From: an uncultured Thermoplasmatales archaeon
GTDB lineage: Archaea > Thermoplasmatota > E2 > DHVEG-1
Length of the DNA: 64,000 nt
Assembly (NCBI GenBank): GCA_964467345.1
Contig: CAYXPY010000004.1
Location: 17,358-81,357 of the forward strand
Reading direction: 5' to 3'
Shown here: positions 1-64,000 of the stretch, piece after piece
Layout of the letters: each line of letters opens with the position of its first letter
Position numbering within the stretch: the first letter of the stretch is position 1
Program-made: the position numbers and the translations under genes
The notes under the pieces: generated by a model
What the model was told of the DNA's origin: nothing
The model's database searches: none
Seen by the model: the letters and a program-made list of their open reading frames with translations, nothing else

Positions 1-615
1 AGCAACAGTGCGAATTTGCTTGTTCGGATGGGTGTAGGTCGTATTGATATCATCGATTTTGACGTCGTTGACATTACAAATTTGCATCGTACGTCGTTAT
101 TCTCAGAAAATGATATTGGGAAGTTTAAAGCAACAATCCTCCAACAGAGACTTGAAGAGATTAACTCAAATGTTCATGTGAAAGGAATCAACCAGAAAGT
201 ATCCGCAAATAACATAGATTACTTAGTTCACGATGCTGACATTATTATTGATGGAACTGATAGCATCCAGCTTCGGCTACTTATCAATCAAATATCACTC
301 ACTCATAACATCTCCTGGGTGTACGCAGGGGTCAATGAGACCATTGGGATGGTCATGGGCATCCTTCCAAAAAAAACACCATGTTTTCAATGCATCACTC
401 AGAATATACCAGATTCAAATGCGTTGGAAATACCAGTGCTTGGCAGTTTGCCAGTTATGATAGCGGCTATTCAATCTAACGAGGCAATAAAAATGCTTCT
501 GGGGATACAACCGAAAGGATTGCTTATCTACGATGTTTGGAACCAATCCTTTGAAACCATTAACATCGAAAGAAATCCCGACTGTCCCACTTGTTCAACG
601 AAAACAATATATTGA
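1..615 (+). CDS. ThiF/MoeB/UbaA-type E1-like adenylyltransferase (5' partial, continues upstream of window)
   Basis: The reading frame is open to nt 1 with no start codon. It contains 'RMGVGRIDIIDFDVVDITNLHR' and a C-terminal CxxC zinc motif 'CPTCS', both typical of the MoeB/ThiF/UbaA family. Confidence 0.8.
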   Translation, partial: SNSANLLVRMGVGRIDIIDFDVVDITNLHRTSLFSENDIGKFKATILQQRLEEINSNVHVKGINQKVSANNIDYLVHDADIIIDGTDSIQLRLLINQISLTHNISWVYAGVNETIGMVMGILPKKTPCFQCITQNIPDSNALEIPVLGSLPVMIAAIQSNEAIKMLLGIQPKGLLIYDVWNQSFETINIERNPDCPTCSTKTIY

Positions 616-628
616 AAAAGGAAAAACT

Positions 629-877
629 ATGAAAATCACCGTGAAATTAATTGGCCGTTATAAAGACATTACCGGGCAAGAAAGTATCGATTTTGATATC
701 ACAGATGATACAACCATTCGAGACATTATTAACATATTTGTGACAAAATACCCTGCTGTTCAAAAAGATAAAGGTCGTATGATGGTTATTAAAAATAAAT
801 TGTTCACCTCGTATGACGCTACGGTTGGCAAAGAGGATGAGATTGCTTTATCTCCCCCGGTGGTTTCTGGTGGTTAG
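629..877 (+). CDS. ubiquitin-like beta-grasp protein (SAMP / MoaD-ThiS type) ending in Gly-Gly
   Basis: The 82-aa product MKITVKL... ends in ...SPPVVSGG*. The ATG at 629 sits 14 nt after the E1 stop. The longer ORF-track start at 533 overlaps E1 and is rejected. Confidence 0.7.
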   Translation: MKITVKLIGRYKDITGQESIDFDITDDTTIRDIINIFVTKYPAVQKDKGRMMVIKNKLFTSYDATVGKEDEIALSPPVVSGG

Positions 878-882
878 ATAGA

Positions 883-2142
883 ATGAGAAGAACATATGCA
901 GTAGCCGAGTTATTACTTATTTTACTTCTTCTTAGCTCAGCTGTAGTTACCGCGGAAAAACAAGTTATTGTCGATTTTTACTATTCTGAAACATGTGGAT
1001 CTTGCAGACCGGCTATTGAAGTCATAGACAACGTGACTGTTCATTATGAAAAAAATTACTCTGGAAAAGTAATTATTAACAAAAAAGACGTTGGTGCAAA
1101 TGCAACCAATCGTGAGGAAATGCGTACTAGGAAACTATCGTATCCCTCCGTCATTATCAACAATGAAACAAGAATCCCTAAAGCGAATATCACGTTTATT
1201 GATGTGACGCAAAGAATCGATGAGTACATCGCAAATCTTAGGATTACGAAGACATATGATGAAAATATCATACACATCCCATTAATCGGGACTGTGAATA
1301 TAACCACTTTGTCTCTCCCATTATTAACCGTTGTCCTTGCAGGACTAGATAGTTTTAACCCCTGTTCCTTTTTTATACTGATTTTTCTTTTAAATCTACT
1401 TGTCCATCTCCAGTCCAGAAGAAGAATGCTTCTTGTCGGTGGCATTTTTATCTTTTTTTCGGGACTATTTTATTTTCTTTTCATGTTTGTCATGTTCAAT
1501 ACCTTATTGATTACTGCATCATTTGTAAATTACTTCTCCGCTGCAGTTGGACTGGTTGCCGTAGGCATAGGTCTGCTGAACATGAAGGATTTCTTCATAT
1601 TGAAAAAAGGACCAAGCCTCAGTATCCCTCAAGAAAAACGATCACTCATCTTTCAAAGAATACGAAAACTCATAAAATCACCCTCACTTGTAGCAATGCT
1701 TGGTGCGACAATCTTCTTGGCGATAAGTGTTAATTTTTATGAACTGCTCTGCACCCTTGGTTTTCCCCTCATCTATACGACACGATTAACAAGTGTTGAA
1801 GTCCCAATAATAGAATATTATCTCTACATTTTAAGTTACAATATCATCTATGTCATTCCATTAATCATCATTCTTCTAATCTTCAGCTTCACCCTGGGAA
1901 AAATGAAACTGACTGAGTGGCAAATACAGAGATTAAAATTGTTCTCCGGAATCCTTATCTTTTCTTTTGGGTTGTTATTCATCGTTGATTATATGTTACT
2001 TGAAAATATTCTTACCTCGATTAGTTTACTACTCCTGAGTTTATTGCTGACATTATGCATATCGCCACTTTGGAAAAAAATTAGAAACAAGCAAGAAAAC
2101 ATACCCAAAAATAACTCTGAAATATCGAAAAATAAATATTAG
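883..2142 (+). CDS. membrane thiol-disulfide oxidoreductase: N-terminal thioredoxin-like domain (CGSC) fused to a CcdA/DsbD-like multi-TM domain
   Basis: A hydrophobic leader is followed by 'YYSETCGSCRPA' and then about eight hydrophobic helices. Conserved Cys lie in 'LDSFNPCSFF' and 'ELLCTLGFP', the CcdA pattern. Confidence 0.6.
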   Translation: MRRTYAVAELLLILLLLSSAVVTAEKQVIVDFYYSETCGSCRPAIEVIDNVTVHYEKNYSGKVIINKKDVGANATNREEMRTRKLSYPSVIINNETRIPKANITFIDVTQRIDEYIANLRITKTYDENIIHIPLIGTVNITTLSLPLLTVVLAGLDSFNPCSFFILIFLLNLLVHLQSRRRMLLVGGIFIFFSGLFYFLFMFVMFNTLLITASFVNYFSAAVGLVAVGIGLLNMKDFFILKKGPSLSIPQEKRSLIFQRIRKLIKSPSLVAMLGATIFLAISVNFYELLCTLGFPLIYTTRLTSVEVPIIEYYLYILSYNIIYVIPLIIILLIFSFTLGKMKLTEWQIQRLKLFSGILIFSFGLLFIVDYMLLENILTSISLLLLSLLLTLCISPLWKKIRNKQENIPKNNSEISKNKY

Positions 2143-2145
2143 ACG

Positions 2146-2622
2146 TTATTCTCCAGATAGGACCTTTTGAATTTCTTTATTTAACGATTTTTTAATAATC
2201 GGCAGTCGCTTCTTTAGTTGCGCAGACAAACCAATCCCAAAGGAGAGATCATATGGTTGAACACCAAACACATACAGTCTCCGGGGAAGTTCATTAAGCT
2301 GCTTTGAAAATGCAAGGACATTTATGAAATCTGATTCATGCGTTGATAACTGAATAGGTGTTTTTTTTTGTTGAATCTCTGCAAGGGTAAACAATCGATT
2401 TTCACCAGGTTTACCTTTGAAATCCACTGCGTCCACAAGGATAACAACATCAAAATGGGAAAGAAGATGAAGCAGATTCATCCCCCCTGTGCCTGCATCA
2501 ATCAAATCCGCATCTTTGTAGGATAAATTTTTCTGTTTCTGCAAAAAACCAAGTAATTCGATTCCTATGCCATCATCACGGCGGAGGGGATTACCCAACC
2601 CAATGATCCCAATACGGCTCAT
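2146..2622 (-). CDS. [NiFe]-hydrogenase maturation endopeptidase (HycI/HoxW/FrhD family)
   Basis: 'IGIIGLGNPLRRDDGIGIELL' matches the GxGNxxxxDDGxG signature. The product is 158 aa and the gene lies immediately downstream of the large subunit. Confidence 0.85.
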   Translation of the reverse strand: MSRIGIIGLGNPLRRDDGIGIELLGFLQKQKNLSYKDADLIDAGTGGMNLLHLLSHFDVVILVDAVDFKGKPGENRLFTLAEIQQKKTPIQLSTHESDFINVLAFSKQLNELPRRLYVFGVQPYDLSFGIGLSAQLKKRLPIIKKSLNKEIQKVLSGE

Positions 2623-2634
2623 ACGGAAGATAAA

Positions 2635-3936
2635 TCAGAGAAAGGTAACGTCAAGATAATGAGTTGAACAGGAGATACAAGGGTCGTACGCACGTACTAA
2701 CATTTCTAGCATCAACTCAATTTCTTTTGGGTTTTTATCAAGGATCTGTGGAACGAGTTTCTCCATATCTTTCTGAATGTTGGCATGGTTCTGGTTTGTT
2801 GGAATGATGCAGTTGGCTTTCGTACAATACCCTTTTGAGTTCAATGTGTAATCATGGACAAGGATACCTCGTGGTACTTCAACGATCCCGACACCCCTCC
2901 CGGATTTCACCACTGGTTTTACTGGTTTTTCATATTTGAATTTCTGATCCATGAGAGAGTCGATGAGATACAGAGAATCCTGAATGTTGTGGGAAAACTC
3001 AACGAGCTGAGCAATCGTGTTCATATAGGGGTTGTACGAAGGTGCCCGCAAGCCGAACATATGAGCGATTTCCTGAGCAACAGGGTAGAGTTGATTGCTA
3101 TTGAGATTGAACCGAGCCAATGCCCCAACCATGTACGACTCCCGTGCGTGTTTCGCATATTTTGCTGTTGATTGAGGGACGACATATTCTTGCATAACCT
3201 CCTTGTAGTTGCGATACGACGGATGACGCCCTGTGTCGGTTGACCCAATGATCCCGTCGTAGAGTGCATATTCTGAATCCGAGGTAAGTCCGATATATTC
3301 AGTCTCCCTGGAAAACGACGGGAGTTTTTCTGAGACACCATGCAGGATGGATGCAAGTTGAGAGGTAAGGCCCTGAGCCTCGATGAGTCTTTTTTTCAAT
3401 TCAACAAGTTCTTTCTCAGTTGGAATAGCTGAAAAACCACCAACGACCAAGCGGATAGGATGAATCGTACGACCGCAAATAAGGTCGGACATCTCGTTTG
3501 CGAGACGATGTAATTTAACTATCGTTAGGACCGTATCGGTATGTTTTCCAACCAAGGGAAACACGCTGCCGACTCCAAACAAATCTGGTGCCACAAGATA
3601 GCCGATATGCAGGATATGGCTTTGCATATTCTCTGCGTTAATCGCAAGACGACGTAATTGTGCTGTCTGTTTTGTGATGCTTACTCCTAACGCATCTTCC
3701 GTGGCCTTTAAGGATGCCAGGGAATGGCCAATGGAGCAAATCCCACAAATCCTAGATGTAATCGGGCGCAGCTCATTGTAATGTTGTCCTCGCAACATAG
3801 CCTCGAAAAAACGAGGAGCTTCGACGACACTCCATTGGAGTTTGTCGATTTTGCCGTTTTTCACATCAAGGGTGATATTGCCATGACCCTCGACACGAGT
3901 GAGATGCTCGACATGAACTGAAAAATCTTTACTCAT
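2635..3936 (-). CDS. [NiFe]-hydrogenase large subunit, group 3 (sulfhydrogenase alpha-like)
   Basis: It contains 'TRVEGHG', 'RICGICSIGH' (RxCGxCxxxH) and a C-terminal 'DPCISCSTH'. The start is placed at MSKDF (3936). The ORF-track start at 4131 would run through the small-subunit gene. Confidence 0.9.
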   Translation of the reverse strand: MSKDFSVHVEHLTRVEGHGNITLDVKNGKIDKLQWSVVEAPRFFEAMLRGQHYNELRPITSRICGICSIGHSLASLKATEDALGVSITKQTAQLRRLAINAENMQSHILHIGYLVAPDLFGVGSVFPLVGKHTDTVLTIVKLHRLANEMSDLICGRTIHPIRLVVGGFSAIPTEKELVELKKRLIEAQGLTSQLASILHGVSEKLPSFSRETEYIGLTSDSEYALYDGIIGSTDTGRHPSYRNYKEVMQEYVVPQSTAKYAKHARESYMVGALARFNLNSNQLYPVAQEIAHMFGLRAPSYNPYMNTIAQLVEFSHNIQDSLYLIDSLMDQKFKYEKPVKPVVKSGRGVGIVEVPRGILVHDYTLNSKGYCTKANCIIPTNQNHANIQKDMEKLVPQILDKNPKEIELMLEMLVRAYDPCISCSTHYLDVTFL

Positions 3937-4693
3937 CGTAACTACACTCCTTTCTTCCGTAATTATACATCGTACAACGCCGTCGAATATCCTCATAAGA
4001 AAGATTATAACGCTCAAGGACCTCTTTGACACATTCAGTCTCTGCTTTTTTAATAAGACCTCGACATCCTTCACAGGGACTGTTATGAGTCGGACAGATG
4101 GCCTTACACCCAGCCCTTGTGATTGGCCCAAGACAAAAATTACCTAGTTCAAATTGACAGATGTTTTCGTTCTTCTTACATTCAACACACACAGGATAGC
4201 GAGGGATTTCAGGTTTTTTTCCAAGGGCTATCGCAGTGATGACTGATTTAAACTCATCCCGGTCAATTGGACAGCCATGAATGTAATAGTCAACGGGCAC
4301 GACCTCGTTGAGCGCCTTGGTTTGGAAGACATCAAACAGCTTGTTTCCCTTGAGGTTTGCATCACCATAGACTTCTTTCTTTACTTCCTCAGGCATCCAT
4401 TGGTTCCGTATCTTGTTCACACCACCAATCGTCGCACATGCCCCAAGGGCGATGAGGATCTTTGCATGAGTCCGTATCTTCCGTAAACGCTCCTCATCTA
4501 TTGGCCTCATGATTGAGCCTTCGACGATAGCTATGTCGTACTCATCAGAATGTTCCTTCATCACCTCTCGGAATGAGACAACATCAACAAAGGAGATAAG
4601 GTCAAGGATCTCCTCTTCGAGGTTGGCGATCTGCAATTCGCAACCCTCACAGTCAGCAAAATCAAAGACCGCGACCCGTGGTTTTGCCTTCAT
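3929..4693 (-). CDS. [NiFe]-hydrogenase small subunit, group 3 (delta/MvhG-like)
   Basis: 'VAVFDFADCEGCELQ' is the proximal-cluster motif, and the C-terminal half is Cys-rich. It overlaps both flanking genes by 4-8 nt. Confidence 0.85.
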   Translation of the reverse strand: MKAKPRVAVFDFADCEGCELQIANLEEEILDLISFVDVVSFREVMKEHSDEYDIAIVEGSIMRPIDEERLRKIRTHAKILIALGACATIGGVNKIRNQWMPEEVKKEVYGDANLKGNKLFDVFQTKALNEVVPVDYYIHGCPIDRDEFKSVITAIALGKKPEIPRYPVCVECKKNENICQFELGNFCLGPITRAGCKAICPTHNSPCEGCRGLIKKAETECVKEVLERYNLSYEDIRRRCTMYNYGRKECSYDE

Positions 4694-6633
4694 TCAAACG
4701 CCTCCGGTAAATCCTTCAGCTTCCCGTAATTGAAAACCGGACCTTCTTTACACACATAAACCCCGTTGATCTGGCAGTGTCCACATTTAGCCACTCCGCA
4801 TTTCATTCGCCGTTCAAGAGACACATAAATGTTATCATCGGGTATCCCGAGAGTCTGTAGACATTTTATGACGAATTTATACATCACGGGTGGTCCGATA
4901 ACAACAGCGATGGTGTTCTTTGAGTCAAGTTTATCAGCCTGGATTTTTGGAAACAAGGTTGTAATCAGACCTGTACAACCACCCCAGCATTCACTTGGAT
5001 CGCATCGATCAACGGTGAGTTCGCATTGTACGTTTGATATCTTTTTCCATTTGTCAACATCATCCATAAAGGTGATTTCATTTGGGCGTTTAGCCCCATA
5101 AAGGATAATGATGTCCTTGAACTTCTCTCTATAACGAGAATCAAGAACATGGTTGATCAGCGAACGCATTGGAACCATGCCTGTTCCACCGGAGGTGAAA
5201 AGCAATGTTTTACCTTCGAATGATGCAACATCAAATCCGTTTCCCAAAGGTCCTCGAACCCCTACTTTATCTCCGGGTTTCATTAAGCATAATTTTTTTG
5301 TCACGTTGCCAACCTGACGAACCATAATCTCAAAGACCGGGGTATCCCCTGGCGGAGAGGAGATGCCGAACGGTGCCTCGCCATATCCGAATACGGAGAC
5401 TTCCACAAATTGCCCTGGTTTATGACCGAGCGGTTTTTTGTCGTCCATTTCGATTTCAAAAAAGCTGTCGGTTTCATTAAACCGGGTTATTTTCTGGATG
5501 GTCGCACTGCGTGGGACATGAATGATTCCTTTTTCTAAAACCTCCGTTTCTTCCCTTATAAAATATCTCCCAGTATCCTTACTTGATGAGAAATGAGCAA
5601 GTTCATTGATGAGGTTACAGGGATCTGCAATATCAGGTAAACATGCGCTTCCACAACGCCCGCATCCTACACAGGCTACAAATCCATATCGCTCGGGAAG
5701 GTAGTTTCCTTTTCTAAAGAACCGATGTCGATACCGTTCTTTTATGTCCTCTCTGAATACTTCACCACTGCCGACCTTTGTGAATTCCTTAAGCATGCAT
5801 CCATCCCAGGTCCGCACCCGGGTGCCGTCCTTGAGGTTCAATGATACGTTATCTTTGACATCGTAACAAAAACAGGTTGGACAGACCATGGTGCATGAGC
5901 TGCATTCCATGCAGACATCTGCATGTTCTTCCCATATCGCATGTTGATAATTTGCGACAAGAAGGGCGGACCAGTCTTTCTTATCGACCTTTACCTTCTG
6001 TTTATATTTCTTTAGTACTGTCTGACGGATTTTTTCAACCTTTCCTAGGTCCGCTGGTGAAGCATCCTTCACCGTTGCATATTTTTTCAGTAGTTTTGTT
6101 CCTTTTTCAGAGCCGACGGTTACGACATAGGACGTTCCAATGTCTGTGAGAAGCAAATCAAAACCTGTATCGGTGACGTTTGTTTTCATGCTCCCTGCAA
6201 AAGACCGCTCAGAAACATTTTGAATATCGGTTCCAATGATGATGGTGTTTTCCCGACGTTTCTTATAGAAAGTGTCTTGTTGTTCGTCCAGGTAATGACG
6301 GTCTGTTTGTTCTAATGCGATGATATCATAGGGATGAACTCCGATAATGATTCGCGGGGTATCATCAGAGGCGGCTTTTGCTTCAAAGGGTTTTTCTAAT
6401 GAAAAATCCAATAACTGCTCATACTGTGGGAGGAAATATTTCTTCGGAGGAAGAATGGTGACATCGTAATGTAATTGTAATTGATCGGCAGAGGATAACG
6501 TATCAAAGACATAGCGTTTTCCTTTGGCAACAACCCCAACGACATCGTAGCTTCCGTCTTTTATTAAAGAGTTTACAAATGTTGAAAAATCTTTTTTAGA
6601 TATGGTTTTTACAACTTGTTTCATCTCAGACAC
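4690..6633 (-). CDS. fused sulfhydrogenase beta+gamma-like subunit (HydB/AsrA-like FeS domain + HydG/AsrB/PyrK-like FAD/NAD(P) domain)
   Basis: The N-terminal half has 'CMECSSCTMVCPTCFCYD' and 'CVGCGRCGSAC'. The C-terminal half has 'MKPGDKVGVRGPLGNGF' and 'LLFTSGGTGMVPMRS' of the FNR fold, plus a terminal 'CGVAKCGHCQ' 2Fe-2S motif. Confidence 0.7.
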   Translation of the reverse strand: MSEMKQVVKTISKKDFSTFVNSLIKDGSYDVVGVVAKGKRYVFDTLSSADQLQLHYDVTILPPKKYFLPQYEQLLDFSLEKPFEAKAASDDTPRIIIGVHPYDIIALEQTDRHYLDEQQDTFYKKRRENTIIIGTDIQNVSERSFAGSMKTNVTDTGFDLLLTDIGTSYVVTVGSEKGTKLLKKYATVKDASPADLGKVEKIRQTVLKKYKQKVKVDKKDWSALLVANYQHAIWEEHADVCMECSSCTMVCPTCFCYDVKDNVSLNLKDGTRVRTWDGCMLKEFTKVGSGEVFREDIKERYRHRFFRKGNYLPERYGFVACVGCGRCGSACLPDIADPCNLINELAHFSSSKDTGRYFIREETEVLEKGIIHVPRSATIQKITRFNETDSFFEIEMDDKKPLGHKPGQFVEVSVFGYGEAPFGISSPPGDTPVFEIMVRQVGNVTKKLCLMKPGDKVGVRGPLGNGFDVASFEGKTLLFTSGGTGMVPMRSLINHVLDSRYREKFKDIIILYGAKRPNEITFMDDVDKWKKISNVQCELTVDRCDPSECWGGCTGLITTLFPKIQADKLDSKNTIAVVIGPPVMYKFVIKCLQTLGIPDDNIYVSLERRMKCGVAKCGHCQINGVYVCKEGPVFNYGKLKDLPEAFE

Positions 6634-6745
6634 CTTTTTTCGTCTAAGGAGATAACTTTCTGATAATCAGATGACCCCGTGGAGGGTGAATGGATATTCC
6701 AATTTAAGTTTTTTGATTTCCTAAAATAACTCCTTTTAAGGTTGG

Positions 6746-8095
6746 TTATTCTGGCGCTTGGGGGATATACCCATGTGTCATCAGGGTCTGTGTTATATCC
6801 CTGGATTTTTTTATGATTGACAATGCATGTTCATAGAGCTGTTGACGAGATGGTTTGATCCGAGCAATCCCCTGGGATATCGCTTTCATACCCACAGCAA
6901 CAGCCTCTCTGGGGAAGACTTCCCAAGAGTCCATGGTAGGTACTATGGAAGTATCACTCAGTCCTGCGTCCTCTGCTGTTTTTGCTAGCTCATGGGCAGC
7001 TGCGATGCACATTTCATCAGTGATGGTCTCAGCGCGGACGTCAAGAGTGCCGCGGAATATCCCTGGGAAGCCTAATGAGTTGTTGATTTGGTTGGGGAAA
7101 TCTGATCGGCCTGTTGCGATGATACGGGCTCCTGCTTCTTCTGCTTCCCATGGCCAGATCTCTGGTATTGGATTTGCCGTAGCAAAGAGAATTGAGTCCT
7201 GTGCCATGGAGGAGACCCATTCTTTTTTAATTGTACCTGGACCGGGTTTGCTTGCGGCGATACAAATATCGGTATCTCTGAGAGCGTCAGCAAGGCCACC
7301 GGTGCGTCCTTCAGCGTTTGATTGTAAGCACATCGTCCATTTTTCAGGGTTATTTTCTTTTTCTTGTTCCAGGTCCTCTCGAGAGGTATGAAGAATGCCT
7401 TTGCTGTCTGCCATGATGATGTTTTTCTGCTGCACCCCTGCTGCGATAAGCACGCGTGCGATAGCGATGTTTGCTGCACCTGCACCGACCATGCTGACAA
7501 GAGCACTGTCAAGAGGTTTCCCTACGATTTTTAAGGCATTGATCGCCCCTGCGGTGACTATGGTTGCGGTACCTTGTTGATCATCATGCCATACCGGGAT
7601 ATCCATCTCTTTTCTTAAGCGATCTAGGATGTAGAAACATTTTGGTTTTGCAATATCCTCTAGATTGATACCACCGAAGCTTGGTTTGAGCCATTTCACT
7701 GCCTGGATAATCTCCTCAGGTTTTTTAGTGTCAAGACAGATTGGGTATGCATCGACGCCACCAAGGTATTTGAAGAGGAGTGATTTCCCTTCCATGACCG
7801 GAAGTCCTGCCTCAGGTCCGATGTCTCCAAGTCCAAGGACTCGTGTCCCATCACTGATGACAGCGACCGTATTCCACTTATTCGTGTAATCAAAAACCTT
7901 TAACGGATGCTTTTGAATCTCTTTGCAGGGTTCTGCGACACCGGGGGTATACCAGATAGCGAAATCATTGAAGTCTTTTATCCGACATTTTGGCAGCACC
8001 TCTATTTTTCCGCGATAGAAAGGGTGTAACCTCATAGCGTCTTTCGCTGGTTTATTTGCTTTTTCAAGCAGTTGTTTTTCGTTGATTTTTTTCAT
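6746..8095 (-). CDS. malic enzyme (decarboxylating malate dehydrogenase), short archaeal type
   Basis: 'WYTPGVAEPC', 'VAVISDGTRVLGLGDIG' and the Rossmann motif 'GAGAANIAIARVL' are present. The product is 449 aa. Confidence 0.85.
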   Translation of the reverse strand: MKKINEKQLLEKANKPAKDAMRLHPFYRGKIEVLPKCRIKDFNDFAIWYTPGVAEPCKEIQKHPLKVFDYTNKWNTVAVISDGTRVLGLGDIGPEAGLPVMEGKSLLFKYLGGVDAYPICLDTKKPEEIIQAVKWLKPSFGGINLEDIAKPKCFYILDRLRKEMDIPVWHDDQQGTATIVTAGAINALKIVGKPLDSALVSMVGAGAANIAIARVLIAAGVQQKNIIMADSKGILHTSREDLEQEKENNPEKWTMCLQSNAEGRTGGLADALRDTDICIAASKPGPGTIKKEWVSSMAQDSILFATANPIPEIWPWEAEEAGARIIATGRSDFPNQINNSLGFPGIFRGTLDVRAETITDEMCIAAAHELAKTAEDAGLSDTSIVPTMDSWEVFPREAVAVGMKAISQGIARIKPSRQQLYEHALSIIKKSRDITQTLMTHGYIPQAPE

Positions 8096-8221
8096 AATAA
8101 GTTCCCACGTTGGGGATATGATATTTTGCTATATTAATTCGCATGATTCGTATTGTTGGAAAAAATGAAAAATTATTGATAGTTTTAAATATGATAGGTG
8201 GATAAACCTTCTGCAGAGAAG

Positions 8222-8238
8222 TCGGAAAAGTATATATA
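8222..8238 (+). promoter_or_regulatory. BRE/TATA candidate for the hdr operon
   Basis: 'cggaaaag-tatatatag' lies about 40 nt upstream of the hdrC ATG, in the 180-nt divergent intergenic region shared with the malic enzyme gene. Confidence 0.4.
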
Positions 8239-8276
8239 GTTAACAATTGTTAATTAATGAATAGAGAGAGTCTAAA

Positions 8277-8804
8277 ATGAGCATTATCGACTTGACTTCT
8301 ATGGGGGAGCCGCAGTCGGATCAACGAAAAGAACTCAACGACCGACTCAAAAAACTCCAAGACGAAATATCAGACTATTGTTTCCAATGCGGTAGATGCA
8401 CCTCTGGCTGCGAAGCACATAAACTCCTAGAGCTAGAACCACATAAAATCATCGCATTATTAAAACGAGGATTACTCAACGAACTTGTCAACTCCGATGT
8501 CATCTGGACCTGCATGAGCTGTATGAAATGCAGGGAACGCTGCCCCCAACGCGTCGCCCCTGTTGAGGTTTTATTTGCTTTAAAGAACATGGCTGTCGCA
8601 AGCGGCAAACAAATCCCGGGGAAATATACCAGTATGCTGCAGTCAATCCTCTCGATGGGACTTATCCAGGACATCCAGCAAACCACAACCCGTGGTAATA
8701 CAACAGTGAAACGAGACGAGCTTGGACTCCCTTCGCTTTCCAAACCAGTTGATGTTGCCAAGTTTCAAGCAGGGATCATGAAAATCGCGATGGAAAAGGT
8801 ATAA
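8277..8804 (+). CDS. hdrC: heterodisulfide reductase subunit C-like (2x[4Fe-4S])
   Basis: 'CFQCGRCTSGC' and 'CMSCMKCRERCP' give two 4Fe-4S motifs. Confidence 0.8.
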   Translation: MSIIDLTSMGEPQSDQRKELNDRLKKLQDEISDYCFQCGRCTSGCEAHKLLELEPHKIIALLKRGLLNELVNSDVIWTCMSCMKCRERCPQRVAPVEVLFALKNMAVASGKQIPGKYTSMLQSILSMGLIQDIQQTTTRGNTTVKRDELGLPSLSKPVDVAKFQAGIMKIAMEKV

Positions 8805-8809
8805 GGACG

Positions 8810-9688
8810 ATGAAAAAGAAATACGCTCTGTATCCTGGTTGTTTAATGCCAACAGAACAATACGCCTACGAGCTTTCAATCAGAGAAACTCTACCGATAC
8901 TCGGTATTGACCTCGTCGACGTAGAAGGCTTTTCCTGTTGTGGAGAACCAATGAAAAGCGTGAATCAATTCCTCACCTTGTATCTCTCCACACGCAATCT
9001 TGCGATAGCCGAGAAGCATCATCTTGACCTGTTCGTCCCATGTGCAATGTGTCATCTGGCACTTTCCGAATGTCACCATGTTCTAGAGAAGAACCCAGCA
9101 ATGAAAGAACGAATCAACAGCCACCTCGCTGCCGAGGACCTACAATACACCGGGAAAAGCAAGATTGTTCACACCATCGATTTATTATATGATCAAATCG
9201 GGATTGAAAAGATAAAGGAGCATGTCAAAAAACCACTCACCGGTCTGAAAATAGCGGCTCATTATGGGTGTCACCTGATCCGTCCCAGTGAGATCGGTCG
9301 TCCGGATGACTCAGAAAATCCACAGAAAATAGAATCGATCCTCAAAGCCATCGGTGCCGAACCAGTCAACTACCCTCAGAAACTTGATTGTTGCGGTGCG
9401 CCATTACTTGCCAATCTCCCAGAGTCCGCGCTGACAAAAACAGGTCAGAAGCTCCAGGCAATACAAGAACAAGGAATCCAAGCATTGGTGGATGTCTGTC
9501 CTTGGTGCCATAAGATGTTCGACAGCAGACAAACCAAAGCAGCAGAGACCGTCGCAACAAAACTTGATGTCCCGGTATTCTACCTTACTCAATTACTTGG
9601 AATGGCCTTTGGACTATCTGCTGAAAAACTCGGCTTAGCACTCAACCTCAGCCCTGTCGAAAAACTCCAGCAGGAGGCTGCGACGTAA
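8810..9688 (+). CDS. hdrB: heterodisulfide reductase subunit B-like (two CCG domains)
   Basis: 'SCCGEP' and 'DCCGAP' are the two CCG motifs. Its stop overlaps the hdrA ATG (taATG). Confidence 0.85.
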   Translation: MKKKYALYPGCLMPTEQYAYELSIRETLPILGIDLVDVEGFSCCGEPMKSVNQFLTLYLSTRNLAIAEKHHLDLFVPCAMCHLALSECHHVLEKNPAMKERINSHLAAEDLQYTGKSKIVHTIDLLYDQIGIEKIKEHVKKPLTGLKIAAHYGCHLIRPSEIGRPDDSENPQKIESILKAIGAEPVNYPQKLDCCGAPLLANLPESALTKTGQKLQAIQEQGIQALVDVCPWCHKMFDSRQTKAAETVATKLDVPVFYLTQLLGMAFGLSAEKLGLALNLSPVEKLQQEAAT

Positions 9689-11646
9689 TGCGCCGCATCG
9701 GTGTTTTTGTCTGCCATTGCGGGATAAACATCGCACAGAACGTTGATGTCAAAGCACTCACCCAGTACGCAAGTAAACTTAACGGTGTCGTCGTCGCAAA
9801 AGAATACAAATATATGTGCTCAGACGTCGGAGCAACCTTAATTAAGGACACCATCAAAGAGTTCAAACTCGACGGCGTTGTCATCGCATCCTGTTCACCA
9901 CGGATGCACGAACACACCTTCAGACGGGTCGCAAGCGATGGCGGGGTGAACCCGTACCGAGTCGAAATATCCAATATACGCGAACAATGCTCCTGGGCGC
10001 ATACAGACAAAGAACAAGCCACAGAAAAGGCAAAATACTTGGTTCGCAGCGCAGTGTCAAAAGCACGTTCCCTTGAACCCCTGAAACCATCCAAATTCAA
10101 GGTAATACCAGAGGCCCTTGTGATCGGAGCTGGTATCGCAGGGATCCAAGCCTCCCTTGACCTGGCAAATGACGGTTTTAAGGTCCATCTGGTAGAACGA
10201 GACCCAAGCATCGGTGGCCATATGGCGCAGCTTGACAAGACCTTTCCGACACTGGATTGTTCCTCCTGCATCCTCACCCCTAAGATGATGGAAGTAGCAA
10301 ACCATGAGAACATCGAACTGTTCAGTTACTCAGAGGTCGCTAGCGTCGATGGCAGCATCGGGAATTACACCGTGAAAATAAAAAAGAAGCCACGTTACAT
10401 TGATGTTGACAAATGTACAGGATGTGGCGATTGCGCTACCGCTTGTCGCCTCAAAGACAGAATCACCAGTGAATTCAACCAAGGAATGGGAAAACGGGGC
10501 GCTTCCTACATGCCGTTCCCACAGGCAGTACCTCTCAAATACGTCATCGATGACAAAAAATGCCTATTCCTGACTAAAGGGAAATGCGGTGATGAACCGC
10601 TCTGCAAGAAAGCCTGTGCTCAAGACGCCATAGATTTTGATCAGAAGGAAGAAATCGTCGAACGCAAGGTCGGTGCCATCATCGTTGCCACCGGCTATGA
10701 CCTCATGGACCCTGCATCGGTGTACGAATATGGGTACGACCAGTCCCCTGATGTGATCACCACCTTAGAAATGGAACGATTGATCAGCTCCTCAGGACCA
10801 ACCAAAGGAGAGATCCTGCGTCCTTCCAATCAACAGAAACCAAAAAGCATCACCTTCATCCTCTGCGTCGGCTCCCGAGACGAGACCCAATGCACCTGGT
10901 GCTGCCGCATCGGATGTATGACTGCATTAAAACAAGTCTACCTCCTCAGAGAAAAACTCGGAGAGGACGTCGAAATCAACCTCTGCTACCACGACCTGCG
11001 CTCATATGGGAAAGGCTATGAGGAATTCTACCGCAAAGTACGAGGCCTTCACACGAACCTGTTCCGTGGTCGCCCTTCCGAAGTACGCACGATGGCAGAT
11101 ACACTAAAGATGGATATTTTTGATACGACCACAAACAAACTATTTGAAATAAAAACAGACATGGTGGTCCTTGTCCCTGCGATGAAGCCACGAAACGATG
11201 CCACTGAGTTTTCACGTCTCCTTCATCTAACATTAAGTGGTGATGGATTCTTCCTAGAGGCCCATCCCAAACTCCGCCCAGTTGATACATTCGTCAACGG
11301 CATCTTCATCGCTGGATGTTGCCAAGCACCAAAAGACATCCAGGACACCGTATCCCAAGCAAGTGCTGCAGCATCAAGAGCCGCAACCATCCTCTCACAG
11401 GATGAACTGGAGATAGACCCACTTGTTGCGATGGTCGATGAGGACGCCTGCACCGGGTGTGGGATCTGCATCGAAGTCTGCCCCTATGAAGCACGGACAC
11501 TGAATGAACGGAAAAGGATCGCAGAGGTCAACGAGGCGTTATGCGCAGGTTGCGGGGGATGCATCGCTGCTTGCCCAAGCAACGCGTCCATCCATAAGAA
11601 TTTCACAAAAAAACAACTGCTCGACATGGTTGACGACATCATGTAA
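9688..11646 (+). CDS. hdrA: heterodisulfide reductase subunit A, canonical (652 aa)
   Basis: It has the N-domain 'RIGVFVCHCGINI' and the FAD motif 'ALVIGAGIAGIQASLDLANDGFKVHLVE..GGHMAQLDKTFPTLDCSSCIL'. Inserted and C-terminal ferredoxin motifs 'CTGCGDCATAC' and 'CTGCGICIEVCP..CAGCGGCIAACP' follow. Confidence 0.9.
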   Translation: MRRIGVFVCHCGINIAQNVDVKALTQYASKLNGVVVAKEYKYMCSDVGATLIKDTIKEFKLDGVVIASCSPRMHEHTFRRVASDGGVNPYRVEISNIREQCSWAHTDKEQATEKAKYLVRSAVSKARSLEPLKPSKFKVIPEALVIGAGIAGIQASLDLANDGFKVHLVERDPSIGGHMAQLDKTFPTLDCSSCILTPKMMEVANHENIELFSYSEVASVDGSIGNYTVKIKKKPRYIDVDKCTGCGDCATACRLKDRITSEFNQGMGKRGASYMPFPQAVPLKYVIDDKKCLFLTKGKCGDEPLCKKACAQDAIDFDQKEEIVERKVGAIIVATGYDLMDPASVYEYGYDQSPDVITTLEMERLISSSGPTKGEILRPSNQQKPKSITFILCVGSRDETQCTWCCRIGCMTALKQVYLLREKLGEDVEINLCYHDLRSYGKGYEEFYRKVRGLHTNLFRGRPSEVRTMADTLKMDIFDTTTNKLFEIKTDMVVLVPAMKPRNDATEFSRLLHLTLSGDGFFLEAHPKLRPVDTFVNGIFIAGCCQAPKDIQDTVSQASAAASRAATILSQDELEIDPLVAMVDEDACTGCGICIEVCPYEARTLNERKRIAEVNEALCAGCGGCIAACPSNASIHKNFTKKQLLDMVDDIM

Positions 11647-11657
11647 GTGTAACGATT

Positions 11658-14600
11658 ATGACAAAAGAAAAAAAACAAAAGATCACTGCTGCACATAAAC
11701 AGGGCTCAGTCCTTGTCATCGGTGGTGGTATCTCAGGGATTCAATCATCGCTTGACTTAGCGGATGCAGGATTCAAAGTCTATCTTGTCGACCGTGGTCT
11801 TTCCATCGGCGGGACCATGACACAACTAGACAAAACATTTCCGACAAACGATTGTGCCATGTGCATCCTTGCACCAAAACTCGTCTACACAGGACGACAC
11901 GAGAATATAAACATCATCACAAACGCTGAGGTCACCGATGTCGCCGGAGAGGTTGGGAACTTCCAGGTCACCCTTAAGAAACACCCCCGTTACGTCGATC
12001 TCACAAAATGCAACGGATGCGGTGATTGCGTGGAACACTGTCCGGTTTCTATGCGATCTGAATTCGATGAGGGACTTGCGACACATAAAGCAATCTATCA
12101 ACCGTTCCCACAAGCGATTCCAAATGTCTTCGCTATAAGAAAAAACGAAGGTACCTCCCCCTGTAGAATCTCCTGCCCAGCAGGATTGAACGCCCATGGG
12201 TTCGTCGCCTTAGCAGCTCAAGAGAAATTCGCAGAAGCCTTTGAGCTTATCAAAGAAACCATCCCCTTCCCAGGATCATTGGGCCGTATATGCTATCATC
12301 CCTGTGAAACAGATTGCAACAGGAAAGACATCGATGAACCCGTCTCCATTTGTCGCATCAGACGATTCATTGCCGATTACATCTATGACCATCCAGAAGC
12401 TCTTGCCGAGTATAAGAAAATACAAGCAGAAAAACAACAAAACATAGAAATCAACAAGACAAAGAAAGGAAACAACCAAAAAGTCGCAATCATCGGAGCA
12501 GGACCTACTGGAATAACCGCTGCATACGACCTTTCTCGTAAGGGGTATAAACCAGTAGTTTTCGAAGCAGAGAAATTCAGCGGAGGCATGCTGCATTACG
12601 GGGTACCTGACTACCGACTCCCAAAAGAGTATCTCCATAAAGAACTCGATCCTCTCTGCGAACAAGAACAAATCGAACTGAAGAACAACCAGAAGCTCGG
12701 GAGAGATTTCACGCTGGCAGACCTCAAGAAACAAGGGTTCAAAGCCATCCTTGTCGCGATCGGTGCTCATAAGACACGGGCAGCAGGGATTGAATGCTGT
12801 ACTGGAACAGATACCTGCATCTTAGAAGGTGTCGAGTATCTCAAGCAGCTCAATAGGAACATGATCGCAGCGGAATATTTCAAGGGAAAAACCATCTTGG
12901 TTATCGGCGGTGGAAACGTCGCGATGGATTCCGCACGTACCGCACGGCGTCTCGGGGGAAACGTGACTGTCTTGTATCGAAGATCTCTGAAAGAGATGCC
13001 AGCGCACAAAGAGGAGATTCAACAAGCAGAAGAGGAAGGCATCACCTTTAGCTTTTTGACCGCCCCGACGAAACTGCATAAAAACGAGAAACACACCTGT
13101 CTCCAATGCGTGAAAATGCAGCTAGGGGAACCAGATGCATCAGGGAGACGACGACCGATCATTGTGCCTAATTCCGAATATGACGTCCCCTGTGACTATG
13201 TTATCTTTGCAATAGGCCAAGAACTGGATATACAATTGATGGAAGAAAACAACATCGCTCTTTCGCCCTCAGGTTTTATCCAGGTGGACTCTATCACGTT
13301 ACAAACACCCCAAGAGGGGGTTTTTGCCGGCGGTGATGCAGTCTCCGGTCCTGCGTCTGCTGTCGAGGCGATTGCCGCAGGTCATCGTGTGGCAGAATCA
13401 ATCGATCGATTCCTCAACAATGAAGATCTAATAAAAGGAAGAGAAACCACAGAGCCAGTAAAAGCACAGATCCCAAAGGAAACCCTCAGAATCCCACAAG
13501 AGCGGGAACAGCCACCGTTACTGCCCCTTGATGAACGAGTAATGACATTCACTGAAGTCGACCAAGGTTTCACCAAAGAACAGGTTGTCCGTGAGGCACA
13601 ACGGTGCCTGAATTGCGCAGGATGCTGTGATTGCCAACAATGTGTCCTTTACTGTGGACCTCACGCTATTGACCATCAGATGAAGGAAACAACGCAGACT
13701 ATTGATGTCGGAGCTGTTATCGTCTCACCAGGTTTTGCGGAGTACACCCCACCAAAAGCAGATAGTTACGGATATCAAGTCTATCCGAATGTACTGACCA
13801 GCATCGAATTCGAACGGATGCTCTCTGCATCAGGACCATATAAAGGCCATATCAAACGGATCTCTGATGGGAAGCCATTGAAAAAAATCGCATGGCTCCA
13901 ATGCATCGGTTCACGTGACGAAAGCTGCGATCGGAAATACTGCTCCTCGGTGTGTTGCATGTACGCAACCAAGGAAGCAGTCATCGCAAAGGAGCACGAA
14001 CCCGGGGTGGATACACATATCTATTATATGGATATGCGGTCGTTCGGTAAGGATTTTGATAAGTATTTTGAACGAGCGCAAAACGAGTATGGCGTCGTCT
14101 ATAGACGATGCCGTATCGCAAAGATAGAACAGGACCGGAAAACAAAACAGCTCACAATCCGCTCTGTTGATGAGAAAGGCGCCTTACAAAACGAGATATA
14201 CGACATGGTAGTACTTTCCGTAGGGTTACAACCCTGCGCAACCCTTGGCCATCTCAGCAAAGCATTGGAGATTAATTTAAATGAATACGGGTTCGTCGAG
14301 ACAGACACATTCACCCCAGTCTCCACCTCACGTGAAGGCATCTATGCCTCAGGAACGGTCACAGAACCAAAGGACATCCCTGAGAGCGTGACCCAGGCGT
14401 CTGCAGCCGCCGCAGAAGCGGCAAGGACTATCGCAGAGGTGAGAGGAACCGAGGTCGCTGAGAAGACATACCCAGTGGAACGGGATATAAAAACAGAGGT
14501 TCCCCGGATAGGTGTATTCGTCTGCCATTGTGGGATCAATATCGCTGGCATCGTTGATGTGAAAAAAGTTGTTGAAGTCTCAAAGACACTCCCCTACGTC

Positions 14601-16175
14601 GTCTACTCAGATGATACCTTATTTACCTGCTCACAGGATTCACAGGAAAAAATAAAAGAGAAGATAAAGGCTTTAAATCTCAACCGGGTTGTCATCGCTT
14701 CATGCACCCCCCGGACACATGAGCCATTATTCCAAGATACGCTTCGACAGGCTGGGTTAAACCCCCATCTGTTTGAAATGGCAAACCTTCGTGACCAGAA
14801 CTCCTGGGTCCATAAAAGTGATTCTAGCAGTGCCACGGAAAAAGCTATCGATTCGGTGAAAATGGCAGTTGCGAAATCCTCCGATTTATACCCCGTGCGT
14901 CATCTGCAGATCCCGGTCATTTCCAGCGCTCTTGTGATTGGTGGCGGTATCGCAGGGATGACTGCCGCACTCTCCATTGCAGATCAAGGGTACCAGGTCT
15001 ACCTCGTCGAAAGGGAACCAGACCTTGGGGGTCATCTCAAGGAAATCTACCTTGGGGTACAGGGGGAGAAACCACAGGACCTCTTGAAACAGACTATTGA
15101 ACAAGTCACCAGTCATCCTTTGATACAGGTATTCACCCAGACGACCGTCGGGCAGATCTCCGGATACGTCGGGAACTTCTCCACAACAGTGCAGAAGGAT
15201 AAAAAGGAGAAGACACCAACCGTGATTCAACATGGTGTCATCATCGTCGCAACCGGTGGAGTCCCATACGAACCCAAGGAATATCAATACAAGAAACACG
15301 ATGATGTGCTGACCCAGACACAGTTCGAAAAAGACCTCTTTGATGAAAAAAAATATCTCAAGGACCTAAAGGAGGTCGTGATGATCCAATGTGTCGGATC
15401 ACGAAACGAAGACCAGCCGTATTGCAGCAGGGTGTGTTGCTCTGAGGCGTTGAAGAATGCCTTGCGGTTCAAGGAGCAGAATTCCGATGCAACAGTCTAT
15501 GTCCTGTATCGTGATATCAGGACCTATGGATTCAGGGAGGATGTCCTCTACCAAAAGGCCCGAAAGAAAGGGATTCTTTTCATACGATATGATGAAAAAG
15601 ATGAACCAAAAGTAACCATCGATGATGGAAAACTGCTGGTAAGAACAAAGGACCCCATCCTGCAACGAGAACTCCGTTTACACCCGGATAAATTGATATT
15701 AAGCACTGGCGTTATCCCACAGGACAATAAACCACTCGCACAACTGCTCAAAGTCCCCTTAAACGAAGATGGGTTTTATGCCGAAGCGCATGTGAAGCTT
15801 CGCCCGATTGATTTTTCTGCAGACGGTATTTTCCTCTGCGGTCTTGCCCATTCACCTCGGTTCATCGAAGAATCAATCGTACAGGCAAAGGCCACAAGCG
15901 CCAGGGCGGCAACAATCCTTTCAAAAAAATATCTTGAAACAATCGGCAACATCGCAAGGGTAGTTTCGCGGAATTGCGCTGGATGCCAACTGTGTATCGA
16001 GGCATGTCCCTATGATGCGATTAGCTACGACGAAGAAAAGAAAATCGTAATCGTCAATGAAATCCTCTGTCAGGGCTGTGGTGCCTGCTCCGTGGTCTGT
16101 CCAAGTGGCACGTCACAACAGAACACGTTTACGAAACGTCAGATTATCTCTATGATTGATGCATGTTTGGAGTAA
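11658..16175 (+). CDS. 1505-aa HdrA-like flavoprotein: HdrA FAD domain interrupted by a GltD/NfnB-like NAD(P)H module, followed by a second complete HdrA unit
   Basis: aa 1-160 carry 'VLVIGGGISGIQSSLDLADAGFKVYLVD..QLDKTFPTNDCAMCIL' and 'CNGCGDCVEHCP'. aa ~170-600 carry 'CRISCPAG..ICYHPCETDC', 'KVAIIGAGPTGITAAYDL', 'ILVIGGGNVAMDSARTA' and 'VFAGGDAVSGPASAVEAIAAG' (GltD/NfnB/SudA-like). The HdrA domain then continues through 'CLNCAGCCDCQQCVLYCGP..'. aa ~1050-1505 form a second unit with 'RIGVFVCHCGINIAG', 'ALVIGGGIAGMTAALSIADQGYQVYLVE' and C-terminal 2x4Fe-4S motifs. Confidence 0.8.
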   Translation: MTKEKKQKITAAHKQGSVLVIGGGISGIQSSLDLADAGFKVYLVDRGLSIGGTMTQLDKTFPTNDCAMCILAPKLVYTGRHENINIITNAEVTDVAGEVGNFQVTLKKHPRYVDLTKCNGCGDCVEHCPVSMRSEFDEGLATHKAIYQPFPQAIPNVFAIRKNEGTSPCRISCPAGLNAHGFVALAAQEKFAEAFELIKETIPFPGSLGRICYHPCETDCNRKDIDEPVSICRIRRFIADYIYDHPEALAEYKKIQAEKQQNIEINKTKKGNNQKVAIIGAGPTGITAAYDLSRKGYKPVVFEAEKFSGGMLHYGVPDYRLPKEYLHKELDPLCEQEQIELKNNQKLGRDFTLADLKKQGFKAILVAIGAHKTRAAGIECCTGTDTCILEGVEYLKQLNRNMIAAEYFKGKTILVIGGGNVAMDSARTARRLGGNVTVLYRRSLKEMPAHKEEIQQAEEEGITFSFLTAPTKLHKNEKHTCLQCVKMQLGEPDASGRRRPIIVPNSEYDVPCDYVIFAIGQELDIQLMEENNIALSPSGFIQVDSITLQTPQEGVFAGGDAVSGPASAVEAIAAGHRVAESIDRFLNNEDLIKGRETTEPVKAQIPKETLRIPQEREQPPLLPLDERVMTFTEVDQGFTKEQVVREAQRCLNCAGCCDCQQCVLYCGPHAIDHQMKETTQTIDVGAVIVSPGFAEYTPPKADSYGYQVYPNVLTSIEFERMLSASGPYKGHIKRISDGKPLKKIAWLQCIGSRDESCDRKYCSSVCCMYATKEAVIAKEHEPGVDTHIYYMDMRSFGKDFDKYFERAQNEYGVVYRRCRIAKIEQDRKTKQLTIRSVDEKGALQNEIYDMVVLSVGLQPCATLGHLSKALEINLNEYGFVETDTFTPVSTSREGIYASGTVTEPKDIPESVTQASAAAAEAARTIAEVRGTEVAEKTYPVERDIKTEVPRIGVFVCHCGINIAGIVDVKKVVEVSKTLPYVVYSDDTLFTCSQDSQEKIKEKIKALNLNRVVIASCTPRTHEPLFQDTLRQAGLNPHLFEMANLRDQNSWVHKSDSSSATEKAIDSVKMAVAKSSDLYPVRHLQIPVISSALVIGGGIAGMTAALSIADQGYQVYLVEREPDLGGHLKEIYLGVQGEKPQDLLKQTIEQVTSHPLIQVFTQTTVGQISGYVGNFSTTVQKDKKEKTPTVIQHGVIIVATGGVPYEPKEYQYKKHDDVLTQTQFEKDLFDEKKYLKDLKEVVMIQCVGSRNEDQPYCSRVCCSEALKNALRFKEQNSDATVYVLYRDIRTYGFREDVLYQKARKKGILFIRYDEKDEPKVTIDDGKLLVRTKDPILQRELRLHPDKLILSTGVIPQDNKPLAQLLKVPLNEDGFYAEAHVKLRPIDFSADGIFLCGLAHSPRFIEESIVQAKATSARAATILSKKYLETIGNIARVVSRNCAGCQLCIEACPYDAISYDEEKKIVIVNEILCQGCGACSVVCPSGTSQQNTFTKRQIISMIDACLE

Positions 16176-16181
16176 GAGAAA

Positions 16182-16631
16182 ATGAATGAAGAAAAAAAGG
16201 ACCATACGAAGGAAACCTTTGAACCAAAGATCGTCGGGTTCCTCTGCAACTGGTGTAGTTACGCAGGCGCTGACCTTGCAGGCACCAGCCGTATTCAATA
16301 CCCGCCGAACGTACGAATCATCCGAGTCATGTGCTCAGGGTCTGTTGATTCTATGTATATCCTCCGAGCGTTGCTAGAAGGGGCTGATGGTGTGTTTGTC
16401 GGGGGATGCCACCCGGGTGATTGTCATTACATCGATGGGAACTACAAAGCGCGACGACGCATGGTCCTCCTTCAAAATATCCTTGATACCCTGGGTCTTG
16501 AGAAGGAGCGAGTCTGGTTACGATGGATCTCTGCTTCAGAGGGGCAGAAGTTCGCTGATACGATGAAAGAGATGACTGAGGCGATCCGAAAACTAGGCCC
16601 CAATCCAATCGCAAAACACTGGAATCTGTAA
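16182..16631 (+). CDS. mvhD: MvhD-like 2Fe-2S electron-transfer subunit
   Basis: '[18 protein letters not shown]', 'MCSGSVD' and '[10 protein letters not shown]' are present. The product is 149 aa. Confidence 0.85.
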
Positions 16632-16647
16632 TGGAGGATGAAGAAAC

Positions 16648-17769
16648 ATGACACAAAAAGTGTTGAAAATAAAGGACAATGACATGGAAGAATCAATCAA
16701 TGATTTCCTACGTCTTCTACTGTCATCAGGGAAAATACAAGCCTTGCTGGTTCCACAGAGTACTCCTTCAAAGAAAATTGCATTCCCTGTCCTGCTCTCA
16801 GACCCAAAGAAACTCCATGCTGATGTTATCGCCCCGGTTCTCCCAACTGCTACCGCTGCAATCATATCGAAGATGACCAAGGTGCAGCCCCCCTCACAAC
16901 CAATTGGTGTTGTGATGCGAGCTTGTCAAATACGCGCTCTTATTGAACTAGTCAAACTGAACCAGGCGAACCTTACCAATATTATCATTATTGGAATAGA
17001 CTGCCCAGGGACATTTCCCATCAACACCTATTCATCGTTCCCTGAAAAGCATACCCCAACACAGTTCCTTCTCGAATCATTAAAAAAGAACTCTGACGAC
17101 TCAGAGAAATATCTCCGCTCCGCCTGCAAAATCTGCAAAGACCCAATCCCGACACACGCAGATATCATCGTTGGGTTCTACGGCGTTGACCTTGAAAAGG
17201 AACTCTTCATAGAGGCTGCCTCAGAGGCGGGTAAAAACATCCTGCAAGGGATACCTCTTGAGGAGTATAAAGAAGGGAAAGTCAGGGAAAAAGCAGTCAA
17301 GCAGGTACGTGAGGAAAAAACACAGAAACGGGCTGCGTTCCTCAAAGAGAAAGAAGGATTGAAAGGCATCAAGAAGATTGCTGAGTTTTTCGACACCTGT
17401 GTCAATTGCCATAATTGTCGACAGGCTTGTCCCATCTGCTATTGTAAAGAATGTTTGTTCGACTCTTCAGTGTTTGACGCTGAAGCCTATAAGTTCGTCC
17501 GTAAAGCAGAGGTGAAAGGCTTGTTTAAAATGCCGACCGATGCATTGCTCTTCCAGCTTGGACGGATGAACCATATGATTCTTTCCTGCGTGGAGTGTGG
17601 ATTATGCGAACAAGCCTGTCCCAACGAAATCCCCCTCATGGATGTGTTTATCCCGGTTGCAGAGAACGCTCAGAAGGAGTTCGACTACGCCCCCGGTAAA
17701 GATGAAAAAGAGAAAATCCCGATGATCGTCTACCGAGAAAATGAGTTCTTGGAGGTAGGAGAAAAATAG
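16648..17769 (+). CDS. HydB/AsrA-like iron-sulfur protein (sulfhydrogenase-beta-like), without FAD/NAD module
   Basis: 'CVNCHNCRQACPICYCKEC' and 'CVECGLCEQACP' repeat the Cys spacing seen in the N-terminal half of the 4690..6633 product within this same window. Confidence 0.5.
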   Translation: MTQKVLKIKDNDMEESINDFLRLLLSSGKIQALLVPQSTPSKKIAFPVLLSDPKKLHADVIAPVLPTATAAIISKMTKVQPPSQPIGVVMRACQIRALIELVKLNQANLTNIIIIGIDCPGTFPINTYSSFPEKHTPTQFLLESLKKNSDDSEKYLRSACKICKDPIPTHADIIVGFYGVDLEKELFIEAASEAGKNILQGIPLEEYKEGKVREKAVKQVREEKTQKRAAFLKEKEGLKGIKKIAEFFDTCVNCHNCRQACPICYCKECLFDSSVFDAEAYKFVRKAEVKGLFKMPTDALLFQLGRMNHMILSCVECGLCEQACPNEIPLMDVFIPVAENAQKEFDYAPGKDEKEKIPMIVYRENEFLEVGEK

Positions 17770-17770
17770 C

Positions 17771-18439
17771 ATGGATGTCATTGACTCCCGCAAGGTTGAT
17801 CCCCAGTTCAAGTTTCAAATAGCAAACGAACACGGTGGCGAAGGCATCCTGAAATGCTTCGCCTGCGGTGCCTGCACAGCACGATGCCCTGAGATGGATG
17901 TCAAACCTGAATGGAACGCCCGTGTCATCATCCGGAAAGCCTTGCTTGGTTTGAAAGAAGAAGTCTTAAGCAGTGAGTTTGTGTGGATATGCAGTGCGCA
18001 TTACCGCTGCCTGGAAAAATGCCCTCAAAAAGTAAACGTCAAGGAAGTCATGAACGCTGTACGGGACGCCCGTCTAATCGAAGAGCAAACCGAGGATGTC
18101 ACCGGAAAGAAATCGAAAAAATACCTTGATTTAGGGTTCAAATACAAAATATCTGAAACAGAAGCAGGAAAAGGCCTTTATGAATGTTTCTCCTGTGGGA
18201 CCTGTACGGCAGGGTGTCCAGAACGAGAGCTTGACCCGCTGTACTCCCCGCGGAAAGTGATAAAGAATGTGCTTCTTGGGATGAAGGAACCGGTCTACTC
18301 AAACAAGTTTGTTGAGATCTGTTCCTCACATCATCGGTGTCTCACCCAATGCCCGCAAGGGGTGGAGATCCCAAAGCTCATGAATGCGATTCAGAACATT
18401 GCGATAAAAGAAGGATATCATCGAACAAAAAAAGAGTAA
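17771..18439 (+). CDS. tandem-duplicated HdrC-like ferredoxin
   Basis: Two ~100-aa repeats each carry a full motif ('CFACGACTARCPE' / 'CFSCGTCTAGCPE') and a second motif ('WICSAHYRCLEKCPQKV' / 'EICSSHHRCLTQCPQGV'). Confidence 0.6.
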   Translation: MDVIDSRKVDPQFKFQIANEHGGEGILKCFACGACTARCPEMDVKPEWNARVIIRKALLGLKEEVLSSEFVWICSAHYRCLEKCPQKVNVKEVMNAVRDARLIEEQTEDVTGKKSKKYLDLGFKYKISETEAGKGLYECFSCGTCTAGCPERELDPLYSPRKVIKNVLLGMKEPVYSNKFVEICSSHHRCLTQCPQGVEIPKLMNAIQNIAIKEGYHRTKKE

Positions 18440-18445
18440 GTCACT

Positions 18446-21400
18446 ATGACGAAAAAAAAGGAAGGTATCGGAGCAGTCGCTGTAATCGGTGGTGGCATCG
18501 CCGGTGTTCAGGCTGCTCTTGACCTCGCGGACATGGGATACAAAGTCTATGTCCTTGAGAAATCACCGACCATCGGTGGCGTGATGGCTCAGCTTGACAA
18601 GACGTTCCCAACAAATGATTGTTCCATGTGCATCCTGTCCCCAAAGCTTGTGGACTGCGCACGTCATCAGAATATAGAGATTCTTACGAATGCATACGTC
18701 GAGGGTGTCGAGGGGACCGCAGGAAATTTTACCGTCAAGGTTCTGAAAAAACCCAGATACATCGACATAGAGAAATGCACCTCGTGTGGGAGCTGTGAGG
18801 ACGTCTGCCCAGTTTCCCTTCCAAATGCATTTGAATACGGGTTGGTGAAACGCAAGGCAATCTACAAACCGTTTCCACAGGCAATCCCCAATGCCTATGT
18901 CATCGACAAGGAAGGCGACGGGAAGCATCGCGGCTGTGTCGATTGTATGCGCTGTGTCAAAGAATGTAAGTCTGGTGCAATTAACCATGACCAAAAACCA
19001 GAGCACGTGCGCTTTCAGGTCGGTGCGGTCATCATCGCTGCAGGTTCACCTCCCTTTGACCCGGTGATAAAACCGGAGTTCGGGTACAAGAAATTTAAAA
19101 ATGTGCTTACTAGCGTTGAGTTCGAACGAGTCCTGTCTGCCTCCGGACCCACACAGGGCAAGATCCTCCGACCAAGTGACCAGAAACACCCGATACGCGT
19201 CGCCTGGGTTCATTGTGTCGGATCCCGTGATGCATCAGTCGGTCATGAATACTGCTCCGCGATGTGCTGTATGTACACCGCAAAGGAAGCAATCATCGCC
19301 AAAGAGCATGCATATGATATCGAGCCGACCGTGTTCTATATAGATATCCGTTCCTATGGCAAGGATTTTGACAAATACATAGAGCGGGCGAAAAAAGACC
19401 ATGGACTCCGCTACGTCCGATCCAGGATCTCAGAGATAACTGAGGATCCAAAAACAAAAGACTTAATCATAAAATATGAGGATGATGCAGGGAACTTCAA
19501 AGAGGAGACATACAACCTTGTGGTCCTATCAGTAGGATTATGTGGTGCTGGTGAACGTCGTAACGAGCTACTGGACATCCTTGGTTTTGATGCTAATGAA
19601 TTTTTGTTTGTCCGAACAAGCCCCGAGGATCCTGTCGTAATCAAACCAGGGATTTTCGTGGCCGGTTCTTTCCTGGAGCCACAGGCAATCCCGGAGTCAG
19701 TGATGCAAGCTTCTGCTGCGGCTGCCAATGCAGCAGCTTTGCTTAAGGACTCACGAGGGACACTTGTTAAAGAAAAGGTGTACCCCGTGGAAAAGAACGT
19801 ATCAGCCGAGAAACCCAGAATAGGCGTATTCCTTTGTAACTGCGGCATTAACATAGGTGGGTACGTCGACGTAACCGCGGTCGCTGAGTATGTGAAATCA
19901 TTACCCGATGTCGCATTCGTCGAGACGAACGTCTACACCTGCTCAGAAGATACACAGAAGAAAATCGTTGACGCGATACAGAAACATGATCTGAACCGCA
20001 TCTTGGTTGCCGCCTGCACTCCCCGGACACATGAACCTTTGTTTCAGAAAAGTCTCCGGGACGCGGGTCTGAACCCCTATTTACTTGAGATGACGAACAT
20101 CCGGGAGCAATGCTCATGGGTTCATATGGATGAACCCGCCAAAGCTACCGAGAAGGCAAAACAACTGATCGCGATGACCGTTGCCAAGACCCGGTTTTTA
20201 CAGCCCATTCAGGAAGCAGAGATCCCAGTGATCCAAAAAGCACTTGTGATCGGCGGGGGTATCGCCGGGATGACTGCAGCCTTATCTCTTGCGGAGCAGG
20301 GATATGAGACGGTCCTAGTGGAAAAAGAACCAAGACTGGGTGGGTACCTCCATAAGGTGTACTACACCGTTGATGGTATGGACATCCCACGACTGCTCAA
20401 AGACACGACCGGGAAGGTCATGAGCCATCCGCTCATCAAGGTGCATCTCAGCTCACAGGTCAAATCGTTAAAAGGCTATGTCGGGAGTTATGACTCAACC
20501 ATCCAGACCCCGACAGACGAGGTATCGTTTTCCCATGGCGTCATCATCGTTGCCCTTGGTGCTGATGAATACAAACCACACACCTATCATTATAACAAGG
20601 ACCCGCGGGTATTAACCCAGTCAGAGCTAGAAAAAGACCTCAGTGTCCTAAAAAAAGAGGACATCCGGGATGGCGAGACGTTCGTCATGATCCAGTGCGT
20701 GGAGTGTCGTGATGAGAAACGACCATACTGCAGTAGAATCTGCTGTATGCAGGCAGTGAAAAACGCACTGAAAATCAAGGAGTTAAATCCACGTGCCGAG
20801 GTATTTGTCTTATACCGGGATCTGATGACCTACGGTTTTAAAGAAAAGTTTTACAAGGATGCCCGTGAGAAGGGTGTCATGTTTCTCCAGTACGACCCGG
20901 AGAAGAAACCAGAGCTTGAGGCAAAGAACGGTCTTGTGGTAAAGGTCCATGAACCGATGCTTGGAGAGCTGTTGAAGATTCCTACAGACCATCTCATCCT
21001 TTCAACAGGGTTACAACCGAACCCTGATAACCCGGTTATCGGAAAACTATTGAAGGTCCCTGTAAACGATGATGGGTTCTTCCTTGAGGCCCATGTCAAG
21101 CTCCGTCCGGTTGATTTTTCAACCCGTGGGGTGTTTGTCGCCGGGAACTGCCATGTCCCTAAGTTTATCAGCGAGTCCATTTATCAGGCGCAGGCTGCTG
21201 CTGCGCGTGCCGCGACAATCCTGTGCAAACCAACGCTGAAAGCAGAGCCAAATGTCGCCTGTGTTGACGATGATCTCTGCAGTGGCTGTGGTATCTGTAT
21301 CTCTGTTTGTCCCTATAACGCCATCGAACGGGTCGAGGAAGAAATCGATGGTAAAAAAATGATTCATGCGAGGATAAATGAGGGGCTCTGCCAGGGATGC

Positions 21401-21499
21401 GGCACATGCGTGAGTGCATGCCCCAGCAGCGCGATTCAGCAGCGGGGGTTCAAAGACGCACAACTTCTTCCGATGATTGATCAAATAACATCAGAATAA
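18446..21499 (+). CDS. 1017-aa double HdrA-like flavoprotein (N-domain-less HdrA unit + complete HdrA unit)
   Basis: Unit 1 has 'VAVIGGGIAGVQAALDLADMGYKVYVLE..QLDKTFPTNDCSMCIL' and 'CTSCGSCEDVCP'. Unit 2 begins with 'RIGVFLCNCGINIGG' and has 'ALVIGGGIAGMTAALSLAEQGYETVLVE' and C-terminal 'CSGCGICISVCP..CQGCGTCVSACP'. Confidence 0.8.
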   Translation: MTKKKEGIGAVAVIGGGIAGVQAALDLADMGYKVYVLEKSPTIGGVMAQLDKTFPTNDCSMCILSPKLVDCARHQNIEILTNAYVEGVEGTAGNFTVKVLKKPRYIDIEKCTSCGSCEDVCPVSLPNAFEYGLVKRKAIYKPFPQAIPNAYVIDKEGDGKHRGCVDCMRCVKECKSGAINHDQKPEHVRFQVGAVIIAAGSPPFDPVIKPEFGYKKFKNVLTSVEFERVLSASGPTQGKILRPSDQKHPIRVAWVHCVGSRDASVGHEYCSAMCCMYTAKEAIIAKEHAYDIEPTVFYIDIRSYGKDFDKYIERAKKDHGLRYVRSRISEITEDPKTKDLIIKYEDDAGNFKEETYNLVVLSVGLCGAGERRNELLDILGFDANEFLFVRTSPEDPVVIKPGIFVAGSFLEPQAIPESVMQASAAAANAAALLKDSRGTLVKEKVYPVEKNVSAEKPRIGVFLCNCGINIGGYVDVTAVAEYVKSLPDVAFVETNVYTCSEDTQKKIVDAIQKHDLNRILVAACTPRTHEPLFQKSLRDAGLNPYLLEMTNIREQCSWVHMDEPAKATEKAKQLIAMTVAKTRFLQPIQEAEIPVIQKALVIGGGIAGMTAALSLAEQGYETVLVEKEPRLGGYLHKVYYTVDGMDIPRLLKDTTGKVMSHPLIKVHLSSQVKSLKGYVGSYDSTIQTPTDEVSFSHGVIIVALGADEYKPHTYHYNKDPRVLTQSELEKDLSVLKKEDIRDGETFVMIQCVECRDEKRPYCSRICCMQAVKNALKIKELNPRAEVFVLYRDLMTYGFKEKFYKDAREKGVMFLQYDPEKKPELEAKNGLVVKVHEPMLGELLKIPTDHLILSTGLQPNPDNPVIGKLLKVPVNDDGFFLEAHVKLRPVDFSTRGVFVAGNCHVPKFISESIYQAQAAAARAATILCKPTLKAEPNVACVDDDLCSGCGICISVCPYNAIERVEEEIDGKKMIHARINEGLCQGCGTCVSACPSSAIQQRGFKDAQLLPMIDQITSE

Positions 21500-21526
21500 A
21501 AAAACAATGGAGAAGGAGCGTAGGAC

Positions 21527-21925
21527 ATGAATATGGAGATTTCATTTCCAGGCGGGAAGAAAGTGGATGCAACCTATGAGGGTTTTCGTGTGCAGACGGA
21601 CCAGCCAGTCGTTGAGGGCGGATCAGGGTTTGCCCCGTCGCCCTTTGATTTGTTCCTTGTTTCGATTGGCACGTGCACTGGTTTTTATGTACTTAGTTTC
21701 TGCCAGAGGAACAACATTCCCACGGACTCTCTACGGCTGAGTGTAAGTTTTCAGAGGAATCCGGAGACGCATCTCATCGAAAACGTGCATATCGACATTC
21801 ATGTCCCAAAGGAGTTTCCTGAGAAATACAAAAACGCGGTGGTGAAAGCAGCCGGGCTTTGTACTGTAAAACGGAATCTGAAGAATCCACCGGAGATTGA
21901 GATTCAACTCATCACTAGTTCGTAG
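21527..21925 (+). CDS. OsmC/Ohr-family protein
   Basis: It is 132 aa and contains 'EGGSGFAPSPFDLFLVSIGTCTG', the OsmC Cys pattern. Confidence 0.7.
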   Translation: MNMEISFPGGKKVDATYEGFRVQTDQPVVEGGSGFAPSPFDLFLVSIGTCTGFYVLSFCQRNNIPTDSLRLSVSFQRNPETHLIENVHIDIHVPKEFPEKYKNAVVKAAGLCTVKRNLKNPPEIEIQLITSS

Positions 21926-21973
21926 TCAGTATCTTTATGTATTTGATTTCCATTGCCAGCAGAGGAGAGTATC

Positions 21974-23239
21974 ATGCCAGTAACGTTAGTGATAGGGACA
22001 CAATGGGGCGATGAAGGAAAAGGAAAGGTCGTTGACTATTATTCGAAGAACGCTGATTATGTCGTACGGTTCCAGGGTGGGAACAACGCAGGTCATACGA
22101 TCAAGGTAGGAGATGAAGTCTATAAACTCCATGTGGTTCCCTCAGGGGTTATCCAGGGAAAAACAGGGATCATCGGCAACGGTGTCGTCATCGACCCGGA
22201 AATTTTACTACAGGAAATAGATGAATTAATCCAACGAGGACTAAAACCGAAGATTTTTATCAGTGACCGTGCGAATATCATCATGCCGTATCATAAGCTA
22301 CTTGATGGTGCTGAGGAAGCCTCCCTGGGTGATAAGAAAATCGGCACGACAAAACGAGGCATTGGACCTTGTTACAGTGATAAGGTCGCCCGCAATGGTA
22401 TCAGAGCTATTGATCTGACCCAGAAAGAAACCTTACGTGACCTTCTTGCTCGCCTTGTACCCATGAAACAGAAAATGATAGATCTCCATGGAATGAAGAT
22501 AAAGCTTGATGAGAAAGAAATCCTAGAAACCTACAGCATGTATGGAAAACGGTTAAAGGGATATATCACCACGACTCATATTGAGCTGAACAATGCGATT
22601 CAGAAAAAGAAAAACATCCTTTTAGAGGGGGCGCAGGGGACAATGCTTGACGTGGAGTTCGGCACGTATCCGTATACGACGTCGTCTCATACAATCGCTG
22701 GAGGCTCAACTATCGGCGTTGGCATCGGACCACGTGTTATCAATGAGATAATAGGGATTGTAAAAGCATACACCACCAGAGTTGGTGAAGGGCCTCTTCC
22801 AACTGAGCTTCTTAACAAAACTGGTGAACATCTCCAGCAGGTTGGCCATGAGTTTGGCACCACCACAAGCAGACCCCGTCGTTGCGGATGGCTTGACCTT
22901 GTCGTCGTGAGGCATTCCTGTATGATTTCGGGTGTTTCAAAACTAGCGATAACCAAACTTGATGTGCTCAGTGGTTTACCAGAAATCAACGTGTGTACAG
23001 AGTATACTCTGAATGGCAAAAAAATCGATTTCTTCCCAGCAAACATCCAGGATGTATCAGCCTGCAAACCTGTATATACAACCTTCAAAGGGTGGAAGGT
23101 GATGAACCCTGCTACCCAGAGCCTCTCAGACCTACCAAAAGAGGCACAGGCCTATCTGCGTTTCATTGAAAAAGAAACAGAGGTCCCAATCGGACTTGTC
23201 TCGATTGGACCGGGAAGATCTGAGACCATCGAGGTTTAG
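21974..23239 (+). CDS. purA: adenylosuccinate synthetase
   Basis: 'GTQWGDEGKGK', 'GNNAGHT' and 'TTKRGIGP' are present. The start is set at MPVTLVIG, which has ggagag 6 nt upstream. Confidence 0.9.
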   Translation: MPVTLVIGTQWGDEGKGKVVDYYSKNADYVVRFQGGNNAGHTIKVGDEVYKLHVVPSGVIQGKTGIIGNGVVIDPEILLQEIDELIQRGLKPKIFISDRANIIMPYHKLLDGAEEASLGDKKIGTTKRGIGPCYSDKVARNGIRAIDLTQKETLRDLLARLVPMKQKMIDLHGMKIKLDEKEILETYSMYGKRLKGYITTTHIELNNAIQKKKNILLEGAQGTMLDVEFGTYPYTTSSHTIAGGSTIGVGIGPRVINEIIGIVKAYTTRVGEGPLPTELLNKTGEHLQQVGHEFGTTTSRPRRCGWLDLVVVRHSCMISGVSKLAITKLDVLSGLPEINVCTEYTLNGKKIDFFPANIQDVSACKPVYTTFKGWKVMNPATQSLSDLPKEAQAYLRFIEKETEVPIGLVSIGPGRSETIEV

Positions 23240-23475
23240 ATCAGTTGTTTAACGGAGAGGGCGGTCTGAACCCAACGAAGATATGAGTTGCACGCCGCTC
23301 TCAGAGAGCTGACATCCTCAGATTCTATCTGTACTGTAAGGGTTTTTTTATCTACAGAAAATGTAACAGAAGACTTTGGGATCTTATGTTTAATCTCAGG
23401 GGATAGCGATTGCTCTACCACAGCGGCATCTGATGAAGACGAAAAGAAAAAAAGAAATGTCGCTTTATGGGTCAT
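23236..23475 (-). CDS. pcc1: KEOPS subunit Pcc1-like
   Basis: It is 79 aa and 'SLRAACNSYLRWVQTA' matches the Pcc1 signature. Its ATG overlaps the rpoP stop (ATGA), and it sits in the exosome superoperon context. Confidence 0.55.
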   Translation of the reverse strand: MTHKATFLFFFSSSSDAAVVEQSLSPEIKHKIPKSSVTFSVDKKTLTVQIESEDVSSLRAACNSYLRWVQTALSVKQLI

Positions 23476-23612
23476 AGGCTTTTAATTCGCTTTGCGACCG
23501 TTGGACGTTCTTTATAGAAGACCTTGCTTCCGCAGTACGGACATTGCATCCCGATGTTCTTGACATCGAACTGGACCGCTTTCTTACACAACCCACATTT
23601 ATACCTGGTCAC
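23472..23612 (-). CDS. rpoP: RNA polymerase subunit P (Rpb12-like zinc ribbon), 46 aa, GTG start; absent from the ORF track
   Basis: The minus-strand translation is VTRYKCGLCKKAVQFDVKNIGMQCPYCGSKVFYKERPTVAKRIKSL*. GGAGG lies 7 nt upstream, and there are 4-nt overlaps with rpl37ae and pcc1. Confidence 0.8.
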   Translation of the reverse strand: MTRYKCGLCKKAVQFDVKNIGMQCPYCGSKVFYKERPTVAKRIKSL

Positions 23613-23902
23613 TTGGATTCCTCCTCAACAGGGGTCTCGACAGGGAGTCCTTTGAGGATTCGTTCAGCGGTGATCCCAGATGGCGTCGTAGGAAGGTATG
23701 CCCCACCAGCAAAGACATTGCCGCATTTTGAGCATTCCCAGATGCTGGTGCTTGTACGTTGGACTGTTTTCTGACCGCATTGGGGACAGGCATGGCGGAG
23801 TCGTTGTTGGTTTTCTACTTCTCGGACCATGGTCCTTGATTTCACACCATATCTGGATGCGTATCGGCCAGAGGTGCCAACTTTCTTGGTTCGTTTTGAC
23901 AT
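23609..23902 (-). CDS. rpl37ae: 50S ribosomal protein L37Ae (eL43)
   Basis: It carries the C4 zinc ribbon 'CPQCGQ..CSKCG' and a basic N-terminus. Confidence 0.9.
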   Translation of the reverse strand: MSKRTKKVGTSGRYASRYGVKSRTMVREVENQQRLRHACPQCGQKTVQRTSTSIWECSKCGNVFAGGAYLPTTPSGITAERILKGLPVETPVEEESK

Positions 23903-23903
23903 G

Positions 23904-24707
23904 TTATTTCCCTATACTTTGATAAAGTCTCTTTCGTATTTCTTGCCCGTTATCAAGAGCTCCTTTTATAACTTTTTGTATCTCATCCCTGGTAAAGCTG
24001 CCTGCAAGCCCTTTTTGCATCGCTCGGATATCACCTTTATGATCTGTTGCTACCGTAAGTCTGGCGTCTGCGATAATTTCTTCATCAAAACAGGGGTCAA
24101 AGAGGACAAAATCATTTATTTTGACGGCTGTGCATGAAATGGGTGGCTCTGACATAGGTAATGGAAAATCCTCTTTTTGATATTCTTCCGGGAGTTGTTC
24201 ACTGAATCGTTTTGCAGGGATAACGGTCGTTGACAATGCAGCAAGAGCTCCAAGGGACGCCGCATCGAAGAGGTTCCCATCATAGTCAAGTATATGGATA
24301 TCGATGAACACGATCCACACCTGCTCACCAGGGGTGATTACAAGCTTCTCGACATCAACAACTTGGGATTCACGCACACCTCGATCCACAACCCGAGCAA
24401 GTTCGATAGCATCCTCCCTTGGAGGACCAGACTCAAAATCAGGTGACGCAAGAGGAATCAGCTCAGCAGCTGTACTTAAAACACCCATGTTCGGGGAATC
24501 CGCGAAAGGCTCACCAAGGTCAATCTTGATTCCGACAAGAACCTGCGTATTACCAATCTTCACCCGAGCGGAGCCTTCCGCCTTATTGACGACCTTTGTC
24601 TCAATCTCTATGTTCCGATACGTATCAAACGTTCGTCCGTCGATGCGTTTCCCTTGTTCAGCAAGCTTTGTGATATAATCATGTTTTATTGCAGGAACTA
24701 TAGTCAT
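23904..24707 (-). CDS. rrp42: exosome complex component Rrp42 (inactive RNase PH subunit)
   Basis: It has an RNase PH fold with '[14 protein letters not shown]' and '[15 protein letters not shown]'. Confidence 0.85.
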
Positions 24708-25438
24708 TCTTGCACCTCCGCGGCAACAGACTGATACTTTTCCATGATTGCCTTCTTTTGAAGTTCAGAGACGGTATGACACCCTTTCAAAGCAAGGTCA
24801 AATGCCTGATTGAACTCATCAAAGGTGAGATGACCATCCATCTGCAACAACAGCACTTCTCCGGTTCTAGGCGATATCGCTATCGGGAGGTCTGCATCAC
24901 CATAATTATCCTCCTCTTTCCCAAGGTCAAGGACGACCTGCCCACCGATTTTTCCTGCTGCACATGCGACCGGGATGTCACGCATGGGAATACCTGCATC
25001 AACCAATGCAACACCCGCCGCAGTAAGCCCCGCACAACGGGTCCCTGCCTCAGCATCCAGTACCTCGATGTTCACGTCAATGCTAGCCCGTGGGAATTGC
25101 TCGGTCAGAACGACTCTCTCCAATGCCTCAGAGATGACCTTTGAGATTTCCACACTCCGTCGGTCTGGACCAGGGCGCTTACGGTCCTCAACACTAAACG
25201 CGGCCATATTATACCGTGCTTGAACAATTGCTCTCAGGGGATTTTGGGTGTGTCTTGGGACAGCTTCCCGGGGCCCGTAGACCGCAGCAATAACCTTATT
25301 GCCACCCCATTCGAGGTAACAAGAGCCGTCTGCTCGATGTAGCACACCGGCTTGGATTTTTATTTTGCGTAAATCATGTGGACCCCGTCCATCTGATCGC
25401 TTTCCTTCACTGTTTATTAACTCTATGTCTGATTTCAT
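24704..25438 (-). CDS. rrp41: exosome complex exonuclease Rrp41 (RNase PH)
   Basis: '[45 protein letters not shown]' is present. Confidence 0.9.
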
Positions 25439-26127
25439 TATCTTACATCCTTTGCATCTTTTTTCAAGAATTCTTCTATCCTATCGGTGAGCCCAAAGCT
25501 GATGGCTTCACGTTCGATCATTGAGATTGCAGCCAACACCCTTTCGATGCCATCAGTATCTCCATCGATCCAGATGCGCCCGTTTTTCCCAACCTTTATC
25601 CGACAACGGGTATATTTCTGAATAATCTCAATCATCGAATATTTCTTACCCATAATCCGGCGGTACACCGAGGGCTCAAATTCTATCAGATGACCCCCTT
25701 TAAGTTTGAACAGATTACGGTCATTAAGCGTGATCTGAAGTTTCTTCGATTCATCAACCGAGAGAACCTTCGCCAGTATGGTATCACCAGTGTTTAAATA
25801 CTTTTCCGTATCAGCAAATTCGATCTCCCAGGGAACCTCATGGACATGCAAGAGCGCAGGGTATGGTGCGTTGATATCAACCATCCAATTCGAGGTTGAT
25901 GCTTCCTCGACGACACCAATGACAAAATCACCTACAATCGGATCATATCGTCCCTTCAAGGAGATAATATGAATGAATTTGTCTTGTATGTTGAGCACCC
26001 CAAGCCGCTCGGCAAATATCTTTTTGTTTTCCACAAACGTTCCCCGACCAGGTCTGAATGCTGGTATTTCACCTAACACCTGTCCCGGAATGACTACTTG
26101 ACGTCCTTCATTTGACATAAAATTCAA
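25438..26127 (-). CDS. rrp4: exosome RNA-binding subunit Rrp4 (S1+KH)
   Basis: It has an N-terminal region followed by S1 and KH domains, with 'VIPGQVLG' and 'GDFVIGVV'. Confidence 0.85.
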
Positions 26128-26144
26128 TATCCTTCTTCATAAAC

Positions 26145-26840
26145 CTATTTTAGAATTCTTGTTTCAATGTTCCCTTTTGTAAGGGTGTTAAGCCTGTCAT
26201 AAAAATCCGTTTGCATACCTGCAGGTAACTTTACGATACCAATCCATGTACCATCTGACTGCCATTCCTCCCGTTCCAACGTGCCAAAACTCCGTACAGC
26301 ACCATATGCCTTCCCTACGTATTCAGGCGGAATCTTCACGGAGATGCGTGACTGTTCCATCGAGATAGGTAAAATAGGCCGAAGGTGCTCAAGGATGGTT
26401 TTCATCTGCTGATTCACTGACTTAAACGGATCGATATGAACTTTTATCTCATCCAAAGCAAGCTCGATACGGGTCCGGGGATGTGGCATCTTTGTCTGCG
26501 GGTCCATCGCGTTCTTCACAATAAGATCAACAATTCGTTTCCTTTTTTTCTCCTGCATCTCGCGACGCTGCTCGGTGGTAAGCTGGATTTCTCCTTTCTG
26601 GATAATCTCTTTGGCGATTGTTGGGACATCAGTAGTGTTGAAATGCTTCTGCAATGATTCGACAGGTGCATGAGTTCCCTTCTTAGAATCGCTAAACACT
26701 GCATCAATCGCAAGAGCAGAGAGGATGTTTTCTGTTTTTCCTTCTATGATATGCTCTGCCTCGTGAGGATCCACGAGTATCTCGAAGCGATCTGCCCCTT
26801 TATGTAACCGTGCTATCACTGCGTTTTCTAAACTAACCAA
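26145..26840 (-). CDS. sdo1: ribosome maturation protein SDO1/SBDS
   Basis: It is 231 aa with an SBDS N-terminus 'ARLHKGADRFEILVDP', in superoperon context. Confidence 0.8.
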   Translation of the reverse strand: MVSLENAVIARLHKGADRFEILVDPHEAEHIIEGKTENILSALAIDAVFSDSKKGTHAPVESLQKHFNTTDVPTIAKEIIQKGEIQLTTEQRREMQEKKRKRIVDLIVKNAMDPQTKMPHPRTRIELALDEIKVHIDPFKSVNQQMKTILEHLRPILPISMEQSRISVKIPPEYVGKAYGAVRSFGTLEREEWQSDGTWIGIVKLPAGMQTDFYDRLNTLTKGNIETRILK

Positions 26841-26842
26841 CC

Positions 26843-27565
26843 TTACTTTCCTCCAATCGCCTTCGTCACATAAGTTTTTGTTTCTGAGACGGAAAGAATA
26901 TGGAATTTGACACCTTTTTTCACGACACCGATTTCAATCGCGTCAGGATTCAACTTCCCCTCTGTGCCCTTATGTAATGCTTTTATCCCAAGATCGATTG
27001 CCTCTTCCATGGAGACATTCTCTTTATAGTGTTCCTCGAAATACGCCATCGCACCAGTGCGCCCTGCTCCTTCACTTGCAGCTTTATACTCCATCAACGC
27101 CCCGGAGGGGTCAGTGGAAAACAATCGAGCACCCGTCTGATCCACACCAGCGATTAACAATGCAGTCCCAAAGGGTCGAACACCACCATATTGAGTATAG
27201 GTCTGCTTGAAGTCGCAAATGCGTTTTACCAGCGTCTGAACCTGGATTTTCTCACTGTAGGTGATTTCGTTAATCTGTGCGTCCAACCGGGCTCGATCAA
27301 TCAAGGAACGCGCATCAGCGACTAGACCAGATGTGGCACATCCAATATGGTCATCGATGACGAAAATCTTCTCAATAGAATCTGGTTCAATAAGTCGAGA
27401 TGTAATCCGTTTATCAACAATTAAAATCGCACCATCCCGGAATTTCACCCCAACAGTCGTTGTCCCGCGTTTAACTGCTTCTCGAGCATATTCTACCTGG
27501 AATAACCGTCCATCCGGGGAAAATACGGTAATCGCTCTATCGTACGCCATATTTGATGGTTGCAT
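26843..27565 (-). CDS. psmA: proteasome subunit alpha
   Basis: '[29 protein letters not shown]' is present. From memory, the N-terminus closely resembles Thermoplasma-type PsmA. Confidence 0.9.
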
Positions 27566-27698
27566 TTTTTATTTCACCTCATCTTTTCTTCTGTTTTTCT
27601 CACTACTGTCTCTTAATTTTAACCATGAATGCGCTTTTCATGTATATAGTTTGTGTTTAGCATTCCATATACAAAAAATAAGAGTTGAGAAAACCAGG

Positions 27699-28328
27699 TT
27701 AAACCCCTTTTTTTGTCCCCCAAATCAGCTTGTGAATCTGCAATGAAAGTCGGACTGATAAGCCATCCTTAAGAATCCATGAGGCAAGCTTTTCAGGGTT
27801 CGTCCCCCAGACCGGTTGGAAGAAGACCATACACACAGGGTGATAGTCCATCAGTATTTGTTTTGCGTACTCGTAATCCTTCCTGTTTTTTATGATGAAT
27901 TTGAGCTGGTCTTTTTTTGTAAGAGCACCTACGTTTCCCATATTCATCTTTCCATGAGAACCTGAGGAGGGACATTTAATATCAAGGGAAAGCACCACTT
28001 TTTTTTTATCTGCATATCTCCTGATGTCCCTGGTTCCATTCGTTTCAAGGCACACGGTGTATCTCTTTTTCAACAGAGTATCGATTAATCGCGGTGTGTC
28101 TTTTTGAAGGAGTGGTTCACCACCAGTGAGACACACATTCGAACAAGGGAATTTTTTTATTTCACCAAGGATCTCTGGTATTGTCATCGTTGTGCCTTTT
28201 TCGTATGCATAGGTGGTGTCACAATAGGTGCAGCGAAGATTACAACCTGAGACCCTCACAAAAACACTTGGGGCGCCGACCAACACTCCTTCACCTTGGA
28301 GCGAATAGAATATTTCATTGATTTTCAT
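27699..28328 (-). CDS. queE: 7-carboxy-7-deazaguanine synthase QueE (radical SAM)
   Basis: 'VFVRVSGCNLRCTYCDT' gives the CxxxCxxC radical-SAM motif. The start is set at MKINEIF rather than the upstream ORF-track start. Confidence 0.85.
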   Translation of the reverse strand: MKINEIFYSLQGEGVLVGAPSVFVRVSGCNLRCTYCDTTYAYEKGTTMTIPEILGEIKKFPCSNVCLTGGEPLLQKDTPRLIDTLLKKRYTVCLETNGTRDIRRYADKKKVVLSLDIKCPSSGSHGKMNMGNVGALTKKDQLKFIIKNRKDYEYAKQILMDYHPVCMVFFQPVWGTNPEKLASWILKDGLSVRLSLQIHKLIWGTKKGV

Positions 28329-28470
28329 TTCCAGGATGTATTTGGATAGCTGATTAAAATTTTTGGGAAGGCAGAAAAAAGGGTCAAACACTCATCCTGA
28401 TAAGATGTAAAAATATTTATAGGGGAAATTGTATTACGGGTAAGCCGTCCCAACGTTACTTGATATAGAG

Positions 28471-28480
28471 TATAGTATAT
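28471..28480 (+). promoter_or_regulatory. TATA-like box for tRNA-Lys
   Basis: 'tatagtatat' lies about 30 nt upstream of the mature tRNA 5' end. Confidence 0.35.
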
Positions 28481-28508
28481 CAAAACAGTAAAACTGTGGC
28501 CCATCTTT

Positions 28509-28582
28509 GGGCCTGTAGCTCAGCTAGGTAGAGCATCTGGCTTTTAACCAGGTGGCCAAGGGTTCGAATCCCTTCAGGCCCG
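28509..28582 (+). tRNA. tRNA-Lys (anticodon TTT)
   Basis: Folded by hand. The acceptor pairs gggcctg/caggccc, the D stem gctc/gagc, the anticodon stem tctgg/ccagg around loop cttttaa, and the T arm aaggg-ttcgaat-ccctt. The discriminator is g and no CCA is encoded. Confidence 0.85.
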
Positions 28583-28616
28583 CCTTTCCTCACAAGGAAC
28601 GTAGGAGGAATGTAAT

Positions 28617-28937
28617 ATCGCAGCCCCGCCAAAAAAATATTACGACATCTTAGGACATAAGCTGGTCCCAGAACATACTATTTTAACTGATAAAGAGAAA
28701 AAGGAGCTGTTGGAGACATACAATATTAAAACCGATCAACTCCCACGTATACTTGCAAATGATCCAGCAGTGATTTCCACAGGGGCGAAACCTGGTCAGA
28801 TTGTGAAAATAACACGGAAAAGCCCGACAGCCAAATATGCAATCGCATATCGATTGGTTGTTGAGAGCGATACCTCTGAGAGTTTTGTCTTCGCTGAACC
28901 GACTGAGGAATTCAGTAGCTCAAGCGAAGAGATGTAA
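28617..28937 (+). CDS. rpoH: RNA polymerase subunit H (Rpb5-like); start codon uncertain (no in-frame ATG)
   Basis: 'KLVPEHTILTDKEKKELLETYNIKTDQLPRILANDPAVISTGAKPGQIVKITRKSPTAKYAIAYRLVV' is present. The frame is open from 28605. Candidate starts are ATC at 28617 (AGGAGG 9 nt upstream) or TTG at 28710. Confidence 0.75.
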   Translation: MAAPPKKYYDILGHKLVPEHTILTDKEKKELLETYNIKTDQLPRILANDPAVISTGAKPGQIVKITRKSPTAKYAIAYRLVVESDTSESFVFAEPTEEFSSSSEEM

Positions 28938-28959
28938 CAGGGGATTATGAGGAGTATTT

Positions 28960-31900
28960 ATGAGAGAGCTTGTTGATGCGTTTTATAAAGAGCGAAGTAT
29001 TGTCAACCATCAGATCGCCTCCTATGATGATTTTTTACGACATCGTCTTCAGCGGATCGTCGATGGGACAATCATCGGTCAAGAAGAAGAAGGAATGAAA
29101 CGAGGGTACATCTACCCCGAGATTGAAGGCTACAAGATTAAATTCGGGAAAATCAAAGTAGGTCTCCCCCAGGTCAAAGAGGCAGACGGTACTGAACGTC
29201 CATTGACCCCCATGGAAGCGCGACTCAGGGATTTAACCTATGAGGCTCCGATTGAGCTGGAATTCATCCCGGTGAAAAACGAAGTCGAATATGAACCTGA
29301 GACGGTGCGTGTCGGAGAGCTACCCATCATGGTAAAGTCCCTCCGATGCAATATCTCCCATCGGGTTTTAGAAGAAAAAATGGACCGACCCCTCACCGAG
29401 GAAGAGTACCGCAAGGAACTGCAGCAGATGCAGGAGGACCCCTTGGACCCTGGCGGGTATTTTATCAGTAACGGTACTGAACGTGTATTGATCACCGTAG
29501 AAGATCTCGCCCCAAACAGGGTTCTTGTCGAACGATCAAGTCGGTACGGAACCGACGTTGAAGTCGCTAAAGTGTTCTCCCAGAGGGAGGGATACCGGGC
29601 GTTAACCGTGGTTGAAAAACGAAAAGACGGTATGCTCATGGTTAGTCTCCCCACCACCTATGGTCAAATCCCACTGATTGTGTTGTTACGCGCATTAGGG
29701 ATGGAAAACGACAAAGAAATCGTCGATGTCATCTGCGTGGACCCGAAGATGGAACCCTACGTTCTGGCTAACATCGAGGAATGCGCAAAGGAATACAGCA
29801 TCGCAACAAAAGAGGAGGCAGTCGCATATCTTGGGAAGAAATTCGCAGGTGGTCAGGCTAAGGAATACCGGGTGAAACGTGTCGAGACCATCATGGACCG
29901 ACATCTCCTTGCCCATCTCGGTAATGACCCTGAAGACCGATTGAAAAAAGCGATTTTCGTCGCTCGTATGGGAATGGCAGTCCTGGAGCTTGCATTAGGA
30001 AAGCGAGAGCAGGACGACAAGGACCATTATGCGAATAAGCGTCTGAAGCTTGCCGGGGATCTCATGGAGGACCTCTTCCGGGTCGCATTTACCGCATTAT
30101 GCAAGGACCTCAAATATCAAATTGAACGGATCCATGCGAAAGGAAAAGAAATCAAGATAGCATCATCATTACGTTCCGATGTGCTCAGCCAACGAATACA
30201 CCACGCGCTTGCCACAGGAAACTGGGTCGGCGGTCGTGCAGGTGTCTCACAGCTTCTGGATCGAACCAGCAATCTTGCGGTTCTGAGTCATTTACGACGA
30301 GTCACATCTCCCTTAACAAGGTCACAGCCACATTTCGAAGCTCGTGATCTGCATTCAACACAATGGGGACGTCTCTGCCCCAATGAAACACCCGAAGGAC
30401 CAAACTGCGGCCTTGTCAAAAACCTTGCATTAACCGTCGAAATCTCAGAGGGATTCGGAGAAAAAGAAGTCGAAGCAGTCCTACGGGAACTCGGGATCAA
30501 AGAGTTAACAAAACATGTCACTGGAGCCCGTGTGTATCTCAATGGAGACCTCATCGGGATGCATCAGAACGGCGCTGACCTTGTCAAAAAACTCCGGGAA
30601 AGACGACGACGAGGGATGCTGAGCAATGAAATCAATGTCACCTACGACATCGAAGGAAACGATGTTATTGTCAACTGTGACTGCGGTCGATTAAGACGAC
30701 CACTGCTTGTTGCTGAAAACGGAAAACCTCTGTTAAACCAAAAGATACTCATTGACCTAAAGGAATCAAAGAAAAAATGGACTGACCTTATCAACGATGG
30801 AATCGTCGAGTACATCGATGCAGAAGAAGAGGAAAACGCGCTCATTGCATTACGCGAAGAGGACCTCACATCAGATCATACCCACATGGAGCTTGACCCA
30901 ATGTGCATCCTTGGGATCGGTGCATCACTTGTTCCCTACCCAGAGCATAACTCCTCACCGAGGATTACCATGGGCGCAGGTATGGGAAAACAATCACTTG
31001 GTTTTGGGGCATCAAACTACCGTATCAGACCAGACACCCGAGGTCATCTCCTTCATTACCCACAGATGCCTCTGGTTCAGACACATCCCATCCGCTATAT
31101 CAAATTCAGGGAGCGACCCGCAGGGCAGAACTACATTGTCGCAGTCGCCTCGTTTCAGGGATATAACATGGAAGATGCATTGATTATGAGCAAGTCAGCG
31201 ATTGAACGCGGACTTGGTCGTAGTACATTTGTCCGGACCTACAGCAGCGAGGAGAAACGATACCCCGGTGGTCAGGAGGATCATTTTGAGATCCCCAACC
31301 CGGATTGCCGAGGCGTCCGTAGCGAAGAAGCATACAACAACCTTGGCGAAGACGGGTTGATTTCCCCCGAATGCACTGCAAATGGTGGAGACGTACTGAT
31401 AGGCAAGACATCACCACCTCGATTTCTTGAGGAACCAACAGATTTTCTGACACCACAGAAACGCAGGGAAACCTCAGTCACCGTCCAACATGGAGAAGGC
31501 GGTGTTGTCGACAAGGTCATGCTGTCAGAGTCAGTTAACGGGTCCCGAATGGTGAAAATAAAAGTCCGGGAGCAACGCATTCCTGAGCTTGGTGATAAAT
31601 TTGCTTCAAAACATGGTCAGAAAGGGGTCGTCGGATACGTGGTATCCGCAGAAAACATGCCCTTCACCGAAGATGGTATGTCCCCTGATTTAATCATCAA
31701 CCCTCATGCCATCCCCTCAAGGATGACTGTTGCCCATGTGCTTGAGATGATCGGCGGTAAAGTCGGCTCACTTGAAGGACGAATCGTCGATGGGACTGCT
31801 TTTAGCGGCGAACCAGAAGACCAGCTGCGATCCGCTCTGATACGGAATGGATTCAACCATGCAGGAAAAGAAATCTTCTATGACGGCCTTACAGGACGAC

Positions 31901-32325
31901 CATTGGAATGTGAAGTGTTCGTCGGATGCATCTATTATCAGAAACTCCATCACATGGTCGCCGGTAAAATCCATGCACGATCACGAGGACCCGTGCAGAT
32001 CCTTACCAGACAACCCACTGAAGGACGAGCCAGGGAGGGTGGTCTACGGTTCGGAGAAATGGAACGAGACTGCCTCATTGGTCATGGTGCATCGATGGTG
32101 ATCAAAGACCGTCTCCTGGATGAATCAGATATCACGATGAAATACGTCTGTAACACCTGTGGTCATATCGCGATGATTGATCGTCATGGGCGGTTACATT
32201 GCTCTATCTGCGGTGACAAGGCAGATATCCACCCGGTGGAGATGAGTTACGCATTCAAACTATTAATCGATGAGTTGAAATCACTTGTGGTGGTGCCACG
32301 GATTAAGCTGGAGTCATTGGTGTAG
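28960..32325 (+). CDS. rpoB: RNA polymerase subunit B, unsplit (1121 aa)
   Basis: It is full length with conserved blocks 'GQKGVVG', '[10 protein letters not shown]' and the C-terminal Zn motif 'CNTCGH..CSICG'. There is no B''/B' split. Confidence 0.95.
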
Positions 32326-32337
32326 GGGGTTAGAAAA

Positions 32338-35004
32338 ATGGCGGGACGAAGTATCACAAAAAAAATTGGGGCGCTTGAATTTTCAGTATTATCACCAAAT
32401 GAGATTCGCAAGATGAGTGCGACAAAGGTGATTACCGCTGATACATATGATGATGATGGGTTTCCAATCACGATGGGGCTGATGGATCAACGTCTCAGTG
32501 TGATTGAACCTGGTCTGCGGTGTAAAACCTGCGGGCTTAAGGTAGGAAAAGACAAATGCCCAGGGCATTTCGGGCATATCGACCTTGCAATGCCCGTCAT
32601 CCATGTCGGGTTTGTCAAGACCATCCGGAACTGTTTACGAGCGACTTGTCGGAAATGCGGACGAATCATGCTTTCTGAAAAAGAATTAGAAGAACATCGA
32701 AAGACCATCATAAAAAACAACAACGAGGGACGCGACAACGCCTATATCTTCAAGATGATCATCAGCACCGCGACAAAGACAGAAGCATGTCCACGATGCG
32801 CAGCGATGAGCGGGAAGATCGATCTGGATAAACCAACCTCTTTCCGCGAAAACGGTAAAAAACTCACCCCAACGGAGATCCGGGAGTGGCTTGAGAAAAT
32901 CCCTGATGAGGACCTCCCGTTACTTGATATTAATGTTCAGTCAGCACGACCGGAATGGATGGTTCTTACCGTGTTGCCAGTACCACCGGTCACTGTTCGA
33001 CCATCGGTCACCCTTGAGTCTGGTGAACGATCAGAGGACGATCTGACCCATAAACTTGTTGATGTGATAAGAATCAACCAGCGGCTTCAGGAGAACCGTG
33101 ACGCGGGAGCACCACAGTTAATCGTCGAGGACCTCTGGGAGTTGCTGCAGTATCATGTGACGACCTACCTGGACAATCAAACCTCAGGTATCCCACCTGC
33201 AAGACATCGTTCGGGTAGACCCCTGAAGACACTAGCTCAACGGTTAAAAGGAAAAGAGGGCCGATTCCGTAGCAATCTATCTGGGAAACGAGTGAATTTC
33301 TCCGCACGAACGGTGATTTCCCCAGATCCAAACCTCAGCATCAACGAAATCGGTGTCCCCGCAGAGATAGCACGGGAGCTGACCATCCCGGTACGGGTCA
33401 CGACACAGAACCTGGAATGGTGCAAAAATCTTATCAAACAAACTGCACAACCAGGAAAACCCGGGGAACACTACCGGCCGCATGTGAATTATGTAAAACG
33501 ATACCGTGAGGGGGTAGAACAACGCATGAAGGTCACAGAGAAAAACGCTGATGACATCGCTGAGAAACTGGAGCTTGGTTTTATCATCGAACGGCAGTTG
33601 ATGAACGGGGATATCGCCTTGTTCAATCGTCAACCATCGCTGCATCGGATGTCGATGATGGCCCATCGTATCAAAGTGATGCCGAACCGGTCCTTCCGAT
33701 TCAACCTTTCTGTCTGTCCCCCGTATAACGCTGATTTCGATGGCGATGAGATGAACCTGCATCTCCTCCAGGGAGAAGAGGCGAAAGCTGAGGCTGAGAT
33801 CCTGATGAAAGTCCAGGAGAACCTGATGTCACCACGTTTCGGTGGGGTCATCATCGGGGGCCTGCATGACCATATCTCTGGCTGTTTCCTTCTCACCTAT
33901 AAAGACAAGACATTCTCAAAAGAGAAAACCTCTGAGATCCTCTCGACGTTCAAATACAAAGGGAAGTTCCCTGAGGTCCATGAGCTCAACGGACAGAGCG
34001 TGGTGTACGGGAGAGACATCTTCAGCGTGTTGCTTCCAAAAGACCTTACGCTTGAATATAAGGCTAAGGCCTGTTACCACTGTGAAGTCTGCAAAGCCGC
34101 AGAATGCCCCTATGGCGCGTATGTTGTTGTGAAGAACGGGAAGTTGAAACAAGGAATTGTCGATGAGAACAGCATCGGGTCGTTCAAAGGTAGGATTGTC
34201 GAAAGAATCATCCGGGACCATGGGACGGCTGCCGGCAGGATATTCATCGATGATGTCACCAGACTAGGTATCGCGGTGGTGACCGTGATCGGGTTTACCA
34301 CAAGCATTGACGATGAGGACATCCCTACCGAAGCGAAACGTCAGATCGGGGAAGGACTGCAGAAAGCACAGAACAAGATCAACACTCTAGTCACTGCCTA
34401 TGAGCATGGTGAGCTGGAATCACTCCCGGGTCGAAGTCTGGAAGAAACCTTGGAGATGGAGATCATGCGAGTCACCGGGCGAGCCAGAGACATGGCTGGT
34501 GAGATAGCAAGTAAATACCTCGGATTGAACAACAGCGCCGTCATTATGGCGAAATCTGGTGCCAGGGGGTCCATGCTGAACCTCTCGCAGATGTCCGGAT
34601 GTGTCGGGCAGCAGGCGGTCAGAGGAGAACGAATCTCCCGTGGGTATAAATATCGGACGTTACCGCATTTCAAAAAAGGGGACCTGGGGGCCAGTGCAAA
34701 AGGCTTTGTTGCAAATAGTTACAAAAGTGGGTTAAACCCCACCGAGTACTTCTTCCATTCAATGGGAGGAAGAGAAGGTCTGGTCGACACCGCAGTCCGT
34801 ACATCCCGTTCAGGATACATGCAACGTCGTCTCGTCAACGCCCTTGAAGACCTCAAGGTCGAAAACGACGGGACCGTGCGACACACCGGTGGTGAGATCA
34901 TCCAGTTCCGATATGGTGATGATGGAGTCGACCCGACACGGAGCACAACCGGTAAAGCAGTAGACCTCGACCGTATCATCTATGATGTAAAGCAGGAGGG
35001 ATAA
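32338..35004 (+). CDS. rpoA1: RNA polymerase subunit A'
   Basis: It has the Zn motifs '[15 protein letters not shown]' and the catalytic '[12 protein letters not shown]'. Confidence 0.95.
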
Positions 35005-35008
35005 GCCG

Positions 35009-36451
35009 ATGGCAAAACTGTTCTCAAAAAAGAAACCTGCACCTAAGAAACCTCTAAAGAAGCCTGCCGCGTCAAAAACAAAAAAACCAAGCGAAAAGCC
35101 GACGGTGAAAAGTAAAACCGCGCAACCTAAGAAACAACTCATAAAAACAAAAACTACTGTGGAAAAGAAAAAACCAAAAGAGACAAAGAAAAAGATTGTT
35201 GAGGTCGAGAAAAAAATAGAAAAAAAGAAAGAGCCGGAACGGACATTTCTCCCTCCACCAAAAAAATTAGACGAAGAACCAAAGGAATATAAACCGATAC
35301 GAGCAGACATTCAGAAGCTGCTGAAAAATCACTTCCTCCCTGTTTCTGTTATCGATGGAATCGTCGAACGAACAGCAAAGGATAAAGCCCTGCAGGGAAA
35401 ACTGAAAAGTATCGTCGAAAAAGCCCTCGAGGAGTACGCAAAAAACCGAATCGACCCCACCGAAGCCTGTGGTATGATCAGCGCACAAAGCATCGGTGAG
35501 CCAGGAACCCAGATGACGATGCGTACCTTCCACTACGCGGGTGTCGCAGAAATCAATGTCACCCTGGGGTTACCGCGGTTAATCGAGATCGTGGATGCAC
35601 GGTCTACCCCCTCGACACCAATGATGAACATCTACCTGCGGGATGAATATCGAATCAACCCGGATCTTGCAAAAGAGATCGCAAACAAAATAGAGATAAC
35701 AAGGCTTACCGATGTCGCCGACATCGAGATGGACCTGATTAACATCATCATCTTTATCAAACCAAACAAAAAGACGATGGAGAAGAAAGGAATCACTATT
35801 GATGATCTCTTGGAGCGCATCCAATCGCTTCGGAAGCTATCTGCTAAAGTTGAGAAAGAATCTATCAAAGTGACCTTGGATGAACCGGGGTACAAAGTGC
35901 TGCAGAACACCAACGAGACTCTGAAGAACCTGAAGATAAAAGGGATCGATGGGATCAAACGTGTCATCATACGAAAGGAGCCAAACGAAGGCTACGTGAT
36001 TTATAGCGAAGGCAGCAACCTTAAGGAAGTCTTAGATATCGAAGGTGTTGATCCGTACCGAACCACCACAAACGACATCCATGCGATCGCACGGGAGCTT
36101 GGGATTGAAGCAGCGCGCAACATGATCATCCAAGAGGCATATGCCACGCTTTCAGAACAGGGGTTAAACGTTGATATGAGACATATCATGCTCGTGGCTG
36201 ATGTGATGACTGCTGATGGGACGGTCCGGGCAATCGGTCGTCATGGGGTGAGTGGGGAGAAAAGCAGTGTACTGTCACGTGCAGCCTTTGAAATCACCGT
36301 CAATCATCTGCTGCTGGCCAGCCAGCGGGGTGAATCCGATGAGCTGAACGGTGTGGCAGAGAACATCATCGTTGGTCAACCAGTAAACCTAGGCACAGGT
36401 GCCATTGAACTTGTGATGAATCCAAAAAAACCAAAACAGAAGGGAAAGTAA
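35009..36451 (+). CDS. rpoA2: RNA polymerase subunit A'' carrying a ~95-aa lysine-rich N-terminal extension
   Basis: The conserved core runs from '[11 protein letters not shown]' through '[17 protein letters not shown]'. It is preceded in frame by '[43 protein letters not shown]...KKKEPER'. It starts 5 nt after the A' stop. Confidence 0.9.
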
Positions 36452-36754
36452 ATGGTAGACGTAAACAAAGTATTAAAGGATGTATCGAAGAAAGGAAAAA
36501 TCATGATCGGAGAGAAACAGACGAAAACCGCAATTCAGAAAGGGACTGCAAAACTGGTGGTTGTAGCAGCGAACTGCCCAGACAAAAAAACCATCACAAC
36601 CCTCGCAAACGACCAGAAGATACCGCTGTTCAGCTATCAATCCACTGGCGTCGACCTTGGGTATTCCTGTGGGAAGAACTATTCAGTCTCCTGCCTTGCC
36701 GTGCTTGAAGAAGGAGAATCAAATATCCTGCAGCTTGTCAAGAAAAGGAACTAA
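36452..36754 (+). CDS. rpl30e: 50S ribosomal protein L30e
   Basis: It is 100 aa with 'GKIMIGEKQTKTAIQKGTAKLVVVAANCP'. Confidence 0.85.
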   Translation: MVDVNKVLKDVSKKGKIMIGEKQTKTAIQKGTAKLVVVAANCPDKKTITTLANDQKIPLFSYQSTGVDLGYSCGKNYSVSCLAVLEEGESNILQLVKKRN

Positions 36755-36759
36755 CTACA

Positions 36760-37185
36760 ATGGCAGAGATAATTCTTTCAAACGAGACGGTCCAGTGTAT
36801 TAATCTTGCTTCGAAGTATTCCGGGGCAGGCATCAGAGACTGTATCGTTGAGGATGACCGTGTTGTCTTCATCGTCGAGAAAGGGCAACTAGGGATAGCG
36901 ATAGGGAGCAAAGCTAAGAACCTGGAGAAACTGCGATTGCTTTTTAAGAAAAACGTCAAATTCGTCGAGTTCGATGACGATAAAACAAGGTTTGTCATGA
37001 ACCTCTGTAAACCCTATGATATCAAGAAGGTCAGTTTCGAGGGAAACGACGAGGCAAGCGTCGCTCGGGTAGAGGTCAACCCGAAAGACAAGTCAAAATT
37101 AATCGGAAAAGGTGGACGAAACATCAACTTGATTCGGAAGATGGCTCAACGCCATCATCAGATAAAAGATGTCCAGATAGTCTAA
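36760..37185 (+). CDS. nusA: archaeal NusA homolog (two KH domains)
   Basis: It is 141 aa with 'IGSKAKNLEKL' and 'IGKGGRNINLIRKM' GxxG KH motifs, and follows rpl30e as in the canonical operon. Confidence 0.8.
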   Translation: MAEIILSNETVQCINLASKYSGAGIRDCIVEDDRVVFIVEKGQLGIAIGSKAKNLEKLRLLFKKNVKFVEFDDDKTRFVMNLCKPYDIKKVSFEGNDEASVARVEVNPKDKSKLIGKGGRNINLIRKMAQRHHQIKDVQIV

Positions 37186-37228
37186 AAAAAAAACCTTGTA
37201 AGGAGTTACTCTTTTAAAGGGTGGTCTG

Positions 37229-38707
37229 TTGCAGGATGATAGGGGGCTAAGTGTGCGCATACGAGCTCATCCTATTATTGATTTTCAGAAACGAAAAAAA
37301 CTTCCGTTCTACTTCCAGAAAAAAAAGGTCATAGGTGAGCAGGGGGACACCATTGCCTCGGCGTTACACGCGGCGGGAGTCCGAACCCTTACCACGAGCC
37401 TTAAATACGAAAGCCCTCGAGGGTTTTTCTGCGGGATCGGGAAATGCTCCTCCTGTCTGATGCGCGTAAACGGCATCCCGAATGTCCGGACGTGCATCGC
37501 ACCGTTACAAGAAGGTATTTTCGTCGAAATGCAAGAGAAACTCGCGGAGTTGCCAAATGTAGCCTTTTCAGGAGAGCCAACAAAAACAGTAGATATCGAT
37601 GTCCTGATCGTTGGTGCAGGCCCCGCTGGTCTTTGCGCGGCAATCGAGAGTGCGACACAAGGGGCTTCGGTGTTACTTGTTGATGAAAACCAATGTGTCG
37701 GAGGTCAATTGGTCAAACAAACCCATAAATTCTTCGGCTCGAAACAAGAACGTGCTGGAACACGTGGGATTCACATAGCAAAAGAACTAGAACAGGAGCT
37801 ACAAAACCTGCAACAGCAGGGGAAAATCCAGCTGATGACCGATGCGACAGTCATCGGGTATTACGAAAGTGAACGAAAACATCGATTCGGTGTCGTGAAA
37901 CGCTGCGAGTACCAAAGCACGTTGTATGATGTCCGTTGTGACGCGGTGGTCCTAGCCTGTGGCGCGATGGAGAACATGCTGCTGTTCCCAGGAAACGACC
38001 TCCCTGGTGTGTATGGTGCTGGCGCGGTGCAGACGTTGATGAATGTCTATGGAGTCAAACCAGGGAACCGAGTTCTGATGGTAGGAGCAGGCAATGTCGG
38101 CCTTATTGTCTCCTATCAGCTTTTACAAGCTGGAATCGCTGTGGACCGGGTCGTAGAAGCAGCACCCACCATCGGAGGATACAACGTACATGCCGCTAAA
38201 CTACGTCGATGCGGAGTACCTATCTATACATCCCATTCCATTAAGGAAGTCTATGGAGACAAAAAGGTAGAAGGAGCCGTTGTCGTAAGACTTGATGAAC
38301 ACTGGAGGCCTATTACGGGAAGCGAAGAGAACGTTGCATGCGACACGATCTGTCTTGCTGTAGGATTAACCCCCTCGACACGGTTGCTCTCTCAGATAGG
38401 AGCGACCTTAGAATTCATCCCGGAGGCAGGTGGGTATGTCGCAGTCCATGATGCATCGATGCAGACCTCAGTCAAAGGAGTCTATGTCGCAGGCGATGCA
38501 TCCGGTATCGAGGAAGCATCAACCGCGATGATCGAAGGTAAAATCGCTGGTCTCGCAGCAGCAATCCAGCTGGGTCGGTCTAAGAACAAAAAACTGCTTG
38601 AAGCGTATCGAGAAGAACTTTCACAGCTGCGGGCAGGTCCGTTTGGCGAGAAACCACGGATAGCGAAAGAAAAAATAGCAAAGCACGCAGAGGTGCACCA
38701 TGCGTGA
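37229..38707 (+). CDS. dye-linked proline dehydrogenase / opine-oxidase alpha-like subunit (2Fe-2S domain + FAD/NAD(P) oxidoreductase; PdhA/HcnB/SoxA-like)
   Basis: 'GDTIASALHAAGV..FFCGIGKCSSCLMRVNG..RTCIAP' is a 2Fe-2S domain, followed by 'VLIVGAGPAGLCAAIESA' and 'VLMVGAGNVGLIVSYQL' Rossmann motifs. Confidence 0.65.
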   Translation: MQDDRGLSVRIRAHPIIDFQKRKKLPFYFQKKKVIGEQGDTIASALHAAGVRTLTTSLKYESPRGFFCGIGKCSSCLMRVNGIPNVRTCIAPLQEGIFVEMQEKLAELPNVAFSGEPTKTVDIDVLIVGAGPAGLCAAIESATQGASVLLVDENQCVGGQLVKQTHKFFGSKQERAGTRGIHIAKELEQELQNLQQQGKIQLMTDATVIGYYESERKHRFGVVKRCEYQSTLYDVRCDAVVLACGAMENMLLFPGNDLPGVYGAGAVQTLMNVYGVKPGNRVLMVGAGNVGLIVSYQLLQAGIAVDRVVEAAPTIGGYNVHAAKLRRCGVPIYTSHSIKEVYGDKKVEGAVVVRLDEHWRPITGSEENVACDTICLAVGLTPSTRLLSQIGATLEFIPEAGGYVAVHDASMQTSVKGVYVAGDASGIEEASTAMIEGKIAGLAAAIQLGRSKNKKLLEAYREELSQLRAGPFGEKPRIAKEKIAKHAEVHHA

Positions 38708-39167
38708 ATATGAGAAAACCGGTATCCTGTCCTTAAAAGATCTTCAGATACCGACAAAGAAACAACTCGAGAAAGGCGTCGCAATCCTTGAATGTGTCCA
38801 AGAGATACCCTGCAACCCTTGTGTGGACTCCTGCCCGGTTCATGCGATTTCCATGAAAGACATCAACGCCCCCCCGGTGAATGATTTTGACAAATGCATC
38901 GGGTGTACGAAATGCGTTGGGGTATGCCCGGGGTTGGCGATTTTCGTTGTGAAGGTAAAAGGTGACAAAGCATGGGTGACGCTTCCCTACGAATTTGTCC
39001 CAGAACCGAAAAAAGGAACCATAGTTAAAGCATTAGACAGGACCGGGAACGTCCGGGGAAACGCACTTGTCACAAAGGTGATAAAACAGGGAAAAACACA
39101 TGTGGTGACCATTGAACTTGAAAGTGGCTTAGCCATGGATATCAGGAACATAAGGGTTGAGGTATGA
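38700..39167 (+). CDS. 4Fe-4S dicluster ferredoxin-like subunit (PdhF-like)
   Basis: 'CNPCVDSCPVHAI' and 'CIGCTKCVGVCPGLAI' are present. Confidence 0.55.
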   Translation: MREYEKTGILSLKDLQIPTKKQLEKGVAILECVQEIPCNPCVDSCPVHAISMKDINAPPVNDFDKCIGCTKCVGVCPGLAIFVVKVKGDKAWVTLPYEFVPEPKKGTIVKALDRTGNVRGNALVTKVIKQGKTHVVTIELESGLAMDIRNIRVEV

Positions 39168-39436
39168 AGCGAAGCATTGTATGCCGATGTGAGGATATCA
39201 GTGAAGAGGATGTCATTCAAGCGATTGATGAGGGATACATCGATATCGAGGAGCTGCGAAAGAAACTCCGGATAGGCATGGGTCCGTGTCAAGGACGTGT
39301 CTGCATCCAGTTGGTCGCCCGTATCCTTGAACGAAAAACCGGTAAGAAAATAAGCAAAATCCCGCTTCCAACCGTACGACCACCGCTGGTTCCTGTCTCC
39401 CTTGGAACACTGGCTAGTGAGAAAGATGAAAAGTAA
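39164..39436 (+). CDS. BFD-like [2Fe-2S]-binding small subunit (PdhX/HcnA-like)
   Basis: 'CRCEDISEEDV..MGPCQGRVC' is present in a 90-aa product. Confidence 0.5.
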   Translation: MKRSIVCRCEDISEEDVIQAIDEGYIDIEELRKKLRIGMGPCQGRVCIQLVARILERKTGKKISKIPLPTVRPPLVPVSLGTLASEKDEK

Positions 39437-40574
39437 GGCAGATGTCGTCATCATAGGAGGCGGAGTGAATGGCTGCTCTCTTGCATATCATCTGGCTAAA
39501 AAAGGCCTAGAGGTCGTTCTCGTCGAGAAAAACTATCTGTCCTCGGGTGCCACCGGAGCGTGCGGTGCAGGAATCCGCCAACAATGGTCCACTCGGGAGA
39601 ACGCGTCCCTTGCGATTCAAAGTGTGAAGATTTTTGAGGGGTTAAACAAGGAACTTGGTCAGGATATCGAGTTTCGCCAAGGTGGCTATCTCATCGCAGT
39701 CCATGATAAAGCAGAGATGAAACAAGCCGAAAAGAACGTCGCGATGCAGAGATCCCTTGGCTTGAAGGTTGATATCTTACAGCCTGATGAGATTACCAAG
39801 ATAGTCCCCATCCTTGACGTGAAAGGAATGAAGGCTATTGGTGCGACGTTTTGCCCAACCGATGGCCATGCCAACCCGTTCAAGACCACGTTTGCGTACG
39901 CGGATGCGGCACGAAGGAATGGCGCTGAGATATATACCCATACGAAAGTCATCAGTCTGAAGGCAACGAAAAAATCGATTCGTTCTGTCGTAACAGATCA
40001 GGGAACGATCCAAGCAGATGCCGTGGTAAATGCTGCTGGAATCGACTCAAAAGCAATCGCAGAATTGGTAAAGATAAAACTACCTCTTGCCGCGTATCGA
40101 AAAGAAATAATGGCTACTGAGCGATTAGAACCCCTTTTTGAGGCTATGGTGATTTCCTTTAAAGATGGGATTTACTTCAGTCAGCAGAAGGAAGGTCAAA
40201 TCGTTGGTGGCATCCCGATTCCTGAAGAAAAAGAAGGATATAAGACGACTCCAACATTTGTCTTTTTGCAGCATATGGCGCACACATTAACAAGATATGC
40301 TCCTGTTCTCAAACACGTGAACCTTTTGCGGCATTGGACCGGGTTTTATGATGTCACCCCCGATGCTCGTCCCATTCTTGGCGAGGCAAAAGACGTAAAA
40401 GGATTTATTCAATGCAACGGCTTCAGCGGCCATGGATTTATGATATCACCGATGGTATCAAAACTGCTTACCGATCTGATCGTCGAAGGGAAAACCACTG
40501 ATGTCCTTGAAAGCCTCAATCTTGATCGTTTCAAAGGCAAGAAAATCGAAAAGGAACTCTCCGTGGTCGGGTGA
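39426..40574 (+). CDS. FAD-dependent proline/amino-acid dehydrogenase beta subunit (sarcosine oxidase beta / ThiO / DadA family)
   Basis: 'DVVIIGGGVNGCSLAYHLAKKGLEVVLVEK' is a GxGxxG FAD motif. The start is set at the ATG at 39426. The ORF-track start at 39402 is a TTG. Confidence 0.7.
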   Translation: MKSKADVVIIGGGVNGCSLAYHLAKKGLEVVLVEKNYLSSGATGACGAGIRQQWSTRENASLAIQSVKIFEGLNKELGQDIEFRQGGYLIAVHDKAEMKQAEKNVAMQRSLGLKVDILQPDEITKIVPILDVKGMKAIGATFCPTDGHANPFKTTFAYADAARRNGAEIYTHTKVISLKATKKSIRSVVTDQGTIQADAVVNAAGIDSKAIAELVKIKLPLAAYRKEIMATERLEPLFEAMVISFKDGIYFSQQKEGQIVGGIPIPEEKEGYKTTPTFVFLQHMAHTLTRYAPVLKHVNLLRHWTGFYDVTPDARPILGEAKDVKGFIQCNGFSGHGFMISPMVSKLLTDLIVEGKTTDVLESLNLDRFKGKKIEKELSVVG

Positions 40575-40619
40575 GGCAGGAATCATAATATACGGTTCTT
40601 TTGTTTCGTATCGATAGAC

Positions 40620-42485
40620 ATGGATTATACGGAGATTGGTTTTAAAGCAGGTCTTGAGATACATCAACAGCTGGATACCTATAAATTATTTTGTCACTGC
40701 GGATCAAAGATAACAGAACAGGAGGTATATCGGTTTGAACGGACCTTACGACCGACGCAAAGCGAGCTTGGTGATGTCGACAGGGCAGCTCTTGAGGAGG
40801 CAGCACGGAAGAGACGATTCTTATATACTGCATCAAGGACTTCGACTTGCTTGGTAGAAGCAGACGAAGAACCACCTCATGCAGCCAACAGCCAAGCAGT
40901 CGATATCTGTCTTACCATGGTGTTACTTCTAAATGCACACCAAGTCGATGAAATCCAGTTCATGCGGAAAATCGTCATCGACGGGTCTAATACCTCTGGA
41001 TTCCAACGGACCGCTCTCATCGCGATGGGGGGCTCTATTGAGAATGTTCGTATATCCACCCTTGCCTTGGAGGAAGATGCTGCACGAAAGCTCAGTCAGA
41101 AAGATAAACTCGTAAACTATGGTCTTGACCGATTAGGAATTCCTCTTATCGAGATTACCACCGAGCCGGACATAACATCCCCTGAACATGCAGAACACAT
41201 CGCTGGACAACTTGGGCTGCTCCTGCAGGCGACAAAAAAGGTGAAACGAGGGTTAGGGACCATTAGACAGGATCTGAACATCTCAATTGCCCAGGGTGCA
41301 CGGGTCGAAGTAAAAGGAATTCAATCCCTCAGTTCGATATCAAAGGTGGCGGAAAATGAATCCCTCAGACAGATGGGTATTATCGAAATCGCAGAAATAC
41401 TAAATAGTCGAGCAAAGAAAAACGATTTGAAGGAAACACCAAGCAAAGATCTGACTGCAGTTTTTTTAAAAACAAAATCTAACCTCATCAAAGACAAGCA
41501 AAAAGACAACGCATGCATCAAGGGGATCAGACTACCGGGGTATCAAGGGTTACTTACAAAAAAGCAGACAGGGTTAGGCAAAGATTTCGCTGTCTACACG
41601 GGTCTTACTTCAGGCATTGATAGCATCATCCATAGCGATGAGATGCAAATGCATGGAATCTCAGACCAGGAAGTAGAACAAACAAGACAGTCCCTGGAAT
41701 TAGAAAACCATGATGCCTTCGTTCTTGCACTGGGGGATGAAACCATGGTGGATGCTGCCGTAGAAGCAATTCGAAACAGAGCTATGATGTATTTCGATGG
41801 CGTCCCAGAAGAGGTCCGGCGCAGCCTTCCAGATAACACGACTGAATATATGCGGCCGCTCCCTGGTGCTGCACGGATGTACCCTGAGACTGATGTGCCC
41901 CCTATACGCATCACACAAGAACATCTACAAGAACTACTTATTCCTGAGAAACCATCTGAGAAACGACAACGCCTCGCCAAGCAATACCACTTAAACGAGG
42001 AACAGATCCATCAATTGCTCTCCAGTGGATACGAAGAGGACTTTGAAAAATACGTTTCCCGCTACCCGGGATTGGAGAATGTGATTCTACGAACATATAT
42101 CAATACCATTGCTGAGCTTCAAAAAGAAGGAATCGATATACAAACCATCGATGAGACAACGCTCATAACAGTATTATCAGCCTTGCAGGAAGGTAAATTT
42201 GCAAAAGAAGCAGCCCCTCAAATCATACAATACCTCTGTGTCCATCCAACGGCATCTCTAGAAGAAGCAATCCTGAGTTGTGGATTCACACCTGCAAGTC
42301 AGGAAGAAATCATTCAAGTAATTCATACAATAATAACAGAAAGAAAAGACTTTGTCAAACAGAGAGGAACCAACGCCGTAGGACCCCTCATGGGTGTGGT
42401 AATGAAACAGCTACGAGGAAAAGCAGACGGTCAGCTCATCAGTAAAATACTTCAGCAGGAAATAGAAAAGGTTATTTCGTCATAA
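40620..42485 (+). CDS. gatE: Glu-tRNA(Gln) amidotransferase subunit E
   Basis: It is 621 aa with an N-terminus 'GFKAGLEIHQQL' and a GatB/E-like C-terminal domain. gatD is not adjacent. Confidence 0.9.
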   Translation: MDYTEIGFKAGLEIHQQLDTYKLFCHCGSKITEQEVYRFERTLRPTQSELGDVDRAALEEAARKRRFLYTASRTSTCLVEADEEPPHAANSQAVDICLTMVLLLNAHQVDEIQFMRKIVIDGSNTSGFQRTALIAMGGSIENVRISTLALEEDAARKLSQKDKLVNYGLDRLGIPLIEITTEPDITSPEHAEHIAGQLGLLLQATKKVKRGLGTIRQDLNISIAQGARVEVKGIQSLSSISKVAENESLRQMGIIEIAEILNSRAKKNDLKETPSKDLTAVFLKTKSNLIKDKQKDNACIKGIRLPGYQGLLTKKQTGLGKDFAVYTGLTSGIDSIIHSDEMQMHGISDQEVEQTRQSLELENHDAFVLALGDETMVDAAVEAIRNRAMMYFDGVPEEVRRSLPDNTTEYMRPLPGAARMYPETDVPPIRITQEHLQELLIPEKPSEKRQRLAKQYHLNEEQIHQLLSSGYEEDFEKYVSRYPGLENVILRTYINTIAELQKEGIDIQTIDETTLITVLSALQEGKFAKEAAPQIIQYLCVHPTASLEEAILSCGFTPASQEEIIQVIHTIITERKDFVKQRGTNAVGPLMGVVMKQLRGKADGQLISKILQQEIEKVISS

Positions 42486-42816
42486 ACTCAAACCAACTCA
42501 CGCTTCCCGCCTCTAGAAGTTTTTTTATTCTCTCTTGCCCAATGGTTAAAGACACGTTCTCATTTTTAAACACAACAAACAAAATCTGGTCTTCCTCAAA
42601 CTGTATCCCATCTATAGGTGATCCGATAAAACGGAAATTCTCATGATGAAAAGGATAGTACCTCATGGTCTCCTGAAAATTCTCTAATTGTGAACTGGTT
42701 GTATCAAGTTTCCTCTGCAGCGGAGCGACAGCACTCCGATGTGAAAGACCAACACCAATGATGATTCCAATACTGGCTCCAATGAAAAACACCCAGAGGC
42801 TCATTAAGGGATCCAT
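42472..42816 (-). CDS. hypothetical membrane-anchored protein (N-terminal TM helix)
   Basis: It is 114 aa with a hydrophobic N-terminus. 'IGSPIDGIQFEEDQILFVVFKNE' is weakly PD-(D/E)xK-like. It is convergent with gatE with a 14-nt overlap. Confidence 0.3.
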   Translation of the reverse strand: MDPLMSLWVFFIGASIGIIIGVGLSHRSAVAPLQRKLDTTSSQLENFQETMRYYPFHHENFRFIGSPIDGIQFEEDQILFVVFKNENVSLTIGQERIKKLLEAGSVSWFEFMTK

Positions 42817-42869
42817 TCGTTCATCCTCGAAGAAGAAGCAACGTATGAACGGTTGAATATCTTTTCCGT

Positions 42870-43577
42870 TCAGGTCTTCTTCGAAGGGGTTACACGTTTT
42901 TTAAAAAGGAATCTAAAGTTTTTTATCCCGTCTTTGAAGCTTTCAAGCTTCACCTGACCTTCCCGGGCAAACAAGGTTGATGGGATCTCCTTTGCTTTGA
43001 TGTGTTTGTTCGTGAACATTTCAATTTTGATTTCCTCGGAGAACGGCATGCCGCTGTTGAATTCTTCCAACGGCTGTATCTTTGATAGTGCGTCACGTTT
43101 GAAGATCCACATGCCTGATTGCGAGTCTCTGATGTTTATCAAAAAAAGAATCCGAAGGGTCCAAGCCAGGGTCATGTTCCCAAAACGATGTTTCAGCGAC
43201 ATCGATTTATGCTTCAGGTCAGCAAAACGATCTGTGTTCATGAAATCCAGTTTCTGATCAAGAAGCATCTGGATGTATTCATGGATTTGGTTAAAGGGAT
43301 AGGTTGCATCTGCATCACCGGTGACGATGATATCACCCGTGGCAGCGGCTAGCCCTGTTTTATAGGCTCGCCCGTATCCTTTGCGATCTTCAAGAATCAC
43401 CTTTGCGCCTTTGCTTGCTGCTATTTCCCGCGTCCTGTCCTTTGAGTTACCATCCACGATGATGATTTCAAGATCCCAGTCATGCTCCCTGAAATACGCG
43501 GTGTTAACGGAATCGATTGTTTTGCCTATGCCTCGTTCCTCATTGATAGCGGGGATGACAATACTGACCTTCAGAAT
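42870..43577 (-). CDS. family-2 glycosyltransferase (Dpm1/GtrB-like)
   Basis: 'KVSIVIPAINEERGIGKTIDSV...IIIVDGNSKDRT...TGDADATYP' is present. The frame is open back to 43580 with no ATG. Candidate starts are CTG or ATT, so the start is uncertain. Confidence 0.7.
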   Translation of the reverse strand: MLKVSIVIPAINEERGIGKTIDSVNTAYFREHDWDLEIIIVDGNSKDRTREIAASKGAKVILEDRKGYGRAYKTGLAAATGDIIVTGDADATYPFNQIHEYIQMLLDQKLDFMNTDRFADLKHKSMSLKHRFGNMTLAWTLRILFLINIRDSQSGMWIFKRDALSKIQPLEEFNSGMPFSEEIKIEMFTNKHIKAKEIPSTLFAREGQVKLESFKDGIKNFRFLFKKRVTPSKKT

Positions 43578-43655
43578 CGCTCACTCCAGGAAAGAGTATA
43601 AAAACAAGGAGGTTAAAAGGGTTTTGAAAAAAAAATAGTAAAAAAAAGAGAGAAA

Positions 43656-43674
43656 AAGGGGGATTCTACCCCTT
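43656..43674 (-). terminator. hairpin followed by oligo-T (minus strand) after the PGF-CTERM protein gene
   Basis: Plus-strand 'aaggggg-attcta-cccctt' lies immediately 3' of the stop at 43685. It is preceded on the plus strand by an A-rich run at 43621-43650, which is a T-run on the transcribed strand. Confidence 0.4.
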
Positions 43675-43684
43675 CTGTGTGTGT

Positions 43685-46600
43685 CTATTTCCGTCTGCGT
43701 CTGAGGAGCAGGAACGCTACTCCGATTGCTGCGATGAGCGTAAGTAGCTCAAAGCCAGGTATGCCACCGCCTTCTGCGATTGTGACAGTGCCGGACACCG
43801 GATCATATCCGGGGAAAGTGGCGGTCACTGGATAGCTGCCTGCTTTGCTTGGCGCAGTAATCGTGACAGATCCACCTGCACCAGTCGTGTAGGTCTTACC
43901 TTCGAAGGTGACGGTTGCACCAATGACGGCACTACCCGTGTCATCAGCGACGGTTAAGGTAAACGTCTGTCCTGCTTTTACTTCACCAGCGACTGCGACA
44001 ATCAGCTTGGGTATGTTTAATACCGTGATGATCGCACCTGTGGCTGTGACGTATCCCTCAGCACTTGCTGTGATTGGATAAGCCATGGAAGTTGCTATAG
44101 TTGGAGCGGTGATGGTGGCGACACCAGTGTTGGTAGGCCAGGTTTGTCCGTCGAAGGTAAAGGTGACGGTCGCATCTGTGATGAGCACACCATTGGATTT
44201 TGCCTCAACAGTGAAGGTTTTTCCTTCATCAACAGAGGGGTTCAGGTGGATGCTCATTGGTTTACGAGCAGTTGCAACGATGACGAACTCATTGTCAGGA
44301 TCAGATTCATTCTCGATGTAGATGACAACCTCGCCACTTGCTTGAGCGGTGATTGAGAACTGCACTTTACCCGCTGCATCAGTGGATGCATTGTCCGGTA
44401 TTTTTGCGAGAATCGAATCTGAAAGTGTCGCGTTCCATGCCTCAAGCCGTACGTCAACATCTTCGAGAGGAGCACCGGTTGCTGGATGGGTGATTGTAAT
44501 AGTAACCAAGGTTGCTTCACCGTTGTAGATGGTCGCAGGGCTCGGTGTTGCTGTTGCAGTGGTCACACGCAGTAAGCCATCTGCAGGTCGATCCTCACCG
44601 CCATCAGGTCGATAGCTGAAGGTGACGTTTCCTAGTGTTGATGCTTCGACTTCTTCAAGAGTACCCACTCCGTTCTCAATGGCGATTTCTGTGGTTTCTC
44701 CTTCAATTGAAGCTTCAGGTGCACCAGTCATATTATTAATTGTCAATGTCCCGTTTCCCGCTGGTGTCAACTGGAAGGTCATATTGACCTCATCTATCTT
44801 CCAGGCAAGGGTTGATGGTGACGAAGTGACAACATAACTGGTAATGACCAAGGTTGCGTTATTGCCTCTGCTGTCGCAGGTGTCATTCATTGCAGCGATA
44901 TAGTAGGTTCCTCCGGATAGAGGAATCAGTTCATCTTGGATATCATATACGCCATCGATGTACCATTCATCCACACCTGTTACATACTCTCCAGTTTCGT
45001 TAAATAATGCGACAGATAAGCCAGTCGTATCTGGGTTTCCACCGCCGACAAGGGTGACCATGATATCATATTCAACGGCATCACCAGCGAATGCAGTGGT
45101 TGGGGTGACAGTGACGATCATGTTATGGTTTCGTTCCATGATGACTTTTGTGTATCCCCAGAATCCCTCATACCAGCGAGCTGCTACGGTGATGTTCTGC
45201 GGGGCAACATCAGGAGTGGTAGCATCTTTCTTATGTGGTTCTATCCAGAACGTATATTGACCATTGAATCCTCGACCAGGTTGGTTGTTCCCAACGGTGG
45301 AGTTGAATTCAACGGCACCGTCTTCCCACATAAGATAGACCTGCGCGTTTTTCACAGGAGCTCCATCCATGTCTGTAACGGTCACGGTTAAATTGAAATC
45401 CATTCCAACAGTGAATGAATCAACCGCTGATGTGACAAAGGTTCCGTTGACTATTTCAATGGTTTGTGTCGCGGTTCCGTTTTCATCTCCGGGCCAGTTG
45501 ATGGTCAAGGTGATCGTCCCATCGGGTTTAGTCGGTGTTACTGTAGCAGTCCATCTTCCTTTTGAACCAGAATACACAAGGTCTGCCTCTGTAACGGGGT
45601 AAAGAATATCTCCTTCGATGGTAAGATTATCCATGACGCCATCTTCTTCATCAGAGTCATCACCATAGTATGCATTTCTGTACTCATCGGTGATACTTCG
45701 ACCAAAGATATCAAAGACGATATCAATAGTTTCTGCTTGGCCATTTGGAGATATATACTCAGGAACATTGACTTTTTTATCCGTCGCTGATCCACTGCCA
45801 TCGTTCACAATCACGAGCTGTACTGGTGGGTTTGCACTTCGGATGGTAAAGCTTGCAGTATTGTTCCATTCATAGGTGTCATCAGCGTTCGCGTCGTATC
45901 CAAAGACGATCCTCCAGGTTCCGTTCACATTGTCATCTCCAAGAGCGGTGACAAGGTCTGCCCATTCAGTGCCCTCATCGAATCTTGCAAATTTAAGTGA
46001 ATAATTACCATCACCCTCATTGGTTATGGCAGCACTAAAATCTACGTATTTTGAACCATATTTTAGCATTATTGGATTAGGAATAAAATCAAGTCCAGCT
46101 CCGGTGCTGTTTGTTACATTAATGTCAATCCGTGCTTCGAATCCCCAGAAAATTGATGTGTTCGTCAATACGACATTTGGTTTTCCGGTTCCAACGGTGA
46201 ATGTTTTCTCAGTAGCGTTCTTCTCAGGTGGATCCCAAGGACCTACAACAGAGTAGTCATATCCTTCACCGACGCCAATGGGGAACATCCCACTGTAATC
46301 GCTTCCATACAAGGGATCGTAAGCGTTCTCATCTTCATCACCATAGTAATAGTACACTCCATATCTATCAAGATCTCGATAAGCTCTGATGGTGTATTTC
46401 CCTGCATAGTCAAAGTAGCTTTGATCTAAGGTCGCTGTCCCCTGACTGTATTCATGATAGACGGTGTTGTTATCGGGATCAAGAACAGCAATCATACATG
46501 CTGCATTGTTTCCACCTTCGGTAACAGTTATCTCAAGTTCTGCATCTGATCCATAGGAGAATGTTGAAGTGGAACTTATACTCAGAACAGTTGAGGTGTT

Positions 46601-47062
46601 AACCCAGAGGTATCCAGCAGGGGTCACACCACCGTCATCCGAAAAGATCCACATACCTGCTCGGAGAAACGTAATTGAGTTTCCTCCTGTGTTCAGAGTA
46701 TCAAAGATTTTACTCCCTGCAACACCTGCCTGTGTTGCTGCAACTCGAACCGGATATTCGTCAGTCCCGACTTTATATGGTCCGTCCCATGAAAAATTTG
46801 TTGCAACACCTGGAGACAAAGCCCAATAGTTCGGGTAGTATAGATAGTATGTCCCATTTGCAGCCCACTCCGAGGTATTGATCTTAATCTGACCACTAGT
46901 ATATGTCGTATCATAGACCAATTTTATTGTTGCATCTCCCCAGTCATCAGCACCAGGTTGCGCACTCGCTTCTTTTATAACATTTAATTGATTAAATACT
47001 ACCAGCGTTGATAGTAACATCGTTAGTACTACCAAGGTAGCAATTATTTTGTTTGCTTTCAT
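43685..47062 (-). CDS. giant secreted surface (S-layer-like) protein with a C-terminal PGF-CTERM archaeosortase sorting signal
   Basis: It starts at MKANKIIATLVVL (a signal peptide) with aggagg 6 nt upstream. The body is rich in T/G/V/D and Ig-like repeats. The C-terminus is 'GGIPGFELLTLIAAIGVAFLLLRRRRK'. Confidence 0.6.
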   Translation of the reverse strand: MKANKIIATLVVLTMLLSTLVVFNQLNVIKEASAQPGADDWGDATIKLVYDTTYTSGQIKINTSEWAANGTYYLYYPNYWALSPGVATNFSWDGPYKVGTDEYPVRVAATQAGVAGSKIFDTLNTGGNSITFLRAGMWIFSDDGGVTPAGYLWVNTSTVLSISSTSTFSYGSDAELEITVTEGGNNAACMIAVLDPDNNTVYHEYSQGTATLDQSYFDYAGKYTIRAYRDLDRYGVYYYYGDEDENAYDPLYGSDYSGMFPIGVGEGYDYSVVGPWDPPEKNATEKTFTVGTGKPNVVLTNTSIFWGFEARIDINVTNSTGAGLDFIPNPIMLKYGSKYVDFSAAITNEGDGNYSLKFARFDEGTEWADLVTALGDDNVNGTWRIVFGYDANADDTYEWNNTASFTIRSANPPVQLVIVNDGSGSATDKKVNVPEYISPNGQAETIDIVFDIFGRSITDEYRNAYYGDDSDEEDGVMDNLTIEGDILYPVTEADLVYSGSKGRWTATVTPTKPDGTITLTINWPGDENGTATQTIEIVNGTFVTSAVDSFTVGMDFNLTVTVTDMDGAPVKNAQVYLMWEDGAVEFNSTVGNNQPGRGFNGQYTFWIEPHKKDATTPDVAPQNITVAARWYEGFWGYTKVIMERNHNMIVTVTPTTAFAGDAVEYDIMVTLVGGGNPDTTGLSVALFNETGEYVTGVDEWYIDGVYDIQDELIPLSGGTYYIAAMNDTCDSRGNNATLVITSYVVTSSPSTLAWKIDEVNMTFQLTPAGNGTLTINNMTGAPEASIEGETTEIAIENGVGTLEEVEASTLGNVTFSYRPDGGEDRPADGLLRVTTATATPSPATIYNGEATLVTITITHPATGAPLEDVDVRLEAWNATLSDSILAKIPDNASTDAAGKVQFSITAQASGEVVIYIENESDPDNEFVIVATARKPMSIHLNPSVDEGKTFTVEAKSNGVLITDATVTFTFDGQTWPTNTGVATITAPTIATSMAYPITASAEGYVTATGAIITVLNIPKLIVAVAGEVKAGQTFTLTVADDTGSAVIGATVTFEGKTYTTGAGGSVTITAPSKAGSYPVTATFPGYDPVSGTVTIAEGGGIPGFELLTLIAAIGVAFLLLRRRRK

Positions 47063-47323
47063 TTTTTCATGTCCTCCTAAATTCATCTTGCATATTGCTT
47101 CATAATGGTCAGGTAAAACACGTTGGTTCACACCGTGAACCACCATATAAGTCCCTCTCTAGTGTAGATGTAGGTAACTTATATCTGTGTCCTCACCGGA
47201 CCTCAGGTGACGTAAATAACTACCTTGTTTATATACATTACGATTTTCCTTCCTTATCTTATAAACAACTATTGGTATAAAATTCAGATTAATCGTATAA
47301 ATTGTTTTCGTTTCATTTTGTTT

Positions 47324-47551
47324 TTAATCATTCAAAATCTTTGAAAATCCATCACGTTTTTTTTTATCCAGCTTCGCATTCAGCAACCCGACCGCTTGTC
47401 GTAGCTGCTGCAAAGAATCCGTCTCATAGAAAATCTTTAAGCTTTTCAGCTGCAGGGTTTTCCCACAATGGGTACATTTTGTTGTCTTCGACGATACGTC
47501 TACTCCCTTCGCCTGTCTGCATTGGGGGCAGGCTATCACACCATATCTCAT
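47324..47551 (-). CDS. small zinc-ribbon protein
   Basis: It is 75 aa with 'CPQCRQ..(16)..CTHCGK' forming a C4 ribbon. Confidence 0.4.
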   Translation of the reverse strand: MRYGVIACPQCRQAKGVDVSSKTTKCTHCGKTLQLKSLKIFYETDSLQQLRQAVGLLNAKLDKKKRDGFSKILND

Positions 47552-47584
47552 AGAAGATCGCCCAATGAAACAAACCTTAACTAA

Positions 47585-47592
47585 TAAATATA
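47585..47592 (+). promoter_or_regulatory. TATA box for tRNA-Tyr
   Basis: 'taaatata' is centred about 33 nt upstream of the mature 5' end. Confidence 0.4.
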
Positions 47593-47621
47593 CCTATTAT
47601 TATGCAGGCTAGAACAGAGTC

Positions 47622-47710
47622 CCCGCCTTAGCTCAGTCTGGCTGGAGCGGCCGGCTGTAGACTCTATGGCCGTTACCGGCAGGTCCCCGGTTCAAATCCG
47701 GGAGGCGGGA
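47622..47710 (+). tRNA. tRNA-Tyr (anticodon GTA) with a 14-nt intron after position 37
   Basis: Folded by hand. The acceptor pairs cccgcct/aggcggg, the D stem gctc/gagc, and the anticodon stem gccgg/ccggc. The loop is ctGTAg followed by the intron 'actctatggccgtt' and then a. The T arm is cccgg-ttcaaat-ccggg. Confidence 0.75.
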
Positions 47711-47776
47711 CTTCCTTCTTTTTTTTTAAAACATCCATAATATTTATTCATATAGTGAGTATACAACGTTTATATA

Positions 47777-48820
47777 ATGACTCGAAAAAGAACTAAGGCA
47801 ATTCGTGTACCCCTCAGTCAAGCCGAACCGGTACGAAGACACCTACGGGAACGAAATCTACTCCGAGATGATGTCAAGATAGCAAAGGAAAAACCATATA
47901 TCTATTTTCCTATCAAAGATCCTATAGAGGACGTTCCACCTTATCAAATTACCACAAAATCATTTGAAATACGAATAAAGAGACCTCGGTCGTATAAGGA
48001 TCTTCTTCTGCTTCCAAAAAAACATCTGGAAAATCTTCCCACTTCGTACGATATTGTAGGAGGAATAGTCCTAATAAAACTACCAAAAACACTTCTCAAC
48101 TATCAAGATAAAATCGGAAAAGCCCTATTACAGGCACATACGAACATCCATACGGTCTGTGTCATCGATGCGGTAATTGGAGAGCTCCGCACACGCAATG
48201 TCTCCATTGTTGCTGGAAAAAAACAAACCCTGACCACGCATAAGGAATATGGGTTGACCTATGATGTGGACGTGGCAAAAGCATATTTTTCCCCGAGACT
48301 TGCATCAGAAAGAAAACGAATAGCTGGGCTTGTGCAGCCCGGTGAAATCATCGTAGATCTCTTCACCGGAGTAGCCCCGTTCGCTATCACGATAGCCCGG
48401 TATGCACAACCAAAGGTTGTCTATGCCATTGACAAAAACCCCGAGGCAATCCGTCTTGCAGAGAAGAATGTGAAACAGAACCATGTGCTGCAGACTGTTG
48501 AGATCATCCATGCCGATGCCACAGATGCTCCAAAACTTATCCCTGGAAAAGTAGACCGGATCATCATGAATCTACCTTTCTCCGCATTTGAGTTCTTTTC
48601 TGTTGCACTGTCCATCTCTGCGGAAACAAGCAAAATACATTATTACGACATCATCAGAGAAGAAAATATCGAAGCAAGGATCTCGGCATTGAAACAAATC
48701 GCTAAAGAACACGGTTATCGCATCATCGATGCATCAGTTCATAAAATCAAATCATACGCACCAAGAGAATTTTATATAGGAGTAGATATTACGGCTACGA
48801 AACACGCCGACGTAGCTTAG
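47777..48820 (+). CDS. trm5: Trm5/TYW2-family class-I tRNA methyltransferase (m1G37-type)
   Basis: 'VDLFTGVAPFAI' is a SAM-binding motif and 'DRIIMNLP' is the NLP catalytic motif. The product is 347 aa and its 3' end overlaps the tRNA-Thr 5' end by 15 nt. Confidence 0.7.
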   Translation: MTRKRTKAIRVPLSQAEPVRRHLRERNLLRDDVKIAKEKPYIYFPIKDPIEDVPPYQITTKSFEIRIKRPRSYKDLLLLPKKHLENLPTSYDIVGGIVLIKLPKTLLNYQDKIGKALLQAHTNIHTVCVIDAVIGELRTRNVSIVAGKKQTLTTHKEYGLTYDVDVAKAYFSPRLASERKRIAGLVQPGEIIVDLFTGVAPFAITIARYAQPKVVYAIDKNPEAIRLAEKNVKQNHVLQTVEIIHADATDAPKLIPGKVDRIIMNLPFSAFEFFSVALSISAETSKIHYYDIIREENIEARISALKQIAKEHGYRIIDASVHKIKSYAPREFYIGVDITATKHADVA

Positions 48821-48882
48821 CCCGGTTGAGCGGCTGACTTGTAATCAGCAGGTCGGGGGTCCAAATCCCTCCGTCGGCTCCA
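48806..48882 (+). tRNA. tRNA-Thr (anticodon TGT), CCA encoded
   Basis: The acceptor pairs gccgacg/cgtcggc. The D stem is gctt/gagc (with a GU pair). The anticodon stem gctga/tcagc closes loop cttgtaa. The T arm is ggggg-tccaaat-ccctc, the discriminator is t, and CCA follows. Confidence 0.85.
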
Positions 48883-49104
48883 TTTCCTATTTTTTCTCCT
48901 GTTGAACACGTTGAAAAACCCTATTTCAGAAATCGGCTTTTGACCCCTTAAACCCGTTTTAGCAGGATTATTCATCATTCGAATTAAACAACTATTAATC
49001 ATCTTTGGAAACCGTATCACTGCTTTCTCTTAATCCAAATTATAATGATATTCTTTTTATAGGAGAACATTGTTATAAAATGTTAATTAAGGGGCAGGAA
49101 ATAG

Positions 49105-49590
49105 ATGAAAAACACTCGTATACTACGAAAAGATCTGATTGTTGGTCTTCTTTGCCTTTTCATTTGTATGACTACTATTCCACTTATAATAGCACAATCA
49201 AATGATGATGTTACCATATGTATCACCGCTGGTTTTCTCTTTAATATGAATTATGATGAACCAAATAACAGAAGTATCGGAAGAGGAATAACCATATATG
49301 TTGTTAATAACTTAAGTGAACGAATCTGGATTTTCTATCAAGTTGATTACTCAACGCTGTCTGGTGAAACTCTTGAAACTTTAGGATTTGCTGGAGAATA
49401 TGGTTATGCACTACCACCAGACAATGATACTTTAATTGCTTTCTCAAATTTTGTTCAAATCCCCTGTCAGCTAACAGTATCGGTGCAAATCGGCTCTTAT
49501 AACACAGGTGCCATTAAGACAGTTTCAAGATCCGGGTATCAATTTCATCGATGGGTGTTTTTTCCAAAGGTGACGGAGCAGGTGAGATAA
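49105..49590 (+). CDS. hypothetical secreted protein (signal peptide), translationally coupled to the downstream beta-helix gene
   Basis: It is 161 aa with a hydrophobic N-terminus 'LIVGLLCLFICMTTIPLIIAQS'. Its stop lies 1 nt before the next ATG. Confidence 0.4.
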   Translation: MKNTRILRKDLIVGLLCLFICMTTIPLIIAQSNDDVTICITAGFLFNMNYDEPNNRSIGRGITIYVVNNLSERIWIFYQVDYSTLSGETLETLGFAGEYGYALPPDNDTLIAFSNFVQIPCQLTVSVQIGSYNTGAIKTVSRSGYQFHRWVFFPKVTEQVR

Positions 49591-49591
49591 A

Positions 49592-50971
49592 ATGAGATAT
49601 AACAGAGTAGAAAAAACATTGTTGATTGTATTGCTTCTTCTATTCAGTGGGGTTAGTGTGAGTCCTGCGCAGTCAACACAGATGAAAAACAGTGCACAAA
49701 ACCGGGAAGGTTTTCTGCTCTATGTTGGTGGTTCTGGCCCGGGTAATTATAGCAAGATTCAGGATGCGATTGATAATGCATCAGATGGTGACACCGTTTT
49801 TGTGTATGATGACTCATCACCCTATCATGAGAATATCGTAATTAGAAAATCAATTTACCTAATGGGGGAAGAAAGGCAAACAACAATAATTGATGGAAAA
49901 AAAAGTTGTAAGGTAATGACAGTGTTTGCTAACAATGTGACCATCACGGGATTTACGCTTCGTAATAGCGGAGTGTTGGTCATCGATTGTGCCATTGAAT
50001 GTCGTTCAAGTCATAACAAAATCTCAGGCAATATTATATCGAATAATTCCCAAGGTATCTGCTTCTACACCATCGGTTCATATGTTGCCAACAACAATAA
50101 CATCACTGGAAATATGATAACATCCAATAAGGGACCAGGCGTCTACCTATATCAATCTCAAAATAACATTATCTCTGGGAATACCTTTTCTTCGAATGAA
50201 GGTTTAATCCTTGATCAATCGTATGATAACACTATCTCAAATAATGAGTTTAGCAATGATGGCATCGTGTTAAACAGCTATCCGAACAATATTCTTCCAG
50301 ACAATTACGTCAACGGAAAACCCCTCATTTATATGGTGAGTGAATCAAATAAGATACTCGATACCGCAGGACAAATCATTCTCATTGATTGTTATAACAT
50401 TACCATTCGACAGCAAGACCTCTCAAACACCACCACGGGTCTGACTCTTCTTAGGACAAACAATTGTCATATCGAACGAAACAAGATGACGAATAACTGT
50501 AACTTTGGAATTAATCTTTTTGAATCAAATGAGAATAATATCTCATTGAATCGTATTGCAGATAATGATGCAGGGCTACAGGTTACCTCCTCAGAGAAAA
50601 ATACCATTATATGGAACATTATTCGTTTGAATCCATACTGGGGTATTGAACTTCGCGGGTCAAATAATAATGTCATCTCGACAAATATCATAGAAAAGAA
50701 CGGTGGGAGAAAGTTAGTAGAATATGGGTTGGGACTCTTCCTTGCGTCTTCATCGAATAACAGTATTATTCACAACAATTTCCTCAAAAATGCACGGGAT
50801 GCCTATTTCTATGAAGCATATTCAACTGAGTGGAATAGTAACTATTGGAGTAGACCAAGAATATTTCCAAAAATAATTCCTGGTGAAATAAAGGGAACTC
50901 TTTTTGATAGGCGCATTAACATCGATTGGCGTCCTTCTAAAACACCCTATGAGTTACCCGAGATGATTTGA
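49592..50971 (+). CDS. secreted right-handed parallel beta-helix (PbH1/NosD-like) repeat protein, paralog 1
   Basis: It has a signal peptide and the conserved 'LYVGGSGPGNYSKIQDAIDNASDGDTVFVYDDSSPYHENIVI' block. Many 'N-x-I-S-x-N' turns follow, and the C-terminus is 'NYWSRPRIFPK..DWRPSKTPYELP'. Confidence 0.65.
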   Translation: MRYNRVEKTLLIVLLLLFSGVSVSPAQSTQMKNSAQNREGFLLYVGGSGPGNYSKIQDAIDNASDGDTVFVYDDSSPYHENIVIRKSIYLMGEERQTTIIDGKKSCKVMTVFANNVTITGFTLRNSGVLVIDCAIECRSSHNKISGNIISNNSQGICFYTIGSYVANNNNITGNMITSNKGPGVYLYQSQNNIISGNTFSSNEGLILDQSYDNTISNNEFSNDGIVLNSYPNNILPDNYVNGKPLIYMVSESNKILDTAGQIILIDCYNITIRQQDLSNTTTGLTLLRTNNCHIERNKMTNNCNFGINLFESNENNISLNRIADNDAGLQVTSSEKNTIIWNIIRLNPYWGIELRGSNNNVISTNIIEKNGGRKLVEYGLGLFLASSSNNSIIHNNFLKNARDAYFYEAYSTEWNSNYWSRPRIFPKIIPGEIKGTLFDRRINIDWRPSKTPYELPEMI

Positions 50972-51213
50972 AACAAGAATAAAATCAGAACACACACGGA
51001 TTTTATTTATTACAATATTCCTAAATAATTTCAATATAAACTAATGTACTCAAAATAACTATTATCCCCAGAGATATATTTCGTTCCCCGACATATCAAA
51101 TAAAATACTATCTATATTCAAGGATTAACACAAAAGTTGAGGTAAATTTATCTATAAGAAAAATCATGTTATTTCGTAACAGGATTTTGGCGGTTTTTAC
51201 CTTTCTAAATACA

Positions 51214-51410
51214 ACCTTTCGTTGCAGTCCCTCCGTCGGCTCCATTTCCTATTTTTTCTCCTGTTAAACACCGTTAAAACCACGATATCAGAAATCGGCT
51301 TTTGACCCCTTTAATCATAAAATCGTGATTTACTATTTACACGAAAAATTTTGTTATAAATCGTGTTACAGCTTTCCTTCATGTGGAGGGGAACGAATTT
51401 GAACTCGTGT
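51214..51410 (+). repeat. att-like repeat copy A1 (hairpin 'aacctttcgtt' + tRNA-Thr 3'-end core 51229-51244 + ~165-nt conserved leader ending in T-arm-like motif at 51395)
   Basis: It aligns by eye to the copies at 48864, 52854, 54693, 55365 and 57416. The conserved block is 'tttcctattttttctcctgtt..cagaaatcggcttttgacccctttaatc..acgaaaaattttgtta'. Confidence 0.7.
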
Positions 51411-51477
51411 TTACCGGTTAAATTCTAAATAGGAGATAATAATTACTCATGTAAGAGCCTACAATTTCAGATGGTTT

Positions 51478-52629
51478 TCAGGTTATCCCTGGGAAGTCAT
51501 AGGGTTCTTGTGCAGGATGCCAATCAAATTGTATGAAGTCAGGAAAAACTTGATAAAAATTCTCTATTCCAAAGATTAGTTTCGGTAGAATCCGTGGTCT
51601 GCCCCAATAGTTCTGATCCCAAATGGTCTGTGAACTGTCTTCGTTGTTGAATCGTGCATGAACTTTATTGTTCATGAATGTATTCATAGAGATTTTTGAA
51701 AAATAGGAATCCTCAATGATGATGCCGCATCGATAATTGCTAATGATATTTTTTTCAATGCGAGTATCACGATTTCCGTCTGTGAGATGTATCCCTATCA
51801 CTTTCTGAATATTTTCAAAACTTGTCCCTGGAGGATTATCAATGACATTTGATATAATAGAATTATTTAATGTAAAACCTTCCATATAGATAGCCCTTGA
51901 ATTGTTAAAAAAATAATTATTCGATATGGTATTGTAACTTGATTGTATAATTCTCAATCCATCACGTTGAGAATTAATTGTATTGTTCGATATTCTGCTA
52001 TATGAAGCATGGTATAGAATAATACTTGAACCACTGCGTTCAACAGATTTTATTTGATTATCAGAAAAAGTACAATAGGACGTCCAATCCAGATTAATAT
52101 TCGAAGAATAATATGTATCAAAAGTATTTTGAGTAATGGTACAGAAATCACATTCATAAAATTCAATTAAAATGCTGATAGTTCCCTTGAATATATTATC
52201 AGAAACTGTCACATTTTGTATCGGTAGATAGTTGTTTGAGATAAGTGTACTGTAATTCCTTTCTGAAAATATTGTGAACCCTGAAATAGTTATATTATTG
52301 CTTTGGATGGAGATTTGGGTCTCATATTCTGAAGTCAAACCTTCTATAATCGTAGTGTTTTTTGATTCTCCAATGAGTCGGATGGCTGTTGGAATAACAA
52401 TTGCTTCAGTGTACAATCCGCTGTAGACAAATACAGTATCCTCATCATGAGAATCATTTATTGCATCCTGAATCCTTGTATAGTTACTTGGACCTGAACC
52501 ACCGACATAGAGCCAATTGCCTTTTGATGTTGGTAACGTTGGTTTTTCAATATCCTGTGCAATCACCGGAATGATACAGGTTGTAATGAAAAGAAGACTG
52601 ATTTCGACCGCCAAATATTTCCTTTTCAA
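51478..52629 (-). CDS. secreted parallel beta-helix repeat protein, paralog 2
   Basis: 'WLYVGGSGPSNYTRIQDAINDSHDEDTVFVYSGLY' is present, with a C-terminal 'NYWGRPRILPK..DWHPAQEPYDFP'. Confidence 0.65.
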   Translation of the reverse strand: MKRKYLAVEISLLFITTCIIPVIAQDIEKPTLPTSKGNWLYVGGSGPSNYTRIQDAINDSHDEDTVFVYSGLYTEAIVIPTAIRLIGESKNTTIIEGLTSEYETQISIQSNNITISGFTIFSERNYSTLISNNYLPIQNVTVSDNIFKGTISILIEFYECDFCTITQNTFDTYYSSNINLDWTSYCTFSDNQIKSVERSGSSIILYHASYSRISNNTINSQRDGLRIIQSSYNTISNNYFFNNSRAIYMEGFTLNNSIISNVIDNPPGTSFENIQKVIGIHLTDGNRDTRIEKNIISNYRCGIIIEDSYFSKISMNTFMNNKVHARFNNEDSSQTIWDQNYWGRPRILPKLIFGIENFYQVFPDFIQFDWHPAQEPYDFPGIT

Positions 52630-52699
52630 TTGATTCCTTCCTTATAGAATAACAATGAATCCCTCGTTATTTAAACCTTTGTGATAGGAAAAAAGGGCA

Positions 52700-53055
52700 G
52701 GGGAAAGGATCTGAACCCTTGGATTTCTTCGCATAAAAAACCATTATCCTAATATATTAAAACCGTATCAAAGTTTGATCGATAGAATATAAATATAACT
52801 TTTTCTGTATTTATAGCACGATTTTAGCTGGTTTTTTTACGGTAGTAAATATAACCTTTCGTTGCATTCCCTCCGTCGGCTCCTTTAATCATTTTTTCTC
52901 TTGTTAAACACAGTGAAAACGACGAAATCAGAAATCGGCTTTTGACCCTTTTAATCATAAAATCAATATCGATTATCTACACAAAAAATTTTGTTAGAAA
53001 CCGTATCACTGCATTCTTTCATGAACAGGGAAGGGATTTGAACCCTTGGGCACCT
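52700..53055 (+). repeat. complete composite element B2-A2-B3 (T-arm-like motif 52707-52718, ~160-nt conserved arm, core 52869-52883, ~165-nt leader, T-arm-like motif 53032-53044)
   Basis: Its left arm is about 85% identical to 58890-59066 and similar to 54545-54707. Its right arm is similar to the leaders after the other cores. Confidence 0.7.
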
Positions 53056-53338
53056 TAAGCAAGGATGTCATCGATTCGAACAAAAACTCAGGTTCTACAA
53101 CAAAGACGATAAATCATTCATTACCACTGAATCTTCGGATAATCTTCCTTGATATTTTTAGCAATCAAATCAAGATACACAACAGTAGTTGCTAAATCAT
53201 CGTGCCAGAGAATCATCTGTTGATTCCTGATTTTCAAAAGGCGGTAAAATCCTTATGATATATTTGTTTGGTCGAGAAACGAGGATACAATAGATGCCGT
53301 CCCAAACTTTAGTGTGGATGTGTATTTGGAGAGTGACA

Positions 53339-53977
53339 TTACTGATAAATGTGAGGACCACATGAAAAGCACGTGGTTATAGCTTCTGTTGTTGGGAAAA
53401 TAATAATATATATAATTTTGAGGATAGCGATTAAAATGTGAGCAAGGATGCAACCTGGAGACCATAGATTAATAGTTGACGTACATACATCGATTACTGA
53501 AGGTGGGCAAGATCTTGTTACATGGGTATTATCCTGTGTCTTACTATATTGTAGTGTTTTATAACAGTCGGGATTATTTTTTATTAGGGTTAATCCTTGT
53601 TTTATCTGCGATATTGTTTGTTTATTCGCTCCTTGTTGAGAAAATTTATTGAAAATCAGGTTAGCAAATGTCATTAGCTCATTATCTTGTAGTTGAACAA
53701 TATAGTCAACCATTAATTTACCTTGGTAAGTATCTGTTGAATATCGAGGAATTTGTAGAGATGTTATCCCCTGCCCTAGATAATTAACCGTTATGATACG
53801 TTCATTCTCTGGATTGATTTCCTTCTGTGTTCTGATATCAAACAATGGAGAGGGATTAATAGAACTGATTTTTTTTGATTGTACACTAATTACATTTATA
53901 AACGAGGTAAAAATCAGAATTGCAACAACTCCAATACTAACTACGATAATTCTCTTTTTTTTATTCATATATTCCAT
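53339..53977 (-). CDS. small secreted Cys-rich protein with hydrophobic C-terminal segment (family A)
   Basis: It is 212 aa with a signal peptide. 'SPLFDIRTQ' and 'WSPGCILAHILIAIL' match the paralog at 55643..56158. Confidence 0.35.
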   Translation of the reverse strand: MEYMNKKKRIIVVSIGVVAILIFTSFINVISVQSKKISSINPSPLFDIRTQKEINPENERIITVNYLGQGITSLQIPRYSTDTYQGKLMVDYIVQLQDNELMTFANLIFNKFSQQGANKQTISQIKQGLTLIKNNPDCYKTLQYSKTQDNTHVTRSCPPSVIDVCTSTINLWSPGCILAHILIAILKIIYIIIFPTTEAITTCFSCGPHIYQ

Positions 53978-54062
53978 TCCTCCATTCTAACAAAGAACCT
54001 CCACCAACTTATTTTCATGTTCTATTTTAAGGTCAGATAGTATTGTAGATAAATCAACATGT

Positions 54063-54482
54063 TTACCGATGAAGACGATCACGAGCTATCCGTGTGATAC
54101 TCATCGACTCCACAAAACCAGACTGTAACAAGGATTGTTTAATCTCATTCGCTGAACATGGACTTTTCGATAGATCAGCGATGATATTCCACCGGGCAGT
54201 CTTCCCACGTTGAGAACTTTTTGACTCGGTCATCACTAAATCGATTTTCATATCAGCTATTTTTTGTGCAATCTGAGCAAGACAACCCAGGGTATCACCG
54301 AATTCGATTTCCATTTTAACAATATCCTGTGGTTTACCGTAAATCGGGCTAATCGTTATGGTGTCTGTCTTCTGATCTAAACTCAGTAAGACCTCATCTC
54401 CTTCTTTCAGGTTGAGAGGTTCTCGGAATTCATTGGGGATTACTAATCGTCCCCGTGTGTCCAGTCGTACAATTGAGTTCAT
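54063..54482 (-). CDS. AbrB/MazE(SpoVT)-type DNA-binding domain fused to an ACT-like domain (putative regulator)
   Basis: 'MNSIVRLDTRGRLVIPNEFREPLNLKEGDEV' is a swapped-hairpin AbrB motif. The C-terminal ~70 aa are ACT-like ('IEFGDTLGCLAQIAQKIADMKIDL'). Confidence 0.5.
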   Translation of the reverse strand: MNSIVRLDTRGRLVIPNEFREPLNLKEGDEVLLSLDQKTDTITISPIYGKPQDIVKMEIEFGDTLGCLAQIAQKIADMKIDLVMTESKSSQRGKTARWNIIADLSKSPCSANEIKQSLLQSGFVESMSITRIARDRLHR

Positions 54483-54544
54483 TATTCACCTATGTGGGAA
54501 TATTGTGGGACGTAATTGGAGAGGCGGTATATAATTTTTGCTTT

Positions 54545-54880
54545 GAAGGGGAAGGGATTTGAAACCTTGGATTTCTTCGCTTAAAAAAAATCCTTCCACG
54601 ATATCAACGCTTGGCCGCTACGCTTATATAAAAATTATTATTTATAGTTTTTAAACACGATTTTAATTGGTTTTTTTACGTGAGTAAATGCAACCTTTCG
54701 TTGCAATCCCTCCGTCGGCTCCATTTACTATTTTTTCTCCTGTAAAAACATCATTTTTTATGAAAAATAGCAGAGGGCTTTTAACCCCTTTAATTCAACA
54801 ATCAAGATTGATTATCTATACAATAATTATTATTAGAAATCGTGTCACTGCTCCTCCACCCAATCCCTGTTTATTGAGGT
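54545..54880 (+). repeat. composite element B4-A3 (T-arm-like motif 54554-54565, core 54708-54723, leader)
   Basis: 'tttttacgtgagtaaatgcaacctttcgttgcaatccctccgtcggctcca' is identical to the copy at 59030-59077 up to the core. Confidence 0.7.
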
Positions 54881-55018
54881 TATTGTTTATAGAGGAGGAC
54901 AATATTAAAAAGCACTATAACGGGGGAAAGAAAATGAAAAGGAAATGGAATATGATAGTTTATGAATGTTTATCGATTGCAGGTTTCTTTCTTCTCATGC
55001 TTTTCTTGTGGTAGAACT

Positions 55019-55216
55019 TTACTTAGAGCGCCGAGCGAGCCATAAACCCAATATTATAAAAATAATGCCAAGACCACAGAGTAGAAGTGCAATTGGTAAC
55101 CCTCCACCGATAAGATAGCTATAAGGAGCATAATTATTATAGGGGGTCATAGCGATGATACCAAGCACAAGTCCTACCAATCCTATTATTATTGATAAAA
55201 TTGCGCCCTTTTTCAT
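55019..55216 (-). CDS. small membrane protein (two predicted TM helices)
   Basis: It is 65 aa with G/L/I-rich helices. This is a weak call. Confidence 0.3.
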   Translation of the reverse strand: MKKGAILSIIIGLVGLVLGIIAMTPYNNYAPYSYLIGGGLPIALLLCGLGIIFIILGLWLARRSK

Positions 55217-55364
55217 AATAGTAATAGTACCAAGTTTTAACTATTTAATCTATTCGATTTGATAAACTATTTCTGTGTCACTGCTTGTCCTCTCATAGTA
55301 TATAAAACTATCATTTTCTACGTTTTATGCATATTTTTAGCTGATTTTTACGTTAGCAAATGCA

Positions 55365-55560
55365 ACCTTTCGTTGAAATCCCTCCGTCGGCTCCATTTCC
55401 TATTTTTTCTCCTGTTAAACACACTGAAAACCACGATAACAGAAATCGGCTTTTGACCCCTTTAATCCAAAAATCAGGTTTACTATTTAAACGAAAAATT
55501 TTGTTAGAAACAGTATCAATGCTTCCCCCCCCCAACCCAGTTTATTAAGGATATTCTTTT
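55365..55560 (+). repeat. att-like repeat copy A4 (core 55380-55395 + leader; contains a C9 homopolymer at ~55526)
   Basis: The leader is nearly identical to the leader of copy A1 over about 120 nt. Confidence 0.7.
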
Positions 55561-55642
55561 ATAGAGGAACAATGATGTAAAATATGGATAAGGGGGAAAG
55601 TGTACGTATAAGAAACCTCCGATTGGAGTAAGTATCTGTACT

Positions 55643-56158
55643 GTGATTCTTCTTGTTATGGCTTCATTGAGTAATGTAGTTGGGTATCAATCGGTGAAAT
55701 CAACAGTCAATGATTCACCGTTATTTAAAACAAGGACGCAGAGAGCAACCAATCAACAACAGAGCAGTATAACTTCTCAGTATCTTGGAATGGGAAACAG
55801 AGTGGTTTTCAACTTCCCAATCCAAGGGAATAGGAATGAAATGGTCAATACGTTACTTGAGATAATTCATAGATTGGATAAGAAAACCTTGGAACGATTG
55901 ACTGAACTGTGTGTCCAGAAAATGACGAAGGACGGATTGTTTCATCAGATCATTTTTGTCTCAGGAAATACTTCGCAAACCGAGTCTCAGATTTTACCAA
56001 CCTGTTCACCTGTCACAGTCTGTGGTAACTGGGCTCCAGGATGTATTTTAAAGGCTATTCTAACTAGAATCGTTTATTTTCTTATAGAGATTTTTCAAAG
56101 ACCAACAGTGGCATGGCTTTGTTGGCATAGTGGTCAAGTTCCTTGTAACATACTCTAA
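55643..56158 (+). pseudogene. N-terminally truncated paralog of the small secreted Cys-rich protein (family A)
   Basis: It shares 'SPLFKTRTQ' and 'WAPGCILKAILTRI' with 53339..53977. It lacks an ATG and a signal peptide, and the frame opens right after a stop at 55607. Confidence 0.3.
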
Positions 56159-56186
56159 AATTGTGATGTAATAAAAGGAAGGAAAA

Positions 56187-57287
56187 ATGAACACAAACCT
56201 ATTGAAGAAATGGTTGACAATTGGAATCATTCTCTTGGTGGTTGGGACGACTGTCATTCCATCTATCGCACAGGATACAGAGAAACTATCTCAATCAATA
56301 TCAAGAGGTAACTGGCTCTATGTCGGTGGGAGTGGACCAGGGAACTACAGTAAAATTCAGGGTGCGATTGATAATGCGAGTGAGGGAGATACCATATTTG
56401 TTTATGATGATTTATCACCGTATTATGAGAATCTTTTGATAGAAAAATCCATAAAATTACAAGGAGAGAACAGAACAACAACAGTTCTAGTTGGCAGTGC
56501 AATTACAGAAAAAATTATCGTAAACATTTCTGCAGATAATGTCAGTTTTCGTAACTTTACCATTCAACCAATTTTAGGAAATCCTACGGGTATTACTGTC
56601 TATAAAAATTATACAAACCCTGATTGTTGGAAAACGGAAATTATTCAGAATGTATCTATTTCTGATACTATTATTAGAAACACCTCAATGGGAATCTTAG
56701 CTATTCGACTAAACAAAGGGATGATTAATGGGAATATTGTTGAAAATTGTAGTGGTGATGCTGGGATGTTATTCCTTGTTTCATCAGATAATATCATTAC
56801 AAATAATTTTGTTGCTCATTGTTCAGGTATTGGGATTTTAATTGATGGTTTATGGAGCATCTTTAATATCAATAATTATCGTCAACCTTGCCCAAAAAAT
56901 AATTTTCTTTCTCGGAATACGGTCATATCGAATCGATGGGGAATTGAAGTGAATAGCGGCCCGTTTCACACCATAATAAGTGAAAATAACATTTCGCATA
57001 ACCATGAATTAGGTATACAGATTGTCCATGCTTATAAGACTGAAATCACACGAAATAATTTTATGAACAATACTGAAAACGCTTATTTCTATAACATTCG
57101 GTTTCCTCAATTTGTGATATTGAAAAATTCATGGGAGAACAACTATTGGGATGAACCAAAGAAACTTCCTGTAACAATCCATGGGGTATATTATTCCCTT
57201 TTATCATTATTTATTTCATTACCTTCTATAGCATTTGATTGGCACCCTGCACAAGAACCCTATGACATTCTAAGAATAGCAAACTAA
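56187..57287 (+). CDS. secreted parallel beta-helix repeat protein, paralog 3
   Basis: 'NWLYVGGSGPGNYSKIQGAIDNASEGDTIFVYDDLSPYYENLLI' is present, with a C-terminal 'NYWDEPKKLP..FDWHPAQEPYDIL'. Confidence 0.65.
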   Translation: MNTNLLKKWLTIGIILLVVGTTVIPSIAQDTEKLSQSISRGNWLYVGGSGPGNYSKIQGAIDNASEGDTIFVYDDLSPYYENLLIEKSIKLQGENRTTTVLVGSAITEKIIVNISADNVSFRNFTIQPILGNPTGITVYKNYTNPDCWKTEIIQNVSISDTIIRNTSMGILAIRLNKGMINGNIVENCSGDAGMLFLVSSDNIITNNFVAHCSGIGILIDGLWSIFNINNYRQPCPKNNFLSRNTVISNRWGIEVNSGPFHTIISENNISHNHELGIQIVHAYKTEITRNNFMNNTENAYFYNIRFPQFVILKNSWENNYWDEPKKLPVTIHGVYYSLLSLFISLPSIAFDWHPAQEPYDILRIAN

Positions 57288-57415
57288 TCTTCCATATCCT
57301 CTTTTTCATTATTTGTATAAAAACCGAGTCAATGCTTTTTAGTCACACTTATATATAGATTTAAATTTTTGTATTTTAATTACGATTATACTTGTTTTTT
57401 ATGTTCCTAAATATA

Positions 57416-57600
57416 ACCTTTCGTTGTGTGCCCTCCGTCGGCTCCTTTAATCATTTTTTCTCCTGTTGAACTGCCTAAAAATCAGAAAATCATAAGAGGG
57501 CTTTTGACCCCTTTGACCGTAAAATCAAAATCGATCATCTACACAAAAAATTCTGTTAAAAATCGTGTCATTGCTTTCTTTCATATGCAGGAGAAGAGAT
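57416..57600 (+). repeat. att-like repeat copy A5 (core 57431-57445 + leader)
   Basis: Past the core the sequence reads 'ggctcctttaatcattttttctcctgtt...gggcttttgacccctttgacc', the same variant as copy A2. Confidence 0.65.
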
Positions 57601-57726
57601 GTGATTCTATAATTACCAGTTAAAATCTGAGTAAAGATTAATAATTACTCCTGTTAAACCCTTCTTTTTTCATTGATTTTTTTAGATATCATTTGGTAAT
57701 TTTAGACGTTCTTTTTCTTAACTCTT

Positions 57727-58806
57727 TCAGGGTATGTCATAGGGTTCTTGTGCTGGAAACCAATCAAATTGATACCATGGAATAGATCCTTGAAAAAGCG
57801 GAAATGGCCATAAATCTCTCCATTCTATTACTCCAGGGATTTTCCTTGGTGAAATCGATTGGTGGTCATCCCAGTAATTCCTATTCCAATTGTTTCGATA
57901 AATAATTCGGGGGAAATTACAATGAAAATAAGCACTTTTATTATTGTTTATGAAATTGTTAAAATGGATTTCATTTTTTCTACCTTCATAATTCGAAATG
58001 CCGCAGTAGCGACATCCATTAAATTCATTCCATTGGATCACATGTTTGTGTCCTGCGAGGCTGATGGCTGTTGAGCAGTTGAGGAAGGTATTGTAATCTA
58101 TCGTGTTTTCGTTGGTCGTTGAAAAAAGATGAATTCCCGTGCCCCCGTTCTGTATCGTATTATTAGTGATCGTATTGTAAGAGTTGAAGGTTTCAATTCC
58201 GATGATTGTATGGTCTATGATATTGTCTTTTATATGGCTATAACAATCACTTACCCATATCGCTCTCAGTACATCGCTAATCCTATTCTCTTTGATTGTG
58301 ATCCCTGTGTTGATTGGAGAGACTCCGGTTTGAACGACGCAAATTCCGTCTGCTATTATTTCTTCTGCAGTGAGAATATTTCTCTGAATCGTGACGTTAT
58401 TACAGTTGATTATTCTGATTAGGTAACTGATTTCCCCGCAATTTCGAATCGTAAAATTTGAGATGGTTACAGTGTCATGGAGTATTCGGATGGTATCACC
58501 GGTATTGCTTGCATCTATGATTGTATTTTGCGAGTTGTTACCTGCGAGGTGTATTGATGTGTTGATGATAAGATTTTCATAGTATGGTAAACTTTGGTCG
58601 TAGACAAAGATCGTATCACCGTTGCTCGCGTTATCGATCGCATCCTGAATGGTTGAATAGTTATTTGGTCCGCTTCCCCCAACATATAACCATTTATCTT
58701 TTAATAAAGGGTAGAATGTTTTCTCTGTATCTTCTGCAGTAGATGGAATGATGCTAATCCCAACAATCATGAAAACAATTCCAAATGCTAAACTTTTCTT
58801 TTTCAT
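57727..58806 (-). CDS. secreted parallel beta-helix repeat protein, paralog 4
   Basis: It starts at MKKKSLAFGIVF and contains 'KWLYVGGSGPNNYSTIQDAIDNASNGDTIFVYDQSLPYYENLII', with a C-terminal 'QFDWFPAQEPYDIP'. Confidence 0.65.
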   Translation of the reverse strand: MKKKSLAFGIVFMIVGISIIPSTAEDTEKTFYPLLKDKWLYVGGSGPNNYSTIQDAIDNASNGDTIFVYDQSLPYYENLIINTSIHLAGNNSQNTIIDASNTGDTIRILHDTVTISNFTIRNCGEISYLIRIINCNNVTIQRNILTAEEIIADGICVVQTGVSPINTGITIKENRISDVLRAIWVSDCYSHIKDNIIDHTIIGIETFNSYNTITNNTIQNGGTGIHLFSTTNENTIDYNTFLNCSTAISLAGHKHVIQWNEFNGCRYCGISNYEGRKNEIHFNNFINNNKSAYFHCNFPRIIYRNNWNRNYWDDHQSISPRKIPGVIEWRDLWPFPLFQGSIPWYQFDWFPAQEPYDIP

Positions 58807-58889
58807 CGATTTACCTCTTTGTGCTATGCTAATACATAGCACATAATACATATATAATATTTAAATCTTTTTCAAAATAAAAAGTATGC

Positions 58890-59077
58890 AGGTGAATGGA
58901 TTTGAGTTCTTGGATTTCGTCACATAAAAAAACCATTATCATAGTATGTTAAAACCGTGTCAAAGATTGACCGATACTATTATATAAAAAAATAACTTTT
59001 CCTGTATTTATAGCACGATTTTAGCTGGTTTTTTTTACGTGAGTAAATGCAACCTTTCGTTGCAATCCCTCCGTCGG
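58890..59077 (+). repeat. terminal element B5-A6 (T-arm-like motif 58898-58909, conserved arm, degenerate core 59067-59077)
   Basis: The core reads 'ccctccgtcgg' and then diverges ('tttccaacg'). This is the last copy before the PKD/PGF-CTERM gene. Confidence 0.6.
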
Positions 59078-59270
59078 TTTCCAACGTATTTCCCTAATTT
59101 AAGTTACCATAAAACCATGGATGGTTCATTTTAATCGAGTAGAGCCATTTCACAAAAAATCATTACGATTTCCATCAGTGGCGTTTTACAAAGAAGGATA
59201 ATTTTTGGATATGTTTTTAAAGAAAGAGCTCATACGATACATAACTTGAAATGAGCAGGAGTGGAGATAA

Positions 59271-60251
59271 ATGAGGAGAGTAAAAAAACTAATAGTATTG
59301 TATTTGTTAGTAATTATAAGCATTCTTCAAATAACATATTTTGTTGGAGCCACAACCACCGTTGTATTTCATCCTATCGATGATACGATGATAAAGAATG
59401 AATCCCCCTTTACGCCCTATGGAAACTTGTGGAATATCGCAGTGAGGAACGTCTATGGAGAAAGTAACAAAAATTTTTATGAAATTGATACATTGATAAA
59501 TTTTGATATATCCTCCATACCCTCAACAGCTACCGTATTATCAGCGTCTCTTAATTTATATTATTCTAATTGGTCTGGGTCAAATCCTGCGGGAAGGAAC
59601 CTTACGATCTATCTCATAACAAGTAGCTGGAGTGAACAATATGTGTATTGGAACACTCAACCATCGTATGCAACAACCCCTTCAAGCAGTTCTTTTGTGC
59701 CACAGTCAAAAGAACAATGGATGAGCTGGGATGTCACCGATGATGTCCAATACCTTGTCAAGGAGCGAGCCTACTACGGATGGAAAATTGCTGATGAAAC
59801 CAACTGGGAAAAGCCAAATGTTCCTCTGACGAATTTCTGGGCGAAAGAATATGGCAATTATATCCCTTATCTAGAAGTTGTATACACCTTTTCAGAAGTA
59901 ACTACAGGACCTGTTGCTGGATTTTCCCTCTCACCGCTCAACCCAACAACAAAGGATTCGATACAGTTCACCGACACCTCATATGACCCGGAGGAGACGA
60001 TCACCGAATGGTTCTGGATTTTTGGTGACGGCAACAGTGCGGCAACAAAAAACCCTACCCATACCTACACAACAAGCGGACAATATACAGTTACTCTTCA
60101 AGTCACTGATTCCAAAGGTTTAACAGATTCATTAACGACAGTTTTGGTGATAGCAGAAGCAAAATCCACACCAGGCTTTGAATTTCTCATCATCGCCTGT
60201 GCGATTACCGTTCTATTACTTATTAAACATCAAGGGAAAAAACATAACTAA
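59271..60251 (+). CDS. secreted protein with PKD domain and PGF-CTERM sorting signal
   Basis: It has a signal peptide, the PKD block 'FTDTSYDPEETITEWFWIFGDGNSAATKNPTHTYTTSGQYTVTLQVTDSKG' and the C-terminus 'TPGFEFLIIACAITVLLLIKHQGKKHN'. Confidence 0.6.
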   Translation: MRRVKKLIVLYLLVIISILQITYFVGATTTVVFHPIDDTMIKNESPFTPYGNLWNIAVRNVYGESNKNFYEIDTLINFDISSIPSTATVLSASLNLYYSNWSGSNPAGRNLTIYLITSSWSEQYVYWNTQPSYATTPSSSSFVPQSKEQWMSWDVTDDVQYLVKERAYYGWKIADETNWEKPNVPLTNFWAKEYGNYIPYLEVVYTFSEVTTGPVAGFSLSPLNPTTKDSIQFTDTSYDPEETITEWFWIFGDGNSAATKNPTHTYTTSGQYTVTLQVTDSKGLTDSLTTVLVIAEAKSTPGFEFLIIACAITVLLLIKHQGKKHN

Positions 60252-60391
60252 AAACAAATCATCAGTGTAACACTTTCCCGGTTATCAAAGAAAGGTAATT
60301 CCGGTTCTAAGAAAAAAATTACCGAAGGTTTCAACAATAGTTCGAGTGATTTTTTCCTGATTAAATTTGGTATAATCTATTTATTGTTACT

Positions 60392-63300
60392 TTATTGTAT
60401 CGAGCTGGATTTAAAGAAAAACATTTGTGATTGAATCTGATAAAGATTGCTTTCTTGATGAAACACATAGGGAGCGGCCATTGTCTGACTCTGTTTGTTT
60501 CCTGCGTTATCATAGACCGTCGCAGTAACACTGTACTCACCAAATCCGGTCCAGGTCCATTCGTAGGGGGCTTGCGTATCATTGATCTGTAATTGTCCGT
60601 CAAGGTAGAATTCGACGGAAGCAACACCGCTTGTTGCATCACTTGCCTGTGCGGTGAATTTTATGGTGAATAGATCCAGTTGTTGTTTGATGAGGTTAAG
60701 TTCTGGTGGGCTGTGATCGAGCTGGAAGCTAAAGGGACCTTGAACAGCCTCACTGTTACCTGCCATATCAATGGAGTAATATGAAAGGGAATGGACTCCA
60801 TCTGTACTGATGACGACTGGTGTGGTATACAGCATCCAGTCTGCCTCATCAATCTTGAAGAAGGTGCTGCTCACCCCTGAGGTGCTATCAACAGCGTTTA
60901 AGAGGAAATCAATGGTGAGATACCAACCATTAAGACCGACGTCACCTGAGAACACATGGGTCGTGAGAGGGGGGGTCTGATCGATCGGGAGACGAGCAGA
61001 TTTCGTTGTCTCGGTGTTTCCCAGTACATCAACAGAATAATATTCGATTGTATGGTCACCATCAGCGGTGACTGTGAATGGGTCTTGATACAGATTCCAG
61101 CTGCCTTCATCCAGCTGATACATCGTATAATCGACCCCTGTGAGGTCATCTGTTGCAGTCAAGGTCACAAGAACAGGGCTGACGAACCATGAGTTATCCC
61201 CGATAGTACCATCGAAGGATATGGTAGTAACCGGAGCGGTTACATCCGTGGCTGTTGCAAAGGTGTACCATCTCCTGGTGTAGATACCACTCCCGGATGG
61301 GTCAGTGGCATTGACCCAGACCGTATATGTCATACCATAGGAAAGACCAGTAAGCAGAAGTGATTTTGTTCCATTGGTCGCAGCTGTTCCACTGTTCGAT
61401 TGTCCATTGCTGCACTGGATCGTCCAGGAGAACGTATTTCCATCAGGATCCGATATTGGGATGCTCCAGGTGAGACTTAAGGGATTCCCCGTCGAACCGT
61501 TGGCAGGGGAGGGAGCACCAAAGATCGGTGGGCTATTCGCTTTTGTCGTAAACGACCATATGAGACCAGCAGTATGTTCCCCGTAACTATCCCATGCGAC
61601 AATTTTCCAGTAATAGGTAGTCAGATAATTCAACATACCTGGATCGTAGAGGAGCGCTGATTGGTTCCCAACCACTTTCGATGGATTTGCATTTGTTCCA
61701 AAATACACATCATAGGTGACGGTGTCCCCGGGGTTTGGATCCCCACCGGTCCAACTCAGGTCAGTGGAAATAGAGATTCCAGTTGCGCTATTTGCAGGGT
61801 TGGGTAAACTAGGTTGATAAGGAGGAAGATTGCTTTCAATGACCCCAGCGGATGTTTCCTCAGGTAAATAGTTTTGTTTTGTGACGGTAACTAAAACGCT
61901 TCCACCAGTTTGAGGAACAATAGTAAAGGTCACATCGCCTGCTGAATTCGTCATACCCCGCTCATATACCTCCTCATCTTTCCAAACACAGACATACGCA
62001 TTTTGCACATTTGATCCACCCGTTGTCTGAACATGAACGGTAAATGAGGAAGAACCAACGGGGACTGCTGAGGGATGGCTTGTGACGAGGGTTCCGGGGT
62101 TCTCTTTCCAGACCGGTAGTTCAGGGTCACCAAGCAGAGTCAGCTCTGTATAAATGTATTGATAAATATCCTCACCAGCGTATAACTGGTAGACGTCGTT
62201 TTTATGATCCGAGAACGCCGCACCTAAGTGGTAGAGATTCTCTTGGAAGAGTGATTTAAAGAAATAGACGTCAAATAACATTGATAGACTATCATATGTG
62301 CCGTAATTATACCAACCATACCGTGAGTTCCCGATAAAAGCGATGCCACCGCCATTGCTGTTTTGTACGAAATGTTCAGCGATACAATCTGAGACATCAA
62401 AGGCAGCAGGGTCACATCCCATAGAATACAGAATCGTTTGTTTATTTCCATTTGATAAAGCATCCATATCAGAAGAATATAGGAGCAAATCGTGTTTGAC
62501 ATAGCCGGTCCCCATGCAATCCGTGTTTGAATGATCTGCATGATTCGCAAGATTCTGTCCTGCGTTGAGAGCAGCGATGACATTCGTCTTATGGTTCCCA
62601 CTATGGCTGTCATAGACGTTCGTCATAGTCCAGTCTGATGGGATGTACGCGTTATCAATGTTTATTTTACATTGCTCTGCATGTGTCCACCAATTGTCAA
62701 GATCAAAGCCAAATAACCCTGCTTTTTTCGCATAATCGGTCAACGGAGGATTTCTCTCATAGGTCAATATCTTGTTGATAAAATTCCCAATCTGTCCTGT
62801 TCCGCTACCCGGACCGTTGACTGATGCACGACCGATGTGTACTTCACAGATCCAGTCGTCATCGAAATCCGCATAATACGCGTCGTTTGGAATCGGATCA
62901 GGATCGACACCGGAATACGTCCTGTAATGACAGGGCACCACATCGATATCACCACCGAGGAGTACGTAGGTGGTTCCCCAGTTGGTATAGACATCCTGGA
63001 CGAACGCCCTGATTTTTTGAACATTTGTCCCGGTATACCCGCCAGAGTTGTAAATCCAGCTTGTGGTGACAATAGCTGTCGGGACTCCTTTCTGGGTTTT
63101 CCAATCAGCAAGAGTCTGGAAAGCACTCACCCAGCTGTCTTGAGTGACGATCACATAATCGTAATCACCTGGCTCGACCCCAAGTGGTTGTGGACCAGAT
63201 GAAGAAACCAGGGTGACGTCTTCTGGATTAAGGACCATGTCTTTGATTATTTGCTCATACATGATTCTTTGGTCCTCAGAAAAGGATTCAGGAAGATAAT

Positions 63301-63982
63301 CGTGACAGCTATAATCAGCAACGCCTTCAAGAACAAGTTCCACAGAACTCAGCAGAATTAGTCTTTTTTGGAGTGGTAAATAGCGGAGTGGATAGACGCT
63401 GAGGTCTACCATAGCTTGACCAGCAAGATCGGTCATTGATCCTAAGGAGACAAACAAGGAAGGATAGGGCATCAAGGAAAGATATGTTGATTTTTCCTGG
63501 GACGGGGAGATGATTGTCTCTTGTGAGGTTCCAAGCCGGAGTGGTTGCTGTGCAGGAAGTATCGTGTAGGTTCCAGGCAATAACTGCAGTGTAGTGGAAA
63601 CCACCCGTACATTTGTTGCTCGTAACCCAGCCGGTAAAGCAACCCGTAGCCTTTTAACGGGGAGCAGTGGTTTTCCGATTTCAGACATATACGAGCAATC
63701 TTTGATTGAAACAAAATCAAACCCAAACCGTTTCTCAAGATAGATGTCGTCTGGTGAAAAACAGATGGTATAGCTGAGAGAATCAAGATCCCCTAAACTA
63801 TTTATCTCTTCGGTTGTTTCATCACTCTTATTGATTTCATTTATCACAGGCAGTTCTTTTGTTGCGATCAATGGTGTAGTTTGATAAGAGAGACCAGTCG
63901 TATTAACTGTTGTAGAAAGAAAGCTTATTACGATAATTCCAAGCAGTAGTTTTTTCATATTTTTTCGTAGGTGTCCTTTCAT
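60392..63982 (-). CDS. giant secreted multidomain protein, gingipain/C25-like cysteine peptidase architecture with FN3 and Ig-like repeats (tentative)
   Basis: It has a signal peptide (MKKLLLGIIVISFL), a central G/D/H/C-rich region ('LLGGDIDVVPCHY', 'ANHADHSNTDCMG'), two FN3-like segments ('YDVYFGTN..YYWKIVAWD') and two ~100-aa repeats ('TTISFDG..HTIEYYSVD' / 'THVFSGD..HSLSYYSID'). The start codon is uncertain (TTG at 63991, ATG at 63982 or 63958). Confidence 0.45.
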   Translation of the reverse strand: MKGHLRKNMKKLLLGIIVISFLSTTVNTTGLSYQTTPLIATKELPVINEINKSDETTEEINSLGDLDSLSYTICFSPDDIYLEKRFGFDFVSIKDCSYMSEIGKPLLPVKRLRVALPAGLRATNVRVVSTTLQLLPGTYTILPAQQPLRLGTSQETIISPSQEKSTYLSLMPYPSLFVSLGSMTDLAGQAMVDLSVYPLRYLPLQKRLILLSSVELVLEGVADYSCHDYLPESFSEDQRIMYEQIIKDMVLNPEDVTLVSSSGPQPLGVEPGDYDYVIVTQDSWVSAFQTLADWKTQKGVPTAIVTTSWIYNSGGYTGTNVQKIRAFVQDVYTNWGTTYVLLGGDIDVVPCHYRTYSGVDPDPIPNDAYYADFDDDWICEVHIGRASVNGPGSGTGQIGNFINKILTYERNPPLTDYAKKAGLFGFDLDNWWTHAEQCKINIDNAYIPSDWTMTNVYDSHSGNHKTNVIAALNAGQNLANHADHSNTDCMGTGYVKHDLLLYSSDMDALSNGNKQTILYSMGCDPAAFDVSDCIAEHFVQNSNGGGIAFIGNSRYGWYNYGTYDSLSMLFDVYFFKSLFQENLYHLGAAFSDHKNDVYQLYAGEDIYQYIYTELTLLGDPELPVWKENPGTLVTSHPSAVPVGSSSFTVHVQTTGGSNVQNAYVCVWKDEEVYERGMTNSAGDVTFTIVPQTGGSVLVTVTKQNYLPEETSAGVIESNLPPYQPSLPNPANSATGISISTDLSWTGGDPNPGDTVTYDVYFGTNANPSKVVGNQSALLYDPGMLNYLTTYYWKIVAWDSYGEHTAGLIWSFTTKANSPPIFGAPSPANGSTGNPLSLTWSIPISDPDGNTFSWTIQCSNGQSNSGTAATNGTKSLLLTGLSYGMTYTVWVNATDPSGSGIYTRRWYTFATATDVTAPVTTISFDGTIGDNSWFVSPVLVTLTATDDLTGVDYTMYQLDEGSWNLYQDPFTVTADGDHTIEYYSVDVLGNTETTKSARLPIDQTPPLTTHVFSGDVGLNGWYLTIDFLLNAVDSTSGVSSTFFKIDEADWMLYTTPVVISTDGVHSLSYYSIDMAGNSEAVQGPFSFQLDHSPPELNLIKQQLDLFTIKFTAQASDATSGVASVEFYLDGQLQINDTQAPYEWTWTGFGEYSVTATVYDNAGNKQSQTMAAPYVFHQESNLYQIQSQMFFFKSSSIQ

Positions 63983-64000
63983 AATGTTCAATCCCCTTAA

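Follow-up and report, generated by a model that had tools for sequence, protein, structure and literature searches.

A Thermoplasmata operon combining HdrABC with two fused HdrA flavoproteins, one carrying a predicted NADPH-type module

One of the gene sets closest to the eight-gene operon described here (g1 to g8, Table 1) is HdrABC/HdrL, in which hdrABC is accompanied by an FdhB-like FeS protein, MvhD and HdrL, and which is expressed in Syntrophobacter fumaroxidans under sulfate (PMC5947623). This set (Sfum_0819-0824) and HdrL of Desulfobacterium autotrophicum were compared with the operon at the level of gene content. In both gene sets hdrABC is accompanied by a large fusion of HdrA with GltD (HdrL), after which come mvhD and an FdhB-like FeS protein, neither the S. 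fumaroxidans set nor the operon includes a catalytic hydrogenase, and HdrABC/HdrL has been proposed, as we propose here, to be an NAD(P)H-linked bifurcating or confurcating complex. Cassettes of this type also occur at many bacterial loci. Unlike HdrABC/HdrL, the present operon is archaeal (Thermoplasmata), has neither DsrC nor a sulfate-reduction context, and has in addition a His-ligated tandem HdrC-like protein and another fused HdrA; it also lacks the HydB/HydG-like (Flx-like) subunits that many bacterial HdrL versions carry.

The methanogen complexes MvhAGD-HdrABC and Fdh-MvhD-HdrABC (5ODC, 7BKB, 8RVU, 9T1S) contain clear homologues of g1-g3 and g5, and g6 resembles the FdhB that feeds MvhD in the Fdh-Hdr complexes. 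However, MvhA/G and FdhA are absent here, two extra fused HdrAs and a predicted NADPH module are present, and the CoM-S-S-CoB heterodisulfide is not expected. In the NADH-dependent FlxABCD-HdrABC of Desulfovibrio, an HdrABC core is fed by a pyridine-nucleotide module via the MvhD-like FlxD. The operon shares this concept, but its predicted NAD(P)H site is built into HdrA, and Pfam found neither FlxA-type (NAD_binding_1/2Fe-2S) nor FlxB-type (Fer4_22) genes in the operon. Over its whole length, the insert bearing this site shows homology to NfnB/NfnI-L as well as to the GltD-like NADPH domain found in NfnA and StnC. Unlike in the Nfn/Stn transhydrogenases (NfnAB/NfnSL, Bfu-type NfnABC/StnABC), it is an internal domain of HdrA, there is no NfnA/NfnS-type small subunit, and no NuoF-type subunit is encoded in the window, the whole 64-kb stretch of DNA analysed.

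Fused HdrA proteins of ANME and other methane-metabolising archaea comprise type III (HdrA9-11, class A9-TRX-C) and type II (HdrA3/4), and it has been proposed that a fused HdrA is its own heterodimeric partner and that the NfnB insert is an NADPH port (PMC9012536, PMC12054007). Type III is rare in methane-metabolising archaea (9 sequences) and was read as recent, whereas the family found here is large and spans many phyla. Unlike in those archaea, all three HdrA types lie within one operon, and the host, unlike ANME, is not a known methane metaboliser; it is probably a protein-fermenting, and probably non-methanogenic, uncultured Thermoplasmata archaeon. The components are already known bioinformatically (HdrL, HdrABC/HdrL of Syntrophobacter, type II/III HdrA of ANME), and the literature holds no biochemical characterisation of any HdrL or fused HdrA.

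Gene content of the operon

Eight co-directional ORFs encode, in order, HdrC, HdrB, canonical HdrA, a 1505-aa HdrA fusion, MvhD, an FeS protein, a tandem HdrC-like protein and a 1017-aa double HdrA, at the same coordinates (8277-21499) as in the first-pass annotation, which had described a tightly packed operon. Their spacing is 5, -1, 11, 6, 16, 1 and 6 nt, none contains an internal stop or an N, and chance is ruled out by their sizes (0.5-4.5 kb) and by HMM E-values down to 1e-290. From the tight spacing and the absence of intergenic T runs from 8277 to 23343, we infer that g1-g8 are co-transcribed. TATA-like boxes upstream of hdrC (TATATATA at 8231-8238 and TTTTAAATAT at 8183-8192) were recognised by reading the sequence and may mark an archaeal promoter. 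The identities of the eight components are assigned with high confidence.

Table 1. Features of the operon and its upstream region, in window coordinates
Feature	Position	Strand	Basis
AT-rich divergent intergenic region upstream of hdrC, putative archaeal promoter	8096..8276	+	sequence reading
g1, hdrC, 175 aa	8277..8804	+	Pfam Fer4_8/17/9; TIGR03290; motifs
g2, hdrB, 292 aa	8810..9688	+	Pfam CCG 3e-24, two stretches; motif positions
g3, canonical type I hdrA, 652 aa	9688..11646	+	5odc_A alignment
g4, HdrL, 1505 aa	11658..16175	+	
g4 unit 1, first part	11658..12146	+	alignment to 5odc_A and g3; motifs
g4 insert, GltD/NfnB-like NADPH module (predicted)	12147..13592	+	Pfam, NCBIfam, PDB matches; motif alignment
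g4 unit 1, second part	13593..14453	+	5odc_A/g3 alignment; NF040770 stretch 649-926
g4 unit 2	14454..16175	+	5odc_A/g3 alignment; Pfam Fer4_7 at 1439-1484; GxGxxG at 1095
g5, mvhD, 149 aa, [2Fe-2S] adaptor	16182..16631	+	Pfam FlpD 4e-58; NF045873 VhuD 2e-45
g6, FdhB/FrhB-like, 373 aa	16648..17769	+	Pfam, solved relatives, motifs
g7, internally duplicated HdrC-like, 222 aa	17771..18439	+	Pfam Fer4_8/17 twice
g8, type II fused HdrA, 1017 aa	18446..21499	+	
g8 unit 1	18446..19810	+	5odc_A/g3 alignment
g8 unit 2	19811..21499	+	5odc_A/g3 alignment; 52% identical to g4 unit 2

The first three genes encode a complete HdrABC. HdrC (g1) matches TIGR03290 at 2e-21, under the trusted cut-off, and contains two [4Fe-4S] motifs (CFQCGRCTSGCE, CMSCMKCRERCP) and a C-terminal extension. 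HdrB (g2), which matches the solved methanogen proteins 7bkb_B (9e-56) and 5odc_B (2e-55), carries the complete C-X(n)-CCG-X(n)-CXXC motif twice (Cys 11/43/44/78/81 and 154/194/195/230/233) and is predicted to be the sole disulfide-reducing site of the operon. The canonical HdrA (g3) aligns end to end with crystal-structure HdrA 5odc_A (residues 3-649 colinear, 52% identity, E 2e-212) and comprises the N-terminal cluster, a TrxR-like FAD domain with the Cys194/Cys197 motif, and inserted and C-terminal ferredoxin domains, with no fused MvhD.

The 1505-aa protein (g4) is an HdrL, or type III HdrA: a fused pseudo-heterodimer with a GltD/NfnB-type NADPH module within its inserted ferredoxin domain, as in other type III proteins, where ∼480-500 aa of NfnB-like sequence are inserted in that domain. 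The first part of unit 1 contains the FAD GxGxxG, the DKTFPTNDCAMC motif (C69 = Cys197 equivalent) and the first CxxCxxCxxxCP of the inserted ferredoxin domain, and lacks an N-terminal domain; the second part contains the second cluster motif of the inserted ferredoxin domain, the remainder of the TrxR-like FAD domain with E356 and K409 equivalents, and a four-Cys TrxR-domain cluster, and lacks a C-terminal ferredoxin domain. Unit 2 provides an HdrA N-terminal cluster domain, a second TrxR-like FAD domain lacking both the Cys197 motif and an inserted ferredoxin domain, and a C-terminal 2x[4Fe-4S] ferredoxin domain. The second fused HdrA (g8) is a colinear paralogue, 51% identical over 1015 residues to g4 minus its insert. 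Its unit 1 (51% identical to g4 unit 1) has an FAD domain with DKTFPTNDCSMC (C62 = Cys197 equivalent) and a complete inserted ferredoxin domain, with neither N- nor C-terminal domain, and its unit 2 has the N-terminal cluster domain, a second FAD domain with neither Cys197 nor an inserted ferredoxin domain, plus a ferredoxin domain at the C-terminus. As in ANME-type fused HdrA, a second TrxR domain and a C-terminal ferredoxin domain are present, K409 and E356 are kept, and Cys197 and the N-terminal domain are complementary between the halves. However, the unit with the N-terminal domain comes first in HdrA3/4 (PMC9012536) and the Cys197 unit comes first in g4 and g8.

The g4 insert (residues about 164-645) separates the inserted ferredoxin domain's two cluster motifs and consists of Fer4_20 (residues 167-243, two [4Fe-4S]; Pfam 1.5e-16) and Pyr_redox_2 (Pfam 7e-61; NCBIfam PRK12771/gltA), with an FAD site, IIGAGPTG, and an NADPH site, VIGGGNVAMD...YRRS..EMPA. 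Its closest PDB matches are NfnA (9n5u_A, 4e-97), 9bov_A, StnC (8oh5_C), NfnI-L (5jca_L) and NfnB (4ylf_B). The dinucleotide site GGGN(V/T)AMD...YRR(S/T)..EMPA is common to the insert and to NfnA (NfnABC), StnC, NfnI-L and T. maritima NfnB, whose substrate we take, as their names indicate, to be NADPH, and its columns are invariant in 13 diverse homologues. GltD inserts have been taken as NADH-preferring from a GxGxxG motif (PMC12054007); the g4 site, GxGxxA followed by RR, is read here as NADPH-type, and the insert is probably a pyridine-nucleotide port with NADPH preference.

MvhD (g5) is the only FlpD-family protein of the operon. The next protein (g6), first annotated as HydB/AsrA-like, has no Fer4_22/AsrA match and was reassigned as FdhB/FrhB-like: it contains FrhB_FdhB_C at 86-203 (Pfam 7e-11) and an HdrC-like dicluster domain (CVNCHNCRQACP, CVECGLCEQACP), and among solved structures it is closest to the FdhB subunits of Fdh-Hdr complexes (9t1s_M, 4e-35; 8rvu_E; 7bkb_E). 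No FrhB_FdhB_N domain was detected in g6, the N-terminal half matching weakly. The two halves of g7 are 43% identical to each other (E 9e-36), and each contains CxxCxxCxxxCP and CxxHxxCxxxCP, in which the second Cys is replaced by a His that is kept in 5 orthologues; neither Pfam nor motif searches found a CCG domain in g7. The family is narrow, with four representatives below 1e-30 among 1.84 billion proteins, and the His motif occurs in 6 of the 150 best matches.

In total the operon encodes five HdrA-type FAD domains (a single one in g3, two each in g4 and g8), all with GxGxxG and E356 and K409 equivalents in the alignment to 5odc_A, and four HdrC-type dicluster modules (one each in g1 and the C-terminal portion of g6, two in g7), and it has one hdrB against three hdrA genes. 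These counts agree with the first-pass annotation, which had counted at least five HdrA FAD units, at least three HdrC-type modules and a single HdrB. Its second MvhD-type module was not found, the HdrA N-terminal domains giving no FlpD match even at E ≤ 10, and the sixth flavin site, the GltD/NfnB-type insert, is the key feature, which it had only implied.

Conservation and genomic neighbours

The operon is kept in seven independent contigs from a clade of uncultured Thermoplasmata. Loci compared with the window are given L-numbers, L008 being its closest relative. Seven genes are 54-97% identical to those of the window in L008 and L085-L087 (g5 is 92-97% identical in L008, L085 and L086), while L088 and L089 were assigned by gene order plus Pfam or tblastn. 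The eight-gene order is maintained, with gaps ≤ 16 nt, down to about 62% identity. In the sister lineages L008, L088 and L089 the NfnB-like insert is replaced by a NuoE/NuoF/Fer2_4 NADH-type module at the same insertion point, an independent argument for a pyridine-nucleotide port. Synteny separates three modules that each recur independently elsewhere: hdrCBA, HdrL-mvhD-fdhB-like and hdrC2x-tandem hdrA. Of 28 bacterial HdrL ORFs, 17 are followed by mvhD and 9 have an FdhB-like gene downstream. In other lineages, a fused HdrA is often preceded by an HdrC-HdrB fusion protein that carries CCG motifs.

An NADPH-centred hub had been suggested from the neighbouring genes. This is weak, as malic enzyme, a 3b-type hydrogenase and OsmC adjoin the operon together only in the window and L008, the hydrogenase also being near it in L088, and all three are absent around the operon in L085, L086, L087 and L089. 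None of the disulfide candidates sought (DsrC, TusE, GcvH, thioredoxin-type) was found in the 64-kb window.

A proposed bifurcating system and its alternatives

We propose that the operon encodes a soluble system of modular design in which flavin electron bifurcation or confurcation is based on HdrA, a reading for which we judge the chances to be evenly balanced. Module 1 (g1-g3) would be the complete HdrABC core with the sole thiol/disulfide site. In module 2 (g4-g6) HdrL would act as a single-chain mimic of the HdrA homodimer, its unit 1 supplying Cys197 and the inserted ferredoxin domain that bears the GltD/NfnB-type NADPH:FAD module, accompanied by MvhD and the FdhB-like protein. Module 3 (g7-g8) would add the second fused HdrA and a tandem His-ligated HdrC-like wire with no catalytic CCG domain. 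The inserted module would oxidise NADPH or reduce NADP+, electrons passing from its two [4Fe-4S] clusters via the inserted-ferredoxin clusters to the HdrA-type FAD. At the HdrA-type flavins, electron pairs would be divided between, or combined from, a high-potential branch (HdrC to HdrB to disulfide) and a low-potential branch (C-terminal ferredoxin domains and MvhD to ferredoxin), with the net reaction 2 NADPH + Fd(ox) + RSSR <-> 2 NADP+ + Fd(red) + 2 RSH. Bifurcation to ferredoxin plus disulfide is a tentative part of the proposal, somewhat short of an even chance, and it is rather unlikely that all eight proteins form one particle. Input modules dock on the HdrA N- and C-terminal domains via MvhD/VhuD, and the inserted ferredoxin domain is part of the low-potential branch (PMC13518236). 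Since the insert sits on this low-potential exit of canonical HdrA, NADPH-fed bifurcation would require a use of the input and output branches that differs from the canonical one. Because there is one HdrB for five HdrA-type flavins, g7 lacks CCG, and CCG-bearing HdrC-HdrB fusions occur elsewhere, modules 2 and 3 may operate independently of any disulfide.

A possible but doubtful alternative is that the operon encodes three co-transcribed, physically separate enzymes, with HdrABC alone handling the disulfide and the HdrL-MvhD-FdhB-like and HdrC2x-fused HdrA enzymes being disulfide-independent, for example NADPH:ferredoxin or transhydrogenase-like. HdrA2 alone from Methanosarcina acetivorans reportedly has F420H2:ferredoxin activity, a precedent for such enzymes. 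The 1:3 ratio of hdrB to hdrA genes and the lack of CCG in g7 fit separate enzymes, as do HdrL-mvhD with no detectable hdrB (L005, L012, L013), hdrC-hdrB-HdrL on its own (L004, L019, L020, L077) and fused HdrA-mvhD-mvhGA at Methanomassiliicoccales loci. However, the conserved order and spacing of all eight genes and the direct HdrL-HdrCB pairing in L004, L019 and L020 argue against separation, and the presence of a single mvhD and a single hdrCB suggests shared parts.

It is improbable that the system is hydrogen-linked, MvhD docking a [NiFe] hydrogenase (Mvh from elsewhere or the adjacent 3b-type) and NAD(P)H oxidation being coupled to H2 evolution and disulfide reduction, or the reverse. Hydrogen coupling was hypothesised for type III HdrA with mvhADG (PMC12054007), fused HdrA-mvhD-mvhG-mvhA clusters occur in L029, L032, L036, L061, L063, L082 and L084, and the 3b-type hydrogenase adjoins the operon in the window, L008 and L088. 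However, as first annotated, mvhA and mvhG are absent from the 64-kb window, no hydrogenase lies ≤ 10 kb from the operon in L085, L086 or L089, and the adjacent hydrogenase is divergent, lacks an MvhD-type adaptor and carries an NAD(P)-binding beta-gamma fusion of its own. A hydrogen link may nevertheless exist within the operon family, because the orthologous operon of L087 terminates with mvhD-mvhG-mvhA-hycI. For the window, the earlier suggestion of feeding by NAD(P)H instead of directly by H2 is favoured by the domain content of this multi-flavin gene set.

A more remote prospect is an F420-dependent system in which F420H2, via the FdhB/FrhB-like subunit, is the mid-potential donor or acceptor and NADPH a second substrate, as has been suggested for the type II HdrA-FdhB clusters found in ANME and methanogens (PMC9012536, PMC12054007). 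The colinearity of g6 with F420-type FdhB subunits (9t1s_M; FrhB_FdhB_C) agrees with this, but FrhB_FdhB_N was undetected and the window holds neither FdhA nor an F420-related gene. The same FdhB-like gene also follows HdrL-mvhD in Smithella, Clostridiales and Desulfobacterota loci, where, to our knowledge, F420 is not expected.

Chimera formation through misassembly or frameshifts is virtually excluded as the origin of the 1505-aa and 1017-aa ORFs: no support was found, the split three-ORF HdrL of L008 that initially resembled a broken gene being a distinct NuoEF-type variant recurring in L088 and L089, g4 and g8 are colinear paralogues, contigs of at least three independent sequencing runs carry an identical 1505-aa protein flanked by the same neighbours, and the best 120 g4 homologue clusters, from archaea and bacteria, are mostly full length (more than 100; 1473-1530 aa, 51-90% identity).

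The eight-gene combination, for which there is no published biochemical study, places an ordinary heterodisulfide reductase alongside two very large HdrA fusions, one of which contains a predicted NADPH-binding module, and would encode the HdrA-based bifurcating or confurcating system that we propose.

Operon layout and the HdrABC core

Eight genes, found exactly where and in the order that the first-pass annotation had placed them, are packed with intergenic distances of 5, −1, 11, 6, 16, 1 and 6 nt and contain no internal stops, which bears out the tight packing described there. Between 8277 and 23343 the + strand has no intergenic stretch of at least five T residues, and the spacing is compatible with a single transcription unit. 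Judged by spacing only, this unit could extend to the next two co-directional genes, which encode OsmC and adenylosuccinate synthase. The GC content of the operon (45-49%) exceeds the 38% reported for the nearest metagenome-assembled genome (MAG), but horizontal transfer was rejected as an explanation because the rpoB/rpoA region of the window also has 46-49% GC, leaving no clear signal.

Coordinates of the hdr operon, related loci in other genomes (L numbers) and other features of the window
Feature	Locus	Positions	Strand	Content
hdrC (g1)	window	8277-8804	+	HdrC (Pfam/NCBIfam)
hdrB (g2)	window	8810-9688	+	HdrB (Pfam/NCBIfam)
hdrA (g3)	window	9688-11646	+	canonical HdrA (Pfam/NCBIfam)
hdrL (g4)	window	11658-16175	+	HdrL, HdrA with NfnB-like insert
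mvhD (g5)	window	16182-16631	+	MvhD (FlpD 4e-58)
fdhB-like (g6)	window	16648-17769	+	FrhB_FdhB_C match, FdhB-like
tandem hdrC-like (g7)	window	17771-18439	+	duplicated HdrC-like dicluster module
fused hdrA (g8)	window	18446-21499	+	fused HdrA
Sulfur-carrier pair	window	16-877		ThiF-family E1-like and ThiS/MoaD-like genes
[NiFe] hydrogenase	window	2146-6633	−	beta-gamma gene at 4690-6633
OsmC gene	window	21527-21925		27 nt downstream of operon
Three-gene redox set	window	37229-40574		co-directional
Third tRNA	window	47622-47710		89 nt
Low-GC region	window	49592-58851		33-37% GC
NuoEF-type replacement of HdrL	L008	6627-12748		three ORFs
NuoEF-type replacement of HdrL	L088	22173-24545		
NuoEF-type replacement of HdrL	L089	3699-9535		
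mvhDGA extension	L087	11640-14946		second mvhD, mvhG (Oxidored_q6), mvhA (NiFeSe_Hases/HoxH), hycI
Downstream redox genes	L089	14851-19699		co-directional with operon
OsmC gene	L004	14538-14972		beside minimal hdrC-hdrB-HdrL cluster
Lipoate-protein ligase, with or without GcvH	L004	6469-7894		upstream of hdrC-hdrB-HdrL
Lipoate-protein ligase, with or without GcvH	L088	1-371		upstream of hdrC-hdrB-HdrL
HdrA/MvhD break	L033	9986-10171		
HdrA/MvhD break	L046	318-509		
HdrA/MvhD break	L049	9986-10168		

The HdrB motifs and the HdrA domain set are those of soluble HdrABC. HdrB has both C-X(n)-CCG-X(n)-CXXC motifs complete (two stretches of Pfam CCG) and matches solved methanogen HdrB in the PDB (E 1e-55), and its score against TIGR03288 is 246.8, under the equivalog cut-off of 345. 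The canonical HdrA is colinear with methanogen HdrA 5odc_A over residues 5-647 (52% identity, E 2e-212), with the N-terminal cluster domain, a TrxR-like FAD domain with Cys197, E356 and K409, and the inserted and C-terminal ferredoxin domains all found. Of the two MvhD-type modules that had been claimed, only one MvhD/FlpD domain exists in the operon, in the gene that begins 6 nt past the HdrL gene; a second, hidden in the N-terminal domains of the HdrA proteins, was considered and rejected, since none of the three such domains has a FlpD match at E ≤ 10. The window lacks mvhA and mvhG, as first reported, and also fdhA, and no MvhAGD or FdhAB input module was found in it, though mvhD is present. 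Neither mcr, CoM or CoB genes nor candidates for a disulfide substrate were found within the 64-kb window. One HdrB serves an operon with five HdrA flavins.

The product of the sixth gene, initially described as HydB/AsrA-like, was reassigned as FdhB/FrhB-like on the basis of Pfam and PDB matches. FrhB_FdhB_C was matched at 2e-12, and the best solved relatives are FdhB subunits of Fdh-Hdr complexes that feed MvhD (9t1s_M, 4e-35; 8rvu_E; 7bkb_E); the protein is colinear with 9t1s_M, its N-terminal half being a weak match (27.6 bits). Homologs of this protein are annotated as F420-type FdhB. FrhB_FdhB_N is not detected in it at E ≤ 10, so that it may or may not bind flavin or F420. A rival reading makes the operon an F420-linked system. 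The seventh gene encodes an HdrC-like dicluster module that is duplicated internally (halves 43% identical, E 9e-36) and in which no CCG domain was found. The second motif in each half is CxxHxxCxxxCP, and its His is conserved throughout the five orthologs compared. When 1.84 billion representatives were searched exhaustively with phmmer, only four matches fell below 1e-30, and among the 150 best matches the His motif occurs in six and two canonical motifs in 111. The tandem protein is the most lineage-specific part of the operon.

Fused HdrAs and the NfnB-like insert

The canonical HdrA, the two halves of HdrL with its insert removed and the two halves of the fused HdrA were aligned to 5odc_A. 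Five HdrA-type FAD domains were found, in line with the earlier count of at least five, and every one has GxGxxG, the four-Cys cluster of the TrxR domain and equivalents of E356 and K409. In both HdrL and the fused HdrA, unit 1 is without the N-terminal domain but retains the DKTFPTNDCxxC motif and a complete inserted ferredoxin domain, with C69 and C62, respectively, equivalent to Cys197, the ligand that is given to the N-terminal cluster of the partner. Unit 2 has the N-terminal domain and is without Cys197 and the inserted ferredoxin domain. Both proteins thus have the type II arrangement of two TrxR-like FAD domains per chain with Cys197 and the N-terminal domain in complementary units, from which we infer that each mimics the HdrA homodimer asymmetrically within a single chain. 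Fused, type II HdrAs of ANME and methanogens have been proposed as such mimics, their halves adopting a homodimer-like fold according to models and alignments (PMC9012536, PMC12054007). Without its insert, HdrL is 51% identical to the fused HdrA over 1015 colinear residues, and units 1 and 2 are only ∼30% identical; the fusion is therefore older than the duplication that separates the two proteins.

The insert of HdrL comprises ∼480 residues (about 164-645) between CNGCGDCVEHCP and CLNCAGCC..C, so that it separates the two cluster motifs of the inserted ferredoxin domain. It contains a Fer4_20 two-cluster domain together with sites for FAD and a dinucleotide. The closest solved relatives are the GltD-like domain of NfnA in NfnABC (9n5u_A, 4e-97), 9bov_A, StnC (8oh5_C), NfnI-L (5jca_L) and T. 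maritima NfnB (4ylf_B). With all of these the insert shares GGGNVAMD...YRRS..EMPA, a motif that is invariant in 13 of 13 diverse homologs examined. The substrate of these relatives is presumably NADPH, judging by their names. The NfnB-like module adds one NfnB-type flavin to the five of HdrA type, and a flavin in the FdhB-like protein is possible in addition. A GltD/NfnB-like NAD(P)H-FAD module inside the inserted ferredoxin domain defines HdrL, and the protein is named accordingly (Strittmatter et al. 2009, PMC2702500); in the newer scheme its sequence places it as a type III HdrA of class A9-TRX-C.

The long ORFs are not assembly or frameshift chimeras, a possibility raised in the first-pass annotation. 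The exact 1505-aa protein occurs with the same neighbours on contigs of at least three independent sequencing runs and assemblies, and full-length homologs are abundant, the best 120 homolog clusters being mostly full length (1473-1530 aa, 51-90% identity) and derived from Thermoplasmata and bacteria such as Sumerlaeota and Aerophobetes.

Exchange of the insert and distribution of related loci

Two related loci (L085 and L086; HdrL 80% and 76% identical) have the same eight genes in the same order between unrelated flanks. Replacement of the HdrL insert is seen in three others. In the MAG LFW-68_2 (L008) the other seven genes are 80-96% identical and the flanks are as in the window, and three ORFs occupy the position of HdrL. 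The first fuses the N-terminal part of HdrA unit 1 to a NuoE-like 2Fe-2S domain (PF01257, 1e-48), the second is NuoF-like (Complex1_51K, SLBB, NADH_4Fe-4S), and the third joins a Fer2_4 domain to the remainder of unit 1 and unit 2. Hence, what was considered a broken pseudogene is a distinct, split NuoE/NuoF-type variant. It also follows hdrCBA (85-92% identical) in L088 and is present in the 1.82-Mb Thermoplasmatales chromosome CP070712.1 (L089), where the FdhB-like homolog is 62% identical. Literature searches for NuoEF-inserted HdrA gave nothing specific. Sister Thermoplasmata thus have an NfnB-like or an NADH-dehydrogenase-type module at the same HdrA insertion point, and because two different pyridine-nucleotide modules occupy it, we read this point as a probable NAD(P)H port; the exchange is the strongest comparative argument for this assignment.

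Hydrogenase coupling is a second rival reading. In L087 (HdrL 62% identical) the contig begins within hdrA and continues with the other five genes, from HdrL to the fused HdrA, and mvhD-mvhG-mvhA-hycI; members of the family can thus have an Mvh-type hydrogenase, with none in the window. L089 has no hydrogenase within 10 kb. The hydrogenase adjacent to the operon in the window has fused beta (Fer4_22, AsrA/HydB-like) and gamma (NAD_binding_1 plus DHODB_Fe-S_bind) subunits of 647 aa in total, encoded separately in L088, and its layout is consistent with group 3b. The NADPH hub previously proposed from this 3b-type hydrogenase and the malic enzyme was rejected, as these flanks are shared only with L008 and are not found around the operon in L085, L086, L087 and L089; a 3b-type hydrogenase is present in L088 as well.

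The OsmC gene recurs downstream of the operon in L008. A lipoyl or thiol-peroxidase substrate, considered from OsmC, LplA and GcvH by analogy to sHdr-LbpA, was rejected since these genes are absent around the operon in L085, L086, L087 and L089, and a thiol or lipoyl link is a loose lead. The operon of L089 runs on into genes for a Fer4 protein, a 542-aa FAD_binding_2 flavoprotein and a three-subunit 2-oxoacid:ferredoxin oxidoreductase, which hint at a ferredoxin connection.

A scan of one genome per species gave at least 600 genomic matches to HdrL or fused HdrA, in Desulfobacterota, Chloroflexota, Acidobacteriota, Bacillota, Bathyarchaeia and Thermoplasmata, and domains were mapped in 80 of these loci. 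The gene following HdrL is mvhD for 17 of the 28 HdrL ORFs of other genomes. HdrL-mvhD-FdhB-like clusters, sometimes with hdrC-hdrB, precede HydB-like and HydG-like genes in Smithella, Clostridiales and Desulfobacterota. A direct precedent for the first six genes is the HdrABC/HdrL cluster of S. fumaroxidans (hdrABC, FdhB-like FeS protein, MvhD, HdrL), which is expressed under sulfate (PMC5947623). The operon differs from FlxABCD-HdrABC in lacking the subunits FlxA (NAD(P)H/FAD/[2Fe-2S]) and FlxB (HydB/AsrA-like): its eight genes are without NAD_binding_1, DHODB_Fe-S_bind and Fer4_22, which occur only in the divergent beta-gamma hydrogenase gene. It differs from NfnAB (NfnSL) transhydrogenase in that it has no ORF like the small subunit NfnA/S (FAD plus [2Fe-2S]), the NfnB-like part being an internal insert only. 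According to a third rival reading the operon encodes three separate enzymes. Minimal hdrC-hdrB-HdrL clusters recur among the 80 mapped loci, fused HdrA-mvhD-mvhG-mvhA occurs in Methanomassiliicoccales and Bathyarchaeia, and other fused HdrAs come after HdrC-HdrB fusions with CCG motifs; the complete eight-gene set is kept in L085 and L086.

In Desulfobacterota loci the fused HdrA ORF breaks after ∼60 residues at DKTFPTND-C and MvhD is in short pieces (65-72-aa fragments in L010, L021 and L045), a pattern as expected from putative in-frame TGA selenocysteine codons. Selenoprotein HdrA, HdrL and MvhD have been reported in D. autotrophicum (PMC2702500). The operon genes in the window have Cys at these positions.

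Possible electron flow, host and significance

Input modules use MvhD/VhuD to dock onto HdrA at its N- and C-terminal domains; HdrC connects FAD with HdrB in the high-potential branch, and the inserted ferredoxin domain is part of the low-potential branch (PMC13518236). In the operon, NADPH electrons would enter or leave by way of the HdrL insert and the inserted-ferredoxin clusters of its unit 1, and the HdrA-type flavins would bifurcate or confurcate between HdrCB with a disulfide and a ferredoxin-level branch, the latter possibly via the C-terminal ferredoxin domains or MvhD. By textbook potentials the stoichiometry would be balanced thermodynamically, ∼−320 mV standing against the mean of ∼−500 and ∼−140 mV. 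Weak points are that the insert is located where the low-potential exit of canonical HdrA lies, that one HdrB faces five HdrA flavins, and that the tandem HdrC-like protein has no CCG domain. A bolder proposal, which we consider improbable, joins the eight products in a single asymmetric mega-complex, where MvhD, the His-ligated tandem HdrC and the FdhB-like protein would connect the three kinds of HdrA in series. A two-stage cascade of bifurcation would lift NADPH electrons to ferredoxin-level potential with a single HdrB disulfide site, and the port would be an exchangeable cassette of NfnB-type (NADPH) or NuoEF-type (NADH). The assignment of five HdrA-type flavins and one NfnB-type flavin to such a complex belongs to this same, rather unlikely, joint reading.

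The window has an archaeal rpoB-rpoA'-L30e-NusA layout, judged by ORF sizes, and encodes large C25 peptidases; among named genomes the closest is the Thermoplasmata MAG LFW-68_2, whose organism is described as proteolytic and heterotrophic. Elsewhere in the window a flavoprotein of 492 aa (Fer2_4 plus Pyr_redox_2), a small ferredoxin-like protein of 155 aa (2x[4Fe-4S]) and an FAD oxidase of the DAO family (390 aa) are encoded together, a set that we take to resemble archaeal proline or D-amino-acid dehydrogenase complexes; it fits a proteolytic lifestyle and would be a further source of reducing equivalents. The low-GC region (45-49% GC elsewhere), with four paralogous NosD/beta-helix proteins, several Pfam-less ORFs and a MazE-like antitoxin, may be a surface-protein island or acquired DNA. 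The Rfam scan of the window found tRNAs only, and the third of these (51.7 bits), not in the ARAGORN output, is suggested by its extra length to be intron-containing and archaeal. No link was found between the hdr operon and the ubiquitin-like sulfur-carrier pair at the window edge.

The building blocks of the operon have all been described bioinformatically, namely HdrL in 2009, HdrABC/HdrL proteomics in 2018, the ANME HdrA paralogs in 2022 and the type I-III classification in 2025. Literature searches for this exact operon in Thermoplasmatota turned up "MvhADG/HdrABC" in generic mentions only, and no description was found of a Thermoplasmata operon joining type I, type III/II and type II HdrA with a single HdrCB, of a His-ligated tandem HdrC (the ligation being predicted from the motif) or of NfnB/NuoEF cassette exchange. 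If the ordinary reading holds, this is another uncharacterised Hdr-like cluster in a MAG, and it is no categorical surprise. To our knowledge, the only HdrA-based bifurcation that is understood is that of methanogen HdrABC fed by a hydrogenase or a formate dehydrogenase. HdrL and fused HdrAs occur widely yet none is characterised, and the operon is a compact, conserved set with all three HdrA architectures that suits structural and biochemical study. It comes with two natural experiments, the NfnB-type versus NuoEF-type module at a single insertion point in sister lineages and the presence of mvhDGA in one relative and not in others, and it bears on the balance of NAD(P)H and ferredoxin in Thermoplasmata that are abundant in sediment and groundwater.

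Follow-up and report, generated by a model that had tools for sequence, protein, structure and literature searches.

Archaeal RNA polymerase (RNAP) is usually treated as a fixed, Pol II-like core of 11–13 subunits, and to our knowledge Rpo13 is its only lineage-specific DNA-contacting extra. In bacteria, the alpha-CTD, a folded helix-hairpin-helix (HhH) domain, reads UP elements and contacts activators. The tails of histone H1, HMG proteins and mycobacterial HupB are examples of electrostatic DNA binding. Rpo13 itself is a separate 104-aa subunit found only in Crenarchaeota, whose helix-turn-helix core is lodged between Rpo5 and the clamp head; the subunit has been proposed as an RNAP–DNA stabilisation factor (PMC3479171; PMC2675907). 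In Sulfolobales, the lysine-rich C-terminus of Rpo13, which has 11 lysines in its last 22 residues, binds dsDNA non-specifically (PMC3479171). The lysine repeats of Streptomyces TopA stabilise the enzyme–DNA complex and raise processivity (PMC5714199).

The locus described here encodes an RNAP subunit A'' (Rpo1C) with a lysine-rich N-terminal extension, referred to below as the tail. Like the Rpo13 C-terminus, it is a lysine-rich, apparently disordered terminal appendage of an archaeal RNAP; it differs in being fused to the N-terminus of A'', in being 4–7 times longer and in occurring in Thermoplasmatota, and it has neither a folded core (no helix is predicted before residue 94) nor a sequence relationship to Rpo13. 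The likeness to the alpha-CTD lies in the concept of a DNA-binding module on a flexible linker to core RNAP, although the alpha-CTD is bacterial, sits on alpha rather than on beta'/A'' and is folded, whereas the A'' tail is predicted to be unfolded and is presumably non-specific. Actinobacterial topoisomerase I also bears a lineage-specific, low-complexity lysine-repeat extension at one end of an essential DNA enzyme, but the enzyme, the terminus and the domain of life are different and there is no homology. With the H1 C-terminal tail, HMG tails and the PAKK repeats of HupB, the A'' tail shares a K/P/A-rich composition, KKP and PKK motifs and probable disorder; unlike them, it is carried by a polymerase rather than an architectural protein, and, by Pfam, it lacks an H15 winged helix, an HMG box and an HU domain. 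S/TPKK motifs are absent from it and average 0.17 per tail over 106 relatives. The resemblance to linker-histone and HMG tails proposed in the earlier note on this DNA thus holds for composition (K, P, KKP and PKK) and not for kinship.

The rpoA'' gene and its operon

The analysis covered a 64-kb stretch of DNA (the window), in which the following features were placed:

28710–37185, forward strand: operon rpoH–rpoB–A'–A''–L30e–NusA-KH, from the ORF list and Pfam matches on identical genes
28710–28937, forward strand: rpoH, operon member
28960–32325, forward strand: rpoB, unsplit, operon member
32338–35004, forward strand: rpoA' (Rpo1N), 888 aa, from the ORF list, with Pfam matches to RNA_pol_Rpb1_1 through Rpb1_5 in the identical gene of related locus L081
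34995–35000, forward strand: GGAGGG, Shine–Dalgarno (SD)-like sequence in the last codons of rpoA', 8 nt ahead of the rpoA'' start codon
35009–36451, forward strand: rpoA''/Rpo1C ORF, 480 aa, translation as first quoted
35300–36451, forward strand: canonical A''/Rpo1C core (aa 98–480), matched by TIGR02389, PF04998 and a solved Rpo1C chain
36452–36754, forward strand: L30e, operon member after rpoA''
36760–37185, forward strand: NusA-KH, operon member after L30e

The ORF at 35009–36451 is RpoA''/Rpo1C, as seen from its TIGR02389 match, its trigger loop and its operon. TIGR02389, the A'' equivalog model, scored 498.6 bits (cutoff 420.65) over residues 110–471, spanning model positions 2–367 of 367, and PF04998 scored 170.5 bits. 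The trigger-loop region aligned with the solved Rpo1C chains 36ro_C, 4qiw_C and 36rp_C (E = 1e-104 to 1e-109), the best match being the archaeal chain 36ro_C (2.9e-109), and the core carries the trigger-loop motif, a basic C-terminal end and a stop codon. The rpoA' stop (TAA, 35002–35004) is followed by GCCG and then by the rpoA'' ATG, at the fifth base after the stop, in agreement with the 5-nt spacing read earlier. The operon order, in which rpoA'' immediately follows rpoA', recurs in about 70 related loci.

One reverse frame is free of stops over the tail region. The antisense 166-aa, Phe-rich ORF found there (34810–35310, reverse strand) mirrors the AAA/AAG-rich coding strand; it was dismissed as an artefact and is not a gene; the sense strand encodes the conserved A'' in all relatives. 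Rfam detected no RNA family in or near the tail region.

Extent and composition of the extension

The earlier note had described an N-terminal extension of A'' of about 95 aa, lysine-rich and of low complexity, and this is what the alignments delineate. TIGR02389 bounds place it at about 93–97 aa upstream of the canonical core, as do alignments with Sulfolobus Rpo1C, whose residue 20 aligns with query residue 106, and with Methanosarcinales/Archaeoglobi A'', which begin 0–5 residues ahead of the alignment column occupied by query residue 97. The extension is missing from the Sulfolobus, Saccharolobus, Thermococcus and Pyrococcus chains (391–397 aa), as had been surmised for characterised archaeal A''.

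Residues 1–97 contain 35% K, 14% P and 11% E (K being only 8% in the core), with a net charge of +23 and with five KKP and three PKK motifs. Lysine density reaches 14 in 30 residues, against at most 9 elsewhere in the window (ORFs of at least 100 aa), and comparable K-rich tails are absent from the other ~50 genes of the 64 kb. AAA accounts for 68% of lysine codons in the tail and 70% genome-wide, and A-runs in the tail do not exceed 7 nt, a length common across the window. Poly-A slippage and unusual lysine codon usage were ruled out on these grounds.

In Pfam, no family matched residues 1–131 at E ≤ 1, hence there was no H15, HMG-box or HHH_5 match. A phmmer search with the tail alone against 1.84 billion representatives returned only two matches, each a fragment or a chimeric version of this A'' gene, and thus gave no evidence that the tail occurs outside A'', be it in another protein or as a gene of its own.

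Translation of the extension

The ~96-residue tail is almost certainly translated, judging by its coupled start and SD sequence, the lack of a start near the core, the open frame and a pN far below pS. Among the 74 related loci with both genes placed, the A'' start lies –8 to +8 nt from the A' stop in about 65, the remainder being one locus masked with Ns and a small number of ambiguous calls, and GGAGG precedes the coupled start in most related loci. The distance from the A' stop to the core is 221–439 nt in the clade, compared with –10 to +10 nt in most Methanosarcinales/Archaeoglobi. The absence of an in-frame ATG between the start and the core, reported in the earlier note, extends to codon 150. 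An internal non-ATG start, also raised there, finds little room: the only other in-frame starts are the GTG codons 33 and 51, both without an SD-like sequence and not conserved in relatives, and no ATG, GTG or TTG occurs between codons 51 and 150, thus none within 45 codons of the core. In the relatives L013 and L015, there are zero internal starts over 108 and 95 codons, respectively, and the positions of those present in relatives' extensions are not conserved.

Across the 97 codons, frame 0 is free of stops and the other two forward frames have five each; only 0.5% of mononucleotide shuffles remained open. The reading frame also stays intact in 14 loci that have diverged, and indels among relatives are exclusively in-frame. 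Over the whole tail, pN is 0.23–0.26 against a saturated pS of 0.65–0.8; pN and pS are given instead of exact dN/dS because synonymous sites were saturated in all pairs available. Assemblies of four independent sequencing runs gave the identical A'' protein, which excludes an assembly artefact.

It is very improbable that the extension is untranslated, with its 290 nt forming an intergenic spacer and translation starting near the core. Two GenBank records, KYK22038.1 and PNX47609.1 (SM1-50 and M11B2D), do give a 380-aa A''; however, the short SM1-50 model, as checked in L002, begins at ATA (Ile) without an SD and therefore looks homology-forced. The dearth of internal starts, complete in L013 and L015, the conserved SD and start beside the A' stop, and a frame that is open in all relatives and evolves like a protein likewise speak against a spacer.

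Modular conservation and predicted disorder

As read from the alignment of its relatives, the tail falls into three modules, opening with a conserved lysine motif, continuing through a hypervariable spacer rich in K and P, and ending in a junction that is again conserved:

35009–35089, forward strand: module 1 (aa 1–27), lysine motif MAKPxxKKKxxxKKxxxKKPxKxxKPK, consensus of 106 distinct extensions
35090–35200, forward strand: module 2 (aa 28–64), hypervariable K/P/T/S/A-rich spacer
35201–35299, forward strand: module 3 (aa 65–97), conserved polyampholyte junction

In module 1, M1 is invariant and K7, K8, K13, K17, K18 and K25 reach 90% conservation or more across 74 sequences. Module 2 keeps its composition while its sequence and length drift; in the close subclade, mean pairwise identity is 0.42 over aa 13–64 versus 0.68 in the adjacent core, and pN in this module is 0.32–0.36 with a pS of about 0.75. 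In module 3, P82, P84, K86 and E90 are invariant, E75, E77, R78, P83, E93 and K95 reach 90% or more in the same 74 sequences, and pN is 0.09–0.13; this module likely sits on the polymerase surface. Tail length ranges over 72–165 aa across the clade (87–165 aa in the 106 distinct extensions). Despite 42% identity in the middle, the 106 distinct tails hold to 27–42% K and a net charge of +14 to +50. This retained range, together with the lysines and junction conserved at 90% or more, suggests that the composition and motifs of the tail are under selection.

The tail is strongly cationic and is predicted to be intrinsically disordered, on the basis of charge and hydropathy and of an AlphaFold model of low confidence. 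Its mean hydropathy of 0.33, at the net charge given above, places it on the disordered side of the Uversky boundary (0.50). AlphaFold, run on A'' alone with the 74-sequence alignment as input, rendered residues 1–93 as coil (pLDDT 29–49) with the first helix from residue 94, which is weak evidence for an unstructured tail because the whole model is poor (mean pLDDT 48.6).

Distribution across Thermoplasmatota

The clade bearing the tail is MBG-D/'Thermoplasmatales archaeon SM1-50'-like, and 106 distinct extensions were found in it. Essentially every member has a K-rich tail, which is kept in every complete one while the cores have diverged to 66–72% identity, and many GenBank/IMG records include it within A'' without comment. 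Outgroup A'' have 0–5 residues at this position. The singularity that the earlier note saw in the extension is therefore confined to the comparison with solved A'' chains and outgroups; MBG-D/SM1-50-like relatives share the K-rich tail, and N-terminal add-ons of this type occur phylum-wide.

In the sampling of A'' N-termini, which had Thermoplasmatales, Poseidoniales and Aciduliprofundum outside its scope, the majority of the remaining Thermoplasmatota (among them Methanomassiliicoccus luminyensis, a cultured species) have one or more DNA-binding HhH domains and a basic linker at the same position. The M. luminyensis-type A'' (483 aa) shares with the query the insertion point, the tight coupling of A' stop and A'' start, the basic linker and a total of about 100 aa. 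The HhH-type extension opens with a ~55-aa domain (MAKKDTxxALxxRG...), modelled as a five-helix bundle, and some extensions add two to three canonical HHH_5 repeats. Lineages of this type have one to four HhH domains, attached to the core through the basic linker and a brief conserved junction. HHH_5 scored 81.1, 106.5 and 33.8 bits in the extensions of L017, L052 and L072 (cutoff 27), and the L052 extension reached 23.5 bits against RNA_pol_A_CTD, just below the cutoff of 23.8. The best fold matches of the shared N-domain were the Rad51/Dmc1/RadA N-terminal domain and the (HhH)2 domains of ERCC1, UvrC and FAAP24, all non-significant (E 0.4–3) and with SAM domains among them. A profile of this HhH-like N-domain (A1) recovered only 10 short fragments from a set of 5.8 billion proteins, and the distribution was taken instead from a full-length Methanomassiliicoccus-type query. 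The query tail matched neither HHH_5 nor any other Pfam family nor the A1 profile; it is lysine-rich throughout, whereas the HhH-type extensions start with a folded HhH-like domain.

The two types share further features. The junction motif [VLI]PPPxxxEEP is common to the K-rich tail and the HhH-bearing L017 and L023, and L021 and L029 have a degenerate IPAP/IPEP..EEPE form. In the neighbor-joining (NJ) tree of A'', both fall in the same phylum-level clade, with the K-rich-only clade nested inside HhH-bearing Thermoplasmatota. The best reading of these comparisons is that the tail is a clade-specific form of the N-terminal add-on borne by most Thermoplasmatota A''. In L041 and L044, the linker is acidic rather than basic, so the sign of the charge is not universally constrained across the phylum. 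Still, the nearest sister group (L016 and L018) wholly lacks the extension; the appendage is thus evidently dispensable in some lineages, and the tail could have been gained anew instead of being remodelled from an HhH linker.

This loss also bears on whether the tail could be a largely functionless remnant, namely a linker that grew by A-rich replication slippage after loss of the HhH part and was tolerated because it is disordered and surface-exposed. Such an origin would suit the fast-evolving middle, the variable length (87–165 aa), the ease with which low-complexity AAA/AAG tracts expand and the absence of apparent harm in L016 and L018. We nevertheless regard it as quite unlikely, since complete clade members invariably keep the tail across the core divergence noted above, lysine fraction and positive charge stay within narrow bounds, pN stays under pS in the middle as well, and conservation reaches 90% or more in both the N-terminal lysine motif and the junction.

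Our literature search, which covered subscription journals thinly and whose silence is not proof, found no account of an N-terminal extension of A''/Rpo1C in Thermoplasmatota.

Proposed role of the tail

By analogy with the systems above, we hypothesize that the tail is a translated, disordered, remodelled add-on acting as a non-specific electrostatic DNA tether on RNAP, and we put the probability of this reading slightly above even, at roughly 55%. The folded HhH part would have gone missing in the clade and the basic segment would have become the lysine-rich tail, with the conserved junction fixing it to the enzyme surface where A'' begins. Judging from Rpb1 domain nomenclature and the trigger-loop offset, that point probably corresponds to where Rpb1 is split in its 'foot' region, beneath the downstream-DNA channel on the shelf side. 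The first 64 residues, with a charge of roughly +22, would serve as a flexible, non-sequence-specific electrostatic clamp or tether that raises the general affinity of RNAP for duplex DNA, and this may aid promoter search and stabilise initiation and elongation complexes. DNA as the ligand, one of the tethering options put forward in the earlier note, is indirectly suggested by the HHH_5 domains at the homologous position in sister lineages, the shared junction motif and the NJ nesting, as well as by the fold matches of the sister N-domain and the precedents of Rpo13 and Streptomyces TopA.

Disordered tails rich in lysine bind DNA no more readily than they bind RNA or acidic proteins, and HhH modules can bind protein too, e.g., the NusA AR domains. 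The tail might bind RNA, either holding or chaperoning the nascent transcript or linking RNAP to the ribosome or the RNA-processing machinery. A lysine content of 35%, disorder and a net charge of +23 are equally typical of ribosomal-protein tails and RNA chaperones, the computed features fit DNA and RNA alike, and the neighbourhood, with exosome, L30e and NusA, is one of information processing. RNA binding is unlikely all the same: sister lineages hold HhH or (HhH)2 domains at the same position, whose closest fold matches are mostly duplex-DNA binders, and the A'' N-terminus is presumably far from the RNA exit channel. The Rpo13 precedent bound dsDNA, with ssDNA binding undetectable (PMC3479171).

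The tail could also be a platform for protein interaction or regulation, recruiting acidic partners (chromatin proteins or transcription factors, for example), promoting condensates or polymerase clustering, or acting as a lysine acetylation/methylation switch. The position-specific lysines at residues 7–25 and the mixed-charge junction resemble short linear motifs, the Rpo13 tail is lysine-methylated in S. solfataricus (PMC3479171), and the acidic linkers of L041 and L044 indicate that charge sign is not fixed across the phylum. However, no partner is identifiable, a hypervariable middle in which only composition is kept fits non-specific electrostatics better than docking, and the HhH domains of relatives point to nucleic acid, which makes such a platform distinctly improbable. 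Electrostatic tethering to DNA is thus the reading we prefer.

Implications for archaeal RNA polymerases

Homology-guided start calling has trimmed the tail in at least two GenBank records, with an ATA start in the one examined, so such extensions are under-counted. Recombinant archaeal RNAP systems exist, and M. luminyensis is in culture. More tentatively, and with well under even confidence, we propose that Thermoplasmatota RNAPs possess an undescribed phylum-wide, DNA-contacting N-terminal appendage of Rpo1C, built of (HhH)2 domains in most lineages and of a polylysine arm resembling a histone tail in the MBG-D/SM1-50 clade, as a counterpart of the alpha-CTD or Rpo13 that would contact flanking or chromatin-wrapped DNA. 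If so, the appendage would affect which promoters are chosen, how stable the open complex is or how RNAP passes through chromatin, and the lysine arm might in addition be tunable by acetylation or methylation.

Together, these comparisons suggest that the whole phylum carries a DNA-binding module on the large subunit, which one abundant sediment clade appears to have swapped for a polylysine arm of ~100 residues. If this is true, archaeal RNAPs would adjust their overall affinity for DNA by accreting domains, as their bacterial counterparts do.

Identity of the A'' gene and extent of the extension

The 480-aa ORF at 35009..36451 (+) encodes RNA polymerase subunit A'' (Rpo1C), and its translation matches exactly the opening peptide quoted in the earlier note. 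The NCBIfam equivalog TIGR02389 was matched over residues 110–471 (498.6 bits, cutoff 420.65), and Pfam RNA_pol_Rpb1_5 covers residues 117–420. Archaeal Rpo1C chains with solved structures (391–397 aa) aligned from query residue 106–132 to the end (E = 1e-102 to 1e-109), with query residue 106 corresponding to Sulfolobus Rpo1C residue 20, and the A'' of Methanosarcinales and Archaeoglobi starts 0–5 residues ahead of the position matching query residue 97. Since the canonical subunit starts near residue 97, ~93–97 residues are extra in the window protein, and the N-terminal extension of ~95 aa noticed earlier is real by alignment to the Rpo1C/A'' of other archaea. Lysine accounts for 35% of the extra residues versus 8% of the core, accompanied by 14% proline and 11% glutamate; with 35 K/R against 12 D/E, the tail lies past the charge-hydropathy boundary, among disordered sequences. 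It is the sole strongly lysine-rich stretch when all ORFs of 100 aa or more in the 64-kb window are compared.

Translation of the tail

The tail is translated on every computed line of evidence. The rpoA' stop codon (TAA, 35002–35004) is followed by 4 nt and then the A'' ATG, and GGAGGG is located 8 nt upstream of this ATG. A' and A'' could both be placed in 74 related loci; in about 65 of these, no more than 8 nt in either direction separate the A'' start from the A' stop, and GGAGG usually precedes the coupled start. The distance from the A' stop to the conserved A'' core is 221–439 nt in the query clade (the window and related loci L001–L008, L011–L013, L015 and L026, with cores down to ~66% identity) versus -10 to +10 nt in most outgroups.

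The alternative, that the tail is untranslated, is very unlikely. As the earlier note had stated, no in-frame ATG separates the start from the core: before codon 150, the only in-frame starts besides the ATG at 35009 are GTG codons 33 and 51, neither preceded by a Shine-Dalgarno-like sequence, and no positionally conserved internal start was found among relatives. Two of these, L013 (108 codons) and L015 (95 codons), have no internal start at all. The tail region contains no stops in the coding frame versus five in each other forward frame; the frame stays open in just 0.5% of shuffled sequences. None of the clade's 14 complete loci interrupts it, many indels notwithstanding. Non-synonymous divergence is 0.23–0.26 for the whole tail, 0.32–0.36 for its middle and 0.09–0.13 for its last third, with saturated synonymous divergence of 0.65–0.8, a pattern of protein-like evolution. 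The identical A'' protein was assembled in four independent runs.

Two GenBank records, SM1-50 (KYK22038.1) and M11B2D (PNX47609.1), annotate a 380-aa A''; other gene callers assign 482–483 aa to the same genes, and the long form is present in other GenBank and IMG records. The 380-aa SM1-50 model (L002:3310) begins at an ATA (Ile) codon without a Shine-Dalgarno sequence and looks like the product of a homology-forced start choice. Start picking guided by homology conceals lineage-specific extensions such as this one.

An antisense ORF across the tail region (34810–35310 (-), 166 aa, Phe-rich) is no gene but the lysine codons read from the opposite strand.

Modular architecture of the tail

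Comparison of 106 distinct tails from close relatives with cores 82–100% identical revealed three modules.

Modules of the A'' tail
Residues 1–27: module 1, conserved lysine motif, consensus MAKPxxKKKxxxKKxxxKKPxKxxKPK
Residues ~28–64: module 2, hypervariable spacer of variable length, 42% sequence identity
Residues 65–97: module 3, conserved mixed-charge junction

In module 1, M1 is invariant and the lysines K7, K8, K13, K17, K18 and K25 show conservation of 90% or more; in module 3, P82, P84, K86 and E90 are invariant. The tail may represent neutral low-complexity drift, and whole tails do range from 87 to 165 aa; composition is nevertheless held despite drift across the 106, with 27–42% lysine, at most 5% arginine, at most 4% aromatics and a net charge of +14 to +50. 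The AlphaFold model, poor overall, predicts secondary structure only from residue 94 on, and the tail is probably disordered. No Pfam family was matched within it, and a phmmer search of 1.84 billion representatives recovered only fragments of the same A'' gene.

The A'' C-terminus is also short and basic (residues 472–480, window 36422–36448 (+)), with residue 474, K476, K478, G479 and K480 at least 90% conserved within the clade; basic residues likewise close the A'' of Thermococcus and Pyrococcus.

Genomic context

The window was placed in the Thermoplasmatota lineage of 'Thermoplasmatales archaeon SM1-50', which we take to be Marine Benthic Group D (MBG-D).

Other features of the window
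8277–21499 (+): heterodisulfide-reductase/Mvh-like cluster; its products include an MvhD/FlpD subunit and very large fusions (1505 aa, 1017 aa) with several Pyr_redox_2/FAD and 4Fe-4S modules
28509–28584 (+): tRNA-Lys(UUU), heading the RNAP operon, with 125 nt between it and rpoH downstream
37229–40574 (+): sarcosine-oxidase/opine-dehydrogenase-like set of four genes directly after NusA (Fer2_4 + Pyr_redox_2, small Fe-S protein, 90-aa protein, DAO)
47622–47710 (+): 89-nt tRNA (Rfam, 51.7 bits; missed by ARAGORN), likely an intron-containing archaeal tRNA
49592–63991: four NosD/beta-helix paralogues, a CBM96+PKD protein and a 1199-aa C25 (gingipain-like) peptidase

Of the 34 lysine codons at the start of the A'' gene, 23 are AAA; the tRNA-Lys(UUU) beside the operon is probably a coincidence. 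After NusA, archaeal RNAP operons usually continue with S12-S7-EF2, which the window lacks at this place. The C25 peptidase at the window end fits MBG-D, and the gene content of 49592–63991 fits the protein-degrading lifestyle reported for these archaea.

Distribution and origin in Thermoplasmatota

Checked against the refuting condition set in the earlier note, the tail proved ubiquitous in its lineage and occurs in many database records. The NJ tree onto which extension type was mapped covers the A'' cores of 78 loci. Outgroups carry 0–5 residues at this position and the query clade lysine-rich tails of 72–146 aa without helix-hairpin-helix (HhH) domains. Its nearest sister pair (L016 and L018) has just 11–12 extension residues. 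Near-absence of the extension (11–12 aa) in the Thermoplasmatota-labelled L016, L018 and L050 implies secondary loss or independent gain.

In the next clade (L017–L029) and Methanomassiliicoccales, extensions are 82–350 aa long and open with a common ~55-aa domain (MAKKDTxxALxxRGIxxxxAxKL...). Canonical HhH repeats often come next, and a basic linker is present in every case; the linker is itself lysine-rich in L019–L025 (up to 18 K per 30 residues). Pfam HHH_5 was detected in L017 (81 bits), L052 (106 bits) and L072 (34 bits; cutoff 27), and the L052 extension comes near the bacterial alpha-CTD family (23.5 bits, cutoff 23.8). The common domain was modeled as a five-helix bundle (pLDDT ~80), whose best fold matches were the Rad51/Dmc1/RadA N-terminal domain and the (HhH)2 domains of ERCC1, UvrC and FAAP24, at TM-scores of ~0.66 with non-significant E-values and SAM domains also among the matches. 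The HhH-type A'' (483 aa) is present in cultured M. luminyensis and in Ca. M. intestinalis. Two HhH-bearing loci, L017 and L023, have the junction motif [VLI]PPPxxxEEP in common with the query clade; the motif degenerates to IPAP/IPEP..EEPE in L021 and L029, and is looser (ΦxΦPxKxP..E) in Methanomassiliicoccales.

Because the linker that joins the HhH-like domain to the A'' core is acidic (D/E runs) rather than basic in L041 (2557–2973) and L044, linker charge, judging by these sequences, is not uniformly constrained across the phylum. Extensions of up to 280–350 aa (L056:1940–2776, L059:1987–2997, L061, L072:1921–2973) include an extra ~150-aa region fused to A'', e.g., GFIWTAP...VWPCKFYVNLKR..., with no Pfam match. 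The database protein P0125 (Thermoplasmata archaeon, 'hypothetical protein, partial' in GenBank) is a partial A'' N-terminus, labelled hypothetical because its contig ends ahead of the core; it joins an HhH-like domain to PKKA/APKK repeats much like mycobacterial HupB or H1 tails.

We infer that an N-terminal HhH-plus-linker add-on was ancestral to much of Thermoplasmatota, and that the query clade would have retained or re-expanded only the basic arm. Loss followed by regain is possible, as the nearest sister pair is essentially without the extension.

Proposed role of the arm

Together, our results indicate that the A'' N-terminus bears a conserved, translated, polycationic and probably disordered arm, and that related polymerases bear folds of the non-specific DNA-binding type at the same point. 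As we take H175 to be the trigger-loop His equivalent to Rpb1 H1085, residue ~97 presumably corresponds to Rpb1 ~1000–1010, inside the part of the shelf module that Cramer et al. 2001 reportedly term the 'foot', beneath the channel for downstream DNA. From there, DNA could lie within range of a disordered arm 60 residues long, whose contour length is up to ~200 Å. The junction would hold the arm on the polymerase surface, and the first ~64 residues (net +22) would bind duplex DNA electrostatically, which would raise general DNA affinity and thereby aid promoter search and stabilize initiation or elongation complexes. This reading is supported by two precedents: the lysine-rich C-terminus of Sulfolobus Rpo13, a non-specific dsDNA binder mapped to where the downstream channel ends (PMC3479171), and the lysine repeats that make Streptomyces topoisomerase I processive (PMC5714199). 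The tail is unrelated to Rpo13 and to the H1 and HMG proteins whose tails the earlier note compared it with; at most it would act in the manner of their tails. The tail may alternatively bind RNA, or serve as a platform for protein recruitment or modification.

Lysine-rich DNA tethers are a known kind of feature, and so are additions to the large subunits of RNAP that are confined to one lineage. The literature searched yielded no description of the Thermoplasmatota A'' add-on, and a survey of RNAP domain architectures from 2024 is silent on it. More interesting than a single tail is the phylum-wide fusion of HhH domains or a polylysine arm to archaeal Rpo1C, a pattern open to experiment.

Follow-up and report, generated by a model that had tools for sequence, protein, structure and literature searches.

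At positions 48806-48882 of the window, the 64-kb stretch of DNA analysed here, ARAGORN and Rfam place a plus-strand tRNA-Thr(TGT) gene. Its final 13 nt ahead of CCA (48867-48879), CCCTCCGTCGGCT, recur in six further copies downstream of the gene. A first-pass annotation had described this repeat as the last 16-19 nt of the tRNA; the match to the tRNA 3' end holds, but the segment common to all copies across all genomes is the 13-nt core. The longer 16-mer CCCTCCGTCGGCTCCA matches without error in the tRNA (48867) and at 51229, 54708 and 55380, carries one mismatch at 52869 and 57431, and carries three at 59067. Together with an eighth match at 10861, which looks like noise, this gives eight matches across the window, where chance alone predicts 0.31. 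As the annotation had claimed, the copies delimit six units, of 2362, 1640, 1839, 672, 2051 and 1636 nt (0.67-2.4 kb).

Every copy lies in a conserved module, which had been put at ~180 nt; we find that it spans ~300 nt, from about -135 to +150 relative to the core, and that the first and last copies carry half of it. The left bound of each cassette is a conserved downstream arm, P' (~135-150 nt), and the right bound a conserved upstream arm, P (~110-135 nt). Within the window, P is present at all copies but the tRNA and P' at all but the last: the tRNA copy has the downstream arm only (attL), the five internal copies have both (attP-like), and the last has the upstream arm followed by chromosomal sequence (attR).

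The attL junction thus consists of tRNA, core and the P' arm of cassette 1 (48880-49028, plus strand; repeat families D3 and D9, and alignment), which supplies the tRNA CCA and a T-rich trailer and ends in GAAACCGTATCACTGCTTTCT. Cassette 1 cargo (49105-50971, plus strand) encodes a secreted protein of 161 aa (49105-49590), followed by a NosD/beta-helix protein of 459 aa (49592-50971). Junction 1 (51119-51377; core 51229-51241) reads P arm, core, P' arm on the plus strand, as do junctions 2 (52759-53017; core 52869-52881), 3 (54598-54856; core 54708-54720), 4 (55270-55527; core 55380-55392) and 5 (57321-57579; core 57431-57443). By direct reading of the sequence, cassette 4 cargo (54857-55269) is degenerate, with a plus-strand promoter-like leader, a 26-aa signal-peptide stub (~54934-55014) and a minus-strand gene for a 65-aa membrane protein (55019-55216). 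Cassette 5 cargo (55643-57287, plus strand) comprises genes for a Cys-rich secreted protein of 171 aa (55643-56158) and a NosD/beta-helix protein of 366 aa (56187-57287). The terminal junction (58952-59079, plus strand), orthologous to positions 6495-6674 of the related locus L016, consists of the P arm and a core with one mismatch (59067-59079, CCCTCCGTCGGTT). It gives way to the chromosomal arm B' (59080-60251, plus strand), which includes the gene for a CBM96/PKD protein with a PGF-CTERM-like tail, together with its promoter.

Many cassettes also contain, between P' and P, a 37-40-nt minus-strand 3' fragment of another tRNA, which we call X. Minus-strand cargo sits within X, a second, nested att site. 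Cassette 2 has an X 'a' junction (51384-51403, minus strand), a tRNA-like att core directly past the P' arm, then a minus-strand gene for a 383-aa NosD/beta-helix protein (51478-52629), and upstream of that gene an X 'b' junction (52696-52740, minus strand; repeat family D10) reading GCGAAGAAATCCAAGGGTTCAGATCCTTTCCCCTGC on the minus strand. The minus-strand insert of cassette 3 (53023-54588) is likewise bounded by an X 'a' junction (53023-53042) and an X 'b' junction (54544-54588). It encodes two proteins, one Cys-rich and secreted (212 aa, 53339-53977), the other of the MazE/AbrB type (139 aa, 54063-54482), which also matches ACT weakly. The insert of cassette 6 (57586-58931), with its X 'a' junction at 57586-57605 and its X 'b' junction at 58887-58931, encodes a 374-aa beta-helix protein (57727-58851, minus strand). 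X displays the same four junction classes as the tRNA-Thr site: ten 'b' junctions and ~8 'a' junctions, a single unoccupied site at L015o 3476, and a pair of internal ones at L009o 1632 and L016 5462. We read the minus-strand cargo as a second tier, inserted at X by the same att logic.

Pfam agrees with the cargo classes initially proposed: four NosD/Beta_helix proteins in both orientations and the MazE/AbrB protein, the remainder being small secreted or membrane proteins to which Pfam assigns no family. Beta-helix and partner secreted proteins dominate the cargo, a pattern that would also fit local duplication and divergence. The array was rightly described as AT-rich (32-37% GC, against 43-50% in the window flanks), and in every genome examined cassettes have 29-38% GC and host flanks 40-45%. 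Also in agreement with the annotation, no tyrosine or serine recombinase domain was found by Pfam in 46 large ORFs of the window, nor any transposase or Cas1 domain. Precomputed gene tables for another seven arrays likewise list no recombinase, and none was found in eight cargo ORFs of related arrays scanned directly with Pfam; other unannotated cargo ORFs of those arrays were checked by eye only. Across ~35 cassettes from ~12 species, with a profile scan of part of the cargo, we found no integrase gene or fragment. Nor were any Cas1, PolB or Tns genes found.

A census of 20 loci yielded four junction classes: tRNA-core-B' (n=3, apparently unoccupied sites in relatives with syntenic flanks), tRNA-core-P' (n=9), P-core-P' (n=19, plus four with a variant left arm) and P-core-B' (n=8). 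The tRNA-Thr gene is identical across all relatives compared. At L019, apparently unoccupied, the tRNA continues from GGCT into TCTTTAATAAAAAA and a Zn-ribbon gene, and L007, L014 and L015 have this same B' after their terminal copies. At L018 the tRNA is directly followed by the CBM96/PKD promoter, homologous to window positions 59192-60182, and homology between the window and this empty site ends at 48879; this is the arrangement, with tRNA abutting the PKD/PGF-CTERM gene, that the annotation had anticipated for an empty site. The CCA of the window tRNA-Thr derives from the inserted arm, and the native gene at unoccupied sites reads GGCT followed by TC. With all four junction classes found across relatives, our data support the proposal that site-specific integration at the tRNA left the repeats as its footprints.

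Arrays differ between relatives, with 0 to 6 cassettes per site and quite different cargo: beta-helix and CBM96/PKD proteins, a Kdp operon, and a radical SAM/flavodoxin/amine oxidase unit. The window and L016 have the outer frame alone in common. Cassettes also turn over: cassette Z is last in the L013 array and first, adjoining the tRNA, in L015, with homology beginning exactly at the core. Certain breakpoints between related cassettes lie inside the P' arm and not at the core, and thus homologous recombination contributes too. Arrays of the same species sampled repeatedly have cores at the same offsets (L023/L024/L025 and L016/L017; L006 matches L013). As no within-population polymorphism was seen among these repeatedly sampled species, events may be rare or ancient. 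All data are metagenome assemblies, in which 300-nt repeats of 70-90% identity could be mis-ordered. Scanned viral contigs contained no free circular form or attP-bearing replicon, and 12 metagenome matches all look chromosomal. None of the outcomes that the annotation had named as refuting integration was seen: arrays vary among relatives, the repeats do match the tRNA 3' end, and we found no module copy elsewhere in the 64 kb. One reservation is that contigs L009, L005, L008 and L010 carry modules without a tRNA-Thr inside the available stretch.

Strong constraint appears to act on the arms. Between-genome identity reaches 0.90 for P' and 0.88 for P, compared with 0.33-0.52 at Trm5 four-fold sites; synonymous sites are saturated between genomes whose non-coding arms stay up to 90% identical. 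Of the 19 internal junctions, in which the core has no tRNA role, 17 keep the exact 13-mer. The arms have no 3-nt coding periodicity and no Rfam match. What had been called an upstream hairpin is an invariant 12-mer, AACCTTTCGTTG, with a stem of only 4 bp; RNAalifold detected no other conserved structure in the junction module and no compensatory pairs. Single-strand folding energy, assessed for an attC-like fold, was no better than that of shuffles in four of the five plus-strand copies folded. The repeated motif AAAYCGTRTCA, at -107 and +140 with an inverted partial copy at -52, is a candidate arm-type protein-binding site. It has 13 matches where 5.9 would be expected, and nine of these fall at fixed offsets on the plus strand of the array.

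Collectively, these observations are consistent with a model, favoured here and raised at first pass as an alternative, in which the array probably consists of non-autonomous integrative cassettes accreted at tRNA-Thr by a recombinase supplied in trans. The tRNA-Thr(TGT) 3' end would act as the chromosomal attB for a family of small cassettes without a recombinase gene, and P-core-P' would be the attP of such a cassette in circular form. Recombination within CCCTCCGTCGGCT would insert a cassette either at the tRNA or into any junction already present, and hence produce tandem accretion, with six cassettes here. As no recombinase was identified anywhere, we infer action in trans from this absence. 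The enzyme would most likely be a tyrosine-type integrase, encoded elsewhere in the genome or by a helper element, and it may be active today.

Alternatively, integrase-bearing plasmids or viruses could have integrated serially at tRNA-Thr and then lost their integrase and replication genes, leaving immobile, CIME-like remnants that differ between species through deletion and homologous recombination between modules. Tandem integration with later integrase loss is documented in archaea (PMC8371274, PMC6563490) and CIME accretion in bacteria (PMC5704250); the degenerate cassette 4, the mutated terminal cores of the window and L014, and the lack of polymorphism within species fit as well. Nevertheless, we regard such an origin as unlikely: the partly profile-scanned cassettes yielded none of the integrase fragments that tycheposon islands show, repeated decay would not spare complete P' and P arms around 0.67-2 kb units, and arms far better conserved than neutral sites, like the largely exact internal cores, are unexpected for relics. 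Tandem duplication of a beta-helix gene with an intergenic promoter/terminator module by unequal crossing-over, the tRNA-like core being merely part of the duplicated unit, would account for the NosD/beta-helix paralogues in four of the six window cassettes, the homologous Cys-rich partners in two, and the same gene families in module-free stretches of L005 and L009. This is very improbable, and such local gene-family expansion is largely refuted by the unoccupied sites, which show the exact B' that follows terminal copies, and by unrelated cargo such as the Kdp operon and the radical SAM/flavodoxin unit. Moreover, the paralogues share only 28-45% amino-acid identity, against 70-90% for the non-coding arms, cargo lies in both orientations, and P' adjoins a gene 3' end in half of the window cassettes and is thus not a fixed promoter.

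We see only a very slim chance that the core is a target-site duplication of a casposon or Tn7-like element, or marks RNA-guided insertion by the IS110 family. Casposons do insert in tandem at tRNA or ef-2 3' ends (PMC6563490), but cassette ends, read directly as P' starts against P ends, are not mutual inverted repeats, and no Cas1, PolB or Tns genes were found. One array, L012, has an IS110-family Transposase_20 ORF 35 nt past a P' arm; however, the IS110 relatives occur as split or truncated copies, and their surroundings are unrelated. Insertion by IS110 duplicates only ~2 nt, against 13 nt here. Least credible, and close to negligible, is a true integron or CALIN, in which IntI would recombine cassettes through folded single-stranded attC sites, the attI/attC likeness drawn in the annotation. 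Small cassettes without an adjoining integrase do occur in CALINs, and the archaeal integrons reported so far are mostly CALINs (PMC9668308). Yet the junctions contain no imperfect palindrome of the attC kind, and module sequences are conserved whereas those of attC sites are not. Moreover, cassettes point both ways, apparently with their own promoters, and insertion is at a tRNA 3' end, not at an attI beside intI. Because both the attC and the IntI tests fail, the array is not an integron.

We found no described archaeal system with this layout in the literature, as the annotation had supposed, although its ingredients are known: tandem re-use of tRNA att sites in archaea, CIME accretion and tycheposon-built islands. 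Archaeal tyrosine-recombinase elements (proviruses, integrated plasmids and cryptic integrated elements; PMC6563490, PMC8371274) share with the array a tRNA 3' target, a core flanking each unit, re-use of the att site to build arrays, foreign composition and unoccupied sites in relatives. They are, however, 2.6-140 kb long and normally carry an integrase, whereas units here are 0.67-7.8 kb, none of ~35 has a recognisable one, and each has both conserved arms, in addition to the nested second att site. Streptococcal CIMEs (PMC5704250) likewise sit between attL and attR at the 3' end of a tRNA gene, have no genes for integration or transfer, accrete in tandem and need another element's recombinase. 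They derive from ICEs or IMEs by decay, and usually a single one adjoins a functional ICE; here, in an archaeal host, there are at least six mini-units with apparently strongly constrained arms, no helper seen and no sign of decayed mobility genes. Prochlorococcus tycheposon islands (bioRxiv 10.1101/2020.12.28.424599) are also anchored at specific tRNA genes, with partial tRNA copies between neighbours, newcomers pushing older elements inward and niche-adaptive cargo, but tycheposons encode an integrase along with a replication module, and their islands are strewn with integrase fragments; here we found no such genes, and a full arm pair per unit.

IMEX elements, such as the CTX/TLC arrays at dif in Vibrio, have no recombinase of their own and insert in tandem at one site through host Xer; a review of them by Das et al. 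(2013) is among the references of PMC6563490. The array resembles them in having recombinase-free tandem elements at one chromosomal site, with a tRNA 3' end and not dif as the target. Integrons and CALINs, including archaeal ones (PMC9668308, PMC4889954), are alike in function: a fixed capture site, small recombinase-free cassettes, a possibly unlinked enzyme and arrays that vary among relatives. Instead of IntI, attI and folded attC sites, the array has conserved double-stranded tRNA-derived sites, with cargo in both orientations and apparently its own promoters. As the site is empty or differently filled in related species, the tRNA-Thr end is a site-specific gene-capture hotspot, somewhat integron-like in its working and built differently.

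The gene for tRNA-Thr(TGT) (48806-48882, plus strand) is scored complete by both ARAGORN and Rfam, and a pattern scan of the window for the 16-mer CCCTCCGTCGGCTCCA found it exactly at 48867 (within the tRNA), 51229, 54708 and 55380, with 1 mismatch at 52869 and 57431, and with 3 mismatches at 59067. Counting an eighth match at 10861, which looks like noise, the window holds 8 matches against 0.31 expected by chance. At all seven positions the core is exact or near-exact, a direct repeat of the tRNA 3' end at the ends of the inserts, and the tRNA gene itself is intact. The six intervals between cores measure 2362, 1640, 1839, 672, 2051 and 1636 nt, and GC content falls to 32-37% in the array region, compared with 43-50% on either side. 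The first-pass annotation's observation of a repeated tRNA-Thr 3' end, small units and low GC therefore stands on pattern scan, tRNA calls and base counts. The segment common to all junction classes is 13 nt long (CCCTCCGTCGGCT); the bases before it belong to the upstream arm, P, and the CCA, CCT or CAT after it to the downstream arm, P'. No CCA is encoded by the native tRNA-Thr gene.

A conserved module around each repeat had also been noted from the sequence, and it is present, though the repeat is larger than had been thought and asymmetric at the two ends of the array. The P arm (~110-135 nt, with an invariant AACCTTTCGTTG and 4 further nt at its end) lies before the core in all copies but that in the tRNA, and the P' arm (~135-150 nt, running from CCATTTCCTATTTTTTCTCCTGT via GGCTTTTGACCCC to AAATCGTGTCACTGC) lies after it in all copies but the last, at 59067. 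The window copies are accordingly of three kinds: tRNA, core and P' (attL); P, core and P' (attP-like); and P, core and chromosome (attR). Every unit is flanked by both arms and the core. This half-module pattern is exactly what related elements stacked in tandem by site-specific recombination should leave.

We collected relatives in two ways. An exact-pattern scan for the P-arm/core junction returned one GTDB genome, a Thermoplasmatota MAG (JBAZLE010000007.1), and 12 metagenome contigs, and further loci came from the surroundings of homologs of Trm5, the gene next to tRNA-Thr. In IMG/VR, three exact-pattern scans, one each for P arm with core, P arm alone and P' arm alone, turned up no viral contig with the module and no free form of it. 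Upstream of the array, gene order is conserved: RNAP A'', L7Ae, NusA-KH, oxidoreductases, a Holliday-junction-endonuclease-like gene, a glycosyltransferase, an S-layer-like gene, DUF5817, Trm5 and tRNA-Thr, the last of which is identical across these relatives. The upstream part of the window has two further features. Between the DUF5817 Zn-ribbon gene and Trm5 lies a second tRNA gene of 89 nt (47622-47710, plus strand; 51.7 bits in Rfam, missed by ARAGORN), which by eye resembles an intron-containing tRNA-Tyr(GTA), the intron following the anticodon loop, and positions 1-3000 form another low-GC stretch (36-39%) with HycI, a ThiF-family gene and a gene for a 419-aa protein whose only match, to thioredoxin, is weak.

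What follows tRNA-Thr varies from genome to genome. In L019, a relative whose Trm5 is 71% identical, the site is unoccupied: the tRNA reads ...CCCTCCGTCGGCT and then TCTTTAATAAAAAA..GGATATGTTTTTAAAGAATAAATTGTTAT straight into a Zn-ribbon/membrane-protein gene, and this same sequence stands after the terminal P-arm/core copies of L007, L014 and L015. In L018 (Trm5 78%), the tRNA leads directly into the promoter and gene of a CBM96/PKD protein, whose window counterpart (59271-60251, Pfam) is the next gene downstream of the array; homology between window and L018 ends at 48879 and picks up again at 59192 (match 59192-60182). L021 (Trm5 69%) has no module and is counted as a third apparently unoccupied site, while the remaining relatives carry one to six cassettes each. 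In a census of 20 loci, the tRNA and core ran directly into downstream chromosome (B') 3 times and into P' 9 times; P, core and P' were joined 19 times, plus 4 with a different left arm, and P, core and B' 8 times. Arrays of this kind occur in a dozen or more uncultured Thermoplasmatota species. We conclude that the repeats are true att sites and that the locus is a hotspot for integration. A few modules lie on contig stretches that include no tRNA-Thr (none within 4.3 kb upstream in L009; 11.8 kb of cargo before a single module in L005), and these may be either very long cassettes or secondary sites. A conserved gene for a ~280-aa Zn-ribbon/transmembrane protein follows the site in most relatives, whether the site holds an array or is empty. 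The window lacks this gene and retains the CBM96/PKD gene alone, L019 has the Zn-ribbon gene alone, and L027 carries the two together (compared regions: window 59080-60391; L019 11104-12066; L027 15334-17680; L015, reverse-complemented, 10400-11248).

Conservation within the module peaks from -32 to +40 around the core, at +66 to +80 (GGGCTTTTGACCCC) and at +130 to +145 (AAATCGTGTCACTGC), with a direct copy of the AAATCGTGTCACTGC motif at -107 and an inverted partial copy (ACACGATTT) at -52. For the motif AAAYCGTRTCA the window has 13 matches where 5.9 would be expected, and nine of these fall within the array at fixed offsets on the plus strand; these copies are candidate arm-type protein-binding sites. 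Between most genome pairs, four-fold degenerate sites of Trm5 are saturated (0.33-0.52 identity), whereas the best-matching non-coding arms reach 0.85-0.90 identity for P' and 0.76-0.88 for P, and internal cores are exact in 17 of 19 cases though part of no tRNA. The arms are therefore strongly constrained, or have recently spread between species, or both.

Several other roles for the arms were considered and rejected. As coding sequence, or the remnant of a split (SSV-type) integrase, they show no elevated period-3 power, and the short ORFs that span modules are unconserved between copies. As a structured RNA, 14 copies gave RNAalifold a single 4-bp stem (CAAC/GTTG) with 0 compensatory pairs, and Rfam at E<=1 matched nothing in the window beyond two tRNAs and one chance lncRNA, with no RNA family for the module. 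When five plus-strand copies were folded as single-stranded DNA, four had z-scores near 0, no better than shuffles. Nor are the arms simply promoters, because in half of the window cassettes (three of six) P' adjoins a minus-strand gene at its 3' end. No terminal inverted repeats join the cassette ends: the start of P' is not an inverted copy of the end of P. Before some cores a second left-arm type (ACTCTGG.....GT...) replaces the AACCTTTCGTTG arm: at 7480-7520 in L013 and at 3300-3330 and 10250-10290 in L015 (both reverse-complemented), and at 12516-12544 and 13639-13667 in L027. This arm may be a decayed, longer tRNA-Thr 3' half, an origin that would indicate a second element family at the same site.

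Pfam assigns four of the cargo proteins in the window, encoded on both strands, to NosD/Beta_helix and one, which also matches ACT weakly, to MazE/AbrB. No Pfam family fits the remaining small cargo proteins, which by eye look secreted or membrane-bound. Cassettes 2, 3 and 6 have minus-strand genes only, and cassette 4 has genes on both strands. The cassette genes appear to have TATA-like boxes of their own upstream. Cassette 4 (54857-55269) is degenerate: a plus-strand leader and a 26-aa signal-peptide-like stub (MKRKWNMIVYECLSIAGFFLLMLFLW) are followed by a 65-aa membrane-protein gene on the opposite strand. The small Cys-rich secreted proteins form one family with no Pfam match and a shared SPLFxxRTQ motif after the signal peptide (window 53339-53977, minus strand, and 55643-56158, plus strand; L015, reverse-complemented, 4348-4950; L005 6872-7447). 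Their genes often lie just upstream of a beta-helix gene, which suggests that the pair is a two-gene functional unit.

Nested in the cassettes is a second, minus-strand att core, X, which resembles a tRNA 3' end of 37-40 nt and reads about AAGGGTTCAAATCCCTTCCCCTGCA (GCGAAGAAATCCAAGGGTTCAAATCCCTTCCCCTGCA). Minus-strand cargo always lies between two direct X copies, in window cassettes 2, 3 and 6, in all three L013 cassettes, in L014 cassette 2, in L016 and in L027. One copy, 'a', directly follows the P' arm, and the other, 'b', stands before the P arm and is preceded on the minus strand by TTTTTTTATGCGAAGAAATCC; the window copies are at 51384-51403, 52696-52740, 53023-53042, 54544-54588, 57586-57605 and 58887-58931. 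The left arm of 'a' copies often has a palindrome, TTACCGGTAA. All four junction classes of the Thr core recur at X, the unoccupied class known from one example (3476 in re-oriented L015, where P', X and the stretch labelled bL are contiguous) and the internal class, between two cargo blocks, from two (5462 in L016; 1632 in reverse-complemented L009). No source tRNA for X was matched; the tRNA-Lys of the window (28509-28584) is similar in the T-arm and differs in the acceptor part. On the simplest reading of these sequences, one subfamily of Thr units would carry a 37-40-nt remnant of another tRNA, used by a second set of cassettes as their own, secondary attachment site.

The cargo in other genomes is unrelated to that of the window. 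L016 holds a single 3.5-kb unit with an amine oxidase, a flavodoxin and a radical-SAM enzyme, and further arrays carry Laminin_G/DUF2341, PKD, beta-helix and unknown membrane proteins. L020 has a 7.8-kb cassette between Thr cores (11948-19749) with KdpD, KdpB, a KdpC/KdpA fusion call, KdpF and a Usp/DUF4118 protein; its GC content of 44% is host-like, as against 29-38% in other cassettes, which suggests that host operons can be captured. A cassette for a 206-aa secreted protein (cassette Z; 84% identical between L013 and L015) is the last unit in L013, with a P arm before it and B' after it, and the first in L015, against the tRNA; in both, homology starts exactly at the core. L016 is also the closest sampled relative of the window (flanks 89% identical), yet the two have only the outer frame in common: the tRNA with its core and proximal P' at one end, and X(b) with the P arm, the core, B' and the PKD gene at the far end. 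All that lies inside this frame is different. Because cargo, the position of cassette Z and the interior of L016 all differ, array content turns over faster than the hosts diverge. Some homology breakpoints fall inside the P' arm, so homologous recombination between modules also shapes the arrays.

All of these sequences are metagenome assemblies, in which 300-nt repeats that are 70-90% identical may be placed in the wrong order. Logan contigs end precisely at the repeats, and exact-protein look-ups of the window's flank genes gave only short ones; of two such contigs from the window's own organism, L001 stops ~72 nt after Trm5, at the tRNA core, and L002 starts within the last P arm. Where one species has been assembled independently more than once, the core offsets agree (L016/L017; L023/L024/L025; L006 matching L013). 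No within-population polymorphism was seen among these same-species assemblies, so integration events may be rare.

The first-pass annotation had reported no tyrosine or serine recombinase in the window. Pfam searches of 46 window ORFs, which cover its large ones, agree and found no recombinase, transposase or Cas1 domain, returning hydrogenase/Hdr-type oxidoreductases, exosome, proteasome and RNA polymerase subunits, Trm5, S-layer-like and C25-peptidase-like proteins and the like. The precomputed gene tables of seven further arrays list no recombinase, and by eye none was recognised in the remaining unannotated cargo ORFs of related arrays. Eight further unannotated ORFs of such cargo were searched against Pfam, likewise with no array recombinase; the single recombinase-type match was an IS110-family Transposase_20 ORF in L012 (reverse-complemented, 1268-1609), 35 nt beyond a P' arm and consisting of the C-terminal domain only. 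A like ORF, also C-terminal domain only, abuts the distal end of P'-arm-like sequence in L031 (2011-2349), and L029 (9440-10396) and L030 (8289-9245) carry the gene as split DEDD and Transposase_20 ORFs in unrelated chromosomal context. All 15 homolog clusters of the L012 ORF are 85-196 aa long with the C-terminal domain only. We rejected this gene as the array recombinase: its relatives are short or split and lie in unrelated contexts, and IS110 insertion duplicates only ~2 nt, against 13 here. It may be an ordinary insertion sequence that targets the module, by analogy with the IS1111-attC elements that target integron sites. The ~280-aa ORFs past the terminal junction were likewise rejected as a small recombinase, being Zn-ribbon/transmembrane host genes that also stand beside unoccupied sites. 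L030 has, between a DUF5655 and an AAA_14 gene (13778-14071), a 97-aa ORF resembling the C-terminal catalytic part of an Xer-like tyrosine recombinase (...HTLRHSFATHLL...LLGH...TQIYTHV), probably a fragment. Neither mobility-gene remnants nor an adjacent helper was seen in ~12 arrays. A 13-nt identity running from the T-stem 3' strand to the discriminator base, with long arms bearing repeated motifs, is typical of tyrosine integrases, and by this analogy the enzyme would be of that type and supplied in trans.

Like a tRNA-targeting integrative element, the array has a tRNA 3'-end repeat with an intact tRNA, an unoccupied attB in relatives, and, after the distal repeat, a B' that equals the L018/L019-type sequence; unlike one, it has no integrase of its own beside an att end. 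Archaeal tyrosine-recombinase elements re-use att sites in tandem and occasionally lose the integrase after integration (PMC6563490, PMC8371274), as decay into fossil elements would have it. Bacterial CIMEs, which accrete at tRNA 3' ends (PMC5704250), keep attL and attR without integration genes, and the array likewise keeps both without integration or transfer genes. By definition a CIME comes from a decayed ICE or IME and is moved by a functional neighbour of the same att specificity. Tycheposons build tRNA-anchored islands with scattered partial tRNAs (bioRxiv 10.1101/2020.12.28.424599). Compared with these systems, the units all lack a recognisable recombinase yet retain a full conserved arm pair, and the array shows no mobility-gene debris and a second, nested att tier. 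Its units are also far smaller than known archaeal integrated elements, and it has neither the terminal inverted repeats nor, in the window, the Cas1 or transposase of a casposon or DNA transposon. We consider that the six units are best, and probably correctly, read as integrative cassettes that are non-autonomous and were accreted by a trans-acting recombinase; that they are decayed fossils is the main rival, and an unlikely one.

The likeness to an integron that had been proposed holds for function, as a capture hotspot with small cassettes, and fails for membership. Archaeal integrons are mostly CALINs with classical attC sites (PMC9668308). Sites of the attC type are imperfectly palindromic, fold in single-stranded form and are conserved in their structure, not their sequence, whereas this array has no folded attC and its modules are conserved in sequence; an integron has an IntI integrase with attI beside it and a Pc promoter, and the window encodes no integrase; and integron cassettes are mostly promoterless and co-oriented, whereas both orientations occur here. 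The locus is thus integron-like in function and not an integron by membership. We found no description of the same layout in the literature, in line with the earlier statement that no archaeal system of this kind had been described, and its ingredients are known separately. More tentatively, and with the balance somewhat against it, the locus could be a dedicated two-tier gene-capture platform, in which one or two unlinked recombinases insert, excise and shuffle recombinase-free cassettes at the tRNA-Thr att site and at the nested att site that derives from another tRNA, so that secreted-protein genes and whole operons are exchanged between species. If true, this would be the archaeal equivalent of an integron in function, with conserved double-stranded att sites and arm-type motifs in place of folded attC.

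Archaeal mobile elements are poorly known beyond a few cultured lineages, and the only integron-like capture reported from archaea to date is that of classical attC arrays. This locus reaches the same end by another route, a fixed tRNA hotspot at which many very small cassettes accumulate with no recombinase gene among them. Pipelines that find islands by their integrases will miss such islands, and short-read assemblies break at the repeats, so the arrays are often fragmented or missed, as the ends of L001 and L002 at repeat boundaries illustrate. Finding the recombinase would establish a new class of non-autonomous integrative element in archaea, along with its helper, and would offer compact att sites (13-nt core and ~150-nt arms) for archaeal genetic tools. 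It would also explain how repertoires of surface and secreted proteins, and operons such as Kdp, spread among these archaea.
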